Shown here: positions 1 to 64,000 of the stretch, one piece after another
Layout: each line of letters starts with the position of its first letter
Position numbering within the stretch: position 1 is the stretch's first letter
Assembly (NCBI GenBank): GCA_963734495.1
Contig: CAVTHK010000013.1
Span: forward strand, 513,171 to 577,170
Direction of reading: 5' to 3'
DNA: 64,000 bases
Source of the DNA: an uncultured Spirochaetota bacterium
Lineage (GTDB): Bacteria; Spirochaetota; Spirochaetia; SZUA-6; CAVTHK01
The notes under the pieces: generated by a model
The model's database searches: none
What the model saw: the letters and a program-made list of their open reading frames with translations, nothing else
What the model was told of the DNA's origin: nothing
Position numbers and translations under genes: made by a program

Positions 1-298
1 GCCGCTTCGGGTCTTCGGCGTTAAAGGTCCTCGCCGTGCCGCCGTAGCGGCCGATTTCGTGCAGCGGCTTGACGACGAGCCGGTCCTCGGGGACCGGAAG
101 CCTCTGATCGACGGGCGGGATCAGCCCGCGCTTGACCATCTCGGCGAGCAGCGGCGACTCCTTGACCGTGGACGGCGCCGATGCAGCCGCGGCGCCCGGC
201 GTTACGCCCGGCTTGCTTTCCTTGCCGCCTTCGGCGACTGCAAACGACGCAGCGACCAGGAGCAGCAAGAGGAACAGAGCGATGCGTCTTCCCGTCAT
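1..298 (-). CDS. ABC transporter substrate-binding protein, family 5-like (5' part; runs off the window)
   Basis: Own translation from ATG 298 after a GGAGGAGG RBS: MTGRRIALFLLLLLVAASFAVAEGGKES...KESPLLAEMVKRGLIPPVDQRLP...EIGRYGGT. Signal peptide plus the ESPxL..G.LPPVxxRLP..GxYGG start typical of this SBP group. Confidence 0.8.
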   Translation of the reverse strand, partial: MTGRRIALFLLLLLVAASFAVAEGGKESKPGVTPGAAAASAPSTVKESPLLAEMVKRGLIPPVDQRLPVPEDRLVVKPLHEIGRYGGTARTFNAEDPKR

Positions 299-412
299 GA
301 GAACCTCCTCCTTGTGTACGGGCGCCCGCCGCCCTCGGAGGGCGACGGAGCGAGTGGCCAGTATACCATGGCCTCAGCCGCGGCGCGCGCGGGCCGCGCC
401 CCTGCCGCGTAA

Positions 413-2971
413 TCAGTCCGCCTTGACCGTGAGCTGCACCTCCTTCCCGGGGCGCGCCTGGAGCCCGCGCGCGGCGCGCGCCTCCCCGTAGCCGGTCAGC
501 ACGAGCTTCTCGAGGGCGATCGAGCCGCCGAGGACCTCGATGTCCACTCGCACGCTCGCCTTCGCAGGCCGTTGCCTGCAGGTCCCCCACGCGTACCCCG
601 TCGACCAGAAGACCCTCGCCGCCTTCTTCGACGGCGCGAGGGTGAGCGTCCGCTCGACCGCGGAGTAGCGGAAGCCCGTGAGCGCCAGGATCCCTCCCCA
701 GGCCGCCATCGCGCGCGCGTAGTGGTGCCCGCACTCCGGCTCGTTGAAGGGGTTGCGCCTGCGGCCGTCGAACCGGTCGCGGATGGCCTTGAACACCTTG
801 AGCGCGTCGGCGTTCCGGCCCTCCTGCATCATGAGGACCGCCGCGGCGTACTCGATGCCCGTCCAGTTCTCGAAGAACCGGAAGCAGGGCCGCTCGGGAC
901 GCCCGCCTTTGGGCCAGGTGCCGTAGACCAACGCCTTCTCATCCTGCAGCGCGAACGCGCGGATCGGGTTGACGTGGTCGAAGTGGTCCGTCACGAAGTT
1001 GTACTTCATGATGCTCTTGAGCGTCGCGAGGATGTGCTCCCGGTCGAGCAGGCGGCCGAGCCCGCAGACGTGGGCGAGGAACTGGCCCACGAGCTGGTCC
1101 GTGAGGCACCCGAGCCCGGGCTGCTGCGGCGGGTTGGTGACGTCCACGCCGGCCATGAACGCGTGGCCCATGAGCCCTTTCGCGATCGCCTCGGGCCCCG
1201 ACGGCGTGCGGAGCTCCTGCACGTAGTACTCGCCGTCGAACAGGTGCTCGTCGACCCAGCGCGAGCCCCGCTCGTAGAGGCCGCGGCAGCGGCGCGCGAA
1301 CCCTTCATCTTTCAAGTGCCTGGCCATCTCCTCTGCCGCCCGCAGCGCCCCGAGGTACCAGCCGGCCATCAGGGGGTTGGGACCGTAGAACTCGAGGTCT
1401 GTGGTATTGTGCTGAACGCCCTCCATCACGCCGTCCTGGTCCGCGTCCCACCCGCCCGGGATCCAGGCGAACTCCAGCGCCTTGCGCGCCTTTGGCCAGA
1501 GGTCGCGCAGCATCTGCTCGTCGCCGGAGAGCTGCCAGTCGCGGTAGAGCTTCATGAGGCAGCCCATCTGCCCGTCGGCCGCGGCCATGGGGAACTCGCG
1601 GCCGTGCTCGATGGGCAGCCAGACGCGGAAGCTCATGTGGCCGTTGTCGCTCGTCGAGCGGAGGAACTCCGTGTCGCGCATGTTGCGCGAAAGGCTGCCG
1701 AAGAGGTAGGGCGTGGCGAGGTCGTAGTTCCACACGTGGGTGCAGGAGCCGGGGCAGCAGCCGGCCTGGTCGACGCAGCCTTCCCAGCCGTAGAAGCGGC
1801 CATCCCGGGTGCGGAAGCAGGTCTGGGAGCGCAGGCTGTTGAGATTGAAGAGCGCCGCTTCCTTGACTACCGCCGGCAGATCGCTCTCGCACAGCGCGCT
1901 GACGAACTGCACCGTTTGTTTTTCCAGGGCGGGGAGGCGGGGCACGGTCTTCGTCACGACATCCCAGGCGTCGGCGTAGAGCGTGCTGTACCAGTTGCCG
2001 ATGCGGTCGTTGACCGTGAGCTTGGGGCTCGCCCCGGCCACCGACTGGTAGCCCATGGCCCGTTCCATCTCGGGCGTCCAGGTCTGCCGGTTGGGGAAGG
2101 ACCACGCGATGAGGAACGTGATCGCCTTCTCGCTCCGGGCAGGGACGCGCGTGCTCACGCAGACCGAGGCCATCGGGCTGTCCTTGCCGCCTCCGTCGCG
2201 GGCTTCGATCCTGCCGTCCGAAGAGAAATCGTCCCAGAAGTCGGTGAGCGACTCGAACATGTTGCCGGCGTCGAACCAGGTTGTTCGCACGCTCACGCCC
2301 GAGGCGGCTGTGGTCGCCAAGGCCATGGTGCCCCACTGCTCCGCTGCCGGGTCCACACCCTCCGAGCGCAGGAACACCCCGTACGCCCTCTGCCCTTTGC
2401 GCTCCTCGTTGACGTTGCGGCTCTGCGTCCCGTTGACGCCGTCGGTGCCGACAAAGTTGTTCAAGTTCCCGCAGACCGACGCGGCGATCGGCGCCGCCGT
2501 CGGGTTGATGAGCACGAAGCGCAGCACGGCGACGGGGATCCCGCTCGCGTCCTCGTCGGCCGGGATCAGCGGGTTGAACCCTTCGATGCGGACGGCGAGC
2601 GGCATGTCCTTGTCGCTGAGGATGACCTGGCCGAGCGGATAGGCGGCGTGGAACTCGGCCTGCCGGAACCGGGGCATCCCGTACCAGCGCCCGCGGTAGC
2701 CGTTGGCGGAGTCGAAGGGCGGGTCGACCGGGCCCTCGAGCACCTTGGCTGCCGTTCCGCTTCCGGTCTTCGCGAACAGCGAAAAGAAGCTGAAGCGCGG
2801 CACGAACCCCTTGGAGGGCCGGTTGACGACCTCCCAGTCCCTCAGGTCGCCCCTGCCCCCGAGCGAGATCGTCCCCGTCCCGATGCCGCCGAGCGGCAGC
2901 GCGACGCACGTGAGGTGGTTCCGGTCGTAGCTCTTGAGCACCGGCCACTCGCGGCTGGTGAGCCTGGGCAT
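413..2971 (-). CDS. GH116 glycoside hydrolase (GBA2-like), copy 1
   Basis: MPRLTSREW after an AAGGAGGG RBS; motifs LPLGGIGTG, GWEGC...GSCTHVWNY, AADGQ, EGVQHNTTDLE, RRNPFNEPECGHHYARAM; intact frame. Confidence 0.9.
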   Translation of the reverse strand: MPRLTSREWPVLKSYDRNHLTCVALPLGGIGTGTISLGGRGDLRDWEVVNRPSKGFVPRFSFFSLFAKTGSGTAAKVLEGPVDPPFDSANGYRGRWYGMPRFRQAEFHAAYPLGQVILSDKDMPLAVRIEGFNPLIPADEDASGIPVAVLRFVLINPTAAPIAASVCGNLNNFVGTDGVNGTQSRNVNEERKGQRAYGVFLRSEGVDPAAEQWGTMALATTAASGVSVRTTWFDAGNMFESLTDFWDDFSSDGRIEARDGGGKDSPMASVCVSTRVPARSEKAITFLIAWSFPNRQTWTPEMERAMGYQSVAGASPKLTVNDRIGNWYSTLYADAWDVVTKTVPRLPALEKQTVQFVSALCESDLPAVVKEAALFNLNSLRSQTCFRTRDGRFYGWEGCVDQAGCCPGSCTHVWNYDLATPYLFGSLSRNMRDTEFLRSTSDNGHMSFRVWLPIEHGREFPMAAADGQMGCLMKLYRDWQLSGDEQMLRDLWPKARKALEFAWIPGGWDADQDGVMEGVQHNTTDLEFYGPNPLMAGWYLGALRAAEEMARHLKDEGFARRCRGLYERGSRWVDEHLFDGEYYVQELRTPSGPEAIAKGLMGHAFMAGVDVTNPPQQPGLGCLTDQLVGQFLAHVCGLGRLLDREHILATLKSIMKYNFVTDHFDHVNPIRAFALQDEKALVYGTWPKGGRPERPCFRFFENWTGIEYAAAVLMMQEGRNADALKVFKAIRDRFDGRRRNPFNEPECGHHYARAMAAWGGILALTGFRYSAVERTLTLAPSKKAARVFWSTGYAWGTCRQRPAKASVRVDIEVLGGSIALEKLVLTGYGEARAARGLQARPGKEVQLTVKAD

Positions 2972-3010
2972 CGGGTCCCTCCTTTTCGCGCACTGCGCCT
3001 CGCGCGCCCC

Positions 3011-3064
3011 GACCGTGCACGTGTACGGTCGCGCGAGCTTAGCACGCACCCTGTGCACCGTCAA
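3011..3064 (-). promoter_or_regulatory. Sigma70-type promoter of GH116 copy 1 with a palindromic operator
   Basis: Minus strand TTGACG (3064-3059), 17 bp, TAAGCT (3041-3036), then the near-perfect palindrome GACCGTGCACGTGTACGGTC (3011-3030). Confidence 0.65.
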
Positions 3065-5761
3065 CGAAATTCGATGGCGAGGGGCCGCCCGGGCTCGACC
3101 ACGACGGGCGAGCCGAAGAGGAGCCGGTCGGCCTCGAGCGAATGCGCGACCGGCGCGCCCCCGAGCGCGACGCGTACGCTGTGCCTGCCCCGCAGCCGGT
3201 CGACGCTCAAGGCGCGCAGCGTGAGCGGGGCGCCGAGGACCGAAAGCCGGGCGCTCCGCGAGTCGCACTCGAAGACGCCCCAGGAGCTGCCGACGCTCCA
3301 GAACGTCGAGAACGCACCGGGCGCGAGCGGCGCGAATCCGATCGCGCCTTCGACCATGTCGAACGAGAAGCCGGAGTACGCGAGGAGCAGCGCGTACGAA
3401 GCCATCGAGCGCGCGTAGTTGCTGCCGCACTCGATCTCGTTCCAGGGGTTGCGCTTCGCCCCGTCGTAGCGGCCGCGGACCGCCCGGACGATCGCCAGAC
3501 CTTCTTCGATCAACCCTTCCTGGATCATGTGGCAGGCGGCCTGGTACTCGAAGCCCGCCATCATCTCCTCGGCGTACGGCACGGGGATCGTGGGCTTCGC
3601 GCGCCGCGGGAAGCTGCAGATGATGGCGCCGCCCTCGTCGTCGACCGCGAAGACCCGGCACGGGTTCGCCAGGTCGCGGACGCTCGCCTTGTAGTTGTGG
3701 CGGTAGATCGCCTGCGAGCGCCTTGCGCGTCTGCGCGGCGTCGAAGATGCGGCCGAGCCCGACGATGTTCGCGTGCCACTGGGCGAGCACCTGGTCGATG
3801 ATGCAGCCTTCGGCCACCTGGTACTTCATCTCGGCGTGCTCCTCGTCCCAGTAGGCGTCGCGGGCCTCGCCGATGCGCTCGTCGGCCCCGGGGTAGCTCT
3901 CGAGGATCGAGCGGTCCTTGAGATCGATCTTCTGGAAGTAGTACTCGCCGTTGAACAGGTGCTCGTCCACCCAGCGGCGCCCGCGCTCGAACAGCGCGAG
4001 GTACTCGGCCGAGGCATCGCGGTCGCCCAGGTGCTCCGCCATCTCGCGAGCCCGCCTTGAGCGCCGCGAGGTAGAAACCGGTGAGCCACGAGTTGGGCCC
4101 GAAGAGCTCCATGTCGAGCGTGTGGTGCTGGCGGCCTTCGAGCACGCCGTCGCGGTCGCGGTCCCAGCGGTCGGCGTTCGCTTCGGACCAGGCGAAGGCG
4201 AGCGCGCTCTTGATCTCGCGCCAGTGCGAGGCGAGCCAGGCCGTGTCGCCCGAGATCTTCCATTCGCGGTACGCCTTGATCACGGCGCCGAACTGGCCGT
4301 CCGCGCAGGCGCGGAACGTCGCGCGCGCGCGGCCGAGCGGGAGCTGCAGCCGGAACGTCATGTCGCCCGCGGCGCCGAGGTTGTACCGCAGCTCCGCGTC
4401 GCGCATCGAGCGCTCGAGGGCGGGGAACAGGAACGGCAGCGCGTAGGCGTAGTTCCAGACGTGCTGGCAGCTGCCCTTCGCAGCAGCCCTCGCGGGCGTG
4501 GCAGCCTTCCCAACCGTAGAACGTGCCGTCCTCGAGGCGCAGCACCGTCGGCGACTTGAGGATCGAGATGTTGGCGCTCACCGCGTCGAGGACCGCCTCG
4601 GGAACGGTGCTCCCGAAGAGGGCATCCGTGAACGCCCGGGTCTCGCGGGCCAGCCGCTCCCAGTTGCCCAGACGATAGAGGGCGCTCTCCGTGGAGTCGC
4701 GGAAGAGCGTGGCGTAGTAGTTCTTCCAGGTCCTGGGCTTGCAGGCGGCGCCGCCGCCGGCCCCGGCGCCCGCGGCACCAGCGCCCCCCGCCCCGCCGGC
4801 CCCGGCGCCTGCGCCCCCCGCCCCGCCGCCGCAGCCGCACGCCTCGGGCCTCCAGTAGTTGGTGCAGTTGGGAAAGGACCAGCTGATCACGAAGCGCGCG
4901 GCTACGGACGTCGCCCGGCTCCACGTCGAGGTGCGCCGCGAGCAGCGCAATGTCTTCGCCGCTGTACTGCTTGCGGCCGCCGGAGGCGGCCGCGTAGCGC
5001 CGGTTGGCGAACGGCCCCGCCTTTGTCAGGTCCTGCCAGTAGACGGCGAGGTTGTCGAACCAGCGCCCGCGGTACAGGTACTCCTGGTAGCTCACGGCGG
5101 CGGCGTCGGTGGCGATCGTGAGGTCGCCGAACGCGGGGTCGCCCGCGTCGACGCTCTCGGAATCCAGGCGCACGAGCGAGACACCGCCGTCGCGGGCGAA
5201 GCGGTTGCGGGCACCCGAGGCGAGCGGGTTGCGCACGACGAGCGCGAGCGTGTAGGCGAGCGGCTCCGCCGTCGTGTTGCGCACCTCGATCTCGAAGAAC
5301 GCCGCGGGGATGCCGGAGTCCCGGTCGTTGTGGGGGATGAGGGGATTGAAGGCGGTCATGCGCACTTCGCCCGGGAAGCCGGCGGGAGCGTCGTTGTCCG
5401 CGAAGCTGAGCGACGCCAGCGGGTACGTGCCTGCAAACTCGACTTCCCGGAAGTGAGGCAGCCCCGCGAGGGAGTCGCGCGGCGCGCCGAAGCCGAACCC
5501 CCGGTAATTCTCCCCGGCAAGCTCGCCGGAGTACGGGGCGGCGAGATCGCCGTGGAGGACGCGGGCGGCGACGACGCGGCCCTCCCGCTCCGCCCTGATC
5601 GCGAAGTGGCTCGGCCCGTTGCGGCTGCCCTTGTTCGGCCGGTTGTAGATCTCCCAGTCGATCAGGGCGCCGTTGCCCGCGAGCCCGATCGAGCCGGTGC
5701 CCAGGCCGCCCAGCGGGAACGAGATCTCCCGCGCCGCGGCGCCGCGATGCACGAAACCCAT
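3061..5761 (-). CDS. GH116 glycoside hydrolase, copy 2 (several frameshifts)
   Basis: Pieces in ORFs 4358-5761, 3826-4950, 3561-4406, 413-4042 (N-part) and 3061-3582: [57 protein letters not shown]. Confidence 0.85.
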
Positions 5762-5773
5762 GCCGCCTCCCTG

Positions 5774-6760
5774 CTACACCGATTCCCCCGGCACGATCTG
5801 GTGCTCGACCACCACCGCGGGCGATCCCTTCCCGCCGTTCATCAGGGAGAGCAGCGTCTCCACCGCCCGCCGCGCGATCTCCGGGATGTGGAAGTCCACC
5901 GTCGCCAGCGCCGGTCGCACGAACTGAAGCGTCTCTATGTTATCGAAGCCCATGACGCCGGCATCCTCGGGCACGCGGAGGCCGCTCGCCGCGAGATGCC
6001 TCAGGATCCTGAGCGCGAAGATGTCGCTGTGGCACATGAACGCGGTCCGCTCGCGCGCGAGGTCGAGGCCGTCCACGTCCGCGAGGTACCCGTGCGTCCT
6101 CAGCACGAGCGGCTGCGCGAGGCCGGGTGTCTCGCGCAGCGCGTCCCGGTAGCCGAGCGCGCGCTGCTCCACCGCGTACCGGTTGGCGTCGTCGCGGTCG
6201 CCGAGCGGCGGGCTGACGTACACGATGCGCCGGTAGCCCCGCGACGCGATGTATCGCACCGCCTCCGCGGTCGCCAGCCTGTCGTCCAGGCCCACGAACG
6301 GCCACTTCTTCGACAGCCTGTTCGCGATGCAGACGAGCGGCCGGTTGAGGCTGCTCAGGTAGCGCTCGAACTCCCTGCCCTTGCCCACCGGCAGAATGAG
6401 GAACCCGTCCACGTTGAGCCCGGCGAGGCGCTCGAGCGCCGCGGTCTCTTCGCCCCGGTCCTTGCCCGAAAGCGCGACGTGGGCGAAGTACCCGGCGGCC
6501 CGCGCGCAGTCCATGATCGCCGACACGAGCTCGGCAAAGAACTCGTGCGCCAGGTCGAAGACCACGACCCCGATGGCGCTCGTCTTGCCCTTGACCAGGC
6601 CGCGGGCGAGCAGGTCCACGCGGTAGCCGACCTCGCGGCTCACGCGCAGGACCTTCTCGCGCGTCGCGCGGCTGATCCCGGGCTTGTCGTGCAGCGCCCG
6701 GTCGACGCTGCCGCGCGAGACGCCGCAGATCCTGGCGATGTCCTTGGTTGTGACTCTCAT
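5774..6760 (-). CDS. LacI-family transcriptional regulator
   Basis: N-terminal HTH (TTKDIARICGVSRGSVDRAL), hinge ARGL, sugar-binding domain ending VPEDAGVMGFDN...PALATV. Confidence 0.93.
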   Translation of the reverse strand: MRVTTKDIARICGVSRGSVDRALHDKPGISRATREKVLRVSREVGYRVDLLARGLVKGKTSAIGVVVFDLAHEFFAELVSAIMDCARAAGYFAHVALSGKDRGEETAALERLAGLNVDGFLILPVGKGREFERYLSSLNRPLVCIANRLSKKWPFVGLDDRLATAEAVRYIASRGYRRIVYVSPPLGDRDDANRYAVEQRALGYRDALRETPGLAQPLVLRTHGYLADVDGLDLARERTAFMCHSDIFALRILRHLAASGLRVPEDAGVMGFDNIETLQFVRPALATVDFHIPEIARRAVETLLSLMNGGKGSPAVVVEHQIVPGESV

Positions 6761-6864
6761 CGCGCGGACCGGACCTTAGCACGTCGCCGGGCCGGGGTCA
6801 AACACGGGGTCGCCCTTCCAACTGACCACAGGAGAATGAGATAATGAAGAAGTCCGCCGCGCCC

Positions 6865-6907
6865 TTGACCCCGTTTTCCCGACGCCATAGACTCGTGCAC
6901 GTGCACG
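6865..6907 (+). promoter_or_regulatory. Sigma70-type promoter of GH116 copy 3 with a palindromic operator
   Basis: TTGACC (6865-6870), 17 bp, TAGACT (6888-6893), followed at once by the perfect palindrome CGTGCACGTGCACG (6894-6907). Confidence 0.7.
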
Positions 6908-6917
6908 GGGGGACAAA

Positions 6918-9464
6918 ATGAACACGACCACGCATCGATTCAACGGCCCGTACGAAGGGGACCACCTCGCGAAGACGGCCTTCCCGCTCGGCGGCATCGG
7001 CGCGGGGATGGTGTGCCTGGAGGGGACGGGGGCCTTGTCGCACGTCTCGCTGCGGGGGCGGCCGGAGATCTACAACGAGCCGCTCGCCTTCTCGACGCTG
7101 TGGGTCGAGGGCCTGGGCGCCCGCGTGCTCGAAGGCCCGGTGCCCGAGTGGAAGCTCTTCTTCCCGTGGGGCGACTCCGGACGCCTCTCGAGCGGCAACG
7201 GCGGCGGCGGCAAGAGCTACGGCCTGCCCCGCTTTGCCGAAGCGAGCTTCCTCCCGCGCTTCCCGTTCGCGACGGTGACTCTGCGCGGCTCGTGGCCCCT
7301 CGCCGTCGAGATCACCGGCTGGAGCCCCTTTGTGCCGGGCGACGAGGACGCTTCGAGCCTGCCCGCGGCGGCGATCGAGCTGCGCGTGCGCAACCGCAGC
7401 AGCAGGAGCCTGCGCGCCGTCTACTCGTTCCACTCGCGCAACTTTGTCGCCACCGGCGCGGGCGGCGACCGCGTCGAGCGCATCCCCGGCGGCTTCGTGC
7501 TGCGCCAGGACGAGGCGGCCTTTGCGGCCGCGATCGCGGAGCCGGGCGCGCGGGTCAACGCCGCCTGGTTCCGCGGAGGCTGGTGGGACCCGCTCACGAT
7601 GCTGTGGAAGGAAGTCTCCTCCGGCAAACCGCAGGACCGCGAGCCGCCCGCCGAGGGCGCCCCGAGCCCGGGCGCGAGCGTGGCAGTTGCCTTCAATCTC
7701 AAGTCCGGCGCCGAGCGCACCGTGCGCCTCCTGCTCGCGTGGTACGCGCCGAAGACCGACCTGGCGACCGGCAAGGGCGTCGAGGACGAGACGCGGCCCG
7801 CCGGCACGTACTCCCCCTGGTACGCGGCGCGCTTCGCCGGCGTCGAGCAGGTGCTGGAGAAATGGCGGGCGGACTACAGGAAGCTGCGCGAGGCGAGCGA
7901 GACCTTCACCCGCTGCTTCTACGACACGACGCTTCCGGCCGCGGCGGTCGAAGCGGTCGCCGCGAACCTGACGATCCTCAAGTCGCCGACCGTGCTGCGG
8001 CAGACCGACGGGCGGCTCTGGTGCTGGGAAGGCTGCTACGACAGCAAGGGCTGCTGCCCCGGAAGCTGCACGCACGTCTGGAACTACGCGCAGGCGATCC
8101 CGCACCTGTTCCCCGCGCTCGAGCGGACCTGCGGCAGAGCGAGTTTCACGAGGCGCAGGACGACGAGGGGCAGCAGTCGTTCCGCGTGCCGCTGCCGATC
8201 CGCAAGGCCGCGCAGGAACGGCCTCCCGCGGCCGACGGTCAGCTCGGCGGCATCATCAAGGTCTATCGCGACTGGCGCATCAGCGGCGACACGGGCTGGC
8301 TGCGCTCGCTGTGGCCGCAGGTCAGGAGCAGCCTCGACTACTGCATCCGCCACTGGGACCCCGACCGGGGCGGGCTGCTCGTCGAGCCGCACCACAACAC
8401 CTACGACATCGAGTTCTGGGGTCCCGACGGCATGTGCGGGACCTTCTACGTCGCGGCCCTGCGCGCCGCGGCGCTGATGGCCGGGGCGATTGGCGAGGAC
8501 CCGAAGCCCTGGCAGGAGCTCTACGAGAGGGGACGGCGGCGCCTGGAGGAGGAGCTGTTCGACGGCGAGTACTTCGTGCAGCAGGTGCAGTGGAAGGGGC
8601 TCCGCGCGGGCGACCCGACCGCGTTCAAGACGCTGGAGCAGACCACTTACGGTTCGGCCGAGGCGCGGGCGCTGCTCGACGCCGAGGGGCCCAAGTACCA
8701 GTACGGCGCGGGCTGCCTCTCCGACGGCGTGCTCGGCGCCTGGATGGCCGAGGTCTGCGGCGTGGGCGAAACGCTCGACACGGCGAGGATCACGAGCCAC
8801 CTCATGTCGGTCCACCGCTACAACTTCCGCGGGAGCTTCGCCGACCACGCCAACCCCCAGCGGCCCACGTATGCCGCGGGCGGGGAGGCCGGCCTGTCTG
8901 CTGTGCTCGTGGCCCAAGGGGGGCATGCCTTCGCTGCCCATGGTCTACAGCGACGAGGTCTGGACCGGCATCGAGTACCAGGTGGCTTCGCACCTGATCC
9001 TGCGGGGCAGGGTGCGCGAGGGCCTCGCCATCGTGGAGGCGGCCCGGGCCCGCTACGACGGAAGGACGCGCAACCCCTTTAACGAATACGAGTGCGGGCA
9101 CTGGTACGGCCGCGCGCAGTCGTCGTACGCGCTGCTTCAGGCGTTTTCCGGTGCGCGCTACGACGCCGTCGACCGCGTGCTGACGATCGCTCCCGCGCAG
9201 CCCGGCGAGCTGCGGGTGTTCCTCGCGACCGCGACCGGCTACGGGACCGTGGGCGTCAGGCGTGGACAGCCGTTCATCGAGGTGCGCTCGGGAACGATCG
9301 CGGTCGACCGCATCGACTATAAGCCGGCCGGCGGGGTGACGCGGCCGCCGAAGAGAAAGCGCGCGGCGGCGAAGAGGCCGGCGGCGAAGAAGCGCGCGGT
9401 CAAGCCGCGGCCGAAGCGAGCGCGAGCGAAGCGTAGCCGACGACCCGCGACCGGCTCCCGGTAA
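6918..9464 (+). CDS. GH116 glycoside hydrolase, copy 3 (two frameshifts)
   Basis: FPLGGIGAG, WCWEGC..GCCPGSCTHVWNYAQA, AADGQLG, EPHHNTYDIEFWGP, YSDEVWTGIEY, RNPFNEYECGHWYGR spread over ORFs 6918, 7013 and 8490. Confidence 0.88.
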
Positions 9465-10250
9465 CGTCGCCGGAGTTGGCCGCGGAGATGCAGCTGCGGC
9501 GGCAGGCCGCCCATCACCTTGGACAGCAGCAGCAGCGTCGTCACGGCCGAGGCCCCGCAGAGCTCGCAGGGACCGAGCTGCGCCAGCTCGTGGAAACGGC
9601 TCGGGTCGCCCTGGACGATCGCGGCCAGCGTCCGCTCGTCGATCCGCTTCGCGTCCTCGTAGGTGTGGTAGTGCGAGAGGTCGGTCGAGGCGACGTAGAG
9701 GGCCTGCCTGCCGCCGAGCGCCTTGTGCAGCGCCGCTGCCAGGCGCTGGCACGTGTCGAAGGCGCCGTCGCCGATCAGGATGGGAAGGATCCGCGGCGCA
9801 GCCGAAGAGCACCTGCAGGAACGGCAGGTTCACCTCCAGGCTGTGCTCCGTCTCGTCCACCTCGGGCCTGAAGCCGACGCCGCCCTCGTCGGAGATGAGG
9901 CGTTCGGCCGTCTCCCGATCGACGGGCACTTCGCCGAGCGGGGTGCGGTACGCGGCGTGGCGGCTGACCGATGCGCCGCGGAAGTGGGCGTGGTGCGACG
10001 GGCCGAGGAGCACGACGGTGTCGAAGCTCCGCCCCTGCACGAGCCGGTAGCCGGCGGCGGCCACCGCTCCGGAGTAGGCGTACCCCGCGTGAGGCACGAT
10101 CAGGCCCCAGGGCCGGCCTTCGATCCGGGCTTCGGGGGCAGCCGCGAGAAGGCGGCGGACCTCGGCTTCGAGCGCCCCCGCTTCGGCCGGGTAGAAGGAG
10201 CCGGCGACCGCGGGCTGTCGGCTCTCCTTGAACTGCGCAGGCGTCGCCAT
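9400..10250 (-). CDS. amrB: AmmeMemoRadiSam system protein B (MEMO1-like), frameshifted
   Basis: RQPAVAGSFYP, IVPHAGYAYSG, LGPSHH, EHSLEVNLPFLQ; C-terminus ANSGDVTG..RVVGYAS, stop at 9400-9402. Confidence 0.88.
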
Positions 10251-10364
10251 GGGCTCCTCCCGCGGCGATTATGGTCCGGCGCGGGGCAGGCGCTCAAGCC
10301 CCGGCCGGTCCGATTCTCACGGGGTCCGCGGCCCAGGCCGATATAGGAATTCAGGGAGGGTCTG

Positions 10365-12576
10365 TTGAAGCGCGACGTCCGCACCGCCTCGCTGGCGGCC
10401 GCAGCCGCGCTGGCTGCAGCCGGCGGCGTGCTCTGTCTCTCCTAGTCGCCCACTTGCGGAGCGGCGAGATGGACCTGGGGTTCCTGGCCGTGCCGGGGGC
10501 CTTGCTCTTCACGGCCTTCCAGTGGGCCGCGTTCTTCGTGCCGGCCTACCTGCTCGCGTGCGCCTGGATCGTCGGCGCGCGCTCCTTTGACGGCGGCGAG
10601 CTGCTCGCGCTGACGCTCACGGTGGTGCCGTTCCTCACGGCCGCCCTCGCGCTGAAGACGCTGTTCGAGGACGCCGACGCCGCGGCTCCCGTCACGCGGG
10701 TGACGCTGGCGCTCTTCGGCCGCTTTCCGGGGGTGCTGTTCCTCGGCGGGCTCATGACGCTGGAGCTGCTCGCGATCCACCGCGTGCGCGAGGCGCTGGC
10801 CTCCCGCGCGGGACGCCGTCCGCGGCCGCCCGGCCGCGCCCCGCTCCCGAGCCCGAAGCCGGCGACTACCAGGACGTGGAGCCGCTGGAGGAGGCGCCCG
10901 ACGCGCCGGCCGCCTCCGCGCCGGCGTCCGAGCCCCCGCCCCCTCCGCAGCGCCGCAGGACGGCATTCGTGCCGGCGAGCCTGCTGCCGCCCGACGCCGT
11001 GGTCGCCGAGGCGAGCGCCGCGCCCGTCTCCCCTGCCGAGGCGGTGGCCGAGCCCGTTCCCGAGCCGGTCCCCGAACTCGAGGCAGCCGCCCCCGCCGGC
11101 GAACCCGGCGCGGCCGCGACGCCCGCGCTCCCTCCCCCGCGCAAAGGCAAGCGCCCCGGGCACTACTCCGTGCCCATCAAGAACATCCTGGTCGAGCGGC
11201 CCCAGGCCGACGCGACCACGGTCGACAAGGAGATCCGCGACGCCGGCGCGATCCTGATGCGCACCCTCGAGGAGTTCAGCATCGCCGCCGAGCTCACCGG
11301 GATCCGCAAGGGCCCGGTCATCACGATGTTCGAGATCCTCCCGTCGCCCGGAGTCAAGCTCTCAAGGATCGTGAACCTGGCCGACAACATCGCCCTCCGC
11401 CTCGCGGCGCCGCGCGTGCGCATCGTGGCGCCCATACCCGGCAAGCACGCCGTCGGCATCGAGGTCCCGAACAAGCGGCGGTCCATCGTCTCGTTCCGCG
11501 ACATCATCTCCCTCGACCTGTTCCGCGACAGCCACTACGAGATCCCGCTGGCCATCGGCGAGGGCATCTCCGGGGAGGCGCACATCGTCGACCTGGTGCA
11601 GATGCCCCACCTGCTGATCGCCGGCGCCACCGGCAGCGGCAAGAGCGTGTGCGTCAACTCGATCATCGCCAGCATCCTCTACCGCAAGACCCCGAACGAG
11701 GTGAAGCTTCTCCTCATCGACCCCAAGATCGTGGAGCTCAAGCTCTACAACGACATCCCCCACCTGCTCACCCCGGTCATCACCGAGCCCAAGCGCGCCT
11801 ACCGGGCGCTTCAGTACTGCATCTACGAGATGGAGCGCCGCTACTCCCTGCTCGACGCCCTCGGGGTGCGGGACATCCGGTCGTGCAACCGAAAGATCAA
11901 GAAGAACCGGATCGCCCAGACGCCGCTTCCGTACATCGTCATCGTCGTCGACGAGTTCGCCGACCTCATGGCGACCATCGGCAGGGAGATGGAGTCGACG
12001 CTCGCGCGCCTGGCCGCCATGTCCCGGGCGGTCGGGATCCACCTCGTCCTCGCCACGCAGCGGCCTTCGGTCGACGTCATCACGGGCCTGATCAAGGCCA
12101 ACATCCCCTCGCGCATCGCCTTCATGGTCGCCAGCAAGATCGACTCGCGGATCATCATCGACACCGTCGGCGCGGACAAGCTCCTCGGGCAGGGCGACAT
12201 GCTTTTTACCCCCGCCTGGGACCCCGTGCCCGTGCGCATCCAGGGCGCCTATCTCGCCGAGGAGGAGATCGAGGCGCTCACCGCATACGTCAAGACGCTG
12301 GGCGAGCCGGAGTACATCGACGAAGCGATGTTCCTCGACGACGAGGAAGAGGACGTCCCGTTCGACGCGGCCGACGACCCGCTGATGGACAAGGCGCTGG
12401 AGATCGTCGTCACCGCGGGCAAGGCTTCGGCCTCCTACCTGCAGAGGCGCCTGCAGATCGGCTACAACCGCGCGGCCCGCCTCGTCGAGTCGATGGAGCA
12501 GCAGGGCATCGTCGGCCCCGCGCAGGGCAGCAAGCCGCGCGAGATCCTGCACGTGCCCGAGCGCTCGCGCGACTGA
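10365..12576 (+). CDS. ftsK: DNA translocase FtsK/SpoIIIE (N-terminal part frameshifted)
   Basis: Hydrophobic N-terminal segments, Pro/Ala linker, MPHLLIAGATGSGKSV, DEFADLM, LATQRPSVDVITG, gamma domain SYLQRRLQIGYNRAARL. Start TTG after AGGGAGGG is inferred. Confidence 0.92.
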
Positions 12577-12607
12577 CCGCCGCCCGGGGCGCGCGGACCT
12601 GCACGGA

Positions 12608-12661
12608 AACGCTTCGTGCAACGGCCCCCGGAACGTTCGCGAAACGGCCCCCCGATAGGCT
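12608..12661 (+). promoter_or_regulatory. Phased ACG-repeat promoter (site 1)
   Basis: AACG repeats with ACG at 12609, 12621, 12633, 12644, then 9 bp, then TAGGCT (12656-12661). Confidence 0.65.
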
Positions 12662-12682
12662 GGATCACGTCGGAGGCAGGCC

Positions 12683-13252
12683 GTGATCAAGGGCACCAAG
12701 GTTCATCTGCGGCTGATAGAGGAAGGCGACCTCGAGGTCCTGCATCGATTCCTGTGCGACGTCGGGAACCGGGGGCCGTATTTCCCCGGCACGATCCGCT
12801 CCCTGACCGAGCTCCGCGCGCGTTTCCTCCAGGACGGGTTCTGGTCCCCGAGGGAGGGGACCATGGTCATTGTCGACCAGGGCGGGCGCGTCGTCGGGTG
12901 GATCCTCTTCTTCATGCCTCATTCGGAGAACGACGCCTACGAGGCAGCCTACGTCATCTTCGACGAGCAGAGCAGGAACAAAGGCTACGCTACCGAGGCG
13001 CTGTCGCTCTTCGTCCGGTTCCTGTTCCGGACCACGGCCGCGCACAGGATCGAGCTGAACATCGCCACCGACAACGTCCCGTCGAGGCGGGTGGCCGAGA
13101 AGTGCGGCTTCGTGTGCGAGGGCGTCTCGCGGGAGGTGTGGTTCTCCAGCGCCCTCGGAAGGCGGCTCGACGGCGCACGGTACGCAATCCTCAGGAACGA
13201 AGTGGACTACTCATCCTGGGCCCTCCCGGGGCAGGGCGGTAGCGGCAGCTGA
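12683..13252 (+). CDS. GNAT acetyltransferase, RimJ/RimL-like
   Basis: KVHLRLIEEGDL...RNKGYATEAL...NVPSRRVAEKCGFVCEG. Confidence 0.9.
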   Translation: MIKGTKVHLRLIEEGDLEVLHRFLCDVGNRGPYFPGTIRSLTELRARFLQDGFWSPREGTMVIVDQGGRVVGWILFFMPHSENDAYEAAYVIFDEQSRNKGYATEALSLFVRFLFRTTAAHRIELNIATDNVPSRRVAEKCGFVCEGVSREVWFSSALGRRLDGARYAILRNEVDYSSWALPGQGGSGS

Positions 13253-13289
13253 GCGAACCCGCGCGCGTCCCGGGCAGCGGAGGCAACCC

Positions 13290-13381
13290 TCGTTTGACTC
13301 CCCAATGGACAATGGGCCTGCCACGACGTCTACCACATCGTGCAGATCAGGAACATGGGGTTGAGTAACCTGCCTCAGTGA
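13290..13381 (+). pseudogene. Remnant of the 3' end of a DinB-superfamily gene
   Basis: Reads CHDVYHIVQIRNMGLSNLPQ*, matching the HxxYHxxQI C-terminal motif of the DinB/YfiT family; no upstream coding part. Confidence 0.45.
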
Positions 13382-13403
13382 GGCGTTCGGGCCGCGGCCC
13401 GGG

Positions 13404-14567
13404 CTAATTCCCGTCGCCCGCCATCCTCGAGATACAGGCTCGATAATGCAGGTAGTTGGCCCAGCTCACGTCGGGCGGCACCTGGTGGTCCACCATCGGC
13501 ACGTAGCCGCCGCGCTCGAGCATGGCCGGCACCTGGCGCGCGAGCTCCGCGTCGATCGCATCGCGGCCCCGCGCGAGGGCCTTCTTGTCTATCCCTCCCA
13601 GAATCTGCAGGCGGGGGAAATCACGGCGGATCTGCACCACGTCCATCCCCGCCTGGGCCTCGAAGGGGTAGAGCCCGGTGACGCCGCCTTCCATCATCGG
13701 GCGGATCAGCTTGCGGCAATCGCCGTCCGTGTCCACGAGCACGACCTTGACGCCGTGACTGCGCGCGACCTCGGTGACGCGGCGGTAGGCGGGCAGGAGG
13801 AACTCACGGAACATCTCGGGGCTGATCAGCGGCCCGTTCTTGTACGACATGTCCTCCCAGATGTGGACGCAGTCGACCTTGACCCGGGACAGCACCCGGT
13901 CGTACAGCGCGACCCAGAGCGCGCCGAGCCGGTCGATGAGCGCGCGCACCAGCTCGGGCCTCTCGATGAACGCGACCATGAGCTCGACCTCGCCCATGAG
14001 AAAGCGCGGGGCGCCGAAGAACCCGCAGGGGTAGCCGCCAAAGGCCACGACCCCGTCGTAGGCGTTGAGCTCGGCGACCGCCGATTCCCAGTCGGGAGGG
14101 AAGCGGCCGGGCGCGTCGGGATCGAGCCGCTCGGCCGCGACGCGCTCGAGGTCCTCCATCGTCGAGACGGGCCACGACAGGTAGTGCGGGATGCTGTTGC
14201 GCGCCCTGGGCATGAGCTTCACGATGCCGGTGTCGTCGCGGATCACCACCTGGTCGCCGCGGTCCTCGAGGATCTTCTCCTCGAAGGGCGGCCAGAGGTA
14301 GAGCTGCACCGGGACGCGGAGCGTCGGCTTGTCCAGGCCGGACGCCTCGAGCGCGTCCAGGCAGAAGCGGTCGCCCGGCGCGATCGGCGTGGCGGGCCCG
14401 CGCACCGTATCGCCCCACGCGGGGTCGCCCTGGACGCCGTGGCGGCGCGGCATGCCTTCGGAGTACCAGCGCTCGATCGTGCCGCCCCAGAAGCCCTGCT
14501 CCCAGAACGGCACCCGGTCCGCCGGCTCGAAGCCCATCGCCGCATGAAAGCGCTCCTTGTCGGTCAT
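13404..14567 (-). CDS. Uroporphyrinogen decarboxylase (UroD/MtaA-CmuA) family protein
   Basis: MTDKERFHAAMGFEPADRVP...WEDMSYKNGPLISPEMFREF...DTDGD...GGIDK...GGYVPMVDHQVPPDVS; start after AAAGGGG. Confidence 0.88.
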   Translation of the reverse strand: MTDKERFHAAMGFEPADRVPFWEQGFWGGTIERWYSEGMPRRHGVQGDPAWGDTVRGPATPIAPGDRFCLDALEASGLDKPTLRVPVQLYLWPPFEEKILEDRGDQVVIRDDTGIVKLMPRARNSIPHYLSWPVSTMEDLERVAAERLDPDAPGRFPPDWESAVAELNAYDGVVAFGGYPCGFFGAPRFLMGEVELMVAFIERPELVRALIDRLGALWVALYDRVLSRVKVDCVHIWEDMSYKNGPLISPEMFREFLLPAYRRVTEVARSHGVKVVLVDTDGDCRKLIRPMMEGGVTGLYPFEAQAGMDVVQIRRDFPRLQILGGIDKKALARGRDAIDAELARQVPAMLERGGYVPMVDHQVPPDVSWANYLHYRACISRMAGDGN

Positions 14568-14757
14568 CGACGCCCCTTTCGCTGGTCCACGGGGCGATCT
14601 TGGCACGGCGGAGCGGGCCTCGGCAACACTGCGCGCGTTGACGTGGGGAACAGCTGAGGGTGCCTCCTCATTCAGAAAAACCGGAAATTCCGTCCCTTGC
14701 ATTCGGGTTTTCCGGAGGAACTGATGGCGGTGAGCCCTCACCCCCGGAAACAGGGGC

Positions 14758-17700
14758 TCAGGTGGGCTTCGGATGCGGCGCCCGGCCGCCTGAGGGGCGC
14801 CGCCGCGGCGACGCCGACGGGGAGCGACGCCGCGACGGCGCGGCGGCGCCTTCAGCGAGTGCGACGTCGACGGCCTCCTCGTACGACGTCTCGAGCCCGC
14901 GGTGCCACGCGTCGTCAGCCTGGTACTGCGCGAACGCCTCTTTCTCGTCCGGGTCGCAGTCGCTGCGCGTGCTCACGTCGCCGCCCACCGCGGCGTCGCG
15001 CAGCGCCTTGAAAGCGCCGAGCAGTCTCGCCGCGATCGCGTGCCTCCCCAGGGCGCGGGCGACCATGCCCAGCCTCCCGAGGACGTGGACCGCGCCGCCG
15101 CGGTCGCCGAGTCTCACGAAGAGCGAGAGGCTTTCGCGCAAGTGAGCCGCCCCGCGCTTCGTCTCGCCTCCCAGGAAGAGGGCGCGGCCCAGCCCTTCGA
15201 ACGTCCACGCAGTCATCCACCGGTCGCCGAGCTCCTGGAACGCCCGCAGCGCGCCCTCGTAGCGCGAGCAGGCCTCGGCGTGCTCGCCCGCCTCGCGCAG
15301 GAAGTCGCCGAGGCTATTGAGAGCATGCGCGGTACCCCAGAGGTCGCCGCACCGCTGCGAGATGCGCACCGCCTCCTCGAGCCCCTCCCGCGGGCTGCGG
15401 CCGACCGGCCTGCCGCCCGTGGTGCCGTAGGCCCAGATGAGCGAGGTCGCCAGGCGCGCCGGGCCGCCGATCTCGCGGGCGATGGCCACCGCCTCCTCGC
15501 AGAGCCGCGTGCCCTCGTCGTCGCTGCCGAGCCACCGCTCCGCCACGCCGAGGTCCGCGAGCAGCGCGGCCTCCACGCCGCGCGCGCCGAGCCTGCGCGC
15601 GAGCGCCAGGCCCTCGGCGTAGAGCGCGTGGGCCCGTGCCCAGTCGCCCTGAACAAAGACCAGCCAGCCCAGCGCGTCCAGCGCGCGGGCGCGCTCCTCG
15701 CCGAGCGAAGCGCTCTGCGGCAGCGCCAGGGCCTCCTCGAGCCAGCGCGCGCCCAGTTCGAAGTCGCCGCGCCTGTGGTGGAACCAGCGCAGCGCCACGG
15801 CCAGGCGCAGGGCTTCGGTCGCCTTCCCGCGGCGGAGGAGCCAGGACATCGCCCGGCCGCAGTTGTGCTCTTCCTGCACGAGGCGGGCGACCCAGCGCAT
15901 CTGCTCGGGGCCGTGGAGCTGCGGCTCGGCCTGCTCGACGAGGCTCAGGAAGAAGGCGGCGTGCCGGGCGCCGGCCGTCTCCGCCTCGCCGCCCGCCTCC
16001 AGGCGCTCGCGGGCGTACTCGAGGATCGTCTCGAGCATCCGCAACCGCGTCTCGCCGCCGGATTCGTCGCGGTGCAACAGGCTGTGGTCCGCGAGCGAGG
16101 AGAGCCCAGCGAGAACGTCGGCGTCCTCGGGGCCGCCGCGGCAGACCCGCTCGGCCGCGTCGACCGAGGCGCCGCCCGCGAACACGGCAAACCGCGCGAA
16201 CAGCTTCTTCTCACCGTCGTCGAGCAGGTCGTAGCTCCAGTCCAGCGTGCGGCGCAGCGTTTGCTGCCGCGCGGGCGCGCCGGGCAGCGGCCCGGCGGCG
16301 AGGTCCAGGCAGTCGGCGAGCCTTCGGGCGAGGTCCTGCGGCGTGAGGAGCCGCAGCCTCGGGGCCGCCAGCTCGATCGCCAGCGGAAGCCCGTCGAGCC
16401 GCGCGCAGATCTCGCCCAGGGCGGCCGCATTCTCCGCGGTCACGACAAAGTCCGGCCGCGCCGTGGCAGCGCGCTCGGCGAGCAGGCGCACGCTCTCGCA
16501 GCGGGTGACCTGCAGGGCGTCCGCCCCGGCGGCCGCCTGCTCCACGGAGAGCGGCGGCACCGGGAACTCCTTCGCGGCCGCAAGATGGAGGGACCGGCGG
16601 CTCGTGACGATCGCCCTCGCGTGAAGCGCAGAGGCGAGCAGCTGCTCGACCTGCGCGCTCGCGGCCGCCACGTGCTCGAAGTTGTCGAGGAGCAGCAGGA
16701 CCCTGCGCCGCCTCAGGTGATCCGCGAGCATGGCGTCCACCGGCCGCGCCGCGCCGACAGGCCGGCGGACCCCGAGGGCCGCGGCGATGGCCGGCACGAC
16801 TTCGGCCGGCTCGCGGAGGGGAGCCAGATCAATGAAGAAGGTACCCTCGCCGAATCTTCCCGCCGCCTCCCTGGCGGCCTCGACCGCGAGGCGCGTCTTG
16901 CCGGTGCCTCCGGGGCCCGTGAGCGTGAGGATCCGGGTGTCGCCGAGGGCGAGCAGCTCGCGCAGGTGCGCCAGCTCCTTCTCGCGGCCGACGAGCTGCG
17001 TCGCCGGCTCGGGCAGGTTGTTCGGCGGCGGCGGCGCGGCCGGGACGGGCGGCGTCGAGCGCGGCGAGGCGCGTGCCGGGGCGCGCGAGGGGACGCCTCG
17101 CGCGGGGGCCGCGCTCTGCAGGCCGGCGGCGAGCTCCGCGCCATGGGCGCCGCGGATCGCGTCGGCGAGGCGCTCCGTCTCGGCCGACGGCTCCTCGTTC
17201 AGCTCGCGCGCCAGGATCGATCGACACTGCTCGTACTGCCTGAGCGCCGCCGCCCGCCGCCCCGCCCTGCCGTAGAGCCGCATGAGGCTGCAGTGCACGC
17301 GCTCGTCGAGCGGGTCGAGGGCCAGCCAGCGGCGGGCATTCTCGATGGCGCGATCGAGCTGCCCCGAGCTGCCGCAGGCGTCGACGAGCCGCGCGAGGAC
17401 CTCTCCGTATTCGCGGCGGAGGCGCTCCTGCTCGAAGAACTGCCACTCTTCGAAGGGCGGGCTGTCCCTGAGGCGGAACTCCGAGAGAAAGTCGCCCCGG
17501 TACAGATCGGCGGCCCGGGCGAGCGCCTCGCCTGCGTGCGACGCCGCGTCCGGCGCTTGGCCGTCGCAGCGGGCCAGCCGCCGGAACTCGTGCACGTCAA
17601 CCAGGAGCCCGCGCCGCGGGCTGAGCGCCACGTCGGCGCGATCCGCGTTGAGCCACTCGTCGCCGACGAGGCCCTTGAGGAACGACAGCGTCTGGCGGAA

Positions 17701-17889
17701 GTCCGCCCGGGCGCGCTCCGCGGGCTGCTCGGGGAACAGCAGCGCCGTGAGCGCCTCCCGGCCGTGGGGCCGGGCCGTGACGGCGAGGTAGGCGAGGAGA
17801 GCCGCGACCTTCCGCCTCTGCAGGCGCAGCGGCGCGCCCTTCAGCTCGAAGCGCGGTGGTCCGAGGACGAGCACCGAGAGAGCCGGCAC
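14758..17889 (-). CDS. AfsR/SARP-like regulator (wHTH-BTAD-NB-ARC-TPR), copy 1
   Basis: LGPP..RRKVAALLAYLA, DLYRGDFL, DPLDERVHCSLMRLY (BTAD), GPGGTGKT, LLLLDNFEHV, LDGLPLAIELAA, TLDWSYDLL, C-terminal TPRs. GTG start at 17889 chosen by alignment to copy 2. Confidence 0.92.
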   Translation of the reverse strand: MPALSVLVLGPPRFELKGAPLRLQRRKVAALLAYLAVTARPHGREALTALLFPEQPAERARADFRQTLSFLKGLVGDEWLNADRADVALSPRRGLLVDVHEFRRLARCDGQAPDAASHAGEALARAADLYRGDFLSEFRLRDSPPFEEWQFFEQERLRREYGEVLARLVDACGSSGQLDRAIENARRWLALDPLDERVHCSLMRLYGRAGRRAAALRQYEQCRSILARELNEEPSAETERLADAIRGAHGAELAAGLQSAAPARGVPSRAPARASPRSTPPVPAAPPPPNNLPEPATQLVGREKELAHLRELLALGDTRILTLTGPGGTGKTRLAVEAAREAAGRFGEGTFFIDLAPLREPAEVVPAIAAALGVRRPVGAARPVDAMLADHLRRRRVLLLLDNFEHVAAASAQVEQLLASALHARAIVTSRRSLHLAAAKEFPVPPLSVEQAAAGADALQVTRCESVRLLAERAATARPDFVVTAENAAALGEICARLDGLPLAIELAAPRLRLLTPQDLARRLADCLDLAAGPLPGAPARQQTLRRTLDWSYDLLDDGEKKLFARFAVFAGGASVDAAERVCRGGPEDADVLAGLSSLADHSLLHRDESGGETRLRMLETILEYARERLEAGGEAETAGARHAAFFLSLVEQAEPQLHGPEQMRWVARLVQEEHNCGRAMSWLLRRGKATEALRLAVALRWFHHRRGDFELGARWLEEALALPQSASLGEERARALDALGWLVFVQGDWARAHALYAEGLALARRLGARGVEAALLADLGVAERWLGSDDEGTRLCEEAVAIAREIGGPARLATSLIWAYGTTGGRPVGRSPREGLEEAVRISQRCGDLWGTAHALNSLGDFLREAGEHAEACSRYEGALRAFQELGDRWMTAWTFEGLGRALFLGGETKRGAAHLRESLSLFVRLGDRGGAVHVLGRLGMVARALGRHAIAARLLGAFKALRDAAVGGDVSTRSDCDPDEKEAFAQYQADDAWHRGLETSYEEAVDVALAEGAAAPSRRRSPSASPRRRPSGGRAPHPKPT

Positions 17890-18027
17890 TTCTTGTCCCG
17901 AAGGCCGCGGCAGCGGCCTCGCCCCGTCGCGGCTGGCGACCGGGGGGTCGCGAGCGGCGGCGCCGCAGCCTTCTTCATTTACTCTATCCGACTTTCCCTC
18001 CGCGAAAAAGCGCAAAAACAGCTTTGT

Positions 18028-18081
18028 AACGCTGCGTGGAACGCCCGGAGGGACGATCCCGTCACGGTCGTCGCGTAGGCT
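18028..18081 (+). promoter_or_regulatory. Phased ACG-repeat promoter (site 2)
   Basis: ACG at 18029, 18041, 18053, 18064, then 9 bp, then TAGGCT (18076-18081). Confidence 0.65.
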
Positions 18082-18111
18082 GGGGCAAAGTCAGAGGACG
18101 AGGAGGAAGCA

Positions 18112-18591
18112 ATGAGAAGGCTCGTGCTCGTGTTGGGGCTCGCCACCGCGGCAGGGCTGCTGCTGTGCGGCTGCGCGACAGTCAAGGCGGCGGACGCGGA
18201 TGGTTTCAGGGCGGCAGCCGAGGAAATCTACGCGAAGTACGCGGGCTCGGTGACTTCCGGCGACCAGGACCGCTGGCTCACCAACTGGGACGAGAACGGC
18301 ATCCAGATGAGGCCGGACGGGCAGTCGGTCGTCGGCAAGAAGGCCATCGAGGAGCGCGTCCGCAGCCGGTGGCCGACGATGACGATGGCCATGACGATCA
18401 AGGTCGAAGAGGCGACGGCAGCAGGTGACTGGGGATATGCGAAGGGGACCTACGTACAGACGATCATGCCCAAGGCGGGAGGGCCGGTGACCAACGTGGA
18501 CGGCAAGTGGCTCGACATCCTCAAGCGCCAGCCTGACGGCACCTGGAAGCTGTACATAGACTGCTTCAATTCGAACGTGCCGCCGAAATAG
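18112..18591 (+). CDS. NTF2-like (DUF4440/SnoaL) lipoprotein
   Basis: [11 protein letters not shown]; lipobox LLCGC; AGDWGYAKG...GKWLDILKRQPDGTWKLYIDCFN. Confidence 0.85.
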   Translation: MRRLVLVLGLATAAGLLLCGCATVKAADADGFRAAAEEIYAKYAGSVTSGDQDRWLTNWDENGIQMRPDGQSVVGKKAIEERVRSRWPTMTMAMTIKVEEATAAGDWGYAKGTYVQTIMPKAGGPVTNVDGKWLDILKRQPDGTWKLYIDCFNSNVPPK

Positions 18592-18607
18592 GCGGGGGAG
18601 GAAGGAA

Positions 18608-19075
18608 ATGAAGAGGAGCGTCGTGCTTGTGTCTCTGCTTGCGTTTACGCTGATCGCGGCCGCGGCGGCGACGGCTCAGACGCGGATGATCGGACCCAGG
18701 GCGGACTGCGATGCGATCGCGAAGATCATGGAGGACTATGCGCTCGCCGGCACCCGCAGCGACCCGGAGCTGCGCCTTTCGCTCTGGGATCGCGAGGGGA
18801 TCGCGTACAAGGGGGACCTGAGCGTGTTCGACATGGCGGGGGTGGAGAAGAGGGTCCGCGCCGGCTTCGCAGCCACCACCATGAACATGTGGATCAAGAT
18901 CGAGGAGATCTTCGTGTCCGGCGACCTCGCCTACGCGCTCGGGCCGTACGGGAGCAGGCAGGGGCCCAAGGCCGGCGGCCCCATGATCGTCGTCGACGGC
19001 AGGTACCTGACGGTCCTCAGGCGGCAGCCCGACGGGTCCTGGAAGATCTACCGCGACTTTTCGGCCACCAAGTAG
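18608..19075 (+). CDS. Secreted NTF2-like (DUF4440/SnoaL) protein, paralog of the upstream gene
   Basis: Signal peptide; SGDLAYALG...GPKAGGP...DGRYLTVLRRQPDGSWKIYRD. Confidence 0.85.
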   Translation: MKRSVVLVSLLAFTLIAAAAATAQTRMIGPRADCDAIAKIMEDYALAGTRSDPELRLSLWDREGIAYKGDLSVFDMAGVEKRVRAGFAATTMNMWIKIEEIFVSGDLAYALGPYGSRQGPKAGGPMIVVDGRYLTVLRRQPDGSWKIYRDFSATK

Positions 19076-19096
19076 GAAAGCCCGGCACGCCGGGCA

Positions 19097-22000
19097 TCAG
19101 CGGGCGCGGGGCGGCCCGGCAGCAGGGCGGGGCCGCCTCGCTCCGCCGCCGGCGCCGCCGCGCAGGGCGTAGGCGATCGCGTTGTCGAGCGTCATCGTGA
19201 GCCCGCGGGCCCACTCGGCGGCGAAGCGGGCCCGGTAGCGGGCGGAGGCGGCCGCCGTCACGGCTCCGCCTCGGCGCGCGGCCTCGGGGCCGAGCGCCGC
19301 TTCGCCGAGGGCCGACGACGCCGCCATCAGGCGCGCGGCGCGCGCGTCGCGGCCGGCCCCGCGCGCGGCGAGCGCGAGCCGGCCGACCATGTAGACCGAG
19401 CTTGCCCGGTCGCCGAGGAGCGAGAAGAGGGAGAGCGCCTCCTTCATGTTCGCCTCGGCGCGCCGGAAGTCGCGGCCCCGGAGCGCCGCGGACCCCAGCC
19501 CTTCGAGCGTCCAGGCGACCATCCACGGGTCCTCGACCTCGCGGAACCCCGCGAGCGCCGCCTCATAGACGGGGCGCGCACCCCGGTGATCGCCTGTCTC
19601 GCGCAGGAGATCGCCGAGCCCGTTGAGCGCATGCGCCTCGCCCCACCTGAAGCCCGCCTCGCGCGAGATCCGCGCCGCCTCCTCGAGCTCGGCGCGCGGC
19701 GAGCGGCCTTCGAAGCGGCCTCCCGTGGTGGCGTACGCCGAGATGAGCGCGCGCGCGAGGCACACGGGATCGCCGACCTCCCGCGCGACCGCCACCGCCT
19801 GCTTGCCGTGCGCGGTGCCCGCGGTGCGCTCGCCGAGCCAGCGCTCGACGACTCCGAGGTAGGCCAGCGCCGACGCCTCGACGCTTCGCTGCGAGAGCTC
19901 GCGCGCCTCGGCGAGGCTCCGTTCGTAGAGGGCCCGCGCCCGGGTCCAGTCGCCCTGGACAAAGGCGATCCAGCCGAGAGCGTCGAGCGCCCGCGCGTGC
20001 GCGCGCGACGGAGCTGCCGGCTGCTCCAGCGACCGCTCGAGGATGCCGCGCCCTTCGCTGAACCGGCCGCCGCGATACCAGTACCACCTGAGCGCGGCCG
20101 CGAGTCTCAGCGCATCTTCTCCGCGCCCCGCTGCCAGGAACCGCTCCACCGCGGCCCGCAGGTTGGCGTTCTCGACCTCGAGGCGCGCGAGCCACACGGC
20201 ATGCTCGGGCCCGTCCAGCCCCGCCTCGCCGGTCTCGGCCAGGCGCAGGTAGTACGCGGCGTGCCGGTCGGCGACGGCCGCCGCTTCGCCGCTTTCCCGC
20301 AGCCGCAGGCGGGCATATTCCCCGATCGTCTCGAGCATTCGCAGGCGGCTTTCGCCCGATGCCTCCTCGCGCCGAAGGAGGTTCTTCTCGGCGAGGGAGA
20401 CGAGCCCCTCCAGGACGTCGGCGCCGCCCGCGTCGCCGCACACCTCTTCGGCGGCCCGCGGCGCGAAGCCGCCCGCGAACACGGCGAGACGGGCGAACAG
20501 CCGCTTCTCGCTCCCGTCGAGGAGGTCGTAGCTCCACTCGATGGCGCCGCGCAGCGTGCGCTGCCGCGCCGGCAGATCGGGGGGCCCCGCGCCGAGCAGC
20601 CGGAGGCGATCGGAAAGGCGGCTCGCCAGGTCCTGGGGCGAGAGGACCCGCAGCCGCGAAGCTGCCAGCTCGATCGCGAGGGGAAGGCCGTCGAGCCCGG
20701 CGCAGATCTCCTCCACCGCCGCCGCGTTGGAGTCGGTCAGCGTGAAGTCGGGCCTCGCCGTCACGGCCCGTTCCACCAGCAGCCGCACGGCCGCATAGCC
20801 GGCCAGGTGGTCCGCTGAGCGCGACGCCGCCGGATCGGGGACGCGCAGCGGGGGCACGGGGTACTCCCTCGCGTCCCGGATGTGCAGCGACTCGCGGCTG
20901 GTCACCAGCGCCTCGAGGCCGGGGCAGGCAGCCGCGAGCGCGGCGACCCGGCCGGCAGCCTCTGCCACGTGCTCGAAGTTGTCGAGCACCAGCAGCACCT
21001 TCCTGCGGCCGAGGGTCGCGGCCAGCAGGTCGAAGAGCGGCACGGCCTGGCCGCGCGATTCCCTCACGTCCAGCGTCGCGGCGATCGCGGGCACCACCTG
21101 GGCGGGCTCCTCGAGCGCGGACAGGTCGACGAAGAAGACGCCGTCGGGAAACCGGCCGGCGAGGTCCTCGGCCGCCTTCACCGCCAGCGCCGTCTTGCCC
21201 GTGCCGCCGGGGCCGGTCAGCGTCAGCACGCGCCCGTCCCCGCGGCCGATGAGGTCGAGGACCTCCGCGAGCTCCTTCTCCCTGCCCACGAGAGCCGCGG
21301 GCCCCGCGGGAAGGGTGGCGGGGCGCGGCGACGGCTCGCGCGCCGCCGCCGGCCGCGGCTCGCGCGCGGGCGCCGGCCCTCCGCCGGCCGCGCGACGCCG
21401 CTGGATCGCCTCGCGCAGCGCCTCGGTCCGCTCGTCAGGCTGCTCGCCGAGCTCCTTCGCGAGGACCGCGCGGCACACCTCGTACTGCCGAAGCGCCGCC
21501 GCTCTCTGTCCCGTGCCGCAGTAGAGGCGCATCAGGAGCCGGTGGGCCGCTTCGTCGATCGGGTCGAGGGCGAGCGCGCTGCGCGCGTACTCGACGGCGG
21601 CCTCAGGCCTCCCGCTCCCCTCCTGCAGGCGGACGAGCCGCTCGAGCACTGACGCGTACCGCTTGCGCAGCGTCTCCCGTTCGAAGAGCTGCCAGTCCTC
21701 GAAGGCCGGGCTGTCCCTGAGGAAGAAGCCTGAAAGAAGGTCACCGCGGTACAGCCGTGCCGCCTCCGTGAGCGCGGGCTCGTCGCCCGCGGCCAGCGTG
21801 CGGAAGCGCCGCACGTCGACGGCGAGCCCGCGCCGGTCCGGCAGGGCCACACCGCCGCGGTCGATCTCGAGCCAGCCCTCGCCGATGGCGCGCAGCAGGA
21901 ACGACAGCGTGTGGCGGAAGTCCGCGCCGGAACGCTCGCGCCCCAGCCCGGGGTAGAGCAGCTCCGCCAGCGCGTCGCGGTCGCGGGGCTCGCCGGTCAC

Positions 22001-22108
22001 GGCGAGGTATGCGAGCAGCGCGAGCACCTTGCGCCTCGGCATGCGGATCGAGGCGCCGTCCCGCTCGAACCTCGGCGGCCCGAGCAGCTGCAGCGAGAGC
22101 GTGGCCAC
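19097..22108 (-). CDS. AfsR/SARP-like regulator (wHTH-BTAD-NB-ARC-TPR), copy 2
   Basis: Same motifs as copy 1: RRKVLALLAYLA, DPIDEAAHRLLMRLY, GPGGTGKT, LVLDNFEHV, LDGLPLAIELAA, TPRs. Confidence 0.92.
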   Translation of the reverse strand: MATLSLQLLGPPRFERDGASIRMPRRKVLALLAYLAVTGEPRDRDALAELLYPGLGRERSGADFRHTLSFLLRAIGEGWLEIDRGGVALPDRRGLAVDVRRFRTLAAGDEPALTEAARLYRGDLLSGFFLRDSPAFEDWQLFERETLRKRYASVLERLVRLQEGSGRPEAAVEYARSALALDPIDEAAHRLLMRLYCGTGQRAAALRQYEVCRAVLAKELGEQPDERTEALREAIQRRRAAGGGPAPAREPRPAAAREPSPRPATLPAGPAALVGREKELAEVLDLIGRGDGRVLTLTGPGGTGKTALAVKAAEDLAGRFPDGVFFVDLSALEEPAQVVPAIAATLDVRESRGQAVPLFDLLAATLGRRKVLLVLDNFEHVAEAAGRVAALAAACPGLEALVTSRESLHIRDAREYPVPPLRVPDPAASRSADHLAGYAAVRLLVERAVTARPDFTLTDSNAAAVEEICAGLDGLPLAIELAASRLRVLSPQDLASRLSDRLRLLGAGPPDLPARQRTLRGAIEWSYDLLDGSEKRLFARLAVFAGGFAPRAAEEVCGDAGGADVLEGLVSLAEKNLLRREEASGESRLRMLETIGEYARLRLRESGEAAAVADRHAAYYLRLAETGEAGLDGPEHAVWLARLEVENANLRAAVERFLAAGRGEDALRLAAALRWYWYRGGRFSEGRGILERSLEQPAAPSRAHARALDALGWIAFVQGDWTRARALYERSLAEARELSQRSVEASALAYLGVVERWLGERTAGTAHGKQAVAVAREVGDPVCLARALISAYATTGGRFEGRSPRAELEEAARISREAGFRWGEAHALNGLGDLLRETGDHRGARPVYEAALAGFREVEDPWMVAWTLEGLGSAALRGRDFRRAEANMKEALSLFSLLGDRASSVYMVGRLALAARGAGRDARAARLMAASSALGEAALGPEAARRGGAVTAAASARYRARFAAEWARGLTMTLDNAIAYALRGGAGGGARRPRPAAGPPRAR

Positions 22109-22189
22109 GCGGCTCGCCTCCGGGCCGCCGCGCGGGGCCGGGGTGCGCGGCGGCGGCCTTCAATATGATGCCCCTTCATTCTACGCGAA

Positions 22190-22252
22190 AACGCGGTGAA
22201 ACGCATTCCGAAACGCGGCGGCAACGCCGGCGCAACGGCGGACGCCTATCCT
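22190..22252 (+). promoter_or_regulatory. Phased ACG-repeat promoter (site 3)
   Basis: AACG repeats with ACG at 22191, 22201, 22213, 22224, 22235, then 9 bp, then TATCCT (22247-22252). Confidence 0.65.
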
Positions 22253-22291
22253 TGGGTCGCCGGTGGGGACACCGGATGCGAGGAGGTGCAG

Positions 22292-23077
22292 ATGCGCGGC
22301 CAGGTTGTCGAGTTGCGCGTGAGCACCGTGCAAGGAGGCGCAGCGGCGGCGCCGCCGTCCACGAGGCGGCTCGGCGATGGGGCGCTGCTCGCGGCGAAGG
22401 TCGGGGTCCTCTGCTGCGGCGCGCTCGCGCTGCTCGCCGCCCACCTGAGCCCGCCGCTGGTGAGGCGCGTCCACAACCACGCGCGCGGCGTCTCTATGCG
22501 GCTTCCGGCGGGGTGGACCGGCTACGATCGGTTTGAGCAGGGCGTGGTGGCTTTCAAGCGCGACGGCCGATTCAATGCGTCGGTCACGGTGTGGCGTTTT
22601 TCGTGGTGTGAGTTCGACAGCGCCCGCGAGACGCCCGGAACGCCGGTCCCCGCACGTCAGCTGCCGACGGATCTCGTACAAGCCGCGGCCGAGGTGGCGG
22701 CTTGCCTGGGGTTCCCAGACGCAACGGGGAGGGCGCACATGGAAGGCGCCGTCGTCGGCGGGAGGCCTGCCCTGGTGCTTGTCGCGCCCCGCTACTCGAC
22801 CGAGCCATGGCGCGCGATCGCGGTGGCTGCCGGCGAAGACCTGCTCTTTCTCGACCTGCGTGCGGCGAGCGAGGCGGATCTCCGGGCGGTCTGGCGTTGT
22901 TGGAAAGCGATGATACGGTCGGTTCGGGTGACGAACCGGCCGCGGCCAATGGTCGAGCGTTTCGGCTGCGAAGACGGCTGCGGCCTTGAATATGTTGCTC
23001 CTTCATTCTACGCGAAAGTGCCGCGCAGCGCATTCCGAAACGCCTGCGGCAACGCTGGCGCAACGGCGGACGCCTAG
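22292..23077 (+). CDS. Hypothetical membrane-anchored protein, PsbP/Mog1p-like, paralog 1
   Basis: ATG after GAGGAGGT; RLGDGALLAAK + hydrophobic helix, MRLPAGW, GRPALVL, VAAGEDLLFL, SEADLRAVWRCWKAMIRSVRVT. Confidence 0.7.
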   Translation: MRGQVVELRVSTVQGGAAAAPPSTRRLGDGALLAAKVGVLCCGALALLAAHLSPPLVRRVHNHARGVSMRLPAGWTGYDRFEQGVVAFKRDGRFNASVTVWRFSWCEFDSARETPGTPVPARQLPTDLVQAAAEVAACLGFPDATGRAHMEGAVVGGRPALVLVAPRYSTEPWRAIAVAAGEDLLFLDLRAASEADLRAVWRCWKAMIRSVRVTNRPRPMVERFGCEDGCGLEYVAPSFYAKVPRSAFRNACGNAGATADA

Positions 23078-23080
23078 GCT
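23028..23080 (+). promoter_or_regulatory. Phased ACG-repeat promoter (site 4)
   Basis: GCG 23028, ACG 23040, 23052, 23063, then 9 bp, then TAGGCT (23075-23080). Confidence 0.65.
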
Positions 23081-23115
23081 TGGGTCGCCGGTGGGGACGC
23101 CGGAGGAGGCGCAGC

Positions 23116-23820
23116 GTGGGGCTCAAGGCGATGACAGTCGGACTGCAGGTCTGTTCCTTGCGCCTGCAACCGGAGGTGGAGCCGAAGCCGGGCACGAGCC
23201 GACTCGGTGACGGCGCCCTGCTGGCGGCCAAGGCGGCCGCGCTCACGGCCGCGGCGCTCGCGCTGCTCGCGTCATACCTGGGGCTCCCGCTGCCCCGCGT
23301 CCTGCGCAATCAGACCCTCGGCCTGTCCATCAGCTGCCCACCGGGGTGGGAAGACTGCCGGCTCCCCAAAGGATTGGCCATGGGAGCCTTCAAGAGCGAC
23401 GGCCGCCTGTCCGCGTGCGTGACGCTGTGGCGCTTTTCGTGGCCCGAGATAGGCGCCGTCGCGTTCGAGTCCGGAAGGAGTCTCTCCGCGCACGGAGTGC
23501 AGCCGGACCTTTTCGCCGCACTGAGCGAGCAAGCGGCCTGGCTGGGGTTCGGGGACTGCACGGGCCCGGTCGACACCATGACACTCGACGGCAGGCCGGC
23601 CCTCATGCTCACTGCGCAGGCGCCCTCCGGGAAGTCGCGGAGTGCGCTTGTGGTCGCGTTGGGCGAAGATCTCGTGTCGCTCCACCTCTTCGCGTCGAGC
23701 GAGGCTGATCTCCGCGCGGTGTGGCCGCTGTGGAAGTCGATGATCCGCTCGGTCCGTGTGACGCGACGGTCGCGGCCTTCCGCCAAGGGTTCCGACGACG
23801 GCAAGCGCGCAGGGTGGTGA
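23116..23820 (+). CDS. Hypothetical membrane-anchored protein, paralog 2
   Basis: GTG after GGAGGAGG; RLGDGALLAAK, SCPPGW, GRPALML, VALGEDLV, SEADLRAVWPLWKSMIRSVRVT. Confidence 0.72.
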   Translation: MGLKAMTVGLQVCSLRLQPEVEPKPGTSRLGDGALLAAKAAALTAAALALLASYLGLPLPRVLRNQTLGLSISCPPGWEDCRLPKGLAMGAFKSDGRLSACVTLWRFSWPEIGAVAFESGRSLSAHGVQPDLFAALSEQAAWLGFGDCTGPVDTMTLDGRPALMLTAQAPSGKSRSALVVALGEDLVSLHLFASSEADLRAVWPLWKSMIRSVRVTRRSRPSAKGSDDGKRAGW

Positions 23821-23869
23821 TCTTCCGGCGGTTTGACGGCCTTCTTCTTTCGTCTGTAGGTTTTCGGGC

Positions 23870-24763
23870 ATGACGGCACTCGGGCCCGCTGTGGAGCGCC
23901 GCCCGGACATGTCGGGGCGGGTGTGCCTCGTCACAGGAGGCACCTCCGGCGTCGGACGCGCGATGGCGGGCGGGCTCTCGAAGCTCGGCGCCCGCGTCGT
24001 CATCCTCGCGCGGGACCGGGAGCGCGGCCGCGCCGCCGCCGTGGAAATGACCGCGTCGTCCGGCCACGCGGTCGAGGTGGTCGTCGGCGACCTCGCGGAC
24101 CTGCGCTCCATCGGCCGCGCCGCCGCGGATTTCGGCGCGCGGTGGGACCGCCTCGACGTCCTCGCGCACGCCGCGGGCATCCTCTGCTGGAACCGGCAGA
24201 TGAGCGCCGACGGCTACGAGCTCACGTTCGCGGTCAACGTTCTCGGGCCGGCCCTCCTGACCCGGCTGATGCTGCCCCTGCTCGAGCGCAGCGCGCCCGC
24301 GCGGATCACCGCGGCGTGCGGCGGCCTGGCGACGCTCGCGCACGCCAGGCTCGATCTCGACGACCTCCCCTACCGCGCGGCGCGGTTCGCCCCGCTCTCG
24401 ACGGCGCTGCAGGCGATGCTCGCCCGCGTCCTCTACTGCGCGGAGCTCGCGCGGAAGCTCCAGGGACGCGGCATCGCGGTCAACGCGTTCTACCCGGGGC
24501 TCGTGCGCTCGCGGCTCGATCGCGGGCTGCCGTGGCCCCTGCGCGTCCCCGTGCGGCTCGTCCAGCCCTTTCTCAAGGCGGGCTCCGCTTCGGCGGTGCG
24601 AGCCGCCGCGGACCCCTCCCTCGCCGCCGTCACAGGCGCTTTCCTGGCGGGGCGGCGCGTGCTCGAGCTCCGCAGCCGCCGTGTGACGCCGGAGGATTCG
24701 CAGCGCCTCTGGTCGCTGATCGAGAGGCTGCTCGACGAGCGGATGACGCCCGGAACCGCGTGA
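23870..24763 (+). CDS. SDR-family (retinol dehydrogenase/WWOX-like) protein with a degenerate active site
   Basis: LVTGGTSGVG, DLADLRSI, DGYELTFAVNVLGPALLT, PGLVRS; no YxxxK motif. Confidence 0.85.
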   Translation: MTALGPAVERRPDMSGRVCLVTGGTSGVGRAMAGGLSKLGARVVILARDRERGRAAAVEMTASSGHAVEVVVGDLADLRSIGRAAADFGARWDRLDVLAHAAGILCWNRQMSADGYELTFAVNVLGPALLTRLMLPLLERSAPARITAACGGLATLAHARLDLDDLPYRAARFAPLSTALQAMLARVLYCAELARKLQGRGIAVNAFYPGLVRSRLDRGLPWPLRVPVRLVQPFLKAGSASAVRAAADPSLAAVTGAFLAGRRVLELRSRRVTPEDSQRLWSLIERLLDERMTPGTA

Positions 24764-24817
24764 AACGCTTTCTGTAACGTCTACGGACACGATCCCGGGA
24801 CGGCGCGCGCCTAACCT
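24764..24817 (+). promoter_or_regulatory. Phased ACG-repeat promoter (site 5)
   Basis: ACG at 24765, 24777, 24789, 24800, then 9 bp, then TAACCT (24812-24817). Confidence 0.65.
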
Positions 24818-24843
24818 GTCAGCGACAGTGCGAGGAGGCGTGT

Positions 24844-25536
24844 ATGCCGTTCGGACGAGGACTGGTCCCGGCTGCGGAAGCCTGCTCCCTGCGGCGGGAT
24901 GACCCGACGCCGCCCGCGCCACGCGCGGGGCGGCTCAGCGATGGCGCTCTGCTGGGCGCAAAGGCGGGCGCGTTGTGCCTCGCCTGCCTCGTGCTGCTGC
25001 CCGGGCAGCTCAACCCGGACCGGGCCGGCATCCTGTGCAGCCAGGAGGCAGGGCTCTCGATGCGGGTGCCGCGCGGATGGCACCGCTTCGCGCTGCCTCA
25101 CGCGCTGGCAGCCGTGAAACCCGACGGCGCCGGCGGCCCGCGCGCGTCCGTGCTGCTCTGGCGCCCGCCGTACGCCGAGCCAGGCGCTGCCGACGGCAGC
25201 GAGGACGCGGTGGTCTCCGCAGGGTGGCCGAGAGCCGATCCGGCGGCCACGCTGGCTGAGGCGGCTGACTGCCTCGGGCTGGACTGGTCCGGGCAGGCGC
25301 GGCTGGAGACCGACACCATCGCCGACAGGCCGGCCCTGGTGCTCGCCGCACCGCTCCGCGCCAGCCGGTGCTGGCGCGCCCTCGCTGTTGCCGCGGGCGA
25401 GGATCTGCTGTTTGTCGAGCTCGACGTGTCGAGCGAACAAGACCTTCGTGCTGTCTGGCGTCAGTGGAAAGCGATGCTCCGCTCTGTGCGGATCACGGGG
25501 TCCGACCGCCCGAGTGTGGCAGGGGGCGCCGACTGA
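24844..25536 (+). CDS. Hypothetical membrane-anchored protein, paralog 3
   Basis: ATG after GAGGAGG; RLSDGALLGAK, MRVPRGW, DRPALVL, VAAGEDLLFV, SEQDLRAVWRQWKAMLRSVRIT. Confidence 0.72.
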   Translation: MPFGRGLVPAAEACSLRRDDPTPPAPRAGRLSDGALLGAKAGALCLACLVLLPGQLNPDRAGILCSQEAGLSMRVPRGWHRFALPHALAAVKPDGAGGPRASVLLWRPPYAEPGAADGSEDAVVSAGWPRADPAATLAEAADCLGLDWSGQARLETDTIADRPALVLAAPLRASRCWRALAVAAGEDLLFVELDVSSEQDLRAVWRQWKAMLRSVRITGSDRPSVAGGAD

Positions 25537-25764
25537 CGACTCAGTCCGCCGCCATCGGTTTCCCGATGTGAGCGGACTTCCAGCCTTTGGAGGCGTGTCG
25601 CCTCTTCTTGACGCACCGTCATATCTCCGAAACGTGTTGGTGACGCCGGCTGACTACAGCTTGTCGGGACACTCAGGCAACGATTCGGGCCTGGGGCGAC
25701 ACGGAGCGTCGGGCTTCCACGCGCTCTTGCTTCTCGATCGTGGCCGAGGAACCCGGGATACCTC

Positions 25765-25798
25765 TTGCATCTGATACTGAACATATGTATAGTATCAG
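25765..25798 (+). promoter_or_regulatory. Leaderless promoter with a 28-bp palindrome / SOS-box-like operator
   Basis: TTGCAT (25765-25770), 17 bp, TATAGT (25788-25793), ATG at 25800. Palindrome CTGATACTGAACATATGTATAGTATCAG (25771-25798) contains GAAC-N4-GTAT. Confidence 0.7.
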
Positions 25799-25799
25799 T

Positions 25800-27065
25800 A
25801 TGACCCCTAAAGAGGAACTCGGCGAGGAGATCGCCAGCCTGTCGGCGCACCTCGATGCGGCCGCTCATCGCCTGCTGGAGTGCATCAGGCAGTTCGACGA
25901 CTCCGGCGGCTGGTGCGACCAGGGCGCCCTTTCCTGCGCGCACTGGCTGGCCTGGCGGCTCGGATGGGATGGGGCCACGGCGCGGGAAAAGGTGCGGGTA
26001 GCGCGCGCTCTGGGCAAGCTGCCCGCGATCGACGAGGCCTTCCGCTCGGCCACCCTTTCCTACGCCAAGGTCCGAGCCCTCACGCGAGTGGCAACCCCGC
26101 AGAACGAGGGCAAGCTGTTGGAGCTGGCGCTGGTGGCAACCGGGGCGCAGCTCGAGCGATTGTGCCGGGGCTATCGAGCGGCTGTGGACCCGGAGACTGC
26201 GCCGCTGCCGGAGGAGCGGTCCGTATATCGGCGATTGCTGCCGGGGGGAATGGTCAAGCTGGAGCTGGTGCTGGAGCCCGACGAGGCGGACCTGGTGATG
26301 CGCGCCATCGAGCGAGCCCGGGAGGTGCACGCCGAGCAGGCCGAGGTGCCCGAGGGACCGGCCCCTGGTGGCGCTTCCGCGGAAGCGCCGTGGCCATCCC
26401 GGGCGGATGGCGCGGTCGAAGTCGCCGAGTCGTTCCTGGCCGGCCATCAGGTGACGGGAACCGGAGGGGAGCGCTTCCAGGTCATGATTCATCTGGAGCA
26501 GGAGGTGCTCGGTGCCGACGGCGAGTGGTCGGCGACGCTGGAGGACGGAACCCGTGTTTCCCCGGAAGCGTTTCGACGAGTCGCTTGCGATTGCGGTCTG
26601 GTGGCGGTGGGTGGGGAGGGGGAGAGTCTGAACATCGGCCGCCGCACCCGCAGCATTCCCCCCGCCCTCCGCCGGGCCTTGATGCTGAGGGACCGCGGCT
26701 GCGCCTTTCCCGGGTGCACCCACACCAGGTTCCTGCACGGCCACCACGTCAAGCACTGGCTGCATGGGGGAGAGACCAGCCTCGAGAATACCCTGCTGGC
26801 CTGCCCTCGCCACCATAGACTGCTCCACGAGGGAGGCTGGAGCATCAGCCGAGGCGCGGATGGCGCCTGGATCTTCCACTCGCCCTCCGGCATACCGCTG
26901 GCGCAGAATCCGCACTCGCAGCCGGTGGACGACGCCCTCGCCTGGATGCGCGATTGGGCTGATGAGCGCGACCTTGACCTTGGTCCTGAAGTCAACTTCC
27001 CGGCGTGGGATGGGACGAGACCGAGCTACGACCTGGCGGTGAGCGGCTTGCTCGAGCCGAAGTAA
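25800..27065 (+). CDS. DUF222-domain HNH endonuclease (13E12-repeat-like)
   Basis: W...GALSCAHWLAWR...AREKVRVARAL..LP....AF....LSYAKVRALTR N-terminus; RRVACD; RDRGCAFPGC...HHVKHWLHGGETSLEN...CPRHHRLLH. Confidence 0.92.
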   Translation: MTPKEELGEEIASLSAHLDAAAHRLLECIRQFDDSGGWCDQGALSCAHWLAWRLGWDGATAREKVRVARALGKLPAIDEAFRSATLSYAKVRALTRVATPQNEGKLLELALVATGAQLERLCRGYRAAVDPETAPLPEERSVYRRLLPGGMVKLELVLEPDEADLVMRAIERAREVHAEQAEVPEGPAPGGASAEAPWPSRADGAVEVAESFLAGHQVTGTGGERFQVMIHLEQEVLGADGEWSATLEDGTRVSPEAFRRVACDCGLVAVGGEGESLNIGRRTRSIPPALRRALMLRDRGCAFPGCTHTRFLHGHHVKHWLHGGETSLENTLLACPRHHRLLHEGGWSISRGADGAWIFHSPSGIPLAQNPHSQPVDDALAWMRDWADERDLDLGPEVNFPAWDGTRPSYDLAVSGLLEPK

Positions 27066-27117
27066 GCCGACCTGCCAGCGGCGCCGCACCGCTTGGCCGG
27101 AGCGAAAGAGCAGTGAC

Positions 27118-28256
27118 TCAGTCCGCCGCCATCGGAAGGTCCACCGGCTTTCCGCCCAGCTCCGAAGACTTGCGGATCGCGAGGATGATCTCCTGGTCGA
27201 GCCTTCCCTGGGCCGGCGCCGTAGGTGGGCTCGCCGCCGCTGCGCACCGCGTCCACGAGGCTCATGATGCAGCCGGCCACGCCGATCTCGTCGTCGTGCC
27301 ACTGGGGGTTCGAGCCCTTCTCCTCGGTGCAGAAGGGGTTCTTCCACTCGAAGAGCTTCCCGCCCGCCGTGTGGCGCGGATCGAGACCAGCGCGCCGCCG
27401 TCGCACGCGCTCCCAGACGCGATCGAGCGTGATGAACTGCGGCTGCTCGCCGTCGGGGGTGAGGATCGAGAGCTTCTCCTCGAAGTCGAGCCCGTAAGCC
27501 GACGCTGATCCCCATGCCCTTTTCCGCGAGGAAGCGGCTGCTGCGCCACCAACGGAGCGCTGAGTCGTAGCCCACGCTGGTCCAGTGGAAGATGCCGAGG
27601 CGGCCGCCTTCGAACTCGACCATCCCGTGCTCCTGCGTCTCCTTGCGCGGCCCGTTCGTCCCGGCGATGAGCGACCAGTGCGGGGCGAGGTCGTAGCCGT
27701 GCACCGACCCGACGACCCGCACGGGCTTCGCGTCGAAGCCGAGGTAGCTGCGCATCACGCTCACGCCGTGGTAGCCGTGGCCCGAGAAGTCGTTGAACGA
27801 GGAGTAGACGCGGCCAAAGACGCCCGCGCGTATCAGCGCCAGCTTGATCTGCTCGAGCGGCCTGCGGTGGAACTGCTCCGAGACTTCGATCTTGAGCTTC
27901 TGCCTGCGGGCCGACGCGATGATGGCGTCGGCCTCGGCGAGCTTCGGCGCGATCGGCGTCTCGAGCAGCACGTTCAGGCCGTGCTCGACCGCGAGCAGGC
28001 CGACCTGCCCGTTGGAGGCGTGGGTGACCGCGACCACGCCGATCGCGGGCGAAGTCTCGCGCACCAGGCGCGAGAGGTCGGTGTACCACGGGATGCCGAG
28101 CTTCTCGCCCACCCTGCGGGCAGGCTCGGGGCTGCGGTTCCAGACGGAGACCAGCTCCACGTGCTTCGAGAGGCCCCGGAGCAGCGGAGCGTACATGTAG
28201 GCGGAGCGCTTGCCCGCGCCCACGAGCGCGACGCGCACTCGCTGGTTCTGGCTCAT
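27118..28256 (-). CDS. Gfo/Idh/MocA-family oxidoreductase (frameshifted in the 3' part)
   Basis: VRVALVGAGKRS, VWNRS, NVLLETPIA; C-terminus IRKSSELGGKPVDLPMAAD*. Confidence 0.8.
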
Positions 28257-28365
28257 GAGCCACGATACACCGGCGGCCGCGGTCTAGGGAATCACGCCCG
28301 CTCCTTGAAGCTCCTTGAGCGACAAGGGTCGGAAAGTCCATACTCGGCGTCGGGGAGGACGGTGC

Positions 28366-30374
28366 ATGTACTTCGGCGTCGACTACTATCCCGAGCACTG
28401 GCCGGAGGAGCGATGGCGGGTCGACCTCGCGATGATGAGGCAGCACGCCTTCAACATGGTCCGGGTCGCCGAGTTCGCCTGGTGCCGGCTCGAGCCGGCC
28501 GAAGGCCGCTACGACTTCGCGTGGCTCGACCGCTTCTTCGCGCTCTGCGAGAAGTCCGAGATGCAGGTGATGCTCGGCGTGCCGGTGCGCAACATCCCGG
28601 CCTGGCTCATGGAGAAGGACCCGACGATCGCCATCCAGGCCTACGAGGGCCACCGCGAGCAGTTCGGCACCCGCTACACCGTCTGCCTGAACCACCCGCG
28701 CCTGCGCGAGCGCGCGCTCGCGCTGTCGGAGCAGATGGCCCGCCGCTACGCCGAGAGCGCCGACCGTGGTCTCGTGGCACCTGGACAACGAGCTGGGCGA
28801 TGCCTCGGTCTGCTACTGCGACAACTGCCGGGCTGCCTTCATCAAGTACCTTCAGGAGAAGTACGGCAGCGTCGAAGAGATCAACCGGCGCTGGGGCCTG
28901 GTGTTCTGGAGCCTGGAGCTCTCGGGCTGGGACCAGGTGCGGGTGCCGTCGCGCAGCAACCACTTCCCGCACAACCCCGGGCTGCAGCAGGACTACCGCA
29001 GGTTCACCTCGGCGACGACGGAGGAGTGGGTCAGAGAGCAGACGGCGCTCTTCAAGCGCCTCGCGCCGCGGCAGCAGGTGACCACCAACCTGCAGAGCAT
29101 GACCCGCTACCACACCAACTACTACCGCATGGCGAGGGCGCTCGACGTCGCGTCGGTCAACTTCTACCCGCCGCTCTCCTACAACACGGTGGACCTGGAC
29201 ATCGTGCGCGGGATGAAGGGCCGGAGCTTCTGGGTGGTCGAGCAGAAGGCCGGCACGCCGGAGAACAAGGTGCGCACCGCGGGACACGTGCACACCCATG
29301 CGGGATTCCTCAACCCCGAGCCCGGGGAGACGCGCCTGTGGACCTACGAGTCGGTGGCCCACGGCGCGGAGGCGGTGCTCTACTTCCGCTGGAGGCCGAG
29401 CCCGTTCGGCGCGGAGCAGCTGCACCGCGGCGTCCTCAACCACGACGCCACGCCGAACCGCGTCTCCGAGGAGATCGGGCTCACCGGCGTCGAGCTCGGC
29501 CGGCTCGCGGACGCGCTCGATGGGACGAAGGTCGAGAACCAGGTCGCGATGCTGCTGTCCTACGAGAGCCGCTGGGCGCTCGACTACTTCTACCCGCACC
29601 CCGACCTGAAGTACCGCGACTACTTCCTGCTCTTCCACGGCGAGCTGGAGCGGCAGCACGTCGGGGTGGACGTGGTCAGCGCCCATCAGCCGCTGGGCGC
29701 CTACAGGGTCGTGATCGCGCCGCTGCTGTATCTCGCGGACCCCAAGGCGATCGAGAACCTGGTCTCCTACGTCAGGGGCGGCGGCCACCTCGTGCTCACG
29801 TTCCGCTCGTGCGCCAAGGACGAGGACGCGAACCTGTTTCCCGTCGGGGCTGCCGCGCGAGATCGCCGAGATGCTCGGCGTCGAGATCGAGGAGTCGCAG
29901 GCGCTGCGCGCCGGACAAGGGCGCGACGCTCGCTGATGGACGACGGCACGTCGTACGGCGCGTCGATGTGGATCGACATGCTGCGTGTGGGCGGCGCCCG
30001 CGTGCTCGGCCGCTACGGCAGCGGCTGGTACAGGCACAAGCCGGCGGTCACGGTGAGCGAAGGCGCCCGCGGGCGCGCCTAGTACGTCGGCACGGCGCCG
30101 GAGCCCGCCTTCTACACGGGCTTCCTCGCGGGCGTCATGCAGGCCGCGGGCGTGCAGCCGGTGCTGGCGGCGCCGCGCGCGCTCCACGTGTTCCGCAGGA
30201 CCGACGGGTCGCGGGACGTGCTGTTCCTGATGAACCCGACAGCCGAGGCGCGCGTCGTCGCCCTGCGCGGACGAGCACGTCGACCTGCTCGCGCGGCAGG
30301 CGGTCGCCGGCGACCTCGTGATCGAGCCCTTCGGCGTGCGCGTGCTGGAGCGGAGGCAGGCGTCACGTCGATAG
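28366..30374 (+). CDS. Beta-galactosidase, GH42 (frameshifted)
   Basis: MYFGVDYYPEHW, VRVAEFAWCRLEPAEG, WHLDNE, CYCDNC, FWVVEQ, AHGAEAVLYFRWR..FGAEQLH. Confidence 0.9.
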
Positions 30375-30437
30375 TTCACATTTCCGACGAGGAGCAACCG
30401 TTGCGAATTGCAGCCTAAGTGAAAGTTGACGAAATGT

Positions 30438-30669
30438 ATGAAGACCATAACAGTCAAGGAGTTAAAGGCGAACTGGGCCAGAATCGAGGAGCAGGTGAAG
30501 GCTGGGGAGACCTTTGAGGTCCTGAACCGAGGAAAGGTGGCAGCCCATATCGTCCCGGCGGCTCCACGGCAGGTCTGCGGTGGCCCGACCATCTGGCGCA
30601 GCGCCTACAGGAACGACGGGTCGCAGGGGCTCGGACATCGTCCGCGAGCAGCGGGCCGGACGCGGATGA
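30438..30669 (+). CDS. Phd/YefM-family antitoxin
   Basis: MKTITVKELKANWARIEEQVKAGETFEVLNRGKVAAHIVP; the 3' end is uncertain (indel). Confidence 0.75.
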
Positions 30670-30830
30670 TCTACCTGGACACCAGCGCGTTCATCAAGCT
30701 CTACCTGTTCGAGGATGGCTGCTTGTGCGACGCGTCTCTCTTCGTCACCGCTGACTGGCGTCAGGCAGCTCTGGCCGGCGCCGGCGGTCGGCCGGTCAAG
30801 CTGGTCTCGCCGGCGACGCCGCCAAGCTGA
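30666..30830 (+). pseudogene. VapC/PIN toxin with an internal deletion
   Basis: MIYLDTSAFIKLY joined almost directly to LFVTADWRQAALA; only 54 codons, middle of the PIN domain missing. Confidence 0.7.
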
Positions 30831-30903
30831 CGCACCGGCGCCCGCCGCCCGCGCCGGATCAGCACCCCAGCGAGTACGCTGGGCGTGGGTGCTGACGAAG
30901 ACG

Positions 30904-32832
30904 TCAGCTTAGCAGCCCGCCCCGTGCTCCAGCGGCAGCGGCGTCCACTGCCTGCCTTCGAGGCGGAAGAGCCGCACCTCCTTGCTGCCGAGGTCCAGCG
31001 GGATGCGCGCCCCGGTTTCCGAATCGAGCAGCGTCGTCTCGAGCGGCCTGTGCACGTGATTGATCACGACGAGCACGCTGCTCGCGAGCGCTCGCGAGCA
31101 CGACCGCCTCGAGCCACGGGTTCTTTCCGGCGAAGCGGACCCGCACCCCCGAGGCGGCAGCAGCGGCGGCGTAGAGCCGGTACGCGTTGGTCGTCATGTT
31201 CCCGTCGGGCGTGTTGAGCAGCATGTACTCCAGCGGGTAGGCGCAGAGGAACGCGCGGCCCGCGCCGAGCTCGTGCACGAGCAGCGCCGGCCTGCCGCCG
31301 TCATCCTCCACCAGCACCCGCGCGGCCTCAGGCTCCAGCGGAAGATACGCGCCCTCCCGGCCCGCCTTGCCGCGCGGCAGCACGATCTCCTCTCCGCGCT
31401 TCAGGCCTCCCCAGTCGGCGACGGCGCGCAGCCGCACCGGGTCCTGCTCCGGCTGCTCGAGCTGCCCGAAGCGGATGCGCTGCCGGCAGCCGAAGAGCGC
31501 CTCGAAGTTCTGCGCGTACACGCCGCCGCGGAAGCCCGTGTACGTGTAGAAGATCGAGCCGCCCTCGCGCACCCATCGCTCGAGCCGCGTCCACTCCGGC
31601 GCCTTGAGGCGCGCCCCCGCGGGCAGGAACAGCAGCCTGCGGCCGGCGAGCTCGCCGAACCCGCGCACGAAGTCCGGGTTGAGGCCTGCCATCTTGGCCA
31701 AGGTGAAGGCCTGCTCCAGCGCCCGGTACCCCCTCAGGCGGTCGAACCCGTGGTGCGGCAGGTCCTCGTACATGGCGTAAGGGACCCAGATCGCTTCCGC
31801 GGGCGCCTCCATCTCCAGCTCGTCGAAGCGCAGCTCCTTCGAGAGCCGCGCGAACTCCGCGAGCACCCTTCCCTGCCCCTTGAGCTCGTGCCGCGCGCTG
31901 GCCACGCCGTAGGTGAGCTCGTGCGGCTGGAACGAGTACGGCACCTCTTCGGGCAGGTCGAAGTCCGTGAGGCACCACGCGAGGGCGCCGCAGGCGCCGT
32001 TGGCCAGCGCGCTCCAGAGCACCGAGCGGTAGTAGCCCGCCGCCTCCTCGCGGCCGGCGATCAGGTCGGAGAGGCCGAACTCCTCCAGCAGCACGGGCTT
32101 GCCCACGTCGACGTAGCGGAGGCGGCAGGGGATGTGGTAGCTCTTGCGCAGCTCGTCGGAGTCGCCCGCCTCGAACGCGAAGTAGTTGTAGAGGTGCACG
32201 CCGACCCAGTCGACGTGGTCGCGGACCCACTCCACGCGGAAGCCGTCGTAGTTGTCGCGCACCTCGCAGCGCGCGCCGTCGCCCGTGCTGACGAGCGCCT
32301 CGGGGTCCGCCTCCTTGACCGCCTGGTGCATCGCGCGCGTCCACATCGTCGCGGTCTCCGGCGCGAGCGACCCGGTGTAGTTGGGCAGCTCGTTGGTGAG
32401 GATCCAGCCGAAGATCGCGGGGTGGCCGCGGAATCGGCCGACGACCCTGCGCACGAGGTCGGCTTCCCAGTAGACCATGTAGGGGTCCGCGCAGAAGTCG
32501 CGCCCCTGCCTCCACGGGATGTCCCAGTCGGTGCCGGACATGTGGCCGACGAAGAACGTCGGGAAGACCCCGATGCCATGGCTGCGCGCGATCTCGAGAA
32601 AGGCGGCGAAGCGCTCGAGCACCTGCTCGCTCACCACGCCCGGCAGCGGGTTGAGCTCGGGCGACCAGAAGAAGGTGCGCAGGCTGTTGAGGCCGATCGA
32701 CTCGGCGAGGGCGAGGTCGCGCTCGACGGCGTCCGCGTCCCAGCGCTCCCACATGCGGTGCGCCGCGTGCGACGCCCAGTAGTTGGCGCCGACCAGGAAC
32801 GGCGCCTTGCGCGTGAGGATGCTGCGGCGCAT
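30904..32832 (-). CDS. Clan GH-A glycoside hydrolase (GH5-like beta-mannanase/mannosidase) with a C-terminal GH42-type domain
   Basis: GANYWASHA..MW..WD, FFVGHMSG, WILTNE (acid/base), PVLLEEFG (nucleophile), WCLTDF, PYSFQPHEL. Confidence 0.8.
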   Translation of the reverse strand: MRRSILTRKAPFLVGANYWASHAAHRMWERWDADAVERDLALAESIGLNSLRTFFWSPELNPLPGVVSEQVLERFAAFLEIARSHGIGVFPTFFVGHMSGTDWDIPWRQGRDFCADPYMVYWEADLVRRVVGRFRGHPAIFGWILTNELPNYTGSLAPETATMWTRAMHQAVKEADPEALVSTGDGARCEVRDNYDGFRVEWVRDHVDWVGVHLYNYFAFEAGDSDELRKSYHIPCRLRYVDVGKPVLLEEFGLSDLIAGREEAAGYYRSVLWSALANGACGALAWCLTDFDLPEEVPYSFQPHELTYGVASARHELKGQGRVLAEFARLSKELRFDELEMEAPAEAIWVPYAMYEDLPHHGFDRLRGYRALEQAFTLAKMAGLNPDFVRGFGELAGRRLLFLPAGARLKAPEWTRLERWVREGGSIFYTYTGFRGGVYAQNFEALFGCRQRIRFGQLEQPEQDPVRLRAVADWGGLKRGEEIVLPRGKAGREGAYLPLEPEAARVLVEDDGGRPALLVHELGAGRAFLCAYPLEYMLLNTPDGNMTTNAYRLYAAAAAASGVRVRFAGKNPWLEAVVLASAREQRARRDQSRAQAARDDAARFGNRGAHPAGPRQQGGAALPPRRQAVDAAAAGARGGLLS

Positions 32833-32851
32833 GGGAACCTCCCGGGGTCTG

Positions 32852-33729
32852 CTATCCCTTTGTCGCGCCGGCGGTGAGCCCGCCGACCAGGTATCTCTGG
32901 GCGAACAGCGCGAAGAGGAAGGACGGGATCGCCACGATCAGAGAAGCGGCGAGCACCTCGCCGGTGTGGCTGCCCTCGCGCGCGTTGTAGTCCGCGATGA
33001 CGACCGGGAGCGTCCGCAGCTTCTCGCTGATCAGGAACGTGTTGGGCAGCAGGTAGTTGTTCCACACCCCGATAAAGGTCATGACCGCCGAGGCCGCCAG
33101 GCCCGGGAGCGACACCGGCACGTAGACGTGCCAGAGAGCGCGCAGCTTGCTCAGGCCGTCGATGGTGGCGGCGTCGAGCAGGTCGCGCGGAATGGTCTCG
33201 AAGTAGGCCTGCAGCACCCAGATCGCCACCGGCAGCTCGAAGGCCATCATCGCGACGATCAGGCCCTGGTGGGTGTTGATGAGCCCGACGCGGGTGAGCA
33301 GGATGTAGAGCGGGATCACGACGAGGATCTGCGGGAACATGTAGACGAGCAGCACGAGCTTCGAGGCGGTTTCGCGGCCGCGGTAGGAGTACACGGTGTG
33401 GCTGTAGGCGGCGAGCGCGGCGAGCGTCGCGGTCAGCGCCATCGTGAGCAGCGAAAGGTAGACGCTGTTGAAGAGGAACCGCCCCATGCCGAGCTGGCCG
33501 AAGACGACGCGCACGTAGTGCAGCGAGAGCTGCTGCGGGATCAGGCGCGGCGGGATGCGATGACCGTGGCCGGGGTCTGCAGGGCCGAGACCGCGAGCCA
33601 GTAGAACGGGAACAGGATCGGGATCATGACGGCCACGACGAGGACATGCAGCCCCACAGTCGCGCAGGCTCCTGCTCGCCGTCACGCGGCGCCGGTACGC
33701 CCCAAGGCCGCGGAGGTCTTGCCGCTCAT
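32852..33729 (-). CDS. Carbohydrate ABC transporter permease (MalG-like; 5' frameshifts)
   Basis: FLFNS, MFPQILVVIPLY, IPRDLLDAATIDG (EAA loop), WNNYL, QRYLVGGLTAGATKG; ATGA overlap with the upstream gene. Confidence 0.88.
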
Positions 33730-34631
33730 GAGAGGGTCCTCTTTCTCAGCCAGAAGTAGGCGAGGGCAAAGCCCATGAGGATCAGGAACAGCAGCACGGT
33801 GATGGCCGCACCTTCGCCCATGCGATAGCCGCTGAAGGCCCGCAGGTACGCGTAGATCGGCGGGGTTTCGGTCGAGGCTGCCGGGCCCCCGCGCGTCATG
33901 ATCCACGGCAGGTCGTAGAAGTTGAAGATCCAGATCGTGCGGAGGATGCCGGCGATCAGGATGATCGGGGCGAGGAGCGGCAGCGTGATCCGGCTGTACA
34001 TCTGCCACGGACCCGCGCCGTCGACCACGGCGGCCTGGTAGAGCTCGAGGGAGATCCCCTGCAGCCCGGCCAGGAACATGGTCACCATGAGCGGCACGCC
34101 GCGCCAGACGTTGGCCACGACCAGGATGAACATCGCGAGGCCGGGCTTTGCAAGCCACGGGATCGGCTCCTTGAGCACGCCGATCCAGATCAGCATGTAG
34201 TTCAATATCCCGAAGATGTCGTGGAACATCCAGCGGAAGATGATCGCTACGGTGACGGTCGGGACCAGCCACGGTGTGATCATCAGCCCGCGCCAGAGCG
34301 TCTTCCACCGCAGGCGCGGGTGGTTCAGGAGCTGGGCCATGGCCAGCCCGATCACGATCTGCGGAATGAGCGACCCGAACGTGAAGACGAGCCCCTTGCC
34401 GAGTGAGGCCCAGAACTCCGGGTCGGACAGGATGCTCGCGTAGTTCTCGAGCCCGATGAAGCGCCTCTCGTTGGGCTTGACCAGGTGCCAGTACCAGGTG
34501 CTCAGGTAGCCGGCGAATGCGATCGGGTAAATGACGATGAAGAAGATGACCAGGAGGGAAGGGGCATAGAGGGCAAAGCCCTCTATGCCCTCCCTCCGCA
34601 TGCTTCGTCTGAGGCTGCGGCGGCCGCGCAT
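33726..34631 (-). CDS. Carbohydrate ABC transporter permease (MalF-like)
   Basis: FIGLENY, PWLVP, LAGLQGISLELYQAAVVDGA, ITLPLL, MTRGGPA. Confidence 0.92.
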   Translation of the reverse strand: MRGRRSLRRSMRREGIEGFALYAPSLLVIFFIVIYPIAFAGYLSTWYWHLVKPNERRFIGLENYASILSDPEFWASLGKGLVFTFGSLIPQIVIGLAMAQLLNHPRLRWKTLWRGLMITPWLVPTVTVAIIFRWMFHDIFGILNYMLIWIGVLKEPIPWLAKPGLAMFILVVANVWRGVPLMVTMFLAGLQGISLELYQAAVVDGAGPWQMYSRITLPLLAPIILIAGILRTIWIFNFYDLPWIMTRGGPAASTETPPIYAYLRAFSGYRMGEGAAITVLLFLILMGFALAYFWLRKRTLS

Positions 34632-34638
34632 CCTGGTC

Positions 34639-35952
34639 CTACTGCCCCATGACCTTCTTGAGCTCGTCACTGATCTTTTTGACGGCCTGTTCGGCGGTGA
34701 TCCCCTTGGTGAGCATGTCGTTGAGCGCATTGGGCAGGATCACCTTGGCCTCGATCTCGCCGGCCCACGGGTTCGGCCCGTTCCACATCGAGATCCCCGC
34801 TGAGAACTTGAGGATCTCCGGCGCGAGCGGCAGCAGCGGCTTGAGCTCGTCCGGCTGCCCGTCGATGTAGCGCTGCAGCTTGTAGTGCGCCTCCACGGCG
34901 GAGAACATCGCGTGCGGGTAGCTCAGGTAGTAGTCGATCAGCCGGTCGCCCTCGAACATGAACTCCATGAAGTTCTTGGCCAGGCCGACATTGCCTTTCT
35001 GGAACGCGGCAACTCCGACCCACCCCTGGCTGGAGCCGAGCCTCTTGCGCGGCGGCACCGTGATGGAGCCCATGTCCGCGACCATCGCCGGGTTCTTTGC
35101 CTTGATGAACGTGTAGACCTCGGGGGTGTCGTAGCGGCTCGCCAGCACCCCGCTGGCAACGAGCTGCGAGACGTCGTCGGTCACGTAGCTCACGACTCCC
35201 GGAGGTGCCGCGTCCTTGAGCAGTCTGTAAAGGTACTGGTAGGTCTCGACCGTGGCGGGCTGGTCGATGTTGAGCTTCCATCCGCTCTTCGAAGTCGTGT
35301 CCTTGTCGAAGATCGTGACGCCGTTGGACAGCAGGAAGCCCGAGATTGGCTTGCTGCCATGGATGTCGGCAAACGGGATGGCGAAGCCGTAGCGCTTCTT
35401 CGCCGGATCCGTGACGGCCTTGGCGATGTTGTAGAAATCCTCCCAGCTCTTCGGAACACCCTTTCCGGCCTCCGCAGCCCAGCTCTTGCGGTAGGTGATG
35501 AAGTGGGGTGTCACGTAGATCGGGAGCGAGTAGGCCTTCCCGTCATAGCTGCCGAGCACGCTCAGAGCCGTCCCGAGGAAGATCTTTGGCCCGCCGAGCT
35601 TGTCGATCGTGTCATCGAGGGCAGCGATGGAGCCGTTGGCGCCCAAGGTCTGGGGCGCGCCCTGCCCGATGGTCGCCCAGTCCGGCGGGTTGCCCGCCAT
35701 GGATGCGGCAATCATCTTGTCCAGGTAGCCGGTCCAGCCGATCACGTTGATCTCGGCGACCACGCCCGGGTGCGCCTTCTGGTAGTCCTGCACGATCTTC
35801 TCGAGCGCCTTGGCGCGCGATTCCTGCGTGAGCGTGGACCAGATGACGAACTTCCCGGTGAGTGGCTTAGCCGTCTCCTTCTGTGCGCCCGCGAACAGCG
35901 GGAGCGCAAGGAGAACGGCGACAACGACGAACACTGTCACCTTCGCTCTCAT
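34639..35952 (-). CDS. Carbohydrate ABC transporter substrate-binding protein
   Basis: Signal peptide LALPLFAGAQKE after a GAGGAGGG RBS; GNPPD, DGKAYSLP, YRKSW, PKSWEDF. Confidence 0.9.
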   Translation of the reverse strand: MRAKVTVFVVVAVLLALPLFAGAQKETAKPLTGKFVIWSTLTQESRAKALEKIVQDYQKAHPGVVAEINVIGWTGYLDKMIAASMAGNPPDWATIGQGAPQTLGANGSIAALDDTIDKLGGPKIFLGTALSVLGSYDGKAYSLPIYVTPHFITYRKSWAAEAGKGVPKSWEDFYNIAKAVTDPAKKRYGFAIPFADIHGSKPISGFLLSNGVTIFDKDTTSKSGWKLNIDQPATVETYQYLYRLLKDAAPPGVVSYVTDDVSQLVASGVLASRYDTPEVYTFIKAKNPAMVADMGSITVPPRKRLGSSQGWVGVAAFQKGNVGLAKNFMEFMFEGDRLIDYYLSYPHAMFSAVEAHYKLQRYIDGQPDELKPLLPLAPEILKFSAGISMWNGPNPWAGEIEAKVILPNALNDMLTKGITAEQAVKKISDELKKVMGQ

Positions 35953-36059
35953 GGAACCCTCCTCTCCTGTGTTGAGAGCCATAGTTTAACCGCAGTTGCC
36001 CCGCTGCGCAACTTCGCGTCGCGCCCGCCCCGGCGTCAGGCAAGCTTGGTGGAGTACCG

Positions 36060-37043
36060 CTATGCCAGCAGAAACACCTTGCCGGCCTTTCCCGAGACGA
36101 ACACGTCGAAGGCTTCCTGCGCGCTCGACAGCGGGTATTCGTGGGTGATGATCTCCTCCGCTTTCTCCGAGCGGCGCAGGAGCTCCGCCATCTCGTCCCA
36201 GTCGTTGAGGTTGAAGTGCCAGGCGCCCAGAAGAGTCAGACCCTTGTTGATGAAGTCCGCCGTCGGGTTGACGGCGAACGGTTCCCGGTTCTGGCCGATC
36301 CACGCGGCCATGCCTCCCGGGCCGAGGGCGTCGAGGCACAGGCGCTGGGCCGTCGGGTTGCCGGAGGCGTCGAGCGCCCGCGTCGGCCCGCCGGGGGCCG
36401 CGGCTTCGCCGATCAGCTCGCGGATGCGGGCGTCGCCCGCATCGAGGGCGGCGTCGGCGCCGAGCCGCAGAGCGAGCTCGCGGCGGTAGGGCTCGACGTC
36501 GGCGCCGACGACGCGCGCGCCGCGGGCCTTGCCGATGACGACGGCGCCGAGGCCCACGGGCCCGAGCCCGGTGACCAGCAGCGTGTCGGCGGCGCCGACC
36601 GCCATGCGCTTCTGCGCGTTGAACGCGGGCGCCAGCGCGCAGCCCGCCAGGGCGCCCCTGCGGAAGGAGATGTCGTCGGGCAGCGGGCTCAGCACGAAGT
36701 CCTGCACCCGCACGTACTCGGCAAAGTGCGTCTCCCAGGCCGGCTTGCTCCTGCAGAGGATGTAGTTGCCCGTGCGGCACTCGCGGCAGCGGCCGCAGCC
36801 GGAAAGCGGGTTGATCACGACGCGGTCGCCGGCCCGCACGCGGCTCGAGCCGGCCACGGCGGCGACCTCGCCCGTGCCCTCGTGCCCGGCCGTGCGCACC
36901 GGCTGGTCGGAAAAGAAGGCCTTGCGGTCGCTGCCGCAGATCGGCGACACCCGCACGCGGACCACCACCCACTCGCCGCCGGGGACGGGGTCGGGGCACT
37001 CCTCGACCCGGGCCGTGCCCTTGTGGAGAACGATTCGTCTCAT
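36060..37043 (-). CDS. Zn-dependent alcohol dehydrogenase (MDR family)
   Basis: ICGSD, GHEGTGEV, GDRV, CGRCRECRTG...C, TGLGPVGL. Confidence 0.92.
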   Translation of the reverse strand: MRRIVLHKGTARVEECPDPVPGGEWVVVRVRVSPICGSDRKAFFSDQPVRTAGHEGTGEVAAVAGSSRVRAGDRVVINPLSGCGRCRECRTGNYILCRSKPAWETHFAEYVRVQDFVLSPLPDDISFRRGALAGCALAPAFNAQKRMAVGAADTLLVTGLGPVGLGAVVIGKARGARVVGADVEPYRRELALRLGADAALDAGDARIRELIGEAAAPGGPTRALDASGNPTAQRLCLDALGPGGMAAWIGQNREPFAVNPTADFINKGLTLLGAWHFNLNDWDEMAELLRRSEKAEEIITHEYPLSSAQEAFDVFVSGKAGKVFLLA

Positions 37044-37876
37044 GTTTCCCGCCAGATCGCCTCGAGGGAGGCCTTGGTCGCGGCCAGAGCCTCGTTCGGG
37101 TTCATGCGCTTGACCCGCTCGCTGAACGGCTCGACGATGATCGGCCCGCTGTAGTTGATCGTCCGCAGCGCCCCCATGAACGCGGCGAGGTCGATCACCC
37201 CGCTCTCCGCGGGCAGGCAGCGGACCGTGTCGACGAGCTGGTCGATCGGGATGCCCTTGGGCGCGTCGTTGACGTGCACCGTCACGATCTGAGCGTCCGT
37301 GCAGCCGGTGATGTCCGCGACGGAGTGGCGTGCCGTGTACCAGTGCCAGGCGTCGAGCAGCAGCCCGACGTTGCCCGTGCCGATCGCGTCGGCGAGCTCG
37401 AGCATGCCCGGCAGCGTGTGGATGAACTCGTAGCGGTGGCCGTCGCGCAAGCTTTTCGGCCCGAGGAACTCCAGGCCGAGGCGGGCGCCGTGGGCGGCGA
37501 GGATGCGCGCGCACTCGCCGAGCCTCGTCCGGTGCAGCTCGAAATTGGCCTTGAAGTCCAGGGCGTCGCTCCAGGAAAAGATGTAGGTGCTGCAGCGGTC
37601 GAACCCGGCGGCCGCGGCCGCGGCGACCCGCGGCTCGAGCAGCGCGAGCTCGCGCCGGAACGTCTCTTCGTCCGCGCGGAAGTTCACCGGCAGCCCGTAG
37701 CCCGCGGGCTTCAGGCGCAGCTCGTCCAGGAGTGCGCGGAGCCGCTGCGGGCCGGCCTCCAGGTCCTCCACGAGGTTGATGTGCACCCCTCTGAACCCGA
37801 GCCGCGCGGCCATGCGCGCCGCGGGCTCCAGCGGCAGGTTGATCCCCAGCACCCGGAACGCAACGGCCTGATACAC
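37040..37876 (-). CDS. Sugar phosphate isomerase/epimerase (xylose isomerase-like TIM barrel)
   Basis: GTG after AAGGAGGT; LGLEFLGP, NVGLLLDAWHW, VHVNDA, RCLPAESGVID, YSGPIIVEPF. Confidence 0.88.
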   Translation of the reverse strand: MYQAVAFRVLGINLPLEPAARMAARLGFRGVHINLVEDLEAGPQRLRALLDELRLKPAGYGLPVNFRADEETFRRELALLEPRVAAAAAAGFDRCSTYIFSWSDALDFKANFELHRTRLGECARILAAHGARLGLEFLGPKSLRDGHRYEFIHTLPGMLELADAIGTGNVGLLLDAWHWYTARHSVADITGCTDAQIVTVHVNDAPKGIPIDQLVDTVRCLPAESGVIDLAAFMGALRTINYSGPIIVEPFSERVKRMNPNEALAATKASLEAIWRET

Positions 37877-37932
37877 CCGGCACCTCCTTGATGTGCGCCG
37901 ACTATCAGCCGCGTCGCGCGTTTGGTCAAGCG

Positions 37933-39141
37933 CTATCGAGCGACGGCGACGGCGGCCGCTTCGCCGGCCGCGACCCGCCGCGCGCGCGGGACGACGGCCA
38001 GGGCCGCGAAGAGCACGAAGCCCGCGAGCGGGAGCAGGGCGGAGATCCTCAGGGTCCCCCCGAGCCCGCGGGCGTCGGCGACGGCGCCGAAGATCGCGGG
38101 GCTGGAGGCGTTGGCCACGGTCATGACGCCCATGAGGATGCCGAACACCTCGCCGCTGCCGAAGCGCGAGCCGAGGCGCGCCACGACGAGGTTCTGCGTC
38201 GGGCGTGCAGGCGAGCGAGACGACGCCCAGCAGGAAGACGAGGGGAAGGGCGACCGCGACCGTCCGCGCCGACCCGAGCAGGAAGACGACGGGGACCGTC
38301 GCGGCGGTGTAGAGCAGCAGGAGCAGGAGCGGGTTGCGCCGGTCCGCGAGCCTGCCGGCGGGCGGAGCGGCCAGCACCCCGCCCGCGAAGAAGAGCGCGG
38401 CGGCGTACGACGCGAGCTCGGGGCTCAGCCCCAGCTCGCGCGTGAGCATGGTCGGCACGAAGCTCATCGCCCCATTGACGCCCAGGAACCGCACCATGTT
38501 GCCGACCAGGTAGAGAAAAAAAGCGCGAGAGGCACGGCGTCGCCGGCAGGGCCGATCCGGTGGCGGCCTTCGGGGCGGTAGGGCCGCGCGCGCAGGAACA
38601 GCACGCCCATCGCGATGCCGGGGAGGGCGACGGCAACCAGCACGAGGCGCCAGCCGACAGCCTTCATCAGGAGCCCGGCCACCAGGGTCATGATGAAGGC
38701 GGCCGCTACGCCGAAGGTCTCGAAGATGCCGTAGGCCCGCCCCCGCCTCTCCGACACCGCCTCCTCGAGGCTGCCGTAGATCACCGGGTGAAACGTGCTC
38801 ACCCCCGCCCCGGCAAAGAGCAGCGCGGCGACGAAGAGCCCGAGCGCCCGGAAGGCCCCGGCGGCCGCGAACCCCCCCGCGGCCACGAGGAACCCGACGC
38901 CGATCAGCTTCCACCTCGGCACGCGGTCGGAGAGCCGGCCGAAGACAAAGGAGAGCACCGCGATCATCAGCAGGTAAGCCGAGAGGATCAGGCCCGCGGA
39001 CCCGTAGTGCAGCCCGTAGCTCGAGAGGATCATCGGCAGCACGACGGGCAGGATGAACCAGTAGGTGTCGTTGACCCCGTGGCCGAAGCGGCTCAAGGCG
39101 AGCAGGCGCCGCAGCTCGGCCCGGTCGGTGCGCGCGGGCAT
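37933..39141 (-). CDS. MFS transporter (FSR-like; frameshifted)
   Basis: GHGVNDTY, FGRLSDR, STFHP, RRGRAYGI, AGRLADR; multiple hydrophobic helices. Confidence 0.85.
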
Positions 39142-39282
39142 CGGGGGAGCATAGCACGGCCGGCCGGGCGACTGTCGACCACCTCGGCGCCCCCGGGTTA
39201 TTTCGTGATTCCGCTCGCGACTTCTTGACTCCGCGCGGAGGCGGGGACTATCTTCGCTTTACCTGTCATACGCGGGGTGGAA

Positions 39283-39681
39283 ATGGCTGGTCTGGCCGGC
39301 TATCTGGTGGCGGTGGTCGCACTCGTCGGTTTTCTCGTGGTGCTCACGCACCTGCTGGGCGAGCGCCACTCCGAGCGCGGGATGCGGGTCCCCTACGAGT
39401 CCGGCGTCCTGCCGACGGGCACCGCGCGGCTGCGCTTTCCCGCCGATTTCTACCTGATCGCCATGTTCTTCGTGATCTTCGACGTATCGGCCATTTACCT
39501 GTTCGCGTGGGCGGTCGCGGCCCGGGACCTCGGCTGGGCCGGCTACGCGGCGATCCTGCTGTTCATGCTGGAAACGGTTCTCGGTCTCGCGTACATCTGG
39601 CGCATGGGCGCCTTCGACTGGGGCGCGCGACGGCTGCGCGCCCACCTGCGGAGGCACGGGTTCGAACGTGGCGCGACATAG
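39283..39681 (+). CDS. nuoA: NADH-quinone oxidoreductase subunit A
   Basis: [27 protein letters not shown]. Confidence 0.93.
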
Positions 39682-40255
39682 CAGTTACCCCTTTTCCGAC
39701 CTGATGCTCTCCAGGCGCTCCGACCTCCTCGCCTGGGGACGAAAACGCTCGCTGTGGCCCTTCAACTTCGGGCTCTCCTGCTGCTACGTGGAGATGGCCA
39801 CGTCGCTCACGAGCCGCTACGACATCGCCCGCTTCGGCGCCGAGATCCTGCGGGGCTCGCCGCGGGAGGCGGACGTGATGATCGTGGCCGGCACCGTCTT
39901 CAAGAAGATGGCGCCGATCGTGCTCCACATGTACCAGCAGATGATGGAGCCCCGCTGGGTCATCAGCATGGGCTCCTGCGCCGGCTCCGGCGGCATGTAC
40001 GACATCTACAGCGTCGTCCAGGGCGTCGACTCCTTTCTGCCGGTCGACATGTACGTGCAGGGCTGCCCGCCGAGCCCCGACGCGTTCATGCGCGGGCTCC
40101 TGCTGCTCGGCGACATGATCGGGCAGGAGAAGCGCCCGTACTCGTGGGTCGTGGGCCCGCAGGAGGTGACGCGGCGCGAGCGGCCTTCGATGCGGGACCT
40201 GATGCGGCCCGAACGGCAGAAGCAGACCGTGCTTCCGTCGCCGGAGGGGGTGTAG
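39668..40255 (+). CDS. nuoB: NADH-quinone oxidoreductase subunit B
   Basis: [19 protein letters not shown]. Confidence 0.96.
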
Positions 40256-40259
40256 CGAG

Positions 40260-42026
40260 GTGTCCAGCTCAGCCCAGGCGCCTGTCGTCGGCGAACGAAG
40301 CATCCTCCGCGAGATCTCGGACCGCTTCGGCGCGCAGTCCGTGGCGGCCCAGCCGACCGTCGATGGGATACCGACCGTCTGGGTCGGCCGCGAGACCGCG
40401 CACGGGCTCCTCGCATGGCTCAAGGGCTCCGCGGCGTACTCCACGCTTTTCGACCTGACCGCGATCGACGAGCGCACCCGGGTCCATCGCGAAGGCCAGC
40501 CGGCGTCGGACTTCACCATCGTCTATCACCTCCTGTCCCGGGAGCGCAAAGAGGACGTCCGCGTCAAGGTCGCGCTCCTCGGCGACCGCCCCTCGATCGG
40601 CACGGTCACGGACATCTGGCCCGCGGCCGACTGGTACGAGCGCGAGGTCTGGGACATGTTCGGCATCGGCTTCGAGGGCCATCCGCGCCTGAGGAGGATC
40701 CTGATGCCGCCGTGGTGGGACGGGCACCCGCTGCGCAAGGATCACCCCGCGCGCGCCACCGAGATGGAACCCTTTGCCATGAGCCAGGAGGACGCCGAGC
40801 GGATGCTCGCGGCGCTGGAGTTCAAGCCCGAAGACTGGGGCATGCAGCGGGAGACCGAAGAGCACGAGTACATGTTCCTGAACCTCGGGCCCCAGCACCC
40901 GGGCACCCACGGCGCGTTCCGCGTCACATGCCAGCTCGACGGCGAGGAGATCGTCGACCTCGTCTGCGACATCGGCTACCACCACCGCGGCGCGGAAAAG
41001 ATGGGCGAGCGCCAGTCGTGGCACACCTATATCCCGTACACCGACCGCATCGACTACCTCGGCGGCGTGATGAACAACCTGCCCTACGTCCTCGCGGTCG
41101 AGAAGCTCGCCGGGATCGAGGTGCCCGAGCGGGCGCAGGTGATCCGCATCATGCTGGCGGAGATGTTCCGCGTCATCAGCCACCTCGTGTATTACGGCAC
41201 CTTTTCCAACGACCTCGGACAGATGACGCCGCTGTTCTACATGTTCAACGACCGCGAGAGGGCGTTCGACATCGTGGAGGCGATCTGCGGCGGCCGCATG
41301 CACCCCATGTGGTTCCGCATCGGAGGCGTCGCTCAGGACCTGCCGGCGGGCTGGGACGGGATGGTGCGCGCGCTCCTCGCCCACATGGGCCCGCGCCTGC
41401 GCGATTACGACACGTCGGTCCTCAAGAACCGCATGATCAAGGCGCGCACGGTGGGCATCGGCGCCGTCTCCCGCGAAGAGGCGATCGCGTGGGGCGCCAC
41501 CGGGCCGATGGCGCGGGCGAGCGGCGTGGACTGGGACCTGCGCAGGGACCGGCCCTACGCGGGCTACGACCGGTTCGAGTTCGACGTACCGCTCGGGACC
41601 CGCGGCGACAGCTGGGACCGGATGATGATCCACGCCGAGGAGATGCGCCAGAGCCTGCGGATCATCGACCAGTGCCTCAAGAACATGCCCGCGGGCCCCT
41701 ACAAGTCCAGCCATCCCAGGACCACGCCGCCGCTCAAGGAGCGGACGATGCACGACATCGAGACGCTCATCGACCACTTCGTCGGCGTGAGCTGGGGGCC
41801 GGTGATCCCGCCCGGCGAGGCGTTCGTGTCCGTCGAGGCGACCAAGGGCAACCAGTCCTACTACCTCGTGAGCGACGGCGGCGCGATGTCCTACAGGACG
41901 CGCATACGGACCCCGTCCTTTGCGCACCTGCAGATGATCCCGATGATGAGCCGCGGCCTGACGGTGTCGGACCTCATCTCGATCCTCGGGAGCATCGACT
42001 ACGTCATGGCCGACGTCGACAGGTAG
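40260..42026 (+). CDS. nuoCD: NADH-quinone oxidoreductase subunit C/D (fused)
   Basis: [19 protein letters not shown] (C part) continuous with [29 protein letters not shown] (D part). Confidence 0.96.
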
Positions 42027-42037
42027 CGGAGGAAGGG

Positions 42038-42539
42038 ATGCTGAGCGAACGCGAGCGCGCGGGCATCGAGGAGGCGGCAAGACACTACGACGAGTCGGCC
42101 TCGGCCGTCGGCGACGCGCTCATGATCGTGCAGGAGTCGCGCGGCTGGGTGTCCGACGAGGCGGTCGCCGACGTCGCGGGCGAGCTGCGGCATGAGCGTC
42201 GAGGACGTCGACGCCGTCGCCACGTTCTCGGACCTGGTGTTCCGCAGGCCGGTGGGGCGCAACGTGATCCTCGTCTGCGACAGCGTGAGCTGCTGGATCA
42301 CGGGGTACGACGCCGTGATCGGGCACCTCAGGTCGCGGCTCGGCATCGGGCTGGGCCAGACCACGGCGGACGGGATGTTCACGCTCCTGCCGGTCGGCTG
42401 CCTGGGCGCCTGCGAGCAGGGCCCGGCGATGATGATCAACGGCGAGCTCATCGGCAACCTGACGCCGGCTCGCATCGACGAGGCGCTTGCGCGCTGCGGG
42501 CGCAACGGAGGCGGCTACGACAGAAAGGCCACTGACTGA
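42038..42539 (+). CDS. nuoE: NADH-quinone oxidoreductase subunit E (frameshift near 42190)
   Basis: ALMIVQESRGWVSD; VATF; CDSVSC; CLGACEQGP. Confidence 0.92.
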
Positions 42540-43782
42540 AAGGCTGCGGCCGGACGGACGGCCCGTCGACATAGGCTCCTACGAGGCAGCGGGGGGCTAC
42601 CGCGGCCTTCGCGCCGCGCTGGCGCTCGATCACAAGGAGGTGCAGGAGCTCGTCACGAGGTCGGGGCTCCGCGGCCGCGGCGGCGCCGGGTTCCCGACGG
42701 GGCTCAAGTGGAGCTTCGTGCCGGAGGACCCGGAGCACAAGCACTACTTCCTGGTGAACGCCGACGAGAAGGAGCCCGGCACGATGAAGGACCGCATCCT
42801 CATGGAGGGCGATCCGCACCAGCTCATCGAGGGCACGATCATCTCGGCGTACGCGGTCCGCGCCTCGACGGCCTACATCTTCCTCCGCCGCGAATACGGG
42901 CGGAGCGCCGCGGCCCTGGAGGCCGCGCTCGGCGAGGCGCGCGAGCGCGGCTACCTCGGCGAACGGATCCTGGGCTCCCACTTCAGCCTGGACATCCGGG
43001 TGCACCTGAGCGTCGGCAGGTACATGTGCGGCGAGGAGACCGGCCTGCTCAACGCGCTCGAGGGACGCAGGGCGACGCCCCGGAACAAACCGCCCTTTCC
43101 GCAGGTCGCGGGCCTGTGGGCCAGGCCGACCGTCGTCAACAACGTGGAGACGGTCTGCAACATCCCGCACATCCTGCGCGAAGGGTGCGACTGGTTCATG
43201 GAGCTCGCCGAGGGCCCCGACCGCGGCACGAAGCTCTACGGAATCAGCGGCAAGGTCAAGCGCCCCGGGGTCTGGGAGCTCCCCATAGGCGCCACGATGC
43301 GCGAGATCCTCGACCTGGCGGGCGGCATGGCCGACGGGCTCACGCTGCGCGGGTGGCTGCCCGGCGGCGGCTCGACCGACTTTCTCACGGCCGAGCACCT
43401 CGACGTGAAGATGGACTTCGATTCCCTCCCCAAGGCCGGAAGCCGCCTCGGCACCGGCACGGTGATCGTGCTCGACGACAAGACCTGCCCGGTGGGCATG
43501 GTCCTGAGCCTGGAAAAGTTCTTCGCGCGGGAGTCCTGCGGCTTCTGCACGCCGTGCCGCGAAGGCCTGCCGTGGGTGGCCCGCACGCTCGAGGCGCTCG
43601 AGGAGGGCCGCGGGGAGCCCGGCGACATGGACGTGCTCAGGGACCAGGTCGATCGGATGGCTCCGGGTCGCACCTTCTGCCTGCTGGCGCCGGGGGCCAT
43701 GGAGCCGCTGCAGAGCGCGCTCAAGTACTTTGCCGGCGATTTCGAGGCGCACATCCGCGACAAGAGGTGCCCGCACAGATGA
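42487..43782 (+). CDS. nuoF: NADH-quinone oxidoreductase subunit F
   Basis: SGLRGRGGAGFPTG, NADEKEPGT, YMCGEET, ESCGFCTPCREG; start uncertain. Confidence 0.96.
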   Translation: MRAAGATEAATTERPLTERLRPDGRPVDIGSYEAAGGYRGLRAALALDHKEVQELVTRSGLRGRGGAGFPTGLKWSFVPEDPEHKHYFLVNADEKEPGTMKDRILMEGDPHQLIEGTIISAYAVRASTAYIFLRREYGRSAAALEAALGEARERGYLGERILGSHFSLDIRVHLSVGRYMCGEETGLLNALEGRRATPRNKPPFPQVAGLWARPTVVNNVETVCNIPHILREGCDWFMELAEGPDRGTKLYGISGKVKRPGVWELPIGATMREILDLAGGMADGLTLRGWLPGGGSTDFLTAEHLDVKMDFDSLPKAGSRLGTGTVIVLDDKTCPVGMVLSLEKFFARESCGFCTPCREGLPWVARTLEALEEGRGEPGDMDVLRDQVDRMAPGRTFCLLAPGAMEPLQSALKYFAGDFEAHIRDKRCPHR

Positions 43783-46518
43783 AACCGCTCACCATTGTAG
43801 TCGACGGCATCCCGTACGCGGTCGATGGCGACGGCAAGAACCTGCTCGCGGTGTGCCTGTCTCTCGGCTTCGACCTCCCCTACTTCTGCTGGCATCCGGC
43901 CCTCCACTCGGTCGGCGCCTGCCGGCAGTGCGCCGTCAAGGTGTTCAAGGACGCATCGGACACCAGGGGAAGGATCGTCATGTCCTGCATGACGCCCGTG
44001 GTCGACGGCATGAGGGTCTCGATCGAGGACCCCGAGGCGCGCGGCGCGCGGGCCGGCATCGTCGAGGACCTCATGGTCAACCACCCGCACGACTGCCCGA
44101 TCTGCGACGAAGGCGGCGAATGCCACCTGCAGGACATGACGATCATGACCGGGCACGTCTACCGCCGCTACCGATTCAGCAAGCGCACGCACCGCAACCA
44201 GGACCTCGGCCCCTTCCTCAACCACGAGATGAACCGCTGCATCCAGTGCTACCGCTGCGTGCGGTTCTACCGCGACTACGCCGGCGGCAAGGACCTGCAG
44301 GTGCTGGGCTGGCACGACAACGTCTACTTCGGCCGCGCGGCCGACGGCCCGCTGGAGAACGAGTTCAGCGGGAACCTCGTGGAGGTCTGCCCGACCGGCG
44401 TCTTTACCGACAAGACCCTCGCTCAGCACTTTACGCGCAAGTGGGACCTGCAGACCGCCCCTTCGGTCTGCGTCCACTGCGCCGTCGGCTGCAACACGAT
44501 CCCCGGCGAGCGCCTCGGGCAGCTGCGCCGCATCAGGAGCCGCTACAACGGCGAGGTCAACGGCTACTGGATCTGCGACCGCGGCCGCTACGGGTACGAC
44601 TTTGTCAACGCGCCGACGAGGATCAGGGCGCCGCTTGCCCGCGCCAGTGGGCTCGCGCGCTCAGGCGGCGCGCCGACGACGGTCGCGCGCGAGGAGGCGG
44701 TGGCAAGGGCCGCCGCGATCCTCGCCGGCGGGCCCGCCGTCGGCATCGGCTCACCGCGCGCGTCGCTGGAGGCCAATTTCGCCGTGCGCGACCTCGTCGG
44801 CGCCGACCGCTTCTACCTCGCGGTGCCCGACGCGGAGCTCGCGCTGCTGCGCCTGATGGCCGACAGCTTGCGCGAGGGGCCCGCGCCTTCGGCTTCGGTG
44901 CGCGAGGCGGGCGAGGCCGATGCGGTGCTCGTGCTCGGCGAGGACGTCTGGAACACGGCGCCCGTCCTCGGGCTCTCGCTCAGGCAGGCCGCGCTCAACG
45001 CGCCGTTCGCGGCGGCCATGGCCGCCAAGCGCATCGCGCGCTGGGACGACGCCGCGCTGCGCAGGGCCGCGGCGGGGACCAAGGGGCCGTTCTTCGTGGT
45101 TACGGCCGAGCCCACGCCGCTGGACGAGGTCGCGGCCGAGTCGCTCCGCGCCGCGCCCGACGACATCGCGCGGGTCGGCTTTGCCGTGGCCCGCGCCCTC
45201 GACCCCGCGGCGCCGGAGGTCTCCGATCTGACCGAAGACGAGCGGGCGCGCGCGGACCGGATCGCTCTCGCGCTGCGCCAGGCGGCACGGCCCGTCGTGG
45301 TCAGCGGGTGCGGGCTCGGGAGCGCGGCCGTGATCCAGGCGGCGGCGAACGTCGCCCGCGCGCTCAAGGCCGCGGGCCGCGACGCCCGGATCGCGCTGGT
45401 CTTTCCGGAAGCGAACAGCTTCGGGGCGGCGCTCCTGGCGCGCGGAGGCCTGGAGTCCGCGGCGGCCGCCGTTGCGGCGGGCGCACGCGCCGTGGTCGCG
45501 GCCGAGGCCGACGTCACCCGCGGGGCGGACGCGGCGACGGCGGGCGTCCTTCTTCAGTCTCATCTCATCTCCATAGACCACACGACCACACGAGACGTCG
45601 CGCGGCGCTGAGGTCGTGCTGCCGGCCGCGACGTTCGCCGAGAGCTCCGGCACGCTCGTGTCGAGCGAAGGCCGGGCGCAGCGTTACTTCGCGGCGTTCC
45701 CCGCCGAGGGCGCGGTCCGCGAGACCTGGCGCTGGGCCGCGGACGTCGCCGCTGCCGCGGGCCGGCCGAAGCGCTGGGAGAGCCTCGACCAGGTGATCGA
45801 AGCGATCGAGGCCGAGGTCCCCGAGCTGCGGGGCATCGGCAAGGCCGCGCCGGGCGCCGCGTTCCGCGTCCACGGCCTGCGCATCCCGCGCAAGTCGCAC
45901 CGGGAGAGCGGGCGCACGGCGGTCAACGCGAACCTGACCGTGCACGAGCCGCGGCCGGCGCAGGACGCCGACTCGCCGCTCGCCTACTCGATGGAAGGGC
46001 TCGGCGGCGAGCCGCCCGCCGCGCTCATCCCGAGGTTCTGGGCGCCGGGGTGGAACTCGGAGCAGGCCGTGAACAAGTTCCAGATCGAAGTCGGCGGTCC
46101 GCTCCGCGGGGGCGATCCCGGCTTCCGCATCGCGGAGCCTCCAGCCGCGGAGCCCGCAGGCCGGCCCGCGGCGGGTACCACCGCGAGATCCCGCGCCGGT
46201 CGGAGGCGGCGAGCCCGCGACGGCTTCCTGCTGGTTCCCGCGCACCACGTGTTCGGCTCCGAAGAGCTCTCGTCGCTCGCCGCCGCGATCGCCCAGCGGG
46301 CGCCCCGGCCCTACGTCGCCTCTGTCGCGCTCGGACTGCGAGCGTCTCGGGCTCCGCGAGGGAGCGGAGGCGCGCGTGACGCTCGACGGCGCCGGCGCGA
46401 CGCTGCCCGTGGTCGTGAGGGACCTGCCGCCGGGCGTCGCCGCGGTCCCCGCCGGGCTCCTGGCCTCGCGGCCGCGCGCCTTCCCGCAAAGGCGCGCATC
46501 GAGGGAGGCGGCCGATGA
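43779..46518 (+). CDS. nuoG: NADH-quinone oxidoreductase subunit G (frameshifted)
   Basis: [51 protein letters not shown]. Confidence 0.95.
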
Positions 46519-47453
46519 TCGTCCTCATCGTCGCCCTGCTCTTCGGCGTGCTCACCGCAGCCGCGCTCGCCATCTGGTTCGAGCGGCGGCTGCTCGGGTT
46601 CTTCCAGGAGCGCCTCGGCCCGAACAGGGTCGGCCCCCTGGGAGTCGCCCAGGTCCTGGCCGACATGGTCAAGATCATGACCAAGGAGAACTGGATCCCG
46701 CCGTTCGCCGACAAGACGGTCTTTGTCGTGGCGCCCGCGGTGATCATGATCACGGTCCTCGCGTCGTTCGCGGTGATCCCCCTGGCGCCCGGCCTCGTCG
46801 TGGGCGACGTGAACGTCGGGCTGCTCTTCTTCTTCGCCATGTCGTCGTTCGCGGTCTACGGCGTCGCCTTTGCGGGCTGGGCCTCCAACAGCAAGTACTC
46901 GCTCCTCGGCAGCATCCGCGCGATCGGGCAGATGGTGAGCTACGAGGTCTTTATGGGCATCTCCCTGCTGGGGGTGGTGCTCATGGCCGGCTCCTTCCGC
47001 CTCGTCGACATCGTGGAGGCCCAGCGCGGCCTCTGGTACTGCGTGCCCCAGGCGATCGGGCTCGTCGTGTTCTTTATCGCGGGCCTCGCCGAGACGCGGC
47101 GCATCCCCTTCGACCTGCCGGAGGCCGAGAACGAGCTGGTCGCGGGCTACCACACCGAGTACTCCGGCTTCAAGTTCGCCATGTTCTACCTGGGCGAGTA
47201 CGCGGGGATCACGCTGATCTCCGCGATGGTGGCGACGCTCTTTTTCGGCGGGTGGCTGGGCCCCGTGCTTCCCCCGTTCGTCTGGCTCGTGATCAAGACC
47301 GTGTTCTTCGTGGGCGTCTTTATCCTGGTCCGGGCCGCGCTGCCGCGGCCGCGCTACGATCAGCTCCTGGCGTTCGGGTGGAAGGTCATGCTTCCCCTGT
47401 CGCTGGCAAATCTCGCAGTCACGGGCGGCCTCGTGCTCGCCCTTGGGAAATAG
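46515..47453 (+). CDS. nuoH: NADH-quinone oxidoreductase subunit H
   Basis: ERRLL...[37 protein letters not shown]. Confidence 0.96.
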
Positions 47454-47461
47454 GAGCTTCC

Positions 47462-47977
47462 ATGCTCAGCGTCCTTCACACGCTGTGGGTCGTGCTCAAG
47501 CACATCTTCTCGCCGCCGTTCACCGTCGAGTACCCGGAGAAGAAGCGGCACCTCGCCCCGCGCTGGAGGGGACGGATCGTCCTCACGCGCGACCCGGACG
47601 GCCAGGAGCGGTGCGTCGCCTGCTACCTCTGCTCGGCCGCCTGCCCGGTGGGCTGCATCTCGCTGCAGGCCGCCTACGACGCGAAGGGGCGGCGGTACCC
47701 GGAGTCGTTCCGCATCAACTTCTCGCGCTGCATCTTCTGCGGCTTCTGCGAGGAGGCCTGCCCGACCTACGCGATCCAGCTCACTCCGGATTTCGAGATG
47801 GCGGAGTACGAGAGGAAGAACCTCGTCTACGAGAAGGAGCACCTGCTGATCTCGGGCCCCGGCAAGTACCCGGGCTACAACTTCTACCGGGTCTCCGGGA
47901 TGGCGTTCCAGGGAAAGGACAAGGGCGAGGCCGAGAACGAGAGGCCCCCCGTGGACGTGCGCGACCTGGCGCCCTGA
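47462..47977 (+). CDS. nuoI: NADH-quinone oxidoreductase subunit I
   Basis: [12 protein letters not shown] and [12 protein letters not shown] (two 4Fe-4S motifs). Confidence 0.96.
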
Positions 47978-48005
47978 CGGCGCCGCGAGCGGCGAGGGTA
48001 CCTAT

Positions 48006-48614
48006 GTGGATAAAGTGTTCGCGTTGAGCGCCGTCGTGGCCGTGGCCGCCACCGTGATGGTCATCACGCGGCGCGACGCCGTGCACGCTCTTCTCTACCT
48101 GATCGTCTCGCTGTTCGCCGTGGCCGTCGTGATGCTGCTGCTCGGCGCCGCGTTCGTCGCCGCGCTCGAGCTGATCGTCTACGCGGGCGCGATCATGGTG
48201 CTCTTTATCTTCGTGATCATGATGATCGGCCCGGAGCGGATCGCGACCCCGGGCCAGTCGTGGATCGGGCCTTCGGTCCTCGCCGCGGTCCTGCTCGCGG
48301 AGCTCGTGTACATCGTCGCGCGGTCGCCCGCCGGCGCGCCTGCCGGGGCCGCGGGGGCCGACCTCTCGCAAATCGCGCAGGTCGGCCCCGCGCGCGTGGG
48401 CATCGCGCTCATCGGGCCGTACGTGGTCGGCGTCGAGGTGGCGGCCTTTCTCCTGCTCGCGGGCCTGGTCGGCGCCTATCACCTGGGCAGGCGCGGAGGA
48501 GCGGGCGAGGGCGAGCGCACGGGCGAGGCGGCGGCGGACGCGACGAGCGCGGCCAGCGCTGCAGGCACGGTCGGCGCCCGCGCGCGCGACCGCGTCGGGG
48601 AGGGGCGGCCATGA
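48006..48614 (+). CDS. nuoJ: NADH-quinone oxidoreductase subunit J
   Basis: [24 protein letters not shown]. Confidence 0.94.
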
Positions 48615-48913
48615 CCGCGATCCAGCAGGGGCTCGCCCTGAGCGCCGTCCTGTTCGCCCTCGGCCTGACGGGCGTGCTGGTGCGCCGCAACCTGATCTTC
48701 ATCCTCATGTCCGTCGAGATCATGCTGAACGCCGCGGGGCTCGCCTTTGTCGTCGCGGGGGCGCGCTGGGGCGCTCCGGACGGCCAGGTGATGTTCATCT
48801 TTCTTCTGACGGTGGCAGCGGCGGAGGTCGCCGTGGGGCTCGCGCTGCTGATCCTGCACTTCGGCCGCCGCAAGACGCTGGACGCCGACGCGATCGGCCC
48901 GCGAGGAGAGTGA
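48611..48913 (+). CDS. nuoK: NADH-quinone oxidoreductase subunit K
   Basis: [32 protein letters not shown]. Confidence 0.95.
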
Positions 48914-48914
48914 C

Positions 48915-50835
48915 ATGCTCGCCTGGATCTGGGTGATTCCTGCCCTGCCGCTCGCGGGCTTCGTGCTCCTCGCGCCCGCGCGCCGTCTCCCGCGCGCCAT
49001 CGCCGCGTGGGTCGGCTCGGGCAGCGTCGGGCTCGCGATGGTCGCCTCGGCAGCGGCGGGCCTCGCGTTCGCCGCCGATCGCCGGCGCGGGCGGTCACGG
49101 TGACCGTGTGGCGGTGGTTCGAGGTCGGCGACCTCGTCACCTCCGTCTCGTTCTCGCTCGACGCGCTTTCGCTCGTCATGATCCTCGTGGTCACGACGGT
49201 CGGCTTCCTCATCCACGTCTACTCCGCGCGCTTCATGGCCGGCGAAGAGGGCTACAGCCGCTTCTTCGCCTACATGAACCTCTTCGTGGCCTCGATGCTG
49301 ATCCTCGTGCTCGCCGACAACTTCGTGCTCCTCTACCTCGGGTGGGAAGGCGTCGGCCTCTGCAGCTACCTGCTCATCGGCTTCTGGTACACCGACCCCG
49401 CCAACGGAAGGGCGGCGCGCAAGGCCTTTATCGTGACGCGCATCGGCGACGTCGCGCTCGCCATCGGCCTCTTCCTCATCTGGAACGAGCTCGGGAGCCT
49501 CGACATCCAGGAGGTCGCGCGCAGGGCTGCCACGACGTGGGCGGCGGGCTCCGCGGTCGCCACGTGGGCCGCGGCCCTGCTGCTCGGCGGCGCCGTCGGC
49601 AAGTCGGCCCAGCTCCCGCTGCAGACGTGGCTCCCCGACGCGATGGCGGGCCCCACGCCGGTGAGCGCCCTCATCCATGCCGCCACGATGGTCACCGCGG
49701 GCGTCTACCTCATCGCCCGCTCCAACGCGCTGTTCCTCCTCGCCCCCGGCGTCATGATGGCGACCGCGATCATCGGCGCGGCCGGCCTCCTCGTGGCCGG
49801 CCTGAGCGCGACCACGCAGACCGACATCAAGCGCGTGCTCGCCTACTCCACGATGAGCCAGCTCGGCTACATGTTCCTCGCCCTGGGCGTCGGCGCCTGG
49901 TCCGCGGCCATCTTCCACCTGCTGACGCACGCGCTGTTCAAGTCGCTGCTCTTCCTCTCCGCCGGCGTCGTGATCCTCGCCATGGACCACGAGCACAACA
50001 TCTCCGTCATGGGCGGCCTCGCGCGGAAGCTCCCCTTTACCTTTGTCGTCTTCCTCGTGGGAGCGTTCGCGCTCACTTCGCTCCCGCCGGTCACGGCCGG
50101 CTTCTCGAGCAAGGACATGATCCTCGCGCTGACCTATGAGGCGCCGGGCGGCCGCGCGCTGTGGGCGATCGCGGAGGCCGGAGTCCTCGTCACGTCGTTC
50201 TACACCTTCCGCCTGGTGTTCCTCGTCTTCCTCGGAAAGCCGCGCGCGGCGCTCACGGAGCCGAGGCTTCGGGCCACGACGGGCATCCGGCGGGGCGCCT
50301 CGCGGGTCCGGTCATGGGGCCGCCGCTGGCGATCCTCGCCTTCTTCTGCCTGGTCGCCGGCTTCCTCAACCTGCCGAGGACGCTCGGCGGCACCCCGTAC
50401 CTCGCGAGCTTCCTGCACAACGCCCTGCCGGCCGAGACGCAGGCGGAGCCGTCGATCGCGACGGAGGCGATGCTCGAGGCGCTGTCCGAGGCCGCGTCGC
50501 TGCTCGGCGCGCTCGCCGCCTGGCTCGCCGTGCGCCGGAGGCTCCGCGGCGAGGCGGCCCGGCCGCTCGGCGGCCTCGTCCGGGCGGGGAACCGCTTCCT
50601 GTTCTCGGGGTGGGGTTTCGACGCGATCTATGACCGCCTGCTCGTGAGGCCTTTCAACTGGATCGCGCGGGTGAACGCCCGCGACGTCGTCGATCGGCTG
50701 GCGGTCGGTGTCGGAGGCCTGAGCATGGCGTTCTCGAGGCTGTTCCGCAGCGCGCAGACCGGCCGGATCCGCTGGTACGCGGCGGGCCTGGCCGCGGGTG
50801 CGGTCCTCGTCGTGGCCGCGGCGGTGGCGCTATGA
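48915..50835 (+). CDS. nuoL: NADH-quinone oxidoreductase subunit L (frameshifted)
   Basis: WEGVGLCSYLLIGF, GKSAQLPLQTWLPDAMAGPTPVSALIHAATMV, HALFKSLLFL. Confidence 0.95.
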
Positions 50836-52309
50836 TCCTGCTCCTCCTCGTTGCGATCCCGCTGGCGTGCGGGCTCCTGGCGTGGCCGGCGAGCCGCGGC
50901 CGCTCTTCGCTGGGCCGGTGGATCTCGCTTGCCGGGACCGCGGCCACCTTTGTCCTCTTCGTCATACTCTGGACGCGGTGGTCGCCGGCGCCCGACGCCG
51001 CCCCCTGGCTGGCCGAGGCGTCGCTGCCGTGGATCCCGTCGCTCGGCATCAACTTCACGCTCGCGGTCGACGGCCTCTCGCTGCCCTTTGTCGGGCTCAC
51101 GGCCTTTCTCGGGATCGTGTCCGTGCTCGCCTCCTGGAAGGGAATCACGGAGAGGGTCGGGTTCTTCCACATGAACCTCCTCCTCGTGCTCGCGGGCGTC
51201 ATGGGCGTCTTTCTCGCGCTCGACCTCTTTCTCTTCGCCTTCTTCTGGGAGCTGATGCTCGATCCCGATGTACTTCCTCATCGACCTGTGGGGGCACGAG
51301 AACCGCCACCGCGCGGCGATCAAGTTCTTCATCTTCACGCAGGTCGGCGGGCTGCTGATGCTCGTGGCGATCATCGGCCTCGCCCTCGAGCACCGGGCGG
51401 ACACCGGCATCCTCTCCTTCGACTACCGCTCGCTCCTCGGCACGGCCCTCCCGCCCGCCGTGGAGTGGGCGCTGATGCTGGGCTTCTTCGTCGCCTTCGC
51501 GGTCAAGCTCCCCGCGTTCCCGCTGCACACGTGGCTGCCCGACGCGCACACCGAGGCGCCGACCGCGGGCAGCGTGGTGCTCGCCGGGCTCCTGCTGAAG
51601 ACCGCGGGCTACGGCCTGATCCGCTTCGTGCTCCCGCTGTTCCCCTTCGCTTCCCGGCTGTTCGCGCCGGTGGCCACGGCGCTCGCCGTCGCCGGGATCC
51701 TCTACGGCGGCCTGATGGCCTTTGCCCAGAACGACATGAAGCGCCTCGTGGCCTACACCAGCGTGAGCCACCTCGGCTTCGTGCTGCTCGGCGTCTTCGT
51801 CTTCAACACGCAGGCGCTCACGGGCGCGGTGGTGCAGATGGTGAGCCACGGCGTGAGCACGGGCGCGCTCTTCGTCCTCGTCGGCAGCCTCCAGGACCGC
51901 ATCCACACCCGCGACCTCGAGCGGATGGGCGGGCTGTGGAAGCAGGTGCCCCGCATGGGCGCCGCCGCCCTGGCGCTCGCCATGGCCCTCGTCGGCCTGC
52001 CCGGGCTGGTCAACTTCGTCGGCGAGTTCCTCGTGCTGATCGGCACGTACCGCGTGAGCCCGCTGCTCGCGGTCCTCGCGGGGGCGAGCCTCATCGTGGC
52101 CATGGTCTACGCGCTGCGGCTCTTCGGGATGTCGTTCCACGGGAGCCCGCGCGAAACCTGGACCCTTCCCGATCTTTCGGGGGTGGAGACGATGGTCCTC
52201 TTCGGCATGATCCTGGTGCTGGTGGCGCTCGGCCTCTACCCGGGCCCCGTGCTCCGCGTCGTGGACATGGTGCGTCACGGGAGTCCTGGCCGCGGGAGCC
52301 ACGCCGTGA
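50832..52309 (+). CDS. nuoM: NADH-quinone oxidoreductase subunit M (frameshifted)
   Basis: FFWELM, AVKLPAFPLHTWLPDAHTEAPTAGS, KRLVAYTSVSH, NFVGEF. Confidence 0.94.
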
Positions 52310-53745
52310 ACGCGTCGGACCTGGCGGCTCTCGCCCCGCTGCTGATCGTGGCGGCCGGCGCGCTCGTCGTCCTGCTCGCGATGGCGATCCGCGCGCGGTA
52401 CGCGGTGTCCTTTGCGCTGACCGTCGTGACGCTCGCCGCGGCGCTCGCCTCGCTCGGCGTCGCCGCGCCGCGAGGCGCCCCGCGCCTTCACCGCGCAGAT
52501 CTCGGTCGACGGCTTCGCGCTCTTCGCGATCGGGCTGATCCTCGCGGCCACTCTCGCGGTCGCCCTCATCTCCTGGCCCCGGATGAAGGAGCCCGAGGAC
52601 GAGCACGGCGAGTACCACTTTCTGCTGCTGCTCGCCTCGCTCGGCGCCTGCGTGCTCGCCGCCGCGAGCGCCTTTGCCGCGTTCTTTCTCGGCCTGGAGC
52701 TCCTGAGCGTCTCGCTCTTCGGCATGATCGCCTACAGGCGCGAGCGAGTCGCCCGGCACCGAGGCCTCGATCAAGTACCTCGTGCTCGCGGGCGTCTCGG
52801 CGGCCTTCGTCCTCTTCGGCATGGCCCTGGCGTACGCGGAGACCGGCTCGATGGAGTTCGCGTCGGTCCTCGCGGCCCTGGCAGCCGGCACGCGGGGCCT
52901 GCTCATCCCGGGCATCGGGCTCATGATCGTCGGCATCGGGTTCAAGCTCGCGGTCGTGCCGTTCCACCTGTGGACGCCGGACGTCTACGACGGCGCCCCC
53001 GCGCCGGTGGCCGGCTACATCGCCACCGTGTCCAAGGGCGCGGTCGCCGTGCTGCTGATGCGCCTGCTCGGCCCCGCGATCGCCGCGGTCGGCGGGCCGC
53101 TGCCCTGGATCTTCGGCGCGATCGCGGCGGCTTCGATGTTCGTCGGGAACCTGCTCGCGCTGCGCGAGAGACAACGTCAAGCGGATCCTCGCCTACTCCT
53201 CGATCGCGAACCTCGGCTACCTGCTCGTCGCGTTCCTCGCGCCGCGGCGCGGAGGCGCGCCGTGCGGTCGCCTTTTATCTCGTCGCGTACTTTGCCGCGG
53301 CGCTCGGGGCCTTTGCCGCGGTCACGGCGCTGTCGACGCGCGAGCGCGAGGCCGACGCGACCTCGACTCCTGGCGCGGGATCGCGCGCACCCGGCCCTGG
53401 CTCGCCGCCGGCTTCACCGTGCTGCTGCTGTCGCTGGCCGGGCTCCCGCTGACCGCCGGCTTCGTCGGCAAGTTCATCATCCTGCAGGCGGGCGCCGGCG
53501 CGGGCCAGTGGGCGCTCGCGATCATGCTCGTGATCAACACGACGATCTCCATCTTCTATTATCTGAAGGTGGTCTCCGCGATGTACCGCAGCCGCGACGA
53601 GGGCGCCGCCGGGGCGGCCGCGGGGGCCGCGCGTGCGCATCCCCTCGCAGGCCTTTCGCTCGCGCTGCTGTCGGTCGTTGCGGTCGCGCTGGGCGTGTAT
53701 CCGGCGCCCCTGCTGCGGCTGATCGAGCAGCTCGCCGCCGGCTGA
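52306..53745 (+). CDS. nuoN: NADH-quinone oxidoreductase subunit N (frameshifted)
   Basis: LGLELLS, FKLAVVPFHLWTPDVYDGAP, SLAGLPLTAGFVGKF, YYLKVV. Confidence 0.94.
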
Positions 53746-53793
53746 CCGCCGTCGGCTTGCGGCCGCCCGCTGCCGCGCGTCTATGCTGGGAGC

Positions 53794-54405
53794 GTGACCG
53801 CTCGGCAGCTCCTCGAGCTCAACGGCGACTTTCGCCACTCTCCCCTCATCGAGACCGCGCGGCGGCTGCACGCCGCGTTCTCGCGGGCGGGGGCGGACTA
53901 CGCCATCGTCGGCGGCCTCGCCGTGGCGCGCAACGGCGCGGTGCGGACGACGGAGGACGTCGACGTGCTGACCGAGCGTGCGCGGCTGGGCGAAGGTCCG
54001 GCAGCAGGCGGCGCTGAGTTCGATTTCGGCGTGGACAAGGCGACGGATCGAGCGAGCGGGGTCGAGGTGGACTGTGCTCTTCGCCGGCGAGGACTGGGGC
54101 CTTCCTTCAACCTGTCCCCTCTATGCCGTATCGGAGCTCGACGAGGCGCTCGGGGCGCGGTTCATGGATCTCGGGCACCTCTGGAGCTCAAGTGCGCCGT
54201 CTACCTCTCGAAGAAGGCGCACGAAGGCATGGAGCTCGCGGCCAAGGATCTCGCCGACGTGGTGCACCTGATGCAGGCCAACCCGCAGAGGATCGGCGAG
54301 CCGCTGTTCGCCGGGGCGCACCCTGCCGTCAGGGACGAGCTCAACCGCATCTGGCGGAGCATCAAGGGCAAGGGCGGGACCCGCCGCCGGCCCGGTCGCC
54401 GTTAG
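53794..54405 (+). CDS. Nucleotidyltransferase-superfamily protein (DUF6036/AbiEii-like; frameshifted)
   Basis: YAIVGGLAVARNGAVRTTEDVDVL motif; later LELK...KDLADV. Confidence 0.7.
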   Translation: MTARQLLELNGDFRHSPLIETARRLHAAFSRAGADYAIVGGLAVARNGAVRTTEDVDVLTERARLGEGPAAGGAEFDFGVDKATDRASGVEVDCALRRRGLGPSFNLSPLCRIGARRGARGAVHGSRAPLELKCAVYLSKKAHEGMELAAKDLADVVHLMQANPQRIGEPLFAGAHPAVRDELNRIWRSIKGKGGTRRRPGRR

Positions 54406-54552
54406 GCGCCTCGCTTCCCGAGCCGCCGCGCGTGCGGCGGCGCGCCGCCCTTCAACCTTGTTTTCACTTCACTCCGGACGCTCCCTGTGTCAGTATAGGG
54501 CGAGGCTGGCGGGCTCGTGCCTCCGGCTGTCGCGAAAGGGGAGGCTCACAAA

Positions 54553-56542
54553 GTGAAGCTCAGGTCCGTCGCAGGTCTCCGACTTCAGGTGCATCAGGGA
54601 CGCGTGCTCTTTCGAGGCATCGGACATTACCTGTCTCATCGGGAAGAACGAGTCCGGAAAGACGGCCATTCTCGAGGCGCTGTACAAGCTGAACCCGGTG
54701 GTGCCGGAGCACGGCTCTTCGACGTCGACGACGACTTTCCGCGGGTCGACGTCGAGGACTACCGGCTGCGGGTGACCAACGGCGAGAGGGAGCCGGCGGT
54801 GGTGATCCGGGCGACCTTCGACCTGGAGGCCGACGACCTCAAGGATCTGGGGGCGGACTTTCCCGCGCTGCTCGAGCGGCCGCAGCTCACGCTCTCCAAG
54901 GGCTACCGGAACGAGGTCGTCGTGGAGCTGGCGGCCAGCGAGGAGCGCGCGGTGGAGTCGCTGATGCGAACGGCGGCCGCGGCGACCTCCAAGTCCCGGG
55001 CGCTGGCCAGCGTGCACGACGCTCGAGGAGCTCTCGGCGGCGCTCGAGCCGTTCGCGCAGGAGGAGTCGGTCGGCAAGCTCCTCTCGTTGATCGCGGGCA
55101 TCAGGGAGAAGGGCCTGGTTCGTTTCCTGTACGAGCGCTACCTGGCGGGCAGGGTGCCGAGGTTCCTGTACTTCGACGAGTTCTACCAGATGGAAGGGCA
55201 GGTCAACGTCGAGGCCCTGATCGAGCGCAGGCGCAGCAACCGCCTCCTCGATTCCGACCACCCGCTGCTGGGGCTCGTCGACCTGGCCCGGATGGACCTC
55301 GAGGAGATCTGCAACCCGAAGAGGGCGCTGCAGAGAGACAACCGGCTCGAGGGCGCGTCCAACCACCTGACCCGCACCGTGATGAAGTACTGGTCGCAGA
55401 ACCGCTTTCCTGGAGATGCGCTTCGACATCCGGCCGGGGCTGCCCGACGACCCGCCCGGCATGCAGACCGGCACCAACCTCTGGGGCCACGTCTACAACT
55501 CGAAGCAGCGGGTGACGACCCTGATGGGGCGGCGGTCGCGCGGGTTCGTCTGGTTCTACTCGTTCGTGGCCTGGTTCTCCCAGCACAAGCAGAGCGGCGT
55601 CGCCGCTCATCGTGCTGCTCGACGAGCCCGGCGTCCACCTGCACGGGACCGCGCAGCGGGACCTGCTGCAGTACCTGGAGGACGAGTGCGCGTCGGGGCT
55701 CCAGGTGATCTACACGACGCAGTCGCCCTACCTCATCGACCACCGCCGGCTCGACCGGGTGAGGATCGTGGAGGACCGCACTGTCGAGGATCGCGAGTTC
55801 TCCTTTGCCTCCACACCGAGGCAGGGGACGCAGGTCTACAGGGACGTGACGCAGGCCTCCCGCGAGAGCAAGCTCCCGCTGCTGTCGGCGCTCGGGTACA
55901 GGATGCTCGACGGCTTCTCGCGCGGGCCCGTCCATTCTCCTCGTCGAGCGGGTGGCCGACGTCCTGTACCTGCAGACCATGTCCTCGCTGCTGCCGCAGG
56001 GCGGGCTCGACCCGCGGTGGAAGATGACGCCGGTCGACGGGGCCAGCAGGATCGCCGTGCTCGTGGGGCTCACCGGCCGGAACGAGGGACAGATCGATCG
56101 CCGGGGTCTTCTCGGTGGGCGCGGACGACGCGCCCGAGACCCCCATCCTCGCTCGAGACGGAGGTCCTGCAGAAGGAGCGCATCTTCTGCTACGAGCGGT
56201 TCGCGAACCTGCCCGCGGCGGACGTCGAGGACATGTTCGACCCCGAGTTCTACCTGGACCTGGTGAACGCGGAGTACGCGGAGGTCCTCGCCCAAGCCGC
56301 TCGCGCAGAGCCACCTCAAGCCCAAGCGCCTGAAGATCGCGGAGCGGATCGCGCAGCACACCCTCAAGCACCCGCTGGCCGACGGCGTCGTGTTCAACCG
56401 CGAGAGACCGGCGATGCGCTTTGTCGAGAACGTGAGCACGCTCGGGGACCGGCTCTCCTCGGACACGCTCAAGCGGTTCGAGCGGCTGTTCGCGGCGCTC
56501 AACGCGCTGCTGCCGCCCCCGCCCGAGGCGCCGGCGGAGTAG
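54553..56542 (+). CDS. ABC-type ATPase of the OLD/AAA_15 class with a C-terminal TOPRIM-like region (frameshifted)
   Basis: Own translation: FRCIRD...ITCLIGKNESGKTAILEAL (Walker A), RSRGFVWFYSF, LLDEPGVHLH, VIYTTQSPYLID, LLVERVADVLYL, ADVEDMF. Confidence 0.8.
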
Positions 56543-56603
56543 GCGCCGCGCCGCGGCCGAGGCGGCGGGGGGCGCCGGCCGGGACAGCGGCCTGGGGGCC
56601 GGA

Positions 56604-57068
56604 TCAGGACATCGCGTACCGGGGTATCCGATAGGACGCGAGCAGCGCCTCGTTGACGAACACGCCGAGCGAGTACCGGCCCGATTCCTTCGACTCGCGC
56701 ACGATCCAAGTGCTGCTGAGACCGCCAAAGGTGCCGCGCACCACCGAGCCGGCTACGATGATGCCGTGCCGTTCCTGGTGGCCCAGGATCGCGGAGTGGG
56801 CGAGCCCGTTCCCGGACAGGCAGCGCACGACCCATCTGAGCGGCAGCGAACGGGTGATCCTCGTGATGAAGAGACCGTAGTTGAGCTCCGCGGCACGGTA
56901 GAGGCCGCTCCCCGTGACGCTGATCCTCACGCCCTCTTCGTAGATCCGCCTCACTTCGCCGTCGGTCAGCTTCCGGCCCCAGGATTGCGCCACAATGTTG
57001 AACAGCTCTTCGAGCGCCCGTTCGTCGAGTCGCCGCAAAGCCTTGAGGTCGAGGTGGATCGCCGGCAT
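56604..57068 (-). CDS. Hypothetical protein
   Basis: 154-aa ORF with a GGAGG RBS and protein-like composition; fills the gap; no motif recognised. Confidence 0.55.
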   Translation of the reverse strand: MPAIHLDLKALRRLDERALEELFNIVAQSWGRKLTDGEVRRIYEEGVRISVTGSGLYRAAELNYGLFITRITRSLPLRWVVRCLSGNGLAHSAILGHQERHGIIVAGSVVRGTFGGLSSTWIVRESKESGRYSLGVFVNEALLASYRIPRYAMS

Positions 57069-57128
57069 TCTGCCTCCACTGCCGAACCGTCAATTTACAC
57101 GCTCACGCGCGTGTCGGCAACTTTGCGT

Positions 57129-57155
57129 TCCAGTCGCTCCAGTCGCTCCAGTCGC
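57129..57155. repeat. 9-bp tandem repeat (TCCAGTCGC)x3
   Basis: Read directly, intergenic upstream of valS. Confidence 0.85.
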
Positions 57156-57280
57156 CGGAGCCCCACCGCGCGGCGCCGGGCGCCTCAGCCAGCGCCTCGG
57201 CCGCTCCTGCCAATGTTGACACTCCCGGCAGCTTACCTTCATCATTCCATCCTCAGAGAAGGACAGGAGTTACAGCGCTC

Positions 57281-59960
57281 ATGCCTCGTACCTTTACCGC
57301 GGTGGACACGGCAGCTCTGCCCAAGCATTTCGAATCGGCCGAGGCCGAGAAGAGATGGAACACGGTCTGGCAGGAGAAGGGTCTCTACCGCTACGACCCC
57401 TCGCGGCACGCGCGCCGAGACCTTCGTCGTCGACACGCCGCCGCCGACCGTGTCGGGCTCGCTGCACATCGGTCACGTCTACAGCTACACGCACACCGAC
57501 GTCACCGTCCGCTACCAGCGGATGAAGGGCAAGAAGATCTTCTACCCCATGGGGTGGGACGACAACGGGCTGCCCACCGAGCGGCGCGTGCAGAACTACT
57601 ACCACGTCACCTGCGACCCGAGGCTGCCCTACGAGCCGGGCTTCGCGCCGGCGCAGGCGACCGCGGAGCAGCGCAAGGGCCCGGCGCGGCCGGTCTCGCG
57701 CAGGAACTTCATCGAGCTCTGCCACGGGCTCACGGGCGAGGACGAGAAGGCGTTCAAGGAGCTCTGGACCCGCCTCGGCCTCTCGGTCGACTGGCGCGAG
57801 GAGTACGCGACCATCGACGACCGCTGCCGGCGCCTCGCGCAGTACTCGTTCATCGACCTGTATCGCAAGGGCCACGCGTACAACCGCGAGAGCCCGACGA
57901 TGTGGGACGTCGATTTCCGCACCGCGGTCGCCCAGGCCGAGGCCGAGGACCGGCTGACCGCCGGCGCGTATCACCGCATCGCCTTCGGCGTGCGCGGCAC
58001 GACGCGAGACGTTCGTGATCGCCACGACGCGGCCCGAGCTGCTGCCCGCCTGCGTCGGCGTGACCGCGCACCCGGACGACAAGCGCTACCAGGCGCTGTT
58101 CGGCAAGGAGGCGGTGACGCCGCTGTTCCGCGTGCCCGTCCCGATCTTCCCGAGCGAGGAGGCCGATCCCGAAAAGGGCACCGGCATCCTCATGGTCTGC
58201 ACGTTCGGCGACGCGATGGACGTCGAGTGGTGGCAGAAGCACTCGCTGCCGCTCCGCCAGATCGTGGGAATGGACGGAAGGCTGACGCCGGCGAGCTTTG
58301 GCGCGCGGGCGGCGCGGAGGGGCGGCGACGGGTGGCCTTCGCTCGATGCGGCGGCGGCCAACGCGTACTACGCGCGGATCGCGGGCAAGACCGTCAAGCA
58401 GGCGCAGAGGGAGATCGTCGAGATCCTCCGCGACCCGAACGGCGGCGCGGTCGGCGGCGGCGCTCCGCTGCAGGGCGAGCCCGAGCCGATGCAGCACCCG
58501 GTCCGCTACTACGAGAAGGGCGAGCGCCCGCTCGAGCTCGTGACCACGCGGCAGTGGTTCGTGCGCCTGCTCGACAAGAAGGAGATGCTCCTCGCCAAGG
58601 GACGCGAGGTCACGTGGCACCCCGGCTACATGGCCGCGAGATACGCCAACTGGACGGAGAACCTTCAGCTCGACTGGTGCATCAGCAGGCAGCGCTTCTT
58701 CGGCGTTGCCTTTCCCGGTGTGGTTCCCGATCGACGCAACGCGGCGAGACCGTGTACGACAAGCCGATCCTCGCCGACCCCGCGACGCTGCCCATGGACC
58801 CGATGACCGACGTGCCGCCCGGATACCGCGAGGATCAGCGCGGCAAGCCCGGCGGCTTCGTCGCCGAGAAGGACGTCTACGACACCTGGTTCACCAGCTC
58901 GCTCACGCCGCAGATCGGCTCGCACTGGACGCAGGATTCGGCGCGGCACGCCAAATTGTTCCCCGCGGACGTGCAGGCCGCAGGCGCACGACATCATCCG
59001 GACGTGGGCCTTCTACACGATCGTCAAGGCGGCGCTGCACGAGGACAAGGTGCCGTGGCACAACGCGATGATCTCGGGCTTCATCGTGGACCCGGACCGC
59101 AAGAAGATGTCCAAGAGCAAGGGCAACGTCGTCACGCCCCTGCAGTACCTCGACAGCTACACCGCCGACGGCGTGCGCTACTGGGCGGCGAGCGCGAGGC
59201 TGGGCACGGACACGATCTTCGACGAAGGGGTGATGAAGAACGGCCGCCGCCTCGTGATCAAGATCTTCAACGCGGGCAAGTTCGTGCTCGCCTACGGCGG
59301 CGAGAAGCGGCCGATCACGGAGGCGCTCGACCTCGCGTTCCTGCTCAAGCTCCGCGACCTGGTCGCGCAGGCGACAAAGCTCTACGAGCGCTACGAGCCG
59401 GCGCTGCAGGAGACCGAGGACTTCTTCTGGCACAACTTTACGGACACCTACATCGAGCTCGCCAAGGCGCGGGCGCGCGCGGCGGGCGAGCCGGGGGCGA
59501 GCGAGGAGGCGAAGCAGGCGGGCGGCAGCGCCGTGGCCGCGCTGCGCCTGGGCTTGAGCGTGCTGCTGCGGCTGTTCGCGCCGGTGCTCCCCTACATCAC
59601 CGAAGAGGTGTGGTCGTGGGCCTTCGCCGCCGAGGACGGGCCCGAGTCGATTCACGCGGCGCCGTGGCCGGGCGGAGGCGGATTTTGCGGGCGTCGCGCT
59701 GCCGGCGAGTGCGGCGGCGTTCGATGCCGCCGTCGCTGCGCTCGGCGAGATCCACAAGGCGAAGACGCTCGGCGGGCTCTCGATCAGCAAGGAGATCCGC
59801 AGCCTCGTGCTCGCGGGCGCGAGGGAGTCGCTGGCCGCGCTGGACCCCGCGGTCGGCGACGTCATGGCCGCGGGCCGCGTCGACCTCGTGGAAGCTGCTC
59901 GAGGACGCGGGGACGGCGCCCGGGACGTTTGCGGTCAAGGAAGTGGTGTTCGCGGAATAA
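57281..59960 (+). CDS. valS: Valine--tRNA ligase (frameshifted)
   Basis: [60 protein letters not shown]. Confidence 0.95.
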
Positions 59961-60020
59961 GGCGGGGGGCGGCGCGGCCGGTCGGGGCCGACCTGAGCCG
60001 CCGAGGCAAGGAGGAAGGGA

Positions 60021-61727
60021 ATGGCGAAGGTGAAGGCAAAGGCGAAGGCGAAAGTGAAGCAGCGGGAGGCGTGCGTTCTCGGCATCGACTTCGGGACGGA
60101 CAGCGTGCGCGCCCTCGTCATCGACGCCGGACAGCGGCGAGGAGCTCGGCAGCCACGTCGCGGCGTACCCGCGGTGGAAGCGGGGCCTCTACTGCGACCC
60201 GGCGAAGAACCAGTTCCGTCAGCATCCCCTCGACTACATCGAGAGCCTCGAGGCCTCGGTGCATGGGCGCGCTCAAGAAGAGCGGCCCCGGCATCGCGAA
60301 GACGGTCGTCGGCATCGGGATCGACACCACCGGCTCGACTCCCTGCGCCGGTGGACAAGGAGGGGACTCCCCTCGCCCTCACGAAGAAGTTCGCGGAGAA
60401 CCCCAACGCGATGTTCGTGCTGTGGAAGGACCACACCGCGGTCAAGGAGGCCGAGGAGATCAACCGGGTCGCGCGCAGCTGGGGCGGGACCGACTTCACG
60501 AAGTACGAGGGCGGCATCTACTCCTCGGAGTGGTTCTGGGCCAAGATCCTGCACGTGCTGCGCGCGGACAAGGCCGTGCGCGCCGCGGCTTTTTCGTGGG
60601 TGGAGCACTGCGACTGGATGACCGCCGTGCTCACGGGCAACACCGATCCCCTGACGCATCAAGCGCAGCCGCTGCGCAGCCGGCCACAAGGCCATGTGGC
60701 ACGCCGAGTGGGGCGGGCTGCCGGACGAGCGCGTTCCTCGTCGCGGTCGATCCGCCTGCTCGCGGTCTTGCGCGAGCGGCTCTACAGGGACACCTTTACC
60801 TCGACGTCAAGGCGGGGATCTCAGCGCGGAGTGGGCCGGGCGCCTGGGGCTCAACCCCGGCATCGCGGTCGCGGTCGGCGCCTTTGACGCGCACATCGGC
60901 GGCGTCGGCGGCGGGATCACGCCGGGCACGCTCACCAAGATCATGGGCACCTCGACCTGCGACATGCTCGTCGCCCCGGCGGCCGAGGTCGGCGGGCGCA
61001 CGGTCGCCGGCATCTGCGGCCAGGTGGACGGCTCGATCGTCCCGGGCCTCATCGGGCTCGAGGCGGGGCAGTCGAGCTTCGGCGACGTGTACGCCTGGTT
61101 CGCGAGCGTGCTCTCGTGGCCGCTCGAGGCCGATCGACGTCAAGGAGCGGAACGCCGAGGCGGTCAAGAGCGCGATCGGCGCGCGGATCATGGAACGGCT
61201 GAACGAAGAGGCGGCGCGATCCCCTCGAGGAGACCGGCCTGCTCGCCCTCGACTGGCTCAACGGCCGCCGCACGCCCGACGCGGACCAGCTGCTCAAGGG
61301 CGCGGTCATCGGGCTGTCGCTCGGCACCACGGCGCCCCGGATCTACCGCGCGCTGGTGGAGGCCACGGCGTTCGGCTCGCGCGCGATCGCCGAACGCTTC
61401 CGCGAGCAGGGCGTCGAGATCAAGGACGTCGTGGCCCTGGGCGGCATCTCGCAGAAGTCGCCCTTCGTCATGCAGGTCTCCGCCGACGTCCTGAACATGC
61501 CGATCAGGGTGGCGCGCTCCGAGCAGGCCTGCGCCCTCGGCGCCGGCATGTTCGCCGCCGTGGCCGCGGGCCGGTACAGGAACGTCGAGGCGGCGCAGAA
61601 GAAGATGGGCAGCGGCTTCAGCACGACGTACAAGCCGGACAGGAAGCGCGCGGCGAAGTACGAGGCGCTGTACCGCAAGTACCTGCGGCTCGGCGAGGCG
61701 CTCGCCCCGATGCTGCGGGAGCTGTAG
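60021..61727 (+). CDS. araB: Ribulokinase (frameshifted)
   Basis: GIDFGTDSVRAL, LWKDHTAVKEAEEIN, YSSEWFWAK, MGTSTCD, GICGQVDGS, EATAFG. Confidence 0.93.
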
Positions 61728-61761
61728 GGGCCGGCCCGCGCGCCCCAACTGGGAGGTTCGT

Positions 61762-62460
61762 TTGGCTGGTTTCACCGACCTTCAGAAGAAGGTCTACAAG
61801 GCCAACATGGAGATCGTCGAGCTCGGGCTCGTCGTCTCCACGTTCGGCAACGTTTCGGGCATCGACCGCGAGCGCGGCGTCGTCGCGATCAAGCCGAGCG
61901 GCGTCCCCTACGCGGAGCTTTCGCCCGACAACATGGTCCTGGTCCGCCTCGCCGACGGAGCGCGCCTGGAAAAGGGGCTGCGACCTTCGTCAGATACAAA
62001 GACTCATCTCCGTCTCTACCGCGAGTGGAAGGAGATCGGCGGCGTCGTGCACACGCACTCGCGCTACGCCACCGCGTGGGCGCAGGCGCGCAAGCCGCTG
62101 CCGTGCTTCGGCACGACGCACGCAGACTACTTCTACGGCAGCGTGCCGTGCACCGAGGTGATCCGCGACGACCAGATCGTGCGCGACTACGAGGAGGAGA
62201 CCGCCGTCCAGATCCTGGACGCGTTCGAGACGCTGGACTACAAGGCGGTCCCGGCGGTCCTGGTCGCGTCGCACGGCCCCTTCACGTGGGGCCGCGACCC
62301 CGCCGAGGCGGTGCACAACAGCCAGATGCTCGAGTATTCGGCGGAGCTCGCTTCGATCGCGCTGGCCCTCACGCCCGGGCTGGCGCCGGTCCGGCAGGCG
62401 CTGCTCGACAAGCACTACCTCCGCAAGCACGGAAAAGACGCGTACTACGGGCAGAAGTAG
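61762..62460 (+). CDS. araD: L-ribulose-5-phosphate 4-epimerase
   Basis: GNVSG, IKPSGV, PSSDT, HTHS, GTTHADYFYG, HYLRKHG. Confidence 0.95.
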   Translation: MAGFTDLQKKVYKANMEIVELGLVVSTFGNVSGIDRERGVVAIKPSGVPYAELSPDNMVLVRLADGARLEKGLRPSSDTKTHLRLYREWKEIGGVVHTHSRYATAWAQARKPLPCFGTTHADYFYGSVPCTEVIRDDQIVRDYEEETAVQILDAFETLDYKAVPAVLVASHGPFTWGRDPAEAVHNSQMLEYSAELASIALALTPGLAPVRQALLDKHYLRKHGKDAYYGQK

Positions 62461-62551
62461 GCCTGAGGCGCGAGGGCCTATTCCACCGTCCTCCCCTGGG
62501 GCCGGGTCGCGGCCGGGAAGGTGATCGTCCATGTTGTCGGGGCGTCGGAAG

Positions 62552-63960
62552 TCATGCGAGTGAGCCCCCGATCTCGCCGATCAGGGCTGAGAGCACAGGT
62601 GTCGGCGGCCGCGTGACCGAGGCAGGGGTCGGCTCAAGCGCAATGGCCAGCGTCGCGACTCCCTGCGAGTCCGAGCTGAGAGCCACGGAGACCGGCGGGG
62701 ACGCCCCGGCCGCGAGCGCGTCCTGGACGATCTCGTTCACTATGAGCACGCAGTAGATGGCGGTGTCCAGGCCCAGGTCTGCCGCCTCGACGTCGACGCG
62801 CATGCTCGTGCTTCCGCTCGGCTTGCCGTTCGGGCTGAGCAGGCGGTCGCAAAGGACCTCCAGGTAGCGCGCAAGCCTGGTGGGCGTGAGGGTGCCCGCC
62901 TCCAGGATATCGGTGCGCCGCAGCAGCACGGCCTTGGTCTGCTCATGGGCGTCGCGCACGGCGCGCCGGACCAGGGCATGCCTCCAGTCGATGTGCCCGA
63001 GCTCGCGCAGATCACGTCCGAGGAAATCGCGCATCAGCCGCCGATAGGCTTCCAGCTCCCCTTCGACGAACCGGTTGGCATGCGGCCCTGGATGCTGTCC
63101 TTCCTGCTGTCCCGCCTGCTGCTGCAGTATCAGGAGCCGGATCAGCTCGGTCTGCACATACTCGTCCAGGCTTGTCGCCTGAACGCGGGGGGGCCTTTCA
63201 GCCTGCTCGGGTCCCTGCGGGCGCATGGTGATGACAAAGCCGAGGTCGTCGCCGCCCTCCCCCACAATGTGGGCTCCGCCGTGACATCCACAGGGAGCTC
63301 GTTGGCGCCGCTTCCCAGCAGGAGCCCCATCGCGGAATCGGCGCTGCGCTCCCAGGCGTCCCTCAGCACGGCCGCGGTGAGCCGCGGCGAACCGGAGCGT
63401 TCATGCAGGTCCACGACCTCCTCGAGCGGCAGGCCGACCGCGCCTCGGGTCACAGTGCCGAGGAGCTGTTCTGCGGAGGCATTGTCGAGGAACCGCACGG
63501 CACCGCCGGCGTCGCAGACGAGCATCGGAGGGCCTGCGTAGCGCAGGATCGACAGGTACCAATCCCTTTCGTTCCTGATATACGCGTCGGTGCGGAATTT
63601 GTGCAACGCGAGGTCGATCGCTATCTGCAGGGACTTCTCTTCCCACGGCTTGAGCACGTAGCCAAAAGGAGCCGTCTCCCTGGCACGCCGCACCGTCGCG
63701 TCGTCCGAGTGGGCAGTGAGGTAGACGACAGGTATCGACTGACTGCTCAAGATCTGTCGCGCGGCCTCTATCCCGTCCATTCTTCCCTTGAGCCTGATGT
63801 CCATCAGCACCAGGTCGGGCTTGATCTCCGCGGCGCGGGCGATCGCCTCGGCGCCCGTCCCGACCACGGTGGGAACCTTGTAGCCCATCTGGCGGAGGCA
63901 CTGCTCGAGCTCCAGCGCAACCACACCCTCGTCCTCGACGATCATCACGGACTCTGGCAT
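62552..63960 (-). CDS. Response regulator (REC)-PAS-degenerate HisKA_2/HATPase protein (frameshift near 63265)
   Basis: IVEDE...PDLVLMDIRL...DGIEAA...YLTA...GYVLKP, PAS-like middle, then LARYL..LC, LGLDTAIYCVLIVNEIV. Confidence 0.82.
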
Positions 63961-64000
63961 AGCCAAGCTCCTTTCAGGGTCCGGCGGCATCGCAGCCGAG

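Follow-up and report, generated by a model that had tools for sequence, protein, structure and literature searches.

Probable SARP-type promoters with phased heptamer arrays beside two AfsR-like regulators in a likely spirochaete

Introduction

Promoters controlled by SARP regulators follow a rule in which direct heptamers lie about one helical turn apart and the 3' repeat lies 8 bp from the -10 element (PMC10936776, in excerpt), and two or three such heptameric direct repeats have been described for the characterised SARPs (PMC10972967, in excerpt). The closest described system is AfsR from Streptomyces coelicolor, which acts on the afs box of the afsS promoter (PDB 8k60, 8hvr; PMC10936776). 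According to the excerpted text of PMC10936776, its direct repeats, one helical turn apart, cover the -35 and spacer of a promoter whose -35 is weak or absent, its DNA-binding domain is of the OmpR type, and it works by sigma adaptation and by ATP relief of auto-inhibition.

In this report we focused on a 64-kb stretch of DNA (the window) that very probably contains a gene switch encoded at the locus itself; switches of this type have until now been investigated only in actinomycetes that make antibiotics. Its two regulators, Reg1 and Reg2, share with AfsR the order SARP domain, NB-ARC/NOD and TPR, and presumably both mechanistic features named above, while its five promoters (S1 to S5) share the phased direct repeats in place of a -35. 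There are also clear differences. The repeats are GNAACGS, three to five in number and typically spaced 12/12/11, whereas AfsR uses two copies of CGTT(T/C)ATCGNN at 11 (sequence from PMC10972967, in excerpt). The base-contacting AfsR residues T88 and R92 (PMC10936776, in excerpt) correspond in a phmmer alignment to H/Q and F in Reg1/Reg2, and because they are not conserved, the AfsR structure is no guide to base recognition by Reg1/Reg2. In place of afsS or phosphate genes, the predicted targets encode envelope or exported proteins, the host is probably a spirochaete rather than S. coelicolor, and beside the window regulators we saw no gene for an AfsK-like kinase.

Other systems share parts of this design. 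In PhoB/OmpR pho-box promoters, winged-helix protomers occupy direct repeats of ~11 bp that replace the -35, but these proteins have receiver domains and belong to the phosphorylated response regulators, and no such regulator is encoded beside S1-S5. MalT from Escherichia coli, a STAND transcription activator, has a C-terminal LuxR-type DNA-binding domain and MalT boxes of a different layout, whereas Reg1/Reg2 have theirs at the N terminus, of the OmpR type and accompanied by a BTAD. Common to MalT and Reg1/Reg2 is an NB-ARC-type switch, joined to a repeat sensor, that governs the DNA-binding domain; activation of MalT needs ATP binding (PMC10936776, in excerpt). The promoters of the pathway-specific small SARPs ActII-ORF4, DnrI and RedD and of the SARP-LAL PimR have heptameric direct repeats, the 3' one lying 8 bp from the -10, as in the window, although the classical unit is 11 bp with up to three repeats (PMC10972967, in excerpt) and the window arrays mostly have four. 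Unlike these regulators, which belong to actinomycete antibiotic clusters, Reg1 and Reg2 are large STAND-type proteins without flanking biosynthetic genes.

Results

All five promoters proposed in a preliminary description of this DNA are present on the plus strand (Table 1), S2 and S3 being divergent from Reg1 and Reg2 as it had stated, and the distance from the end of the last ACG to the -10 hexamer is indeed 9 nt in 5/5 sites. The spacing it had given, 12/12/11 or 10/12/11/11, stands for S1, S2, S3 and S5 but not for S4, which retains only three intact ACG; AGC stands at its fourth repeat position (23027-23029), the two distal repeats having been mutated since the duplication. S3 and S4 share ~125 bp of duplicated DNA, which leaves four independent sites, as previously recognised. 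Three of these (S1, S2 and S5) have the 12/12/11 spacing in common, with no flanking similarity outside the motif positions. The assembly contains many fragmented genes, which puts single-base spacings somewhat at risk.

Table 1. Operators and genes of the locus (window coordinates).
Feature	Position	Strand	ACG starts (spacing)	-10 hexamer	Remarks
S1 operator/promoter	12606..12661	+	12609/12621/12633/12644 (12/12/11)	TAGGCT 12656-12661	Four GNAACGS heptamers; predicted driver of GNAT gene
GNAT acetyltransferase	12683..13252	+			189 aa; predicted S1 target; Acetyltransf_3 E 1.4e-22
URO-D/MtaA-like protein	13404..14741	-			URO-D E 1.6e-14; 17 bp downstream of Reg1
Reg1, AfsR-like large SARP (wHTH-BTAD, NB-ARC, TPR)	14758..17889	-			1043 aa; GTG at 17889
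S2 operator/promoter	18026..18081	+	18029/18041/18053/18064 (12/12/11)	TAGGCT 18076-18081	Four heptamers; divergent from Reg1; predicted driver of DUF4440 pair
DUF4440/SnoaL-like exported pair	18112..19075	+			18112-18591, lipoprotein-type signal; 18608-19075, signal peptide
Reg2, AfsR-like large SARP	19097..22108	-			1003 aa
S3 operator/promoter	22188..22252	+	22191/22201/22213/22224/22235 (10/12/11/11)	TATCCT 22247-22252	Five heptamers; divergent from Reg2; predicted driver of paralog 1
Paralog 1, membrane-anchored PsbP/Mog1-fold protein	22292..23077	+			261 aa
S4 operator/promoter	23037..23080	+	23040/23052/23063 (12/11)	TAGGCT 23075-23080	Three intact heptamers; S3 duplicate; predicted driver of paralog 2 and SDR
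Paralog 2	23116-23820	+
Short-chain dehydrogenase (SDR)	23870-24763	+
S5 operator/promoter	24762..24817	+	24765/24777/24789/24800 (12/12/11)	TAACCT 24812-24817	Four heptamers; starts inside SDR stop codon; predicted driver of paralog 3
Paralog 3	24844..25536	+			230 aa; transmembrane helix (residues 33-55) and PsbP/Mog1-like domain

The repeat unit is a heptamer, GNAACG(C/G), with a period of 11-12 bp, whose 3' copy in 5/5 sites ends 8 bp ahead of the -10, a layout identical to the SARP rule in the excerpts of PMC10936776 and the heptamer description in those of PMC10972967. Across the 20 repeats, in which ACG is invariant by construction (20/20), G occupies position -3 in 19, A position -1 in 16, and C or G position +1 in 16. 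In agreement with the earlier claim that a -35 is missing, a search of positions 12000-26000 for sigma-70-like -35/-10 pairs returned 0 matches, and by the coordinates, with a 17-nt spacer, a -35 hexamer would begin with the second ACG (counted from the -10). Downstream of each -10 there is a GGAGG-type ribosome site and, after 21-39 nt, a start codon. The intergenic gap that contains S1 measures 106 bp and runs from the stop codon of FtsK (12576) to the start codon of GNAT (12683). The open reading frame of paralog 1 crosses S4 and ends in the S4 -10 hexamer, whose TAG is the stop codon.

The arrays stand out against chance within the window. Three ACG with gaps of 8-9, followed by N9 and TANNNT, gave 5 matches, all on the plus strand and all at S1-S5, and this three-repeat pattern appeared in 0/200 dinucleotide shuffles; a strict 16-base pattern gave 3 matches (shuffle mean 0.000). 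On both strands of the 64-kb window, ACG-N9-TANNNT occurs at these five places only, and the weaker ACG-N9-TANNCT, taken by itself, lacks significance, its 5 occurrences comparing with a shuffle mean of 1.7 and being reached in 5/200 shuffles. These patterns were defined after the sites had been seen; the unbiased checks are a leave-one-out scan and the test in other genomes described below. In the scan, 45-nt weight matrices were each trained with one of the four independent sites left out, and the omitted site ranked first among 127,868 positions in 4/4 trials. With the four-site matrix, S1-S5 scored 40.8-49.6 bits and the next best window position 12.3, hence the window has no sixth site. 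Beyond these 64 kb of a 577-kb contig, the regulon may have further members or the motif may be more frequent.

Domain matches and a structural model identify both divergent genes, described earlier as BTAD/NB-ARC/TPR regulators, as AfsR-like large SARPs. Reg1 (BTAD, E 1.2e-24; NB-ARC, 23.8 bits; TPR_12, E 1.1e-19), whose 1043-aa form is also in the database (P0158), and Reg2 (BTAD, E 4.9e-21; NB-ARC, 31.8 bits; TPR) are 54% identical, full-length, and carry the same Walker A motif, GPGGTGKT. Reg2 aligns with AfsR (8k60) across residues 4-618 (E 1.4e-15), and a model of its residues 1-240 (pLDDT 97.4) has AfsR and EmbR as its top six PDB matches (TM 0.70-0.75) and as its sole strong ones. The recognition helices of the two regulators read F-R-H-T and F-R-Q-T. 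The host, previously called non-actinomycete, is probably a member of the Spirochaetia.

As for the predicted targets, the three proteins previously listed as unknown and membrane-bound are indeed membrane proteins, and can now be described as single-pass membrane-anchored proteins of the PsbP/Mog1 fold. The model of paralog 3 (pLDDT 82.3), which belongs to a rare family, matches cyanobacterial PsbP (2xb3, E 1e-6) and also Tsi3, LpqN and DcrB. The SDR gene, absent from the earlier gene list, was added to the S4 unit, a 49-bp gap suggesting that it is probably transcribed together with paralog 2. The GNAT protein has weak similarity to AAC(6') (35.6 bits vs a cut-off of 250).

The same array recurs upstream of relatives of the regulators. 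We analysed 80 loci encoding relatives of the Reg1/Reg2 DNA-binding domain (33-52% identity) in Chloroflexota, Actinomycetota, Acidobacteriota and Spirochaetota; two of them, L062 and L066, are near-duplicates. In the 300 nt upstream of the regulator, the pattern ACG-8/9-ACG-N9-TANNNT points away from it at 15/80 loci and is co-directional with it at 3/80, whereas a background of 5 matches in 2.16 million strand-nt predicts ~0.1 of 80. In the away-reading orientation, 0/80 loci matched any of five controls in which the spacing or the triplet had been changed, and when all 64 trinucleotides were ranked, ACG came first with 15 loci (runner-up, 3). Distances to the -10 peaked at 9 nt (15 loci), 20 (12) and 31 (6), with 0-3 loci at other values between 0 and 40, and repeat spacings at 11 (14 loci) and 22 (8). 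A looser phased definition retrieved 25/80 loci (controls 2/80 and 0/80) and a relaxed -10 definition 30/80 (controls 3/80 and 7/80). By our own count their union is 38/80, drawn from all four phyla, and the operator grammar thus spans phyla; the remaining 42/80, including L053 with its masked upstream region, fall outside these definitions.

By our reading of the tabulated loci, relatives with the recognition helix L-R-(R/Q)-T have (G/T)(A/T)AACG heptamers (10/10 loci) and C(C)ACG(TT) goes with L-R-Y-x (10/10 loci), a covariation that tracks two clades and may represent one evolutionary event. The closest array-bearing locus, L002, comes from a Spirochaetaceae genome assembled from a metagenome and keeps the divergent regulator/DUF4440-lipoprotein pair with GAAACG-11-GAAACG-N9-TAGGCT; its divergent gene product is 42% identical (66/157) to the first DUF4440 protein (18112-18591). 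Other than this and a weak match at L016 ~7 kb from the regulator, no regulon protein was found beside the relatives.

Discussion

The regulator family, the heptamer rule, the cross-phylum array and L002 uphold the core of the preliminary description, namely SARP-type operators in the place of the -35 that are served by the adjacent regulators. On this comparative evidence, we consider it likely that the five promoters are activator-dependent, SARP-type and operated by Reg1 and/or Reg2. Array architecture by itself names no binder, and pho-box-type promoters have a similar layout, so the repeats could serve another winged-helix regulator of the OmpR/PhoB type encoded elsewhere, with the STAND genes as mere neighbours. 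A response-regulator gene does exist at 63142-63990, and the SARP DNA-binding domain is itself OmpR-type (PMC10936776, in excerpt). This explanation is nevertheless unlikely, since the array travels with the regulator clade in four phyla, directly upstream of those genes, its heptamer flank co-varies with the SARP recognition helix, and 12-26 kb holds no response-regulator gene. We give equally little credence to the idea that Reg1 and Reg2, although they bind the arrays, are chiefly repressors or autoregulators, or that one paralog is active and the other decayed, which would make the picture of a two-regulator activator regulon only partly correct. The fifth S3 heptamer (22188-22194) does lie a few bp from a minus-strand TAGAAT-like hexamer (22178-22183) that could be the -10 of Reg2, co-directional arrays occur at the 3/80 loci noted above, and no feature separates Reg1 from Reg2. 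Against this, all five arrays have the activator layout, at the -35 place with no -35 found, the intact Walker A and full length of both proteins speak against decay, and the BTAD proteins characterised so far are activators in the excerpts of PMC10936776 and PMC10972967.

Two further explanations deal with the repeats rather than the regulators. If these were promoters for an ECF-type sigma factor, the AAC of the repeats would be a -35 element and the repetition itself incidental. ECF -35 elements typically contain AAC, and GGAAC is present in S1 and S2. However, there are three to five phased copies instead of one, the conserved downstream element is TANNCT 9 nt past the last ACG rather than a CGT-type -10, relatives with CCACGTT keep the same phasing without AAC, and the 12-26 kb region showed no sigma-factor gene, which together make this very improbable. 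That the arrays are copied DNA or a product of GC-rich composition, with no function, is scarcely credible. S3 and S4 are duplicates and ACG-N9-TANNCT by itself lacks significance, but the shuffles and the leave-one-out ranks contradict chance, S1, S2 and S5 have no similarity beyond the motif, and other genomes have the array too.

Family membership and comparative genomics suggest how SARP-type activation by Reg1 and/or Reg2 might proceed. Their SARP domains (OmpR-type winged helix plus BTAD) would bind head-to-tail, on one face of the DNA, to the three to five direct GNAACG(C/G) heptamers that appear to replace the -35, spaced 11-12 bp with the last ending 8 bp before TANNCT. By analogy with the AfsR cryo-EM structures, the two proximal protomers would fill the spacer and the -35 position and offer alternative docking for sigma region 4 and the RNA polymerase core ("sigma adaptation"), while distal heptamers would recruit extra cooperative protomers. 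As in AfsR and MalT, NB-ARC and TPR may hold the regulator auto-inhibited until ATP, possibly with an inducer, releases it. The output would be a small local regulon comprising the GNAT, the two exported DUF4440/SnoaL-like proteins, the three membrane-anchored PsbP-fold paralogs and the SDR, for which a xenobiotic or envelope-stress role is a guess. On the minus strand, the URO-D/MtaA-like gene is probably co-transcribed with Reg1, judging by their spacing.

Five phased putative operators and their repeat unit

The preliminary description had placed five promoters with phased ACG operators (S1 to S5) in this window of 70% G+C, as the predicted regulon of two STAND/SARP regulators (Reg1 and Reg2), and our re-reading of pattern and coordinates finds all five where they were said to be. 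The repeat spacings hold for four of them, with successive ACG copies 12/12/11 bp apart in S1, S2 and S5, and 10/12/11/11 bp apart in S3, while S4 departs from the claim in having three intact copies only (12/11), the fourth position reading AGC. The repeats are direct rather than inverted and lie on one strand throughout, and in all five sites the last ACG is followed after 9 nt by a predicted -10 hexamer (TAGGCT at three sites, TATCCT and TAACCT at one each), from which it is 21-39 nt to a GGAGG-type ribosome site and start codon. The stated lack of a TTGACA-like -35 is also borne out, with no sigma-70-like -35/-10 pair in 12000-26000 of the window. S3 and S4 are indeed duplicates, having ~125 bp of DNA in common, including the stretch towards Reg2; the distal two repeats of S4 have mutated since then, and this tandem duplication copied the promoter along with the gene. 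The open reading frame of paralog 1 extends across S4, the operator copy, and terminates at the TAG that forms part of the S4 -10 hexamer.

When the 20 repeats are aligned on ACG, G is found at -3 in 19, A at -1 in 16, and C or G at +1 in 16, so that the unit is a heptamer GNAACG(C/G). Since ACG is 9 nt from the hexamer, this heptamer (GNAACGS) ends 8 nt from it in 5/5 sites. At the proximal position the repeat reads ACGG in 5/5 sites, and at the distal position ACGC in 4/4, a rank difference that hints at a defined, polar assembly.

Two other readings of the sites were weighed and rejected, namely that they arose by chance and that they are promoters of an ECF sigma factor. Against chance, the pattern of three repeats plus -10 has five matches in the window, all on the plus strand and all corresponding to S1-S5, and it appeared in 0/200 dinucleotide shuffles, a comparison proposed in the preliminary description that thus favours the sites. 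ACG-N9-TANNNT occurs nowhere beyond S1-S5 on either strand of the 64-kb window, although the short form ACG-N9-TANNCT alone is not significant, its count being equalled in 5/200 shuffles. Because these patterns were composed after the sites had been viewed, we ran a leave-one-out weight matrix, in which the omitted site ranked first of ~128,000 positions in 4/4 trials. A matrix from the four independent sites gave each of S1-S5 at least 40.8 bits (40.8-49.6) and detected no sixth site in the window, everything else scoring ≤12.3 bits; this motif scan covered 64 kb of the 577 kb of the contig. An ECF-sigma promoter would have one -35 containing AAC and, at a fixed spacing, a -10 of the CGT type, together with a cognate sigma gene. 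Here, several phased copies are present, the downstream element is TANNCT, and no sigma gene was seen in 12-26 kb. The fragmented genes in the assembly mean that single-base spacings carry some risk, but three independent sites agree on 12/12/11.

No known RNA family or tRNA overlaps S1-S5 in a search of the whole window. The leaders of S3 and S4 have in common a 6-bp stem (CCGGTG...CACCGG or CGCCGG) just past the predicted start, and a leader hairpin in these transcripts is unconvincing (fold z-scores -2.0 and -0.9). Intrinsic terminators between units (7 found vs 5.5 expected) are not informative.

Coordinates of the features discussed. Genes of the window follow their order along 10.8-25.6 kb; L-numbers are loci encoding relatives of the Reg1/Reg2 DNA-binding domain.
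Feature	Sequence	Coordinates	Strand	Remark
S1	window	12606-12661	+	operator/promoter site
S2	window	18026-18081	+	operator/promoter site
S3	window	22188-22252	+	operator/promoter site
S4	window	23037-23080	+	operator/promoter site
S5	window	24762-24817	+	operator/promoter site
FtsK	window		+
GNAT acetyltransferase	window		+
URO-D/MtaA-like	window	13404-14741	-	methyltransferase-like
Reg1	window	14758-17889	-
Two DUF4440/SnoaL-like	window		+
Reg2	window	19097-22108	-
Paralog 1	window	22292-23077	+
Paralog 2	window	23116-23820	+
Short-chain dehydrogenase	window	23870-24763	+
Paralog 3	window	24844-25536	+
Paralog 1 frame through S4	window	22950-23080	+
TAGAGT-like hexamer	window	17981-17986	-	seen by eye
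TAGAAT-like hexamer	window	22178-22183	-	seen by eye
S3 leader stem	window	22259-22276
S4 leader stem	window	23087-23104
931-aa open reading frame	window	25461-28256	-
Fused NuoCD	window	40260-42026		588 aa
Fragmented-gene examples	window	45616-46518, 49007-50647, 51268-52926, 53419-53745, 58015-58806 and 59050-60033, 61356-61727
Small-protein gene	L022	1883-2134	-	73-89 aa family
Small-protein gene	L035	9608-9829	-	73-89 aa family
Small-protein gene	L036	3261-3506	-	73-89 aa family
Small-protein gene	L042	9422-9658	-	73-89 aa family
Small-protein gene	L045	9640-9876	-	73-89 aa family
Small-protein gene	L046	3596-3835	-	73-89 aa family
Small-protein gene	L061	1477-1728	-	73-89 aa family
Small-protein gene	L071	9496-9738	-	73-89 aa family
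Small-protein gene	L073	9408-9677	-	73-89 aa family
GAF-SpoIIE-HATPase_c_2 gene	L008, L010, L012, L014, L034, L039, L043, L065, L079			divergent from regulator

Reg1 and Reg2 as large SARPs

Reg1 and Reg2 are 54% identical over their full length. For Reg1, the GTG at 17889 is the preferred start codon, because the N terminus then parallels that of Reg2 and the resulting 1043-aa form is also in the protein database. Both proteins match BTAD (E 1.2e-24 in Reg1 and 4.9e-21 in Reg2), NB-ARC (23.8 and 31.8 bits, cut-off 23.5), AAA_22 (E 6e-11 and 1.2e-11) and TPR_12 (E 1.1e-19 and 2.7e-14), share the P-loop GPGGTGKT, and show no match to Pfam Trans_reg_C at E<0.01. The solved structure whose sequence matches Reg2 best is AfsR, with an alignment covering residues 4-618. 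Reg2 residues 1-240 were modelled from 40 relatives (pLDDT 97.4); the only strong PDB matches of this model are its first six, all to the SARP domains of AfsR and EmbR (E 5e-12 to 2e-10, TM 0.70-0.75), the seventh match having E 1e-3. These domain and model matches, with a SARP domain, an NB-ARC domain bearing a P-loop and C-terminal TPRs as in AfsR-like STAND activators, make Reg1 and Reg2 large SARPs by every structural criterion, in line with their original description as STAND/SARP regulators. T88 and R92, which contact bases in AfsR (PMC10936776), correspond in the alignment to AfsR to H/Q and F in Reg1/Reg2; a different DNA word is therefore expected.

A look for canonical promoters of the regulator genes themselves brought up only two minus-strand hexamers, TAGAGT-like and TAGAAT-like. 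These could be the -10s of Reg1 and Reg2, respectively, and the second, only a few bp from the fifth heptamer of S3, would allow autoregulation of Reg2. Reg1 is followed, 17 bp downstream and in the same orientation, by the URO-D/MtaA-like gene, which is probably in one operon with it and might have a role in sensing or output.

Phased arrays next to related regulators

Using the conserved N-terminal 240 residues of Reg1 and Reg2 as query, we collected from species-representative genomes, the window's own genome not being among them, the best 80 of 142 confirmed relatives (33-52% identity), and searched the 300 nt that precede each regulator gene, reading away from the gene. By record title, the 80 loci comprise 54 Chloroflexota, 14 Actinomycetota, 5 Acidobacteriota, 3 Spirochaetota, 2 'delta proteobacterium' and 2 unclassified. 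ACG-8/9-ACG-N9-TANNNT was found pointing away from the regulator in 15/80 loci and co-directional with it in 3/80, where the background of 5 matches in 2.16 million strand-nt predicts ~0.1 of 80; the suggestion that such arrays adjoin BTAD regulator genes beyond background thus gains support. Some of the 'background' matches appear to be genuine additional sites in those genomes, examples being a second promoter in locus L036 and another in L073. Five controls with altered spacing or triplet gave 0/80 in the away orientation. Scanning the distance to the hexamer yielded sharp peaks at 9 (15 loci), 20 (12) and 31 nt (6), with 0-3 loci elsewhere, the repeat spacings that peaked in the relatives were 11 bp (14 loci) and 22 bp (8), and among all 64 trinucleotides ACG came out on top with 15 loci, the runner-up having 3. 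Looser definitions find the architecture in 25/80 loci (controls 2 and 0) and 30/80 (controls 3 and 7), the union by hand count of the two lists being 38/80. The other 42, about half of the relatives, have no array by the definitions used, and in one of these the upstream region is masked.

Which gene comes first behind the array varies between loci. In the closest, L002, from a Spirochaetaceae metagenome-assembled genome whose regulator has a 52% identical DNA-binding domain, a 1020-aa regulator is divergent from a 159-aa DUF4440 lipoprotein (42% identity to the first DUF4440 protein of the window), and the intergenic region reads two GAAACG heptamers 11 bp apart, 9 nt, TAGGCT. In the Actinomycetota loci, a conserved GTAACGC/GGAACGG heptamer pair precedes the divergent gene, whose product is a GAF-SpoIIE(PP2C)-HATPase_c_2 protein; three of these loci (L012, L034 and L065) also have ACG pattern matches on the strand reading towards the regulator gene. 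Many of the Chloroflexota and Acidobacteriota loci have, in first place behind the array, a gene for an uncharacterised 73-89 aa protein that shares an LLRLW...WRASLE-type motif and belongs to no Pfam or NCBIfam family, a predicted conserved small partner of the regulator clade. A tblastn search of the 80 loci with the GNAT, URO-D-like, both DUF4440, three paralog and short-chain dehydrogenase proteins returned only DUF4440 proteins (L002 and, weakly, L016) and weak matches to the dehydrogenase, indicating that it is not the content of the regulon that is conserved but only the operator grammar.

The heptamer covaries with the regulator. Loci with a recognition helix L-R-(R/Q)-T have (G/T)(A/T)AACG heptamers in 10/10 cases (L002, L003 and eight Actinomycetota) and those with L-R-Y-x have C(C)ACG(TT) in 10/10, both counts read by hand. 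Reg1 and Reg2, with helices F-R-H-T and F-R-Q-T and heptamer GNAACG, group with the former. This covariation is the pattern expected if the regulators read the repeats, and it tracks two clades and is therefore phylogenetically non-independent.

Predicted target genes

Both DUF4440/SnoaL-like proteins have export signals. Paralogs 1-3 each have a single transmembrane helix plus a domain whose model adopts a PsbP/Mog1 fold (pLDDT 82), with structural matches to cyanobacterial PsbP (E 1e-6, TM 0.44/0.62), Tsi3, LpqN and DcrB. Theirs is a rare family, an exhaustive profile search across 1.84 billion representatives having found 34 proteins at E≤1e-3; a word-based homolog search returned the query itself only, Pfam and NCBIfam gave no match, and a protein-atlas search gave unnamed clusters and a single PsbP cluster, at rank 21. 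The GNAT protein is of the Acetyltransf_3 type and falls below every resistance-enzyme threshold. That the regulon is an envelope-related response is a fair guess, but no more than that.

Discussion

The main outcome of this study is that S1-S5 are real and that the preliminary interpretation of them is essentially right. According to an AfsR study (PMC10936776), SARP targets carry direct repeats that follow one another at 11 or 22 bp, the 3' copy standing 8 bp from the -10, and a 2024 review speaks of 'heptameric direct repeats' (PMC10972967). S1-S5 share these features, with direct heptamers, spacings mostly of 11-12 bp that are slightly longer than canonical, and a 3' repeat at 8 bp from a -10 that is predicted by sequence; as at SARP promoters, the -35 under the repeats is poor or absent, with repeat 2 occupying its position. 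The system is an extension of the known SARP mechanism and not a new mechanism, in which S1-S5 are candidates for binding and activation by a SARP protein, on the basis of co-occurrence with the regulator clade and helix/heptamer covariation. By analogy with AfsR (PMC10936776), SARP domains would sit side by side, one per repeat, and the proximal pair would fill the spacer and the -35 position, providing a docking surface for sigma region 4 and the polymerase core. Four phased repeats point to four protomers or to two dimers; if the hexamer is taken as -12 to -7, the ACG cores would be at about -24, -35, -47 and -59. The NB-ARC and TPR regions would, as in AfsR, be inhibitory until ATP binding, and an inducer is possible.

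The literature treats SARPs as actinomycete regulators of antibiotic clusters (PMC8588249; PMC10972967), 'only found in actinomycetes' (PMC8588249) or actinomycete-specific (PMC9774167). The setting of Reg1 and Reg2 differs from this usage in its probably spirochaetal host and in secondary-metabolite control, no biosynthetic cluster genes being seen around them in the window annotation. SARP-family proteins outside actinomycetes are already on record in annotation: the named relatives of Reg2 include proteins from a Spirochaetales bacterium (50%) and Salinispira pacifica (44%; source name 'AfsR/SARP family'), and many others bear the JGI name 'predicted ATPase/DNA-binding SARP family transcriptional activator'. 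As for SARP-type operators outside actinomycetes, our search of the open-access literature found no paper.

The value of the finding lies in a cross-phylum operator grammar and a testable recognition code. We tentatively propose, giving it slightly less than an even chance, that one AfsR-like STAND clade in Spirochaetota, Chloroflexota, Acidobacteriota and Actinomycetota uses one operator grammar (ACG-core heptamers phased 11-12 bp, the last 8 bp from the -10) with a readable code (helix R-(R/Q/H)-T with GNAACG; R-Y-x with CCACGTT). If so, SARP-style 'sigma adaptation' would be an old, phylum-spanning route to promoters without a -35, independent of actinobacterial polymerase accessories and antibiotic clusters, and a four-protomer array in this spirochaete would switch on a set of envelope proteins. 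SARP operators have so far been defined promoter by promoter. In the present case, sequence alone is enough to read the operator of a clade that is uncharacterised: it provides a regulator, five target promoters and a predicted heptamer, in a grammar also present next to relatives in three other phyla. This offers testable regulator-operator pairs for organisms known only from metagenome-assembled genomes, a proposed code by which the SARP winged helix may recognise its repeats, and a route to predict the regulons of thousands of metagenomic 'predicted ATPase/SARP family' proteins; of 8000 proteins scored, 7445 reached E≤1e-50.

Host and other features of the window

The host is very probably not an actinomycete, as the preliminary description had held, and probably a spirochaete (Spirochaetia), a call that is based on the NuoCD homologs and the named Reg2 relatives. 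Among the matches listed for the fused NuoCD, of which 7/120 carry an organism name, the closest named ones are Rectinemataceae and three Spirochaetia entries (69-71% identity), followed by one Gammaproteobacteria and two Phycisphaerae (67-69%). Fusion of NuoC and NuoD in this protein agrees with the NCBIfam NuoC/D equivalog (983 bits). Many housekeeping genes in 38000-62000 are present only as fragments (nuoG, nuoL, nuoM, nuoN, valS in two pieces, and the C terminus only of ribulokinase, araB), reflecting either a frameshift-rich assembly or decaying genes. Finally, the 931-aa open reading frame begins like an oxidoreductase and continues as low-complexity sequence.

Follow-up and report, generated by a model that had tools for sequence, protein, structure and literature searches.

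The 64,000-nucleotide stretch of DNA analyzed here (the window) carries a DUF222-HNH nuclease gene inside a segment of 1,556 bp that is bracketed by an exact 21-bp direct repeat, GACTCAGTCCGCCGCCATCGG, with copies at 25538-25558 and 27115-27135, 1577 bp apart from start to start. The repeat looks like the footprint of a single repair event and not like a fixed target duplication by the element, because related copies of the gene are found without such duplications. The account that we favor, and to which we give about an even chance of being right, is that a REP13E12-type selfish nuclease gene with a predicted SOS operator was captured once, together with flanking DNA, at a staggered break that was closed by end joining. 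On the best reading of the copies compared, the ends of the DUF222-HNH unit would vary as the family spreads, and in most cases no flanking repeat would arise. The locus is laid out as follows.

24844..25536, plus strand: left neighbor ORF of 230 aa; no family and no relatives found, coding probable only.
25538..25558, no strand: left member of the 21-bp direct repeat pair; it duplicates the end of the Gfo gene as an orphan and begins 1 nt past the stop of the left ORF.
25559..25753, plus strand: orphan 195-bp segment within the insert; the end of the left repeat can pair imperfectly, as a hairpin, with the initial 20 nt of this segment.
25765..25799, plus strand: promoter and putative operator, with TTGCAT (25765-70), a 17-nt spacer, TATAGT (25788-93) and 6 nt before the ATG.
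25800..27065, plus strand: gene of the DUF222 and HNH nuclease, assigned by Pfam, alignment and fold; read from its ATG (25800), it encodes 421 aa.
27066..27114, plus strand: 3' part of the insert; it resembles copy C2 over ~14 nt directly past the stop (12/14), and the remainder is orphan.
27115..27135, no strand: right copy of the 21-bp direct repeat, the functional last five Gfo/Idh/MocA codons and stop (27118-27120, minus strand).
27118..28256, minus strand: right neighbor, a Gfo/Idh/MocA oxidoreductase gene (PF01408) that needs frame changes here; its ortholog in G001, a genome of the same genus, is intact.

The 21-mer is present at exactly two places in the window, also when up to two mismatches are tolerated, and none of 100 dinucleotide shuffles gave two or more matches to it, so that the repeat far exceeds chance. 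Its reverse complement reads P-M-A-A-D-stop, the C terminus encoded by the Gfo/Idh/MocA gene on the minus strand. Deletion of one repeat copy plus the interior would bring two stop codons (25534-36 and 25541-43) tail to tail with 4 bp between them, and the identical 4-bp tail-to-tail spacing is found at the Gfo end in G001, but with another gene as left neighbor. An earlier sequence-only reading had proposed the repeat and its spacing, its identity with the last Gfo codons and stop, and the gene pair restored by the deletion, and all of these were borne out. It had also described a segment without terminal inverted repeats or recombinase, in which the DUF222-HNH protein is the sole recognizable gene. 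This agrees with the searches made: no terminal inverted repeats were found for the bracketed segment, Pfam detected no integrase, recombinase or transposase family in or beside it, and no other Pfam family was found in six alternative ORFs overlapping 25368-27042, inside or beside the segment. Rfam gave no match on 25300-27300. The hairpins proposed at both ends fared differently. On the left, 13 of 16 positions are complementary (25543-58 versus 25563-78) and the DNA fold has a z score of -2.1, with 6 of 200 shuffles equally good, whereas the fold on the right equals that of shuffles (z 0.02).

The conserved unit of promoter plus gene, which measures 1.33 kb and extends from about 25754 to 27080, is not in direct contact with the repeats. 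Between them lie 195 bp on the left (25559-25753) and about 35-49 bp on the right (up to 27114), all of it orphan DNA, and the proposal that the repeats directly flank the mobile unit is not supported by this layout. No homolog of these outer segments was found in the other HNH copies, in the source genome or in the 92 searched genomes of the order; in the latter, the 195-bp segment gave only matches of 22-30 nt, at chance level. Homology of the outer segments to the flanks of the copies on contigs C2 and C7 was not significant (p 0.16, 0.60 and 0.40).

The product of the gene was recognized by Pfam as DUF222 (PF02720; E 4.5e-18, 66.1 bits versus a cutoff of 24.4, residues 29-318 of the 441-aa ORF) and HNH (PF01844; E 1.5e-5, 25.5 bits versus a cutoff of 21.4). 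Its Cys-rich C-terminal HNH region has conserved H315, H316, N330, H338, H339 and H343 in alignments of 14 and 63 homologs; in the larger alignment H315, H316 and H319 are invariant, and N330, H338, H339 and H343 are nearly so. A first structure model from 14 sequences was poor (pLDDT 50.4) and was replaced by a model from the 63-sequence alignment (pLDDT 87.3), in which residues 280-369 match the HNH domains of McrA, IscB and TagI. The best structural matches of residues about 14-131, which superpose on them, are the DNA-binding domains of ParB, Spo0J, KorB and Noc, at middling scores (Z 5.4-7.4, Foldseek E 0.41) that may reflect a common helical arrangement. From this model, the N terminus is predicted to fold like a ParB/KorB DNA-binding domain, joined to an HNH nuclease. 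The protein differs from ParB, KorB and Noc in this fusion and in that no CTPase N-terminal domain was matched. No match was found among PDB sequences, NCBIfam, PADLOC or PHROGs, and a plasmid collection returned only four weak actinobacterial matches. The DUF222-HNH family as a whole comprises 27,300 cluster representatives at E values up to 0.001, and the literature searched gave no account of what these genes do.

The promoter of the gene is near consensus and reads directly into the ATG. The transcript is probably leaderless, since TATAGT lies only 6 nt from the ATG; a strict consensus promoter scan, with a rule stricter than reading by eye, did not list this promoter. It is overlapped by a 28-bp palindrome (25771-25798), the core of which, ACATATGTAT, matches a palindrome that this genome also has in two other promoters, those of a dnaE2-like gene and of lexA2, which lies on contig C6. 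The sequence ATACATATGTAT occurs four times in 5.4 Mb versus 0.007 expected, in the lexA2 promoter, at two HNH copies and at one unknown gene. Variants with one or two mismatches lie at the window copy, at copy C2 and upstream of a second DNA polymerase III alpha gene, and this relaxed pattern (up to two mismatches) is unspecific, with 19 matches versus 10.7 expected. The lexA2 promoter of G001 carries GTGAACATTTGTATGT, and homologs on other contigs have CTGT-N8-ACAG or CTGAACATATGTTTAG at the equivalent promoter position. In three genomes that are 60-84% complete (G085, G088 and G073), only a LexA1-type gene was found and lexA2 was not. The palindromic operator of DUF222-HNH genes appears to change with the host. 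The operator points to SOS control, as in Mycobacterium tuberculosis, where 13E12 genes are reported to be bound by LexA and induced by DNA damage (PMC3381160). With a predicted LexA2-type operator over its promoter, the window gene is probably silent until DNA damage.

Four dispersed copies of the gene are present in the source genome (G000), on contigs C13, C2, C7 and C9, with nucleotide identities of 80-93%. The sites of two of them are empty in G001 (44 bp versus 1,359 bp for copy C7, and 147 bp versus 1,616 bp for copy C2), the flanking orthologous DNA of the two genomes being 74-85% identical. At the place of copy C7, G001 has a GC-rich hairpin between convergent genes. There is no HNH homolog at the C9 site in G001, and copy C9 is therefore not a shared old copy; it is interrupted by 3.4 kb of inserted DNA that encodes three tyrosine recombinases, and a serine integrase was not seen. 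The copy in the window has no such interruption. Multiple copies were found in 20 of the 92 searched genomes of the order, and a sample of 401 genomes of the phylum contained no further genome with DUF222. The dispersed copies and the empty sites support the view that the DUF222-HNH gene acts as a mobile or variable unit. The mobile, gene-sparing character that the sequence-only reading had assigned to it holds, given the four copies, the two empty sites and the spared neighbor, but the fixed target duplication that came with that assignment does not.

For the window site itself, the predicted empty form was not found in the same-genus genome, in metagenome contigs or in public runs. In G001 a different 1.1-kb segment replaces about 18592-27114 of the window, and no direct repeat bracketing this variable block of 8.5 kb was found. 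Two public runs, the only ones with small shares of the stretch (0.09 and 0.06), gave no contig joint skipping 25559-27135, which does not count as evidence that such a joint is absent. Since no empty form was found, we infer the order of events at 25538-27135 from one state only.

Flanking repeats were surveyed around 42 near-full copies, drawn mainly from one order. The base was 85 tblastn groups, from which partial copies (query start beyond residue 50 or end before residue 425), duplicate places and copies whose flank was shorter than 400 nt upstream or 300 nt downstream were left out. So were L110, where two copies stand in tandem at the start of a contig, and L053, a gene at a contig start that gave an artefactual "530". 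A flanking direct repeat above the cross-pair null was obtained for one of the 42, the window copy, and the others had exact repeats of at most 12 nt versus a null maximum of 17. Among the repeat-less copies are those of G085 that are 95-97% identical to one another. The 21-bp target duplication does not survive as a property of the element, with 41 of the 42 copies lacking a repeat above chance. Flanking duplications are not general for DUF222-HNH in the surveyed lineage, a result that counts against spread in the manner of a transposon whose ends are fixed. Copy ends vary, and the G085 copies share nested extra flanks of about 75, 135 and 150 bp that are absent from the copies of other genomes, so that copying carries variable flanks.

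A metagenome scan with the HNH protein gave 26 loci, mostly on short contigs with the gene at the end, two of which are in the repeat survey. When the search was widened to ±1900 nt, scores of 28-310 came up at four genus g7 loci (L129, L133, L142 and L145); they are not target duplications, because the scores come from paralogous neighboring genes that are also seen in cross-locus pairs (333 and 69).

In the course of events that we propose, a staggered double-strand break would have opened the tail-to-tail junction between the left ORF and the Gfo gene, and a linear piece of 1,556 bp would have been captured there once. This piece would consist of the conserved promoter-plus-gene unit with the 195 bp and the about 35-49 bp brought from its former location. 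Filling in of 21-nt overhangs and joining of the ends would have duplicated 21 bp, by which the Gfo reading frame would stay whole; Ku is encoded in the genome (G000:C2:75904-76446). We infer the break, its maker, the end joining and the SOS induction.

A true target-site duplication by the element is, in our judgment, unlikely. Here a ParB-like/HNH dimer, bound at a hairpin at the end of a gene, would nick the two strands at points separated by some two helical turns (21 bp). Insertion of the cassette would follow, gap repair would duplicate the 21 bp, and older copies would have lost their repeats. The exact repeat and the spared gene suit this course, as does the position of one repeat boundary within the loop of GACTGA-cgac-TCAGTC, a small palindrome that spans both stop codons. 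Copy C7 likewise sits where G001 has its hairpin between convergent genes, and the protein is predicted to combine a DNA-binding module with a nuclease. It is difficult to reconcile with the 41 repeat-less copies, which include copies 95-97% identical to a paralog, with the orphan DNA on both sides of the conserved unit and with the variable ends. It is rather unlikely that DUF222-HNH cassettes in general are SOS-triggered cut-and-insert elements of hairpin-forming gene ends, with a dimer nicking about two helical turns apart, flank carried along, about 19-21 bp duplicated so that the neighboring gene survives, and the repeats lost from most copies. If this were true, the 21-bp repeat would be a recent trace of the long-sought mechanism by which 13E12 genes spread, of which no description was found in the literature searched.

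Homology-facilitated illegitimate recombination, which we also regard as rather unlikely, would have imported DNA of a relative with the cassette just downstream of Gfo, the right end recombining homologously within Gfo and the left end joining illegitimately past the recipient's own Gfo end, so that the last 21 bp were left duplicated. No special enzyme activity would be needed, and the orphan DNA would come along with the gene. The cassette also lies at the edge of the 8.5-kb block that differs between G000 and G001, and homology to G001 resumes exactly inside the right repeat, at 27124. The expected donor arrangement, however, was not found in the 41 genomes that were searched with the locus as query, and no relative was found of the left ORF in metagenome contigs or of the orphan segment in the 92 searched genomes of the order. 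Furthermore, the repeats are identical at 21 of 21 positions, which requires a very close donor.

Integrase-mediated islands typically duplicate the 3' end of a gene, which stays whole, and the duplicated Gfo 3' end next to a whole gene has this appearance. The 21 bp would then be an att core that the Gfo 3' end has in common with a small circular element, with an integrase acting in trans, and the genome does encode tyrosine recombinases, among them the three whose genes split copy C9. Such site-specific integration is nonetheless very improbable, and the segment lacks the marks of an integrase-mediated island at a gene end: neither the segment nor its surroundings encode an integrase, the 21-mer is nowhere else in the window at up to two mismatches, and the other copies have neither the 21-mer nor another flanking repeat. 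DDE-type insertion sequences are likewise short multi-copy units, and the window copy has a flanking direct repeat. An element of this type was rejected on the lack of terminal inverted repeats, transposase and a constant duplication length (1/42), and on its variable ends.

The assembly has many single-base indel errors and the gene is multi-copy, but misplacement of the cassette or of one repeat by the assembler is hardly credible, given that the nearest paralog is just 93% identical, that repeats of only 21 bp do not suffice to misdirect the assembly of long contigs, and that a 189-nt contig from another public run, possibly that of the source sample, covers 25450-25638 with no difference. 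This contig spans the left junction, which is therefore no artefact of a single assembly record. Frame changes are needed in the Gfo gene at about 27495, 27406, 27375 and 27218, and the ortholog in G001 is intact, with 419 aa ending in PMAGD-stop. The frame changes are probably assembly errors and do not make a pseudogene, because isolated 1-base insertions relative to G001 are spread over all aligned genes of the window. The left ORF has a weakly gene-like GC content by codon position and matched no Pfam or NCBIfam family.

Of the known systems, REP13E12 (13E12) of M. tuberculosis has the same Pfam domains as the window gene (DUF222, mostly with HNH) and likewise occurs as a unit of about 1.3-1.4 kb in several dispersed copies. 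In that species a prophage attachment site lies within the repeat (PMC3381160 and PMC13061034), and copy C9 is split by recombinase genes here, so that in both cases copies serve other mobile elements as targets. It differs in belonging to Actinobacteria, whereas public records of the order of the window host are labelled as Spirochaetes/Spirochaetota MAGs. It has a mycobacterial SOS box, whereas the predicted operator of the window gene has the lexA2 sequence of its own host, and the clean flanking duplication sets the window copy apart.

Free-standing homing endonuclease genes of phages, such as T4 seg/mob and I-HmuI-type HNH genes, spread by intronless homing. They are likewise lone nuclease genes between conserved genes without terminal inverted repeats or transposase, with filled and empty sites in relatives, as seen here for copies C7 and C2, and with a variable co-transferred flank, as here. 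Homing is a spread between alleles of one locus, however, and leaves the four copies at unrelated chromosomal sites unexplained. A 21-bp duplication is not expected from it, and the predicted SOS control of the window gene is a further difference.

A stagger of 21 nt is unusual for a random break and speaks against a one-off repair. A dedicated mechanism or a recombination core would equally account for two exact repeat copies and for a gene end that stayed intact. Repeats may have been lost from copies of some age, and such copies could seem young through gene conversion, which is frequent among the REP13E12 loci of M. tuberculosis (PMC13061034).

In M. tuberculosis, DUF222-HNH genes are hotspots of gene conversion and inversion (PMC13061034 and PMC13157036). 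The promoters compared here give evidence that SOS-type control of these genes may reach beyond Actinobacteria, with an operator that tracks the host. At the locus itself the insertion junction is clean and the empty site can be reconstructed, which provides a concrete cleavage substrate.

The 21-mer GACTCAGTCCGCCGCCATCGG occurs exactly at 25538-25558 and 27115-27135, bracketing 1,556 bp. No other site in the 64-kb window matches it at up to two mismatches, and a pair did not arise in any of 100 shuffles. The reverse complement of the 21-mer encodes PMAAD-stop and extends a minus-strand frame, '...GRLDQEIILAIRKSSELGGKPVDLPMAAD', which aligns with the C-terminus ('...LPMAGD') of the ortholog in a same-genus genome, G001, where the Gfo/Idh/MocA gene is intact (419 aa). 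The repeat equals the end of the Gfo gene, as the sequence-only reading had proposed. The features at this junction are as follows.

24844-25536, plus strand: left ORF, stop at 25534-25536
25538-25558: left copy of the repeat
25559-25753: 195-bp segment between the repeat and the unit shared among HNH copies
25771-25798: palindrome overlapping the promoter spacer and -10
25800-27065, plus strand: DUF222-HNH gene (DUF222 66.1 bits, HNH 25.5 bits)
27115-27135: right copy of the repeat, Gfo gene end (minus strand)

Deleting one repeat and the interior leaves the left-ORF stop 4 bp from the Gfo stop (25541-25543); the Gfo end of G001 has the identical 4-bp spacing with a different left neighbor. 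The left ORF showed no family and no relatives in the searches, and its codon-position GC is weakly gene-like. Two further features of the proposed unit stood: no terminal inverted repeats were found for the bracketed segment, and the HNH gene is its only recognizable gene, with no Pfam family matching any of six alternative ORFs located within or next to the segment (overlapping 25368-27042). Hairpins had been proposed at both ends. The left one is present (25543-25558 versus 25563-25578, 13 of 16 positions complementary, DNA fold z -2.1), with about 20 similar inverted repeats in the whole window; the right one is not supported (DNA fold z 0.02).

The Gfo gene of G000, the genome holding the window, is readable only with frame changes near 27495, 27406, 27375, and 27218. 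Compared with G001, isolated insertions of a single base affect every gene of the window that could be aligned (e.g., at 3716, 4045, 8896, 27218, 27406, 27495, 58003, and 59675). Because they are spread window-wide, we take the Gfo frame changes as errors of a long-read-type assembly and not as decay. Indel errors seem to be frequent in the assembly, so that a frameshift apparent in Gfo, or in the HNH copies on contigs 7 and 9 (C7 and C9), is not necessarily genuine.

The G000 genome (5.38 Mb, 18 contigs, 68% GC) holds three further HNH copies, listed here with their nucleotide identity to the window copy.

C2:221512-222824: 93%
C7:419945-421253: 89%
C9, split into two pieces: 80 to 86%

Similarity among the copies starts at about 25754, some 10 nt upstream of the -35 hexamer, and ends at the stop codon, except in C2, where it continues for about 14 nt. 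The shared unit is therefore not directly flanked by the repeats. The intervening segments, 195 bp on the left and about 35 to 49 bp (to 27114) on the right, have no significant counterpart in other copies (p 0.16 to 0.60), in the G000 genome, or in the 92 searched genomes of the order. The orphan left segment contains a terminator-like hairpin, GGAGGCG-tgt-CGCCTC followed by TTCTT (25590-25612), which could insulate the HNH promoter against read-through from the left ORF.

Flanking repeats were surveyed in 42 near-full copies with enough flank (G000, 3; G085, 5; G083, 5; G087, 3; G088, 2; G073, 3; G081, 1; G007, 7; G032, 7; other MAG loci, 4; metagenome contigs, 2), as the longest exact direct repeat between -600 to +30 of the start and -30 to +500 of the end. 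The window copy, at 21 nt, was the sole outlier; the others gave 8 to 12 nt and cross-locus pairs up to 17 nt. Allowing mismatches and ±1900 nt added only paralogous neighboring genes at four loci of the genus g7 (G007 and G032), also present in cross-locus pairs. None of the five G085 copies, 91 to 97% identical to one another, has a flanking repeat. Subsets of them have in common nested extra flank, extending about 75, 135, and 150 bp upstream and about 85 bp downstream, absent from the copies of other genomes. Flanking repeats were not found to be general among DUF222-HNH copies, and neither the duplication as a property of the element nor defined ends held up. Since other copies lack defined ends, which the sequence-only reading had itself named as counting against it, a transposon-like interpretation is weakened.

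Empty sites in G001 were found for two of the paralogs, with the adjoining genes orthologous right to their ends. At the C7 site, between convergent genes, G001 is contiguous (C160:7810-7855), with a gap of 44 bp versus 1,359 bp in G000 and a GC-rich hairpin; at the C2 site, between divergent genes, it is likewise contiguous (C99:13094-13242), with 147 bp versus 1,616 bp. The C9 site holds other DNA in G001, without an HNH homolog. The paralogs are 89 to 93% identical, more than the orthologous flanks of G000 and G001 (74 to 85%); either the copies spread after the two genomes split, or gene conversion homogenized them. A separate set of HNH copies is present in G001, many at contig ends. Relatives occur in 20 of the 92 searched genomes of the order (E ≤1e-30), often in many copies, and a search of 401 sampled genomes of the phylum turned up no further genome with DUF222.

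Several copies are themselves unusual. The C9 copy is split by a 3.4-kb insert (L017:3313-6739; G000:C9 about 166612-170038) with three tandem tyrosine recombinases (331, 313, and 409 aa, all Phage_integrase), which resembles a 'recombinase in trio' element targeting the HNH gene. On G085 contig C4 (L047:2616-4625), a 2-kb insert interrupts a copy; it is a probable group II intron and encodes a reverse transcriptase (RVT_1, E 3.5e-34). A contig start in G088 (C7:33-2638, L110) carries a tandem pair of full HNH genes with about 40 bp between them. In g7 (L129, L133, L142, L145) the genes are longer (500 to 800 aa) and part of larger repeated units with neighboring small genes (antitoxin-like sequence in L129), with several copies clustered within 15 kb.

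The observations are consistent with a selfish nuclease gene, induced by DNA damage, whose copies reach new sites along with varying amounts of flank, usually without a footprint. At the window site, a 1,556-bp piece would have been joined into the tail-to-tail junction of the left ORF and Gfo, with 21 bp duplicated; the simplest route would start from a break leaving 21-nt overhangs, which are filled in before the ends are joined; G000 encodes Ku. One repeat boundary falls within the loop of GACTGA-cgac-TCAGTC, a small palindrome covering both stops; this is only suggestive of the HNH protein as the break maker. A dedicated 21-bp stagger is a rival, to be read beside a repeat found in 1 of 42 copies. 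Another is one-sided homologous recombination that brought in the cassette from a donor in which it already lay beside Gfo. The whole block differs at this site, where no empty counterpart was found: about 18592-27114 (8.5 kb) in G000 stands against 1.1 kb with one unrelated 351-aa gene in G001, and the two genomes become homologous again within the right repeat, at 27124. Besides the left ORF and the HNH gene, the G000 block contains a second DUF4440 gene, an SDR gene, three unknown ORFs, and a BTAD/AAA/TPR regulator of 1003 aa, and GC at 19000-25400 is 72 to 79% versus about 68% for the genome. An att core on which an integrase acts in trans is a further rival, and misassembly another; a 189-nt contig from another public run is identical to 25450-25638, including the left repeat.

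The structure of the HNH protein was modeled with 63 homologs (pLDDT 87.3) and gave the following fold matches.

Residues about 14-131: ParB (6s6h_B), Z 7.4
Residues about 14-131: Spo0J (1vz0_A), Z 6.6, rmsd 2.7 over 91
Residues about 14-131: KorB, Z 5.4 to 5.9
Residues about 14-131: M. xanthus ParB and Noc (Foldseek), probability 0.99, but E 0.41
Residues 280-369: McrA, Z 7.3
Residues 280-369: IscB, Z 6.9
Residues 280-369: TagI, Z 6.5

Going by the warning of the tool itself, such scores are middling, yet a single family tops the ranking for each domain. A sequence-specific DNA-binding module joined to a nuclease would suit a site-directed cutter. The family comprises 27,300 cluster representatives and has no match in PADLOC, PHROGs, or NCBIfam at the thresholds used. 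The element is a new member of a kind already known, REP13E12/DUF222-HNH; its host lineage is unusual and its junction unusually clean. In the portion of the DUF222 and REP13E12 literature covered, no paper describing a spreading mechanism was found.

All intact copies have one promoter layout: a CTTGC-type -35, 17 nt, a TATAGT-type -10, and 6 to 8 nt to the ATG, so the transcript is probably leaderless. The core of the palindrome at 25771-25798, ATACATATGTAT, occurs four times in the G000 genome versus 0.007 expected. Its sites and variants are as follows.

Promoter of a second lexA on C6 (LexA_DNA_bind and Peptidase_S24): ATACATATGTAT
HNH copies C7 and C9: ATACATATGTAT
Upstream of an unknown 210-aa gene without Pfam family, C8 (G000:C8:44646-45330): ATACATATGTAT
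Window copy and copy C2: variants with 1 to 2 mismatches
TTGAAT-17-TATCAT promoter upstream of a second DNA polymerase III alpha gene, C6: variant with 1 to 2 mismatches

The second lexA (208 aa) lies in G000:C6:54600-61400 with a weakly matching RecA-like ORF downstream, the second DNA polymerase III alpha gene, and a CATACATATGTATG-type operator. Judged from these genes, the group is a probable SOS mutagenesis cassette; from the same matches, we take it to resemble the lexA-imuA-imuB-dnaE2 arrangement. The corresponding lexA promoter of G001 carries GTGAACATTTGTATGT at the equivalent position. At the same promoter position, an HNH homolog on one metagenome contig has CTGT-N8-ACAG, and homologs on Myxococcales-labelled and related contigs have CTGAACATATGTTTAG; both resemble LexA boxes known from other lineages. 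For M. tuberculosis, LexA ChIP gives six peaks at 13E12 genes, and DNA damage induces the family (PMC3381160). Given these peaks, this induction, and the predicted operators, SOS-type control seems to be a conserved trait of the DUF222-HNH family.
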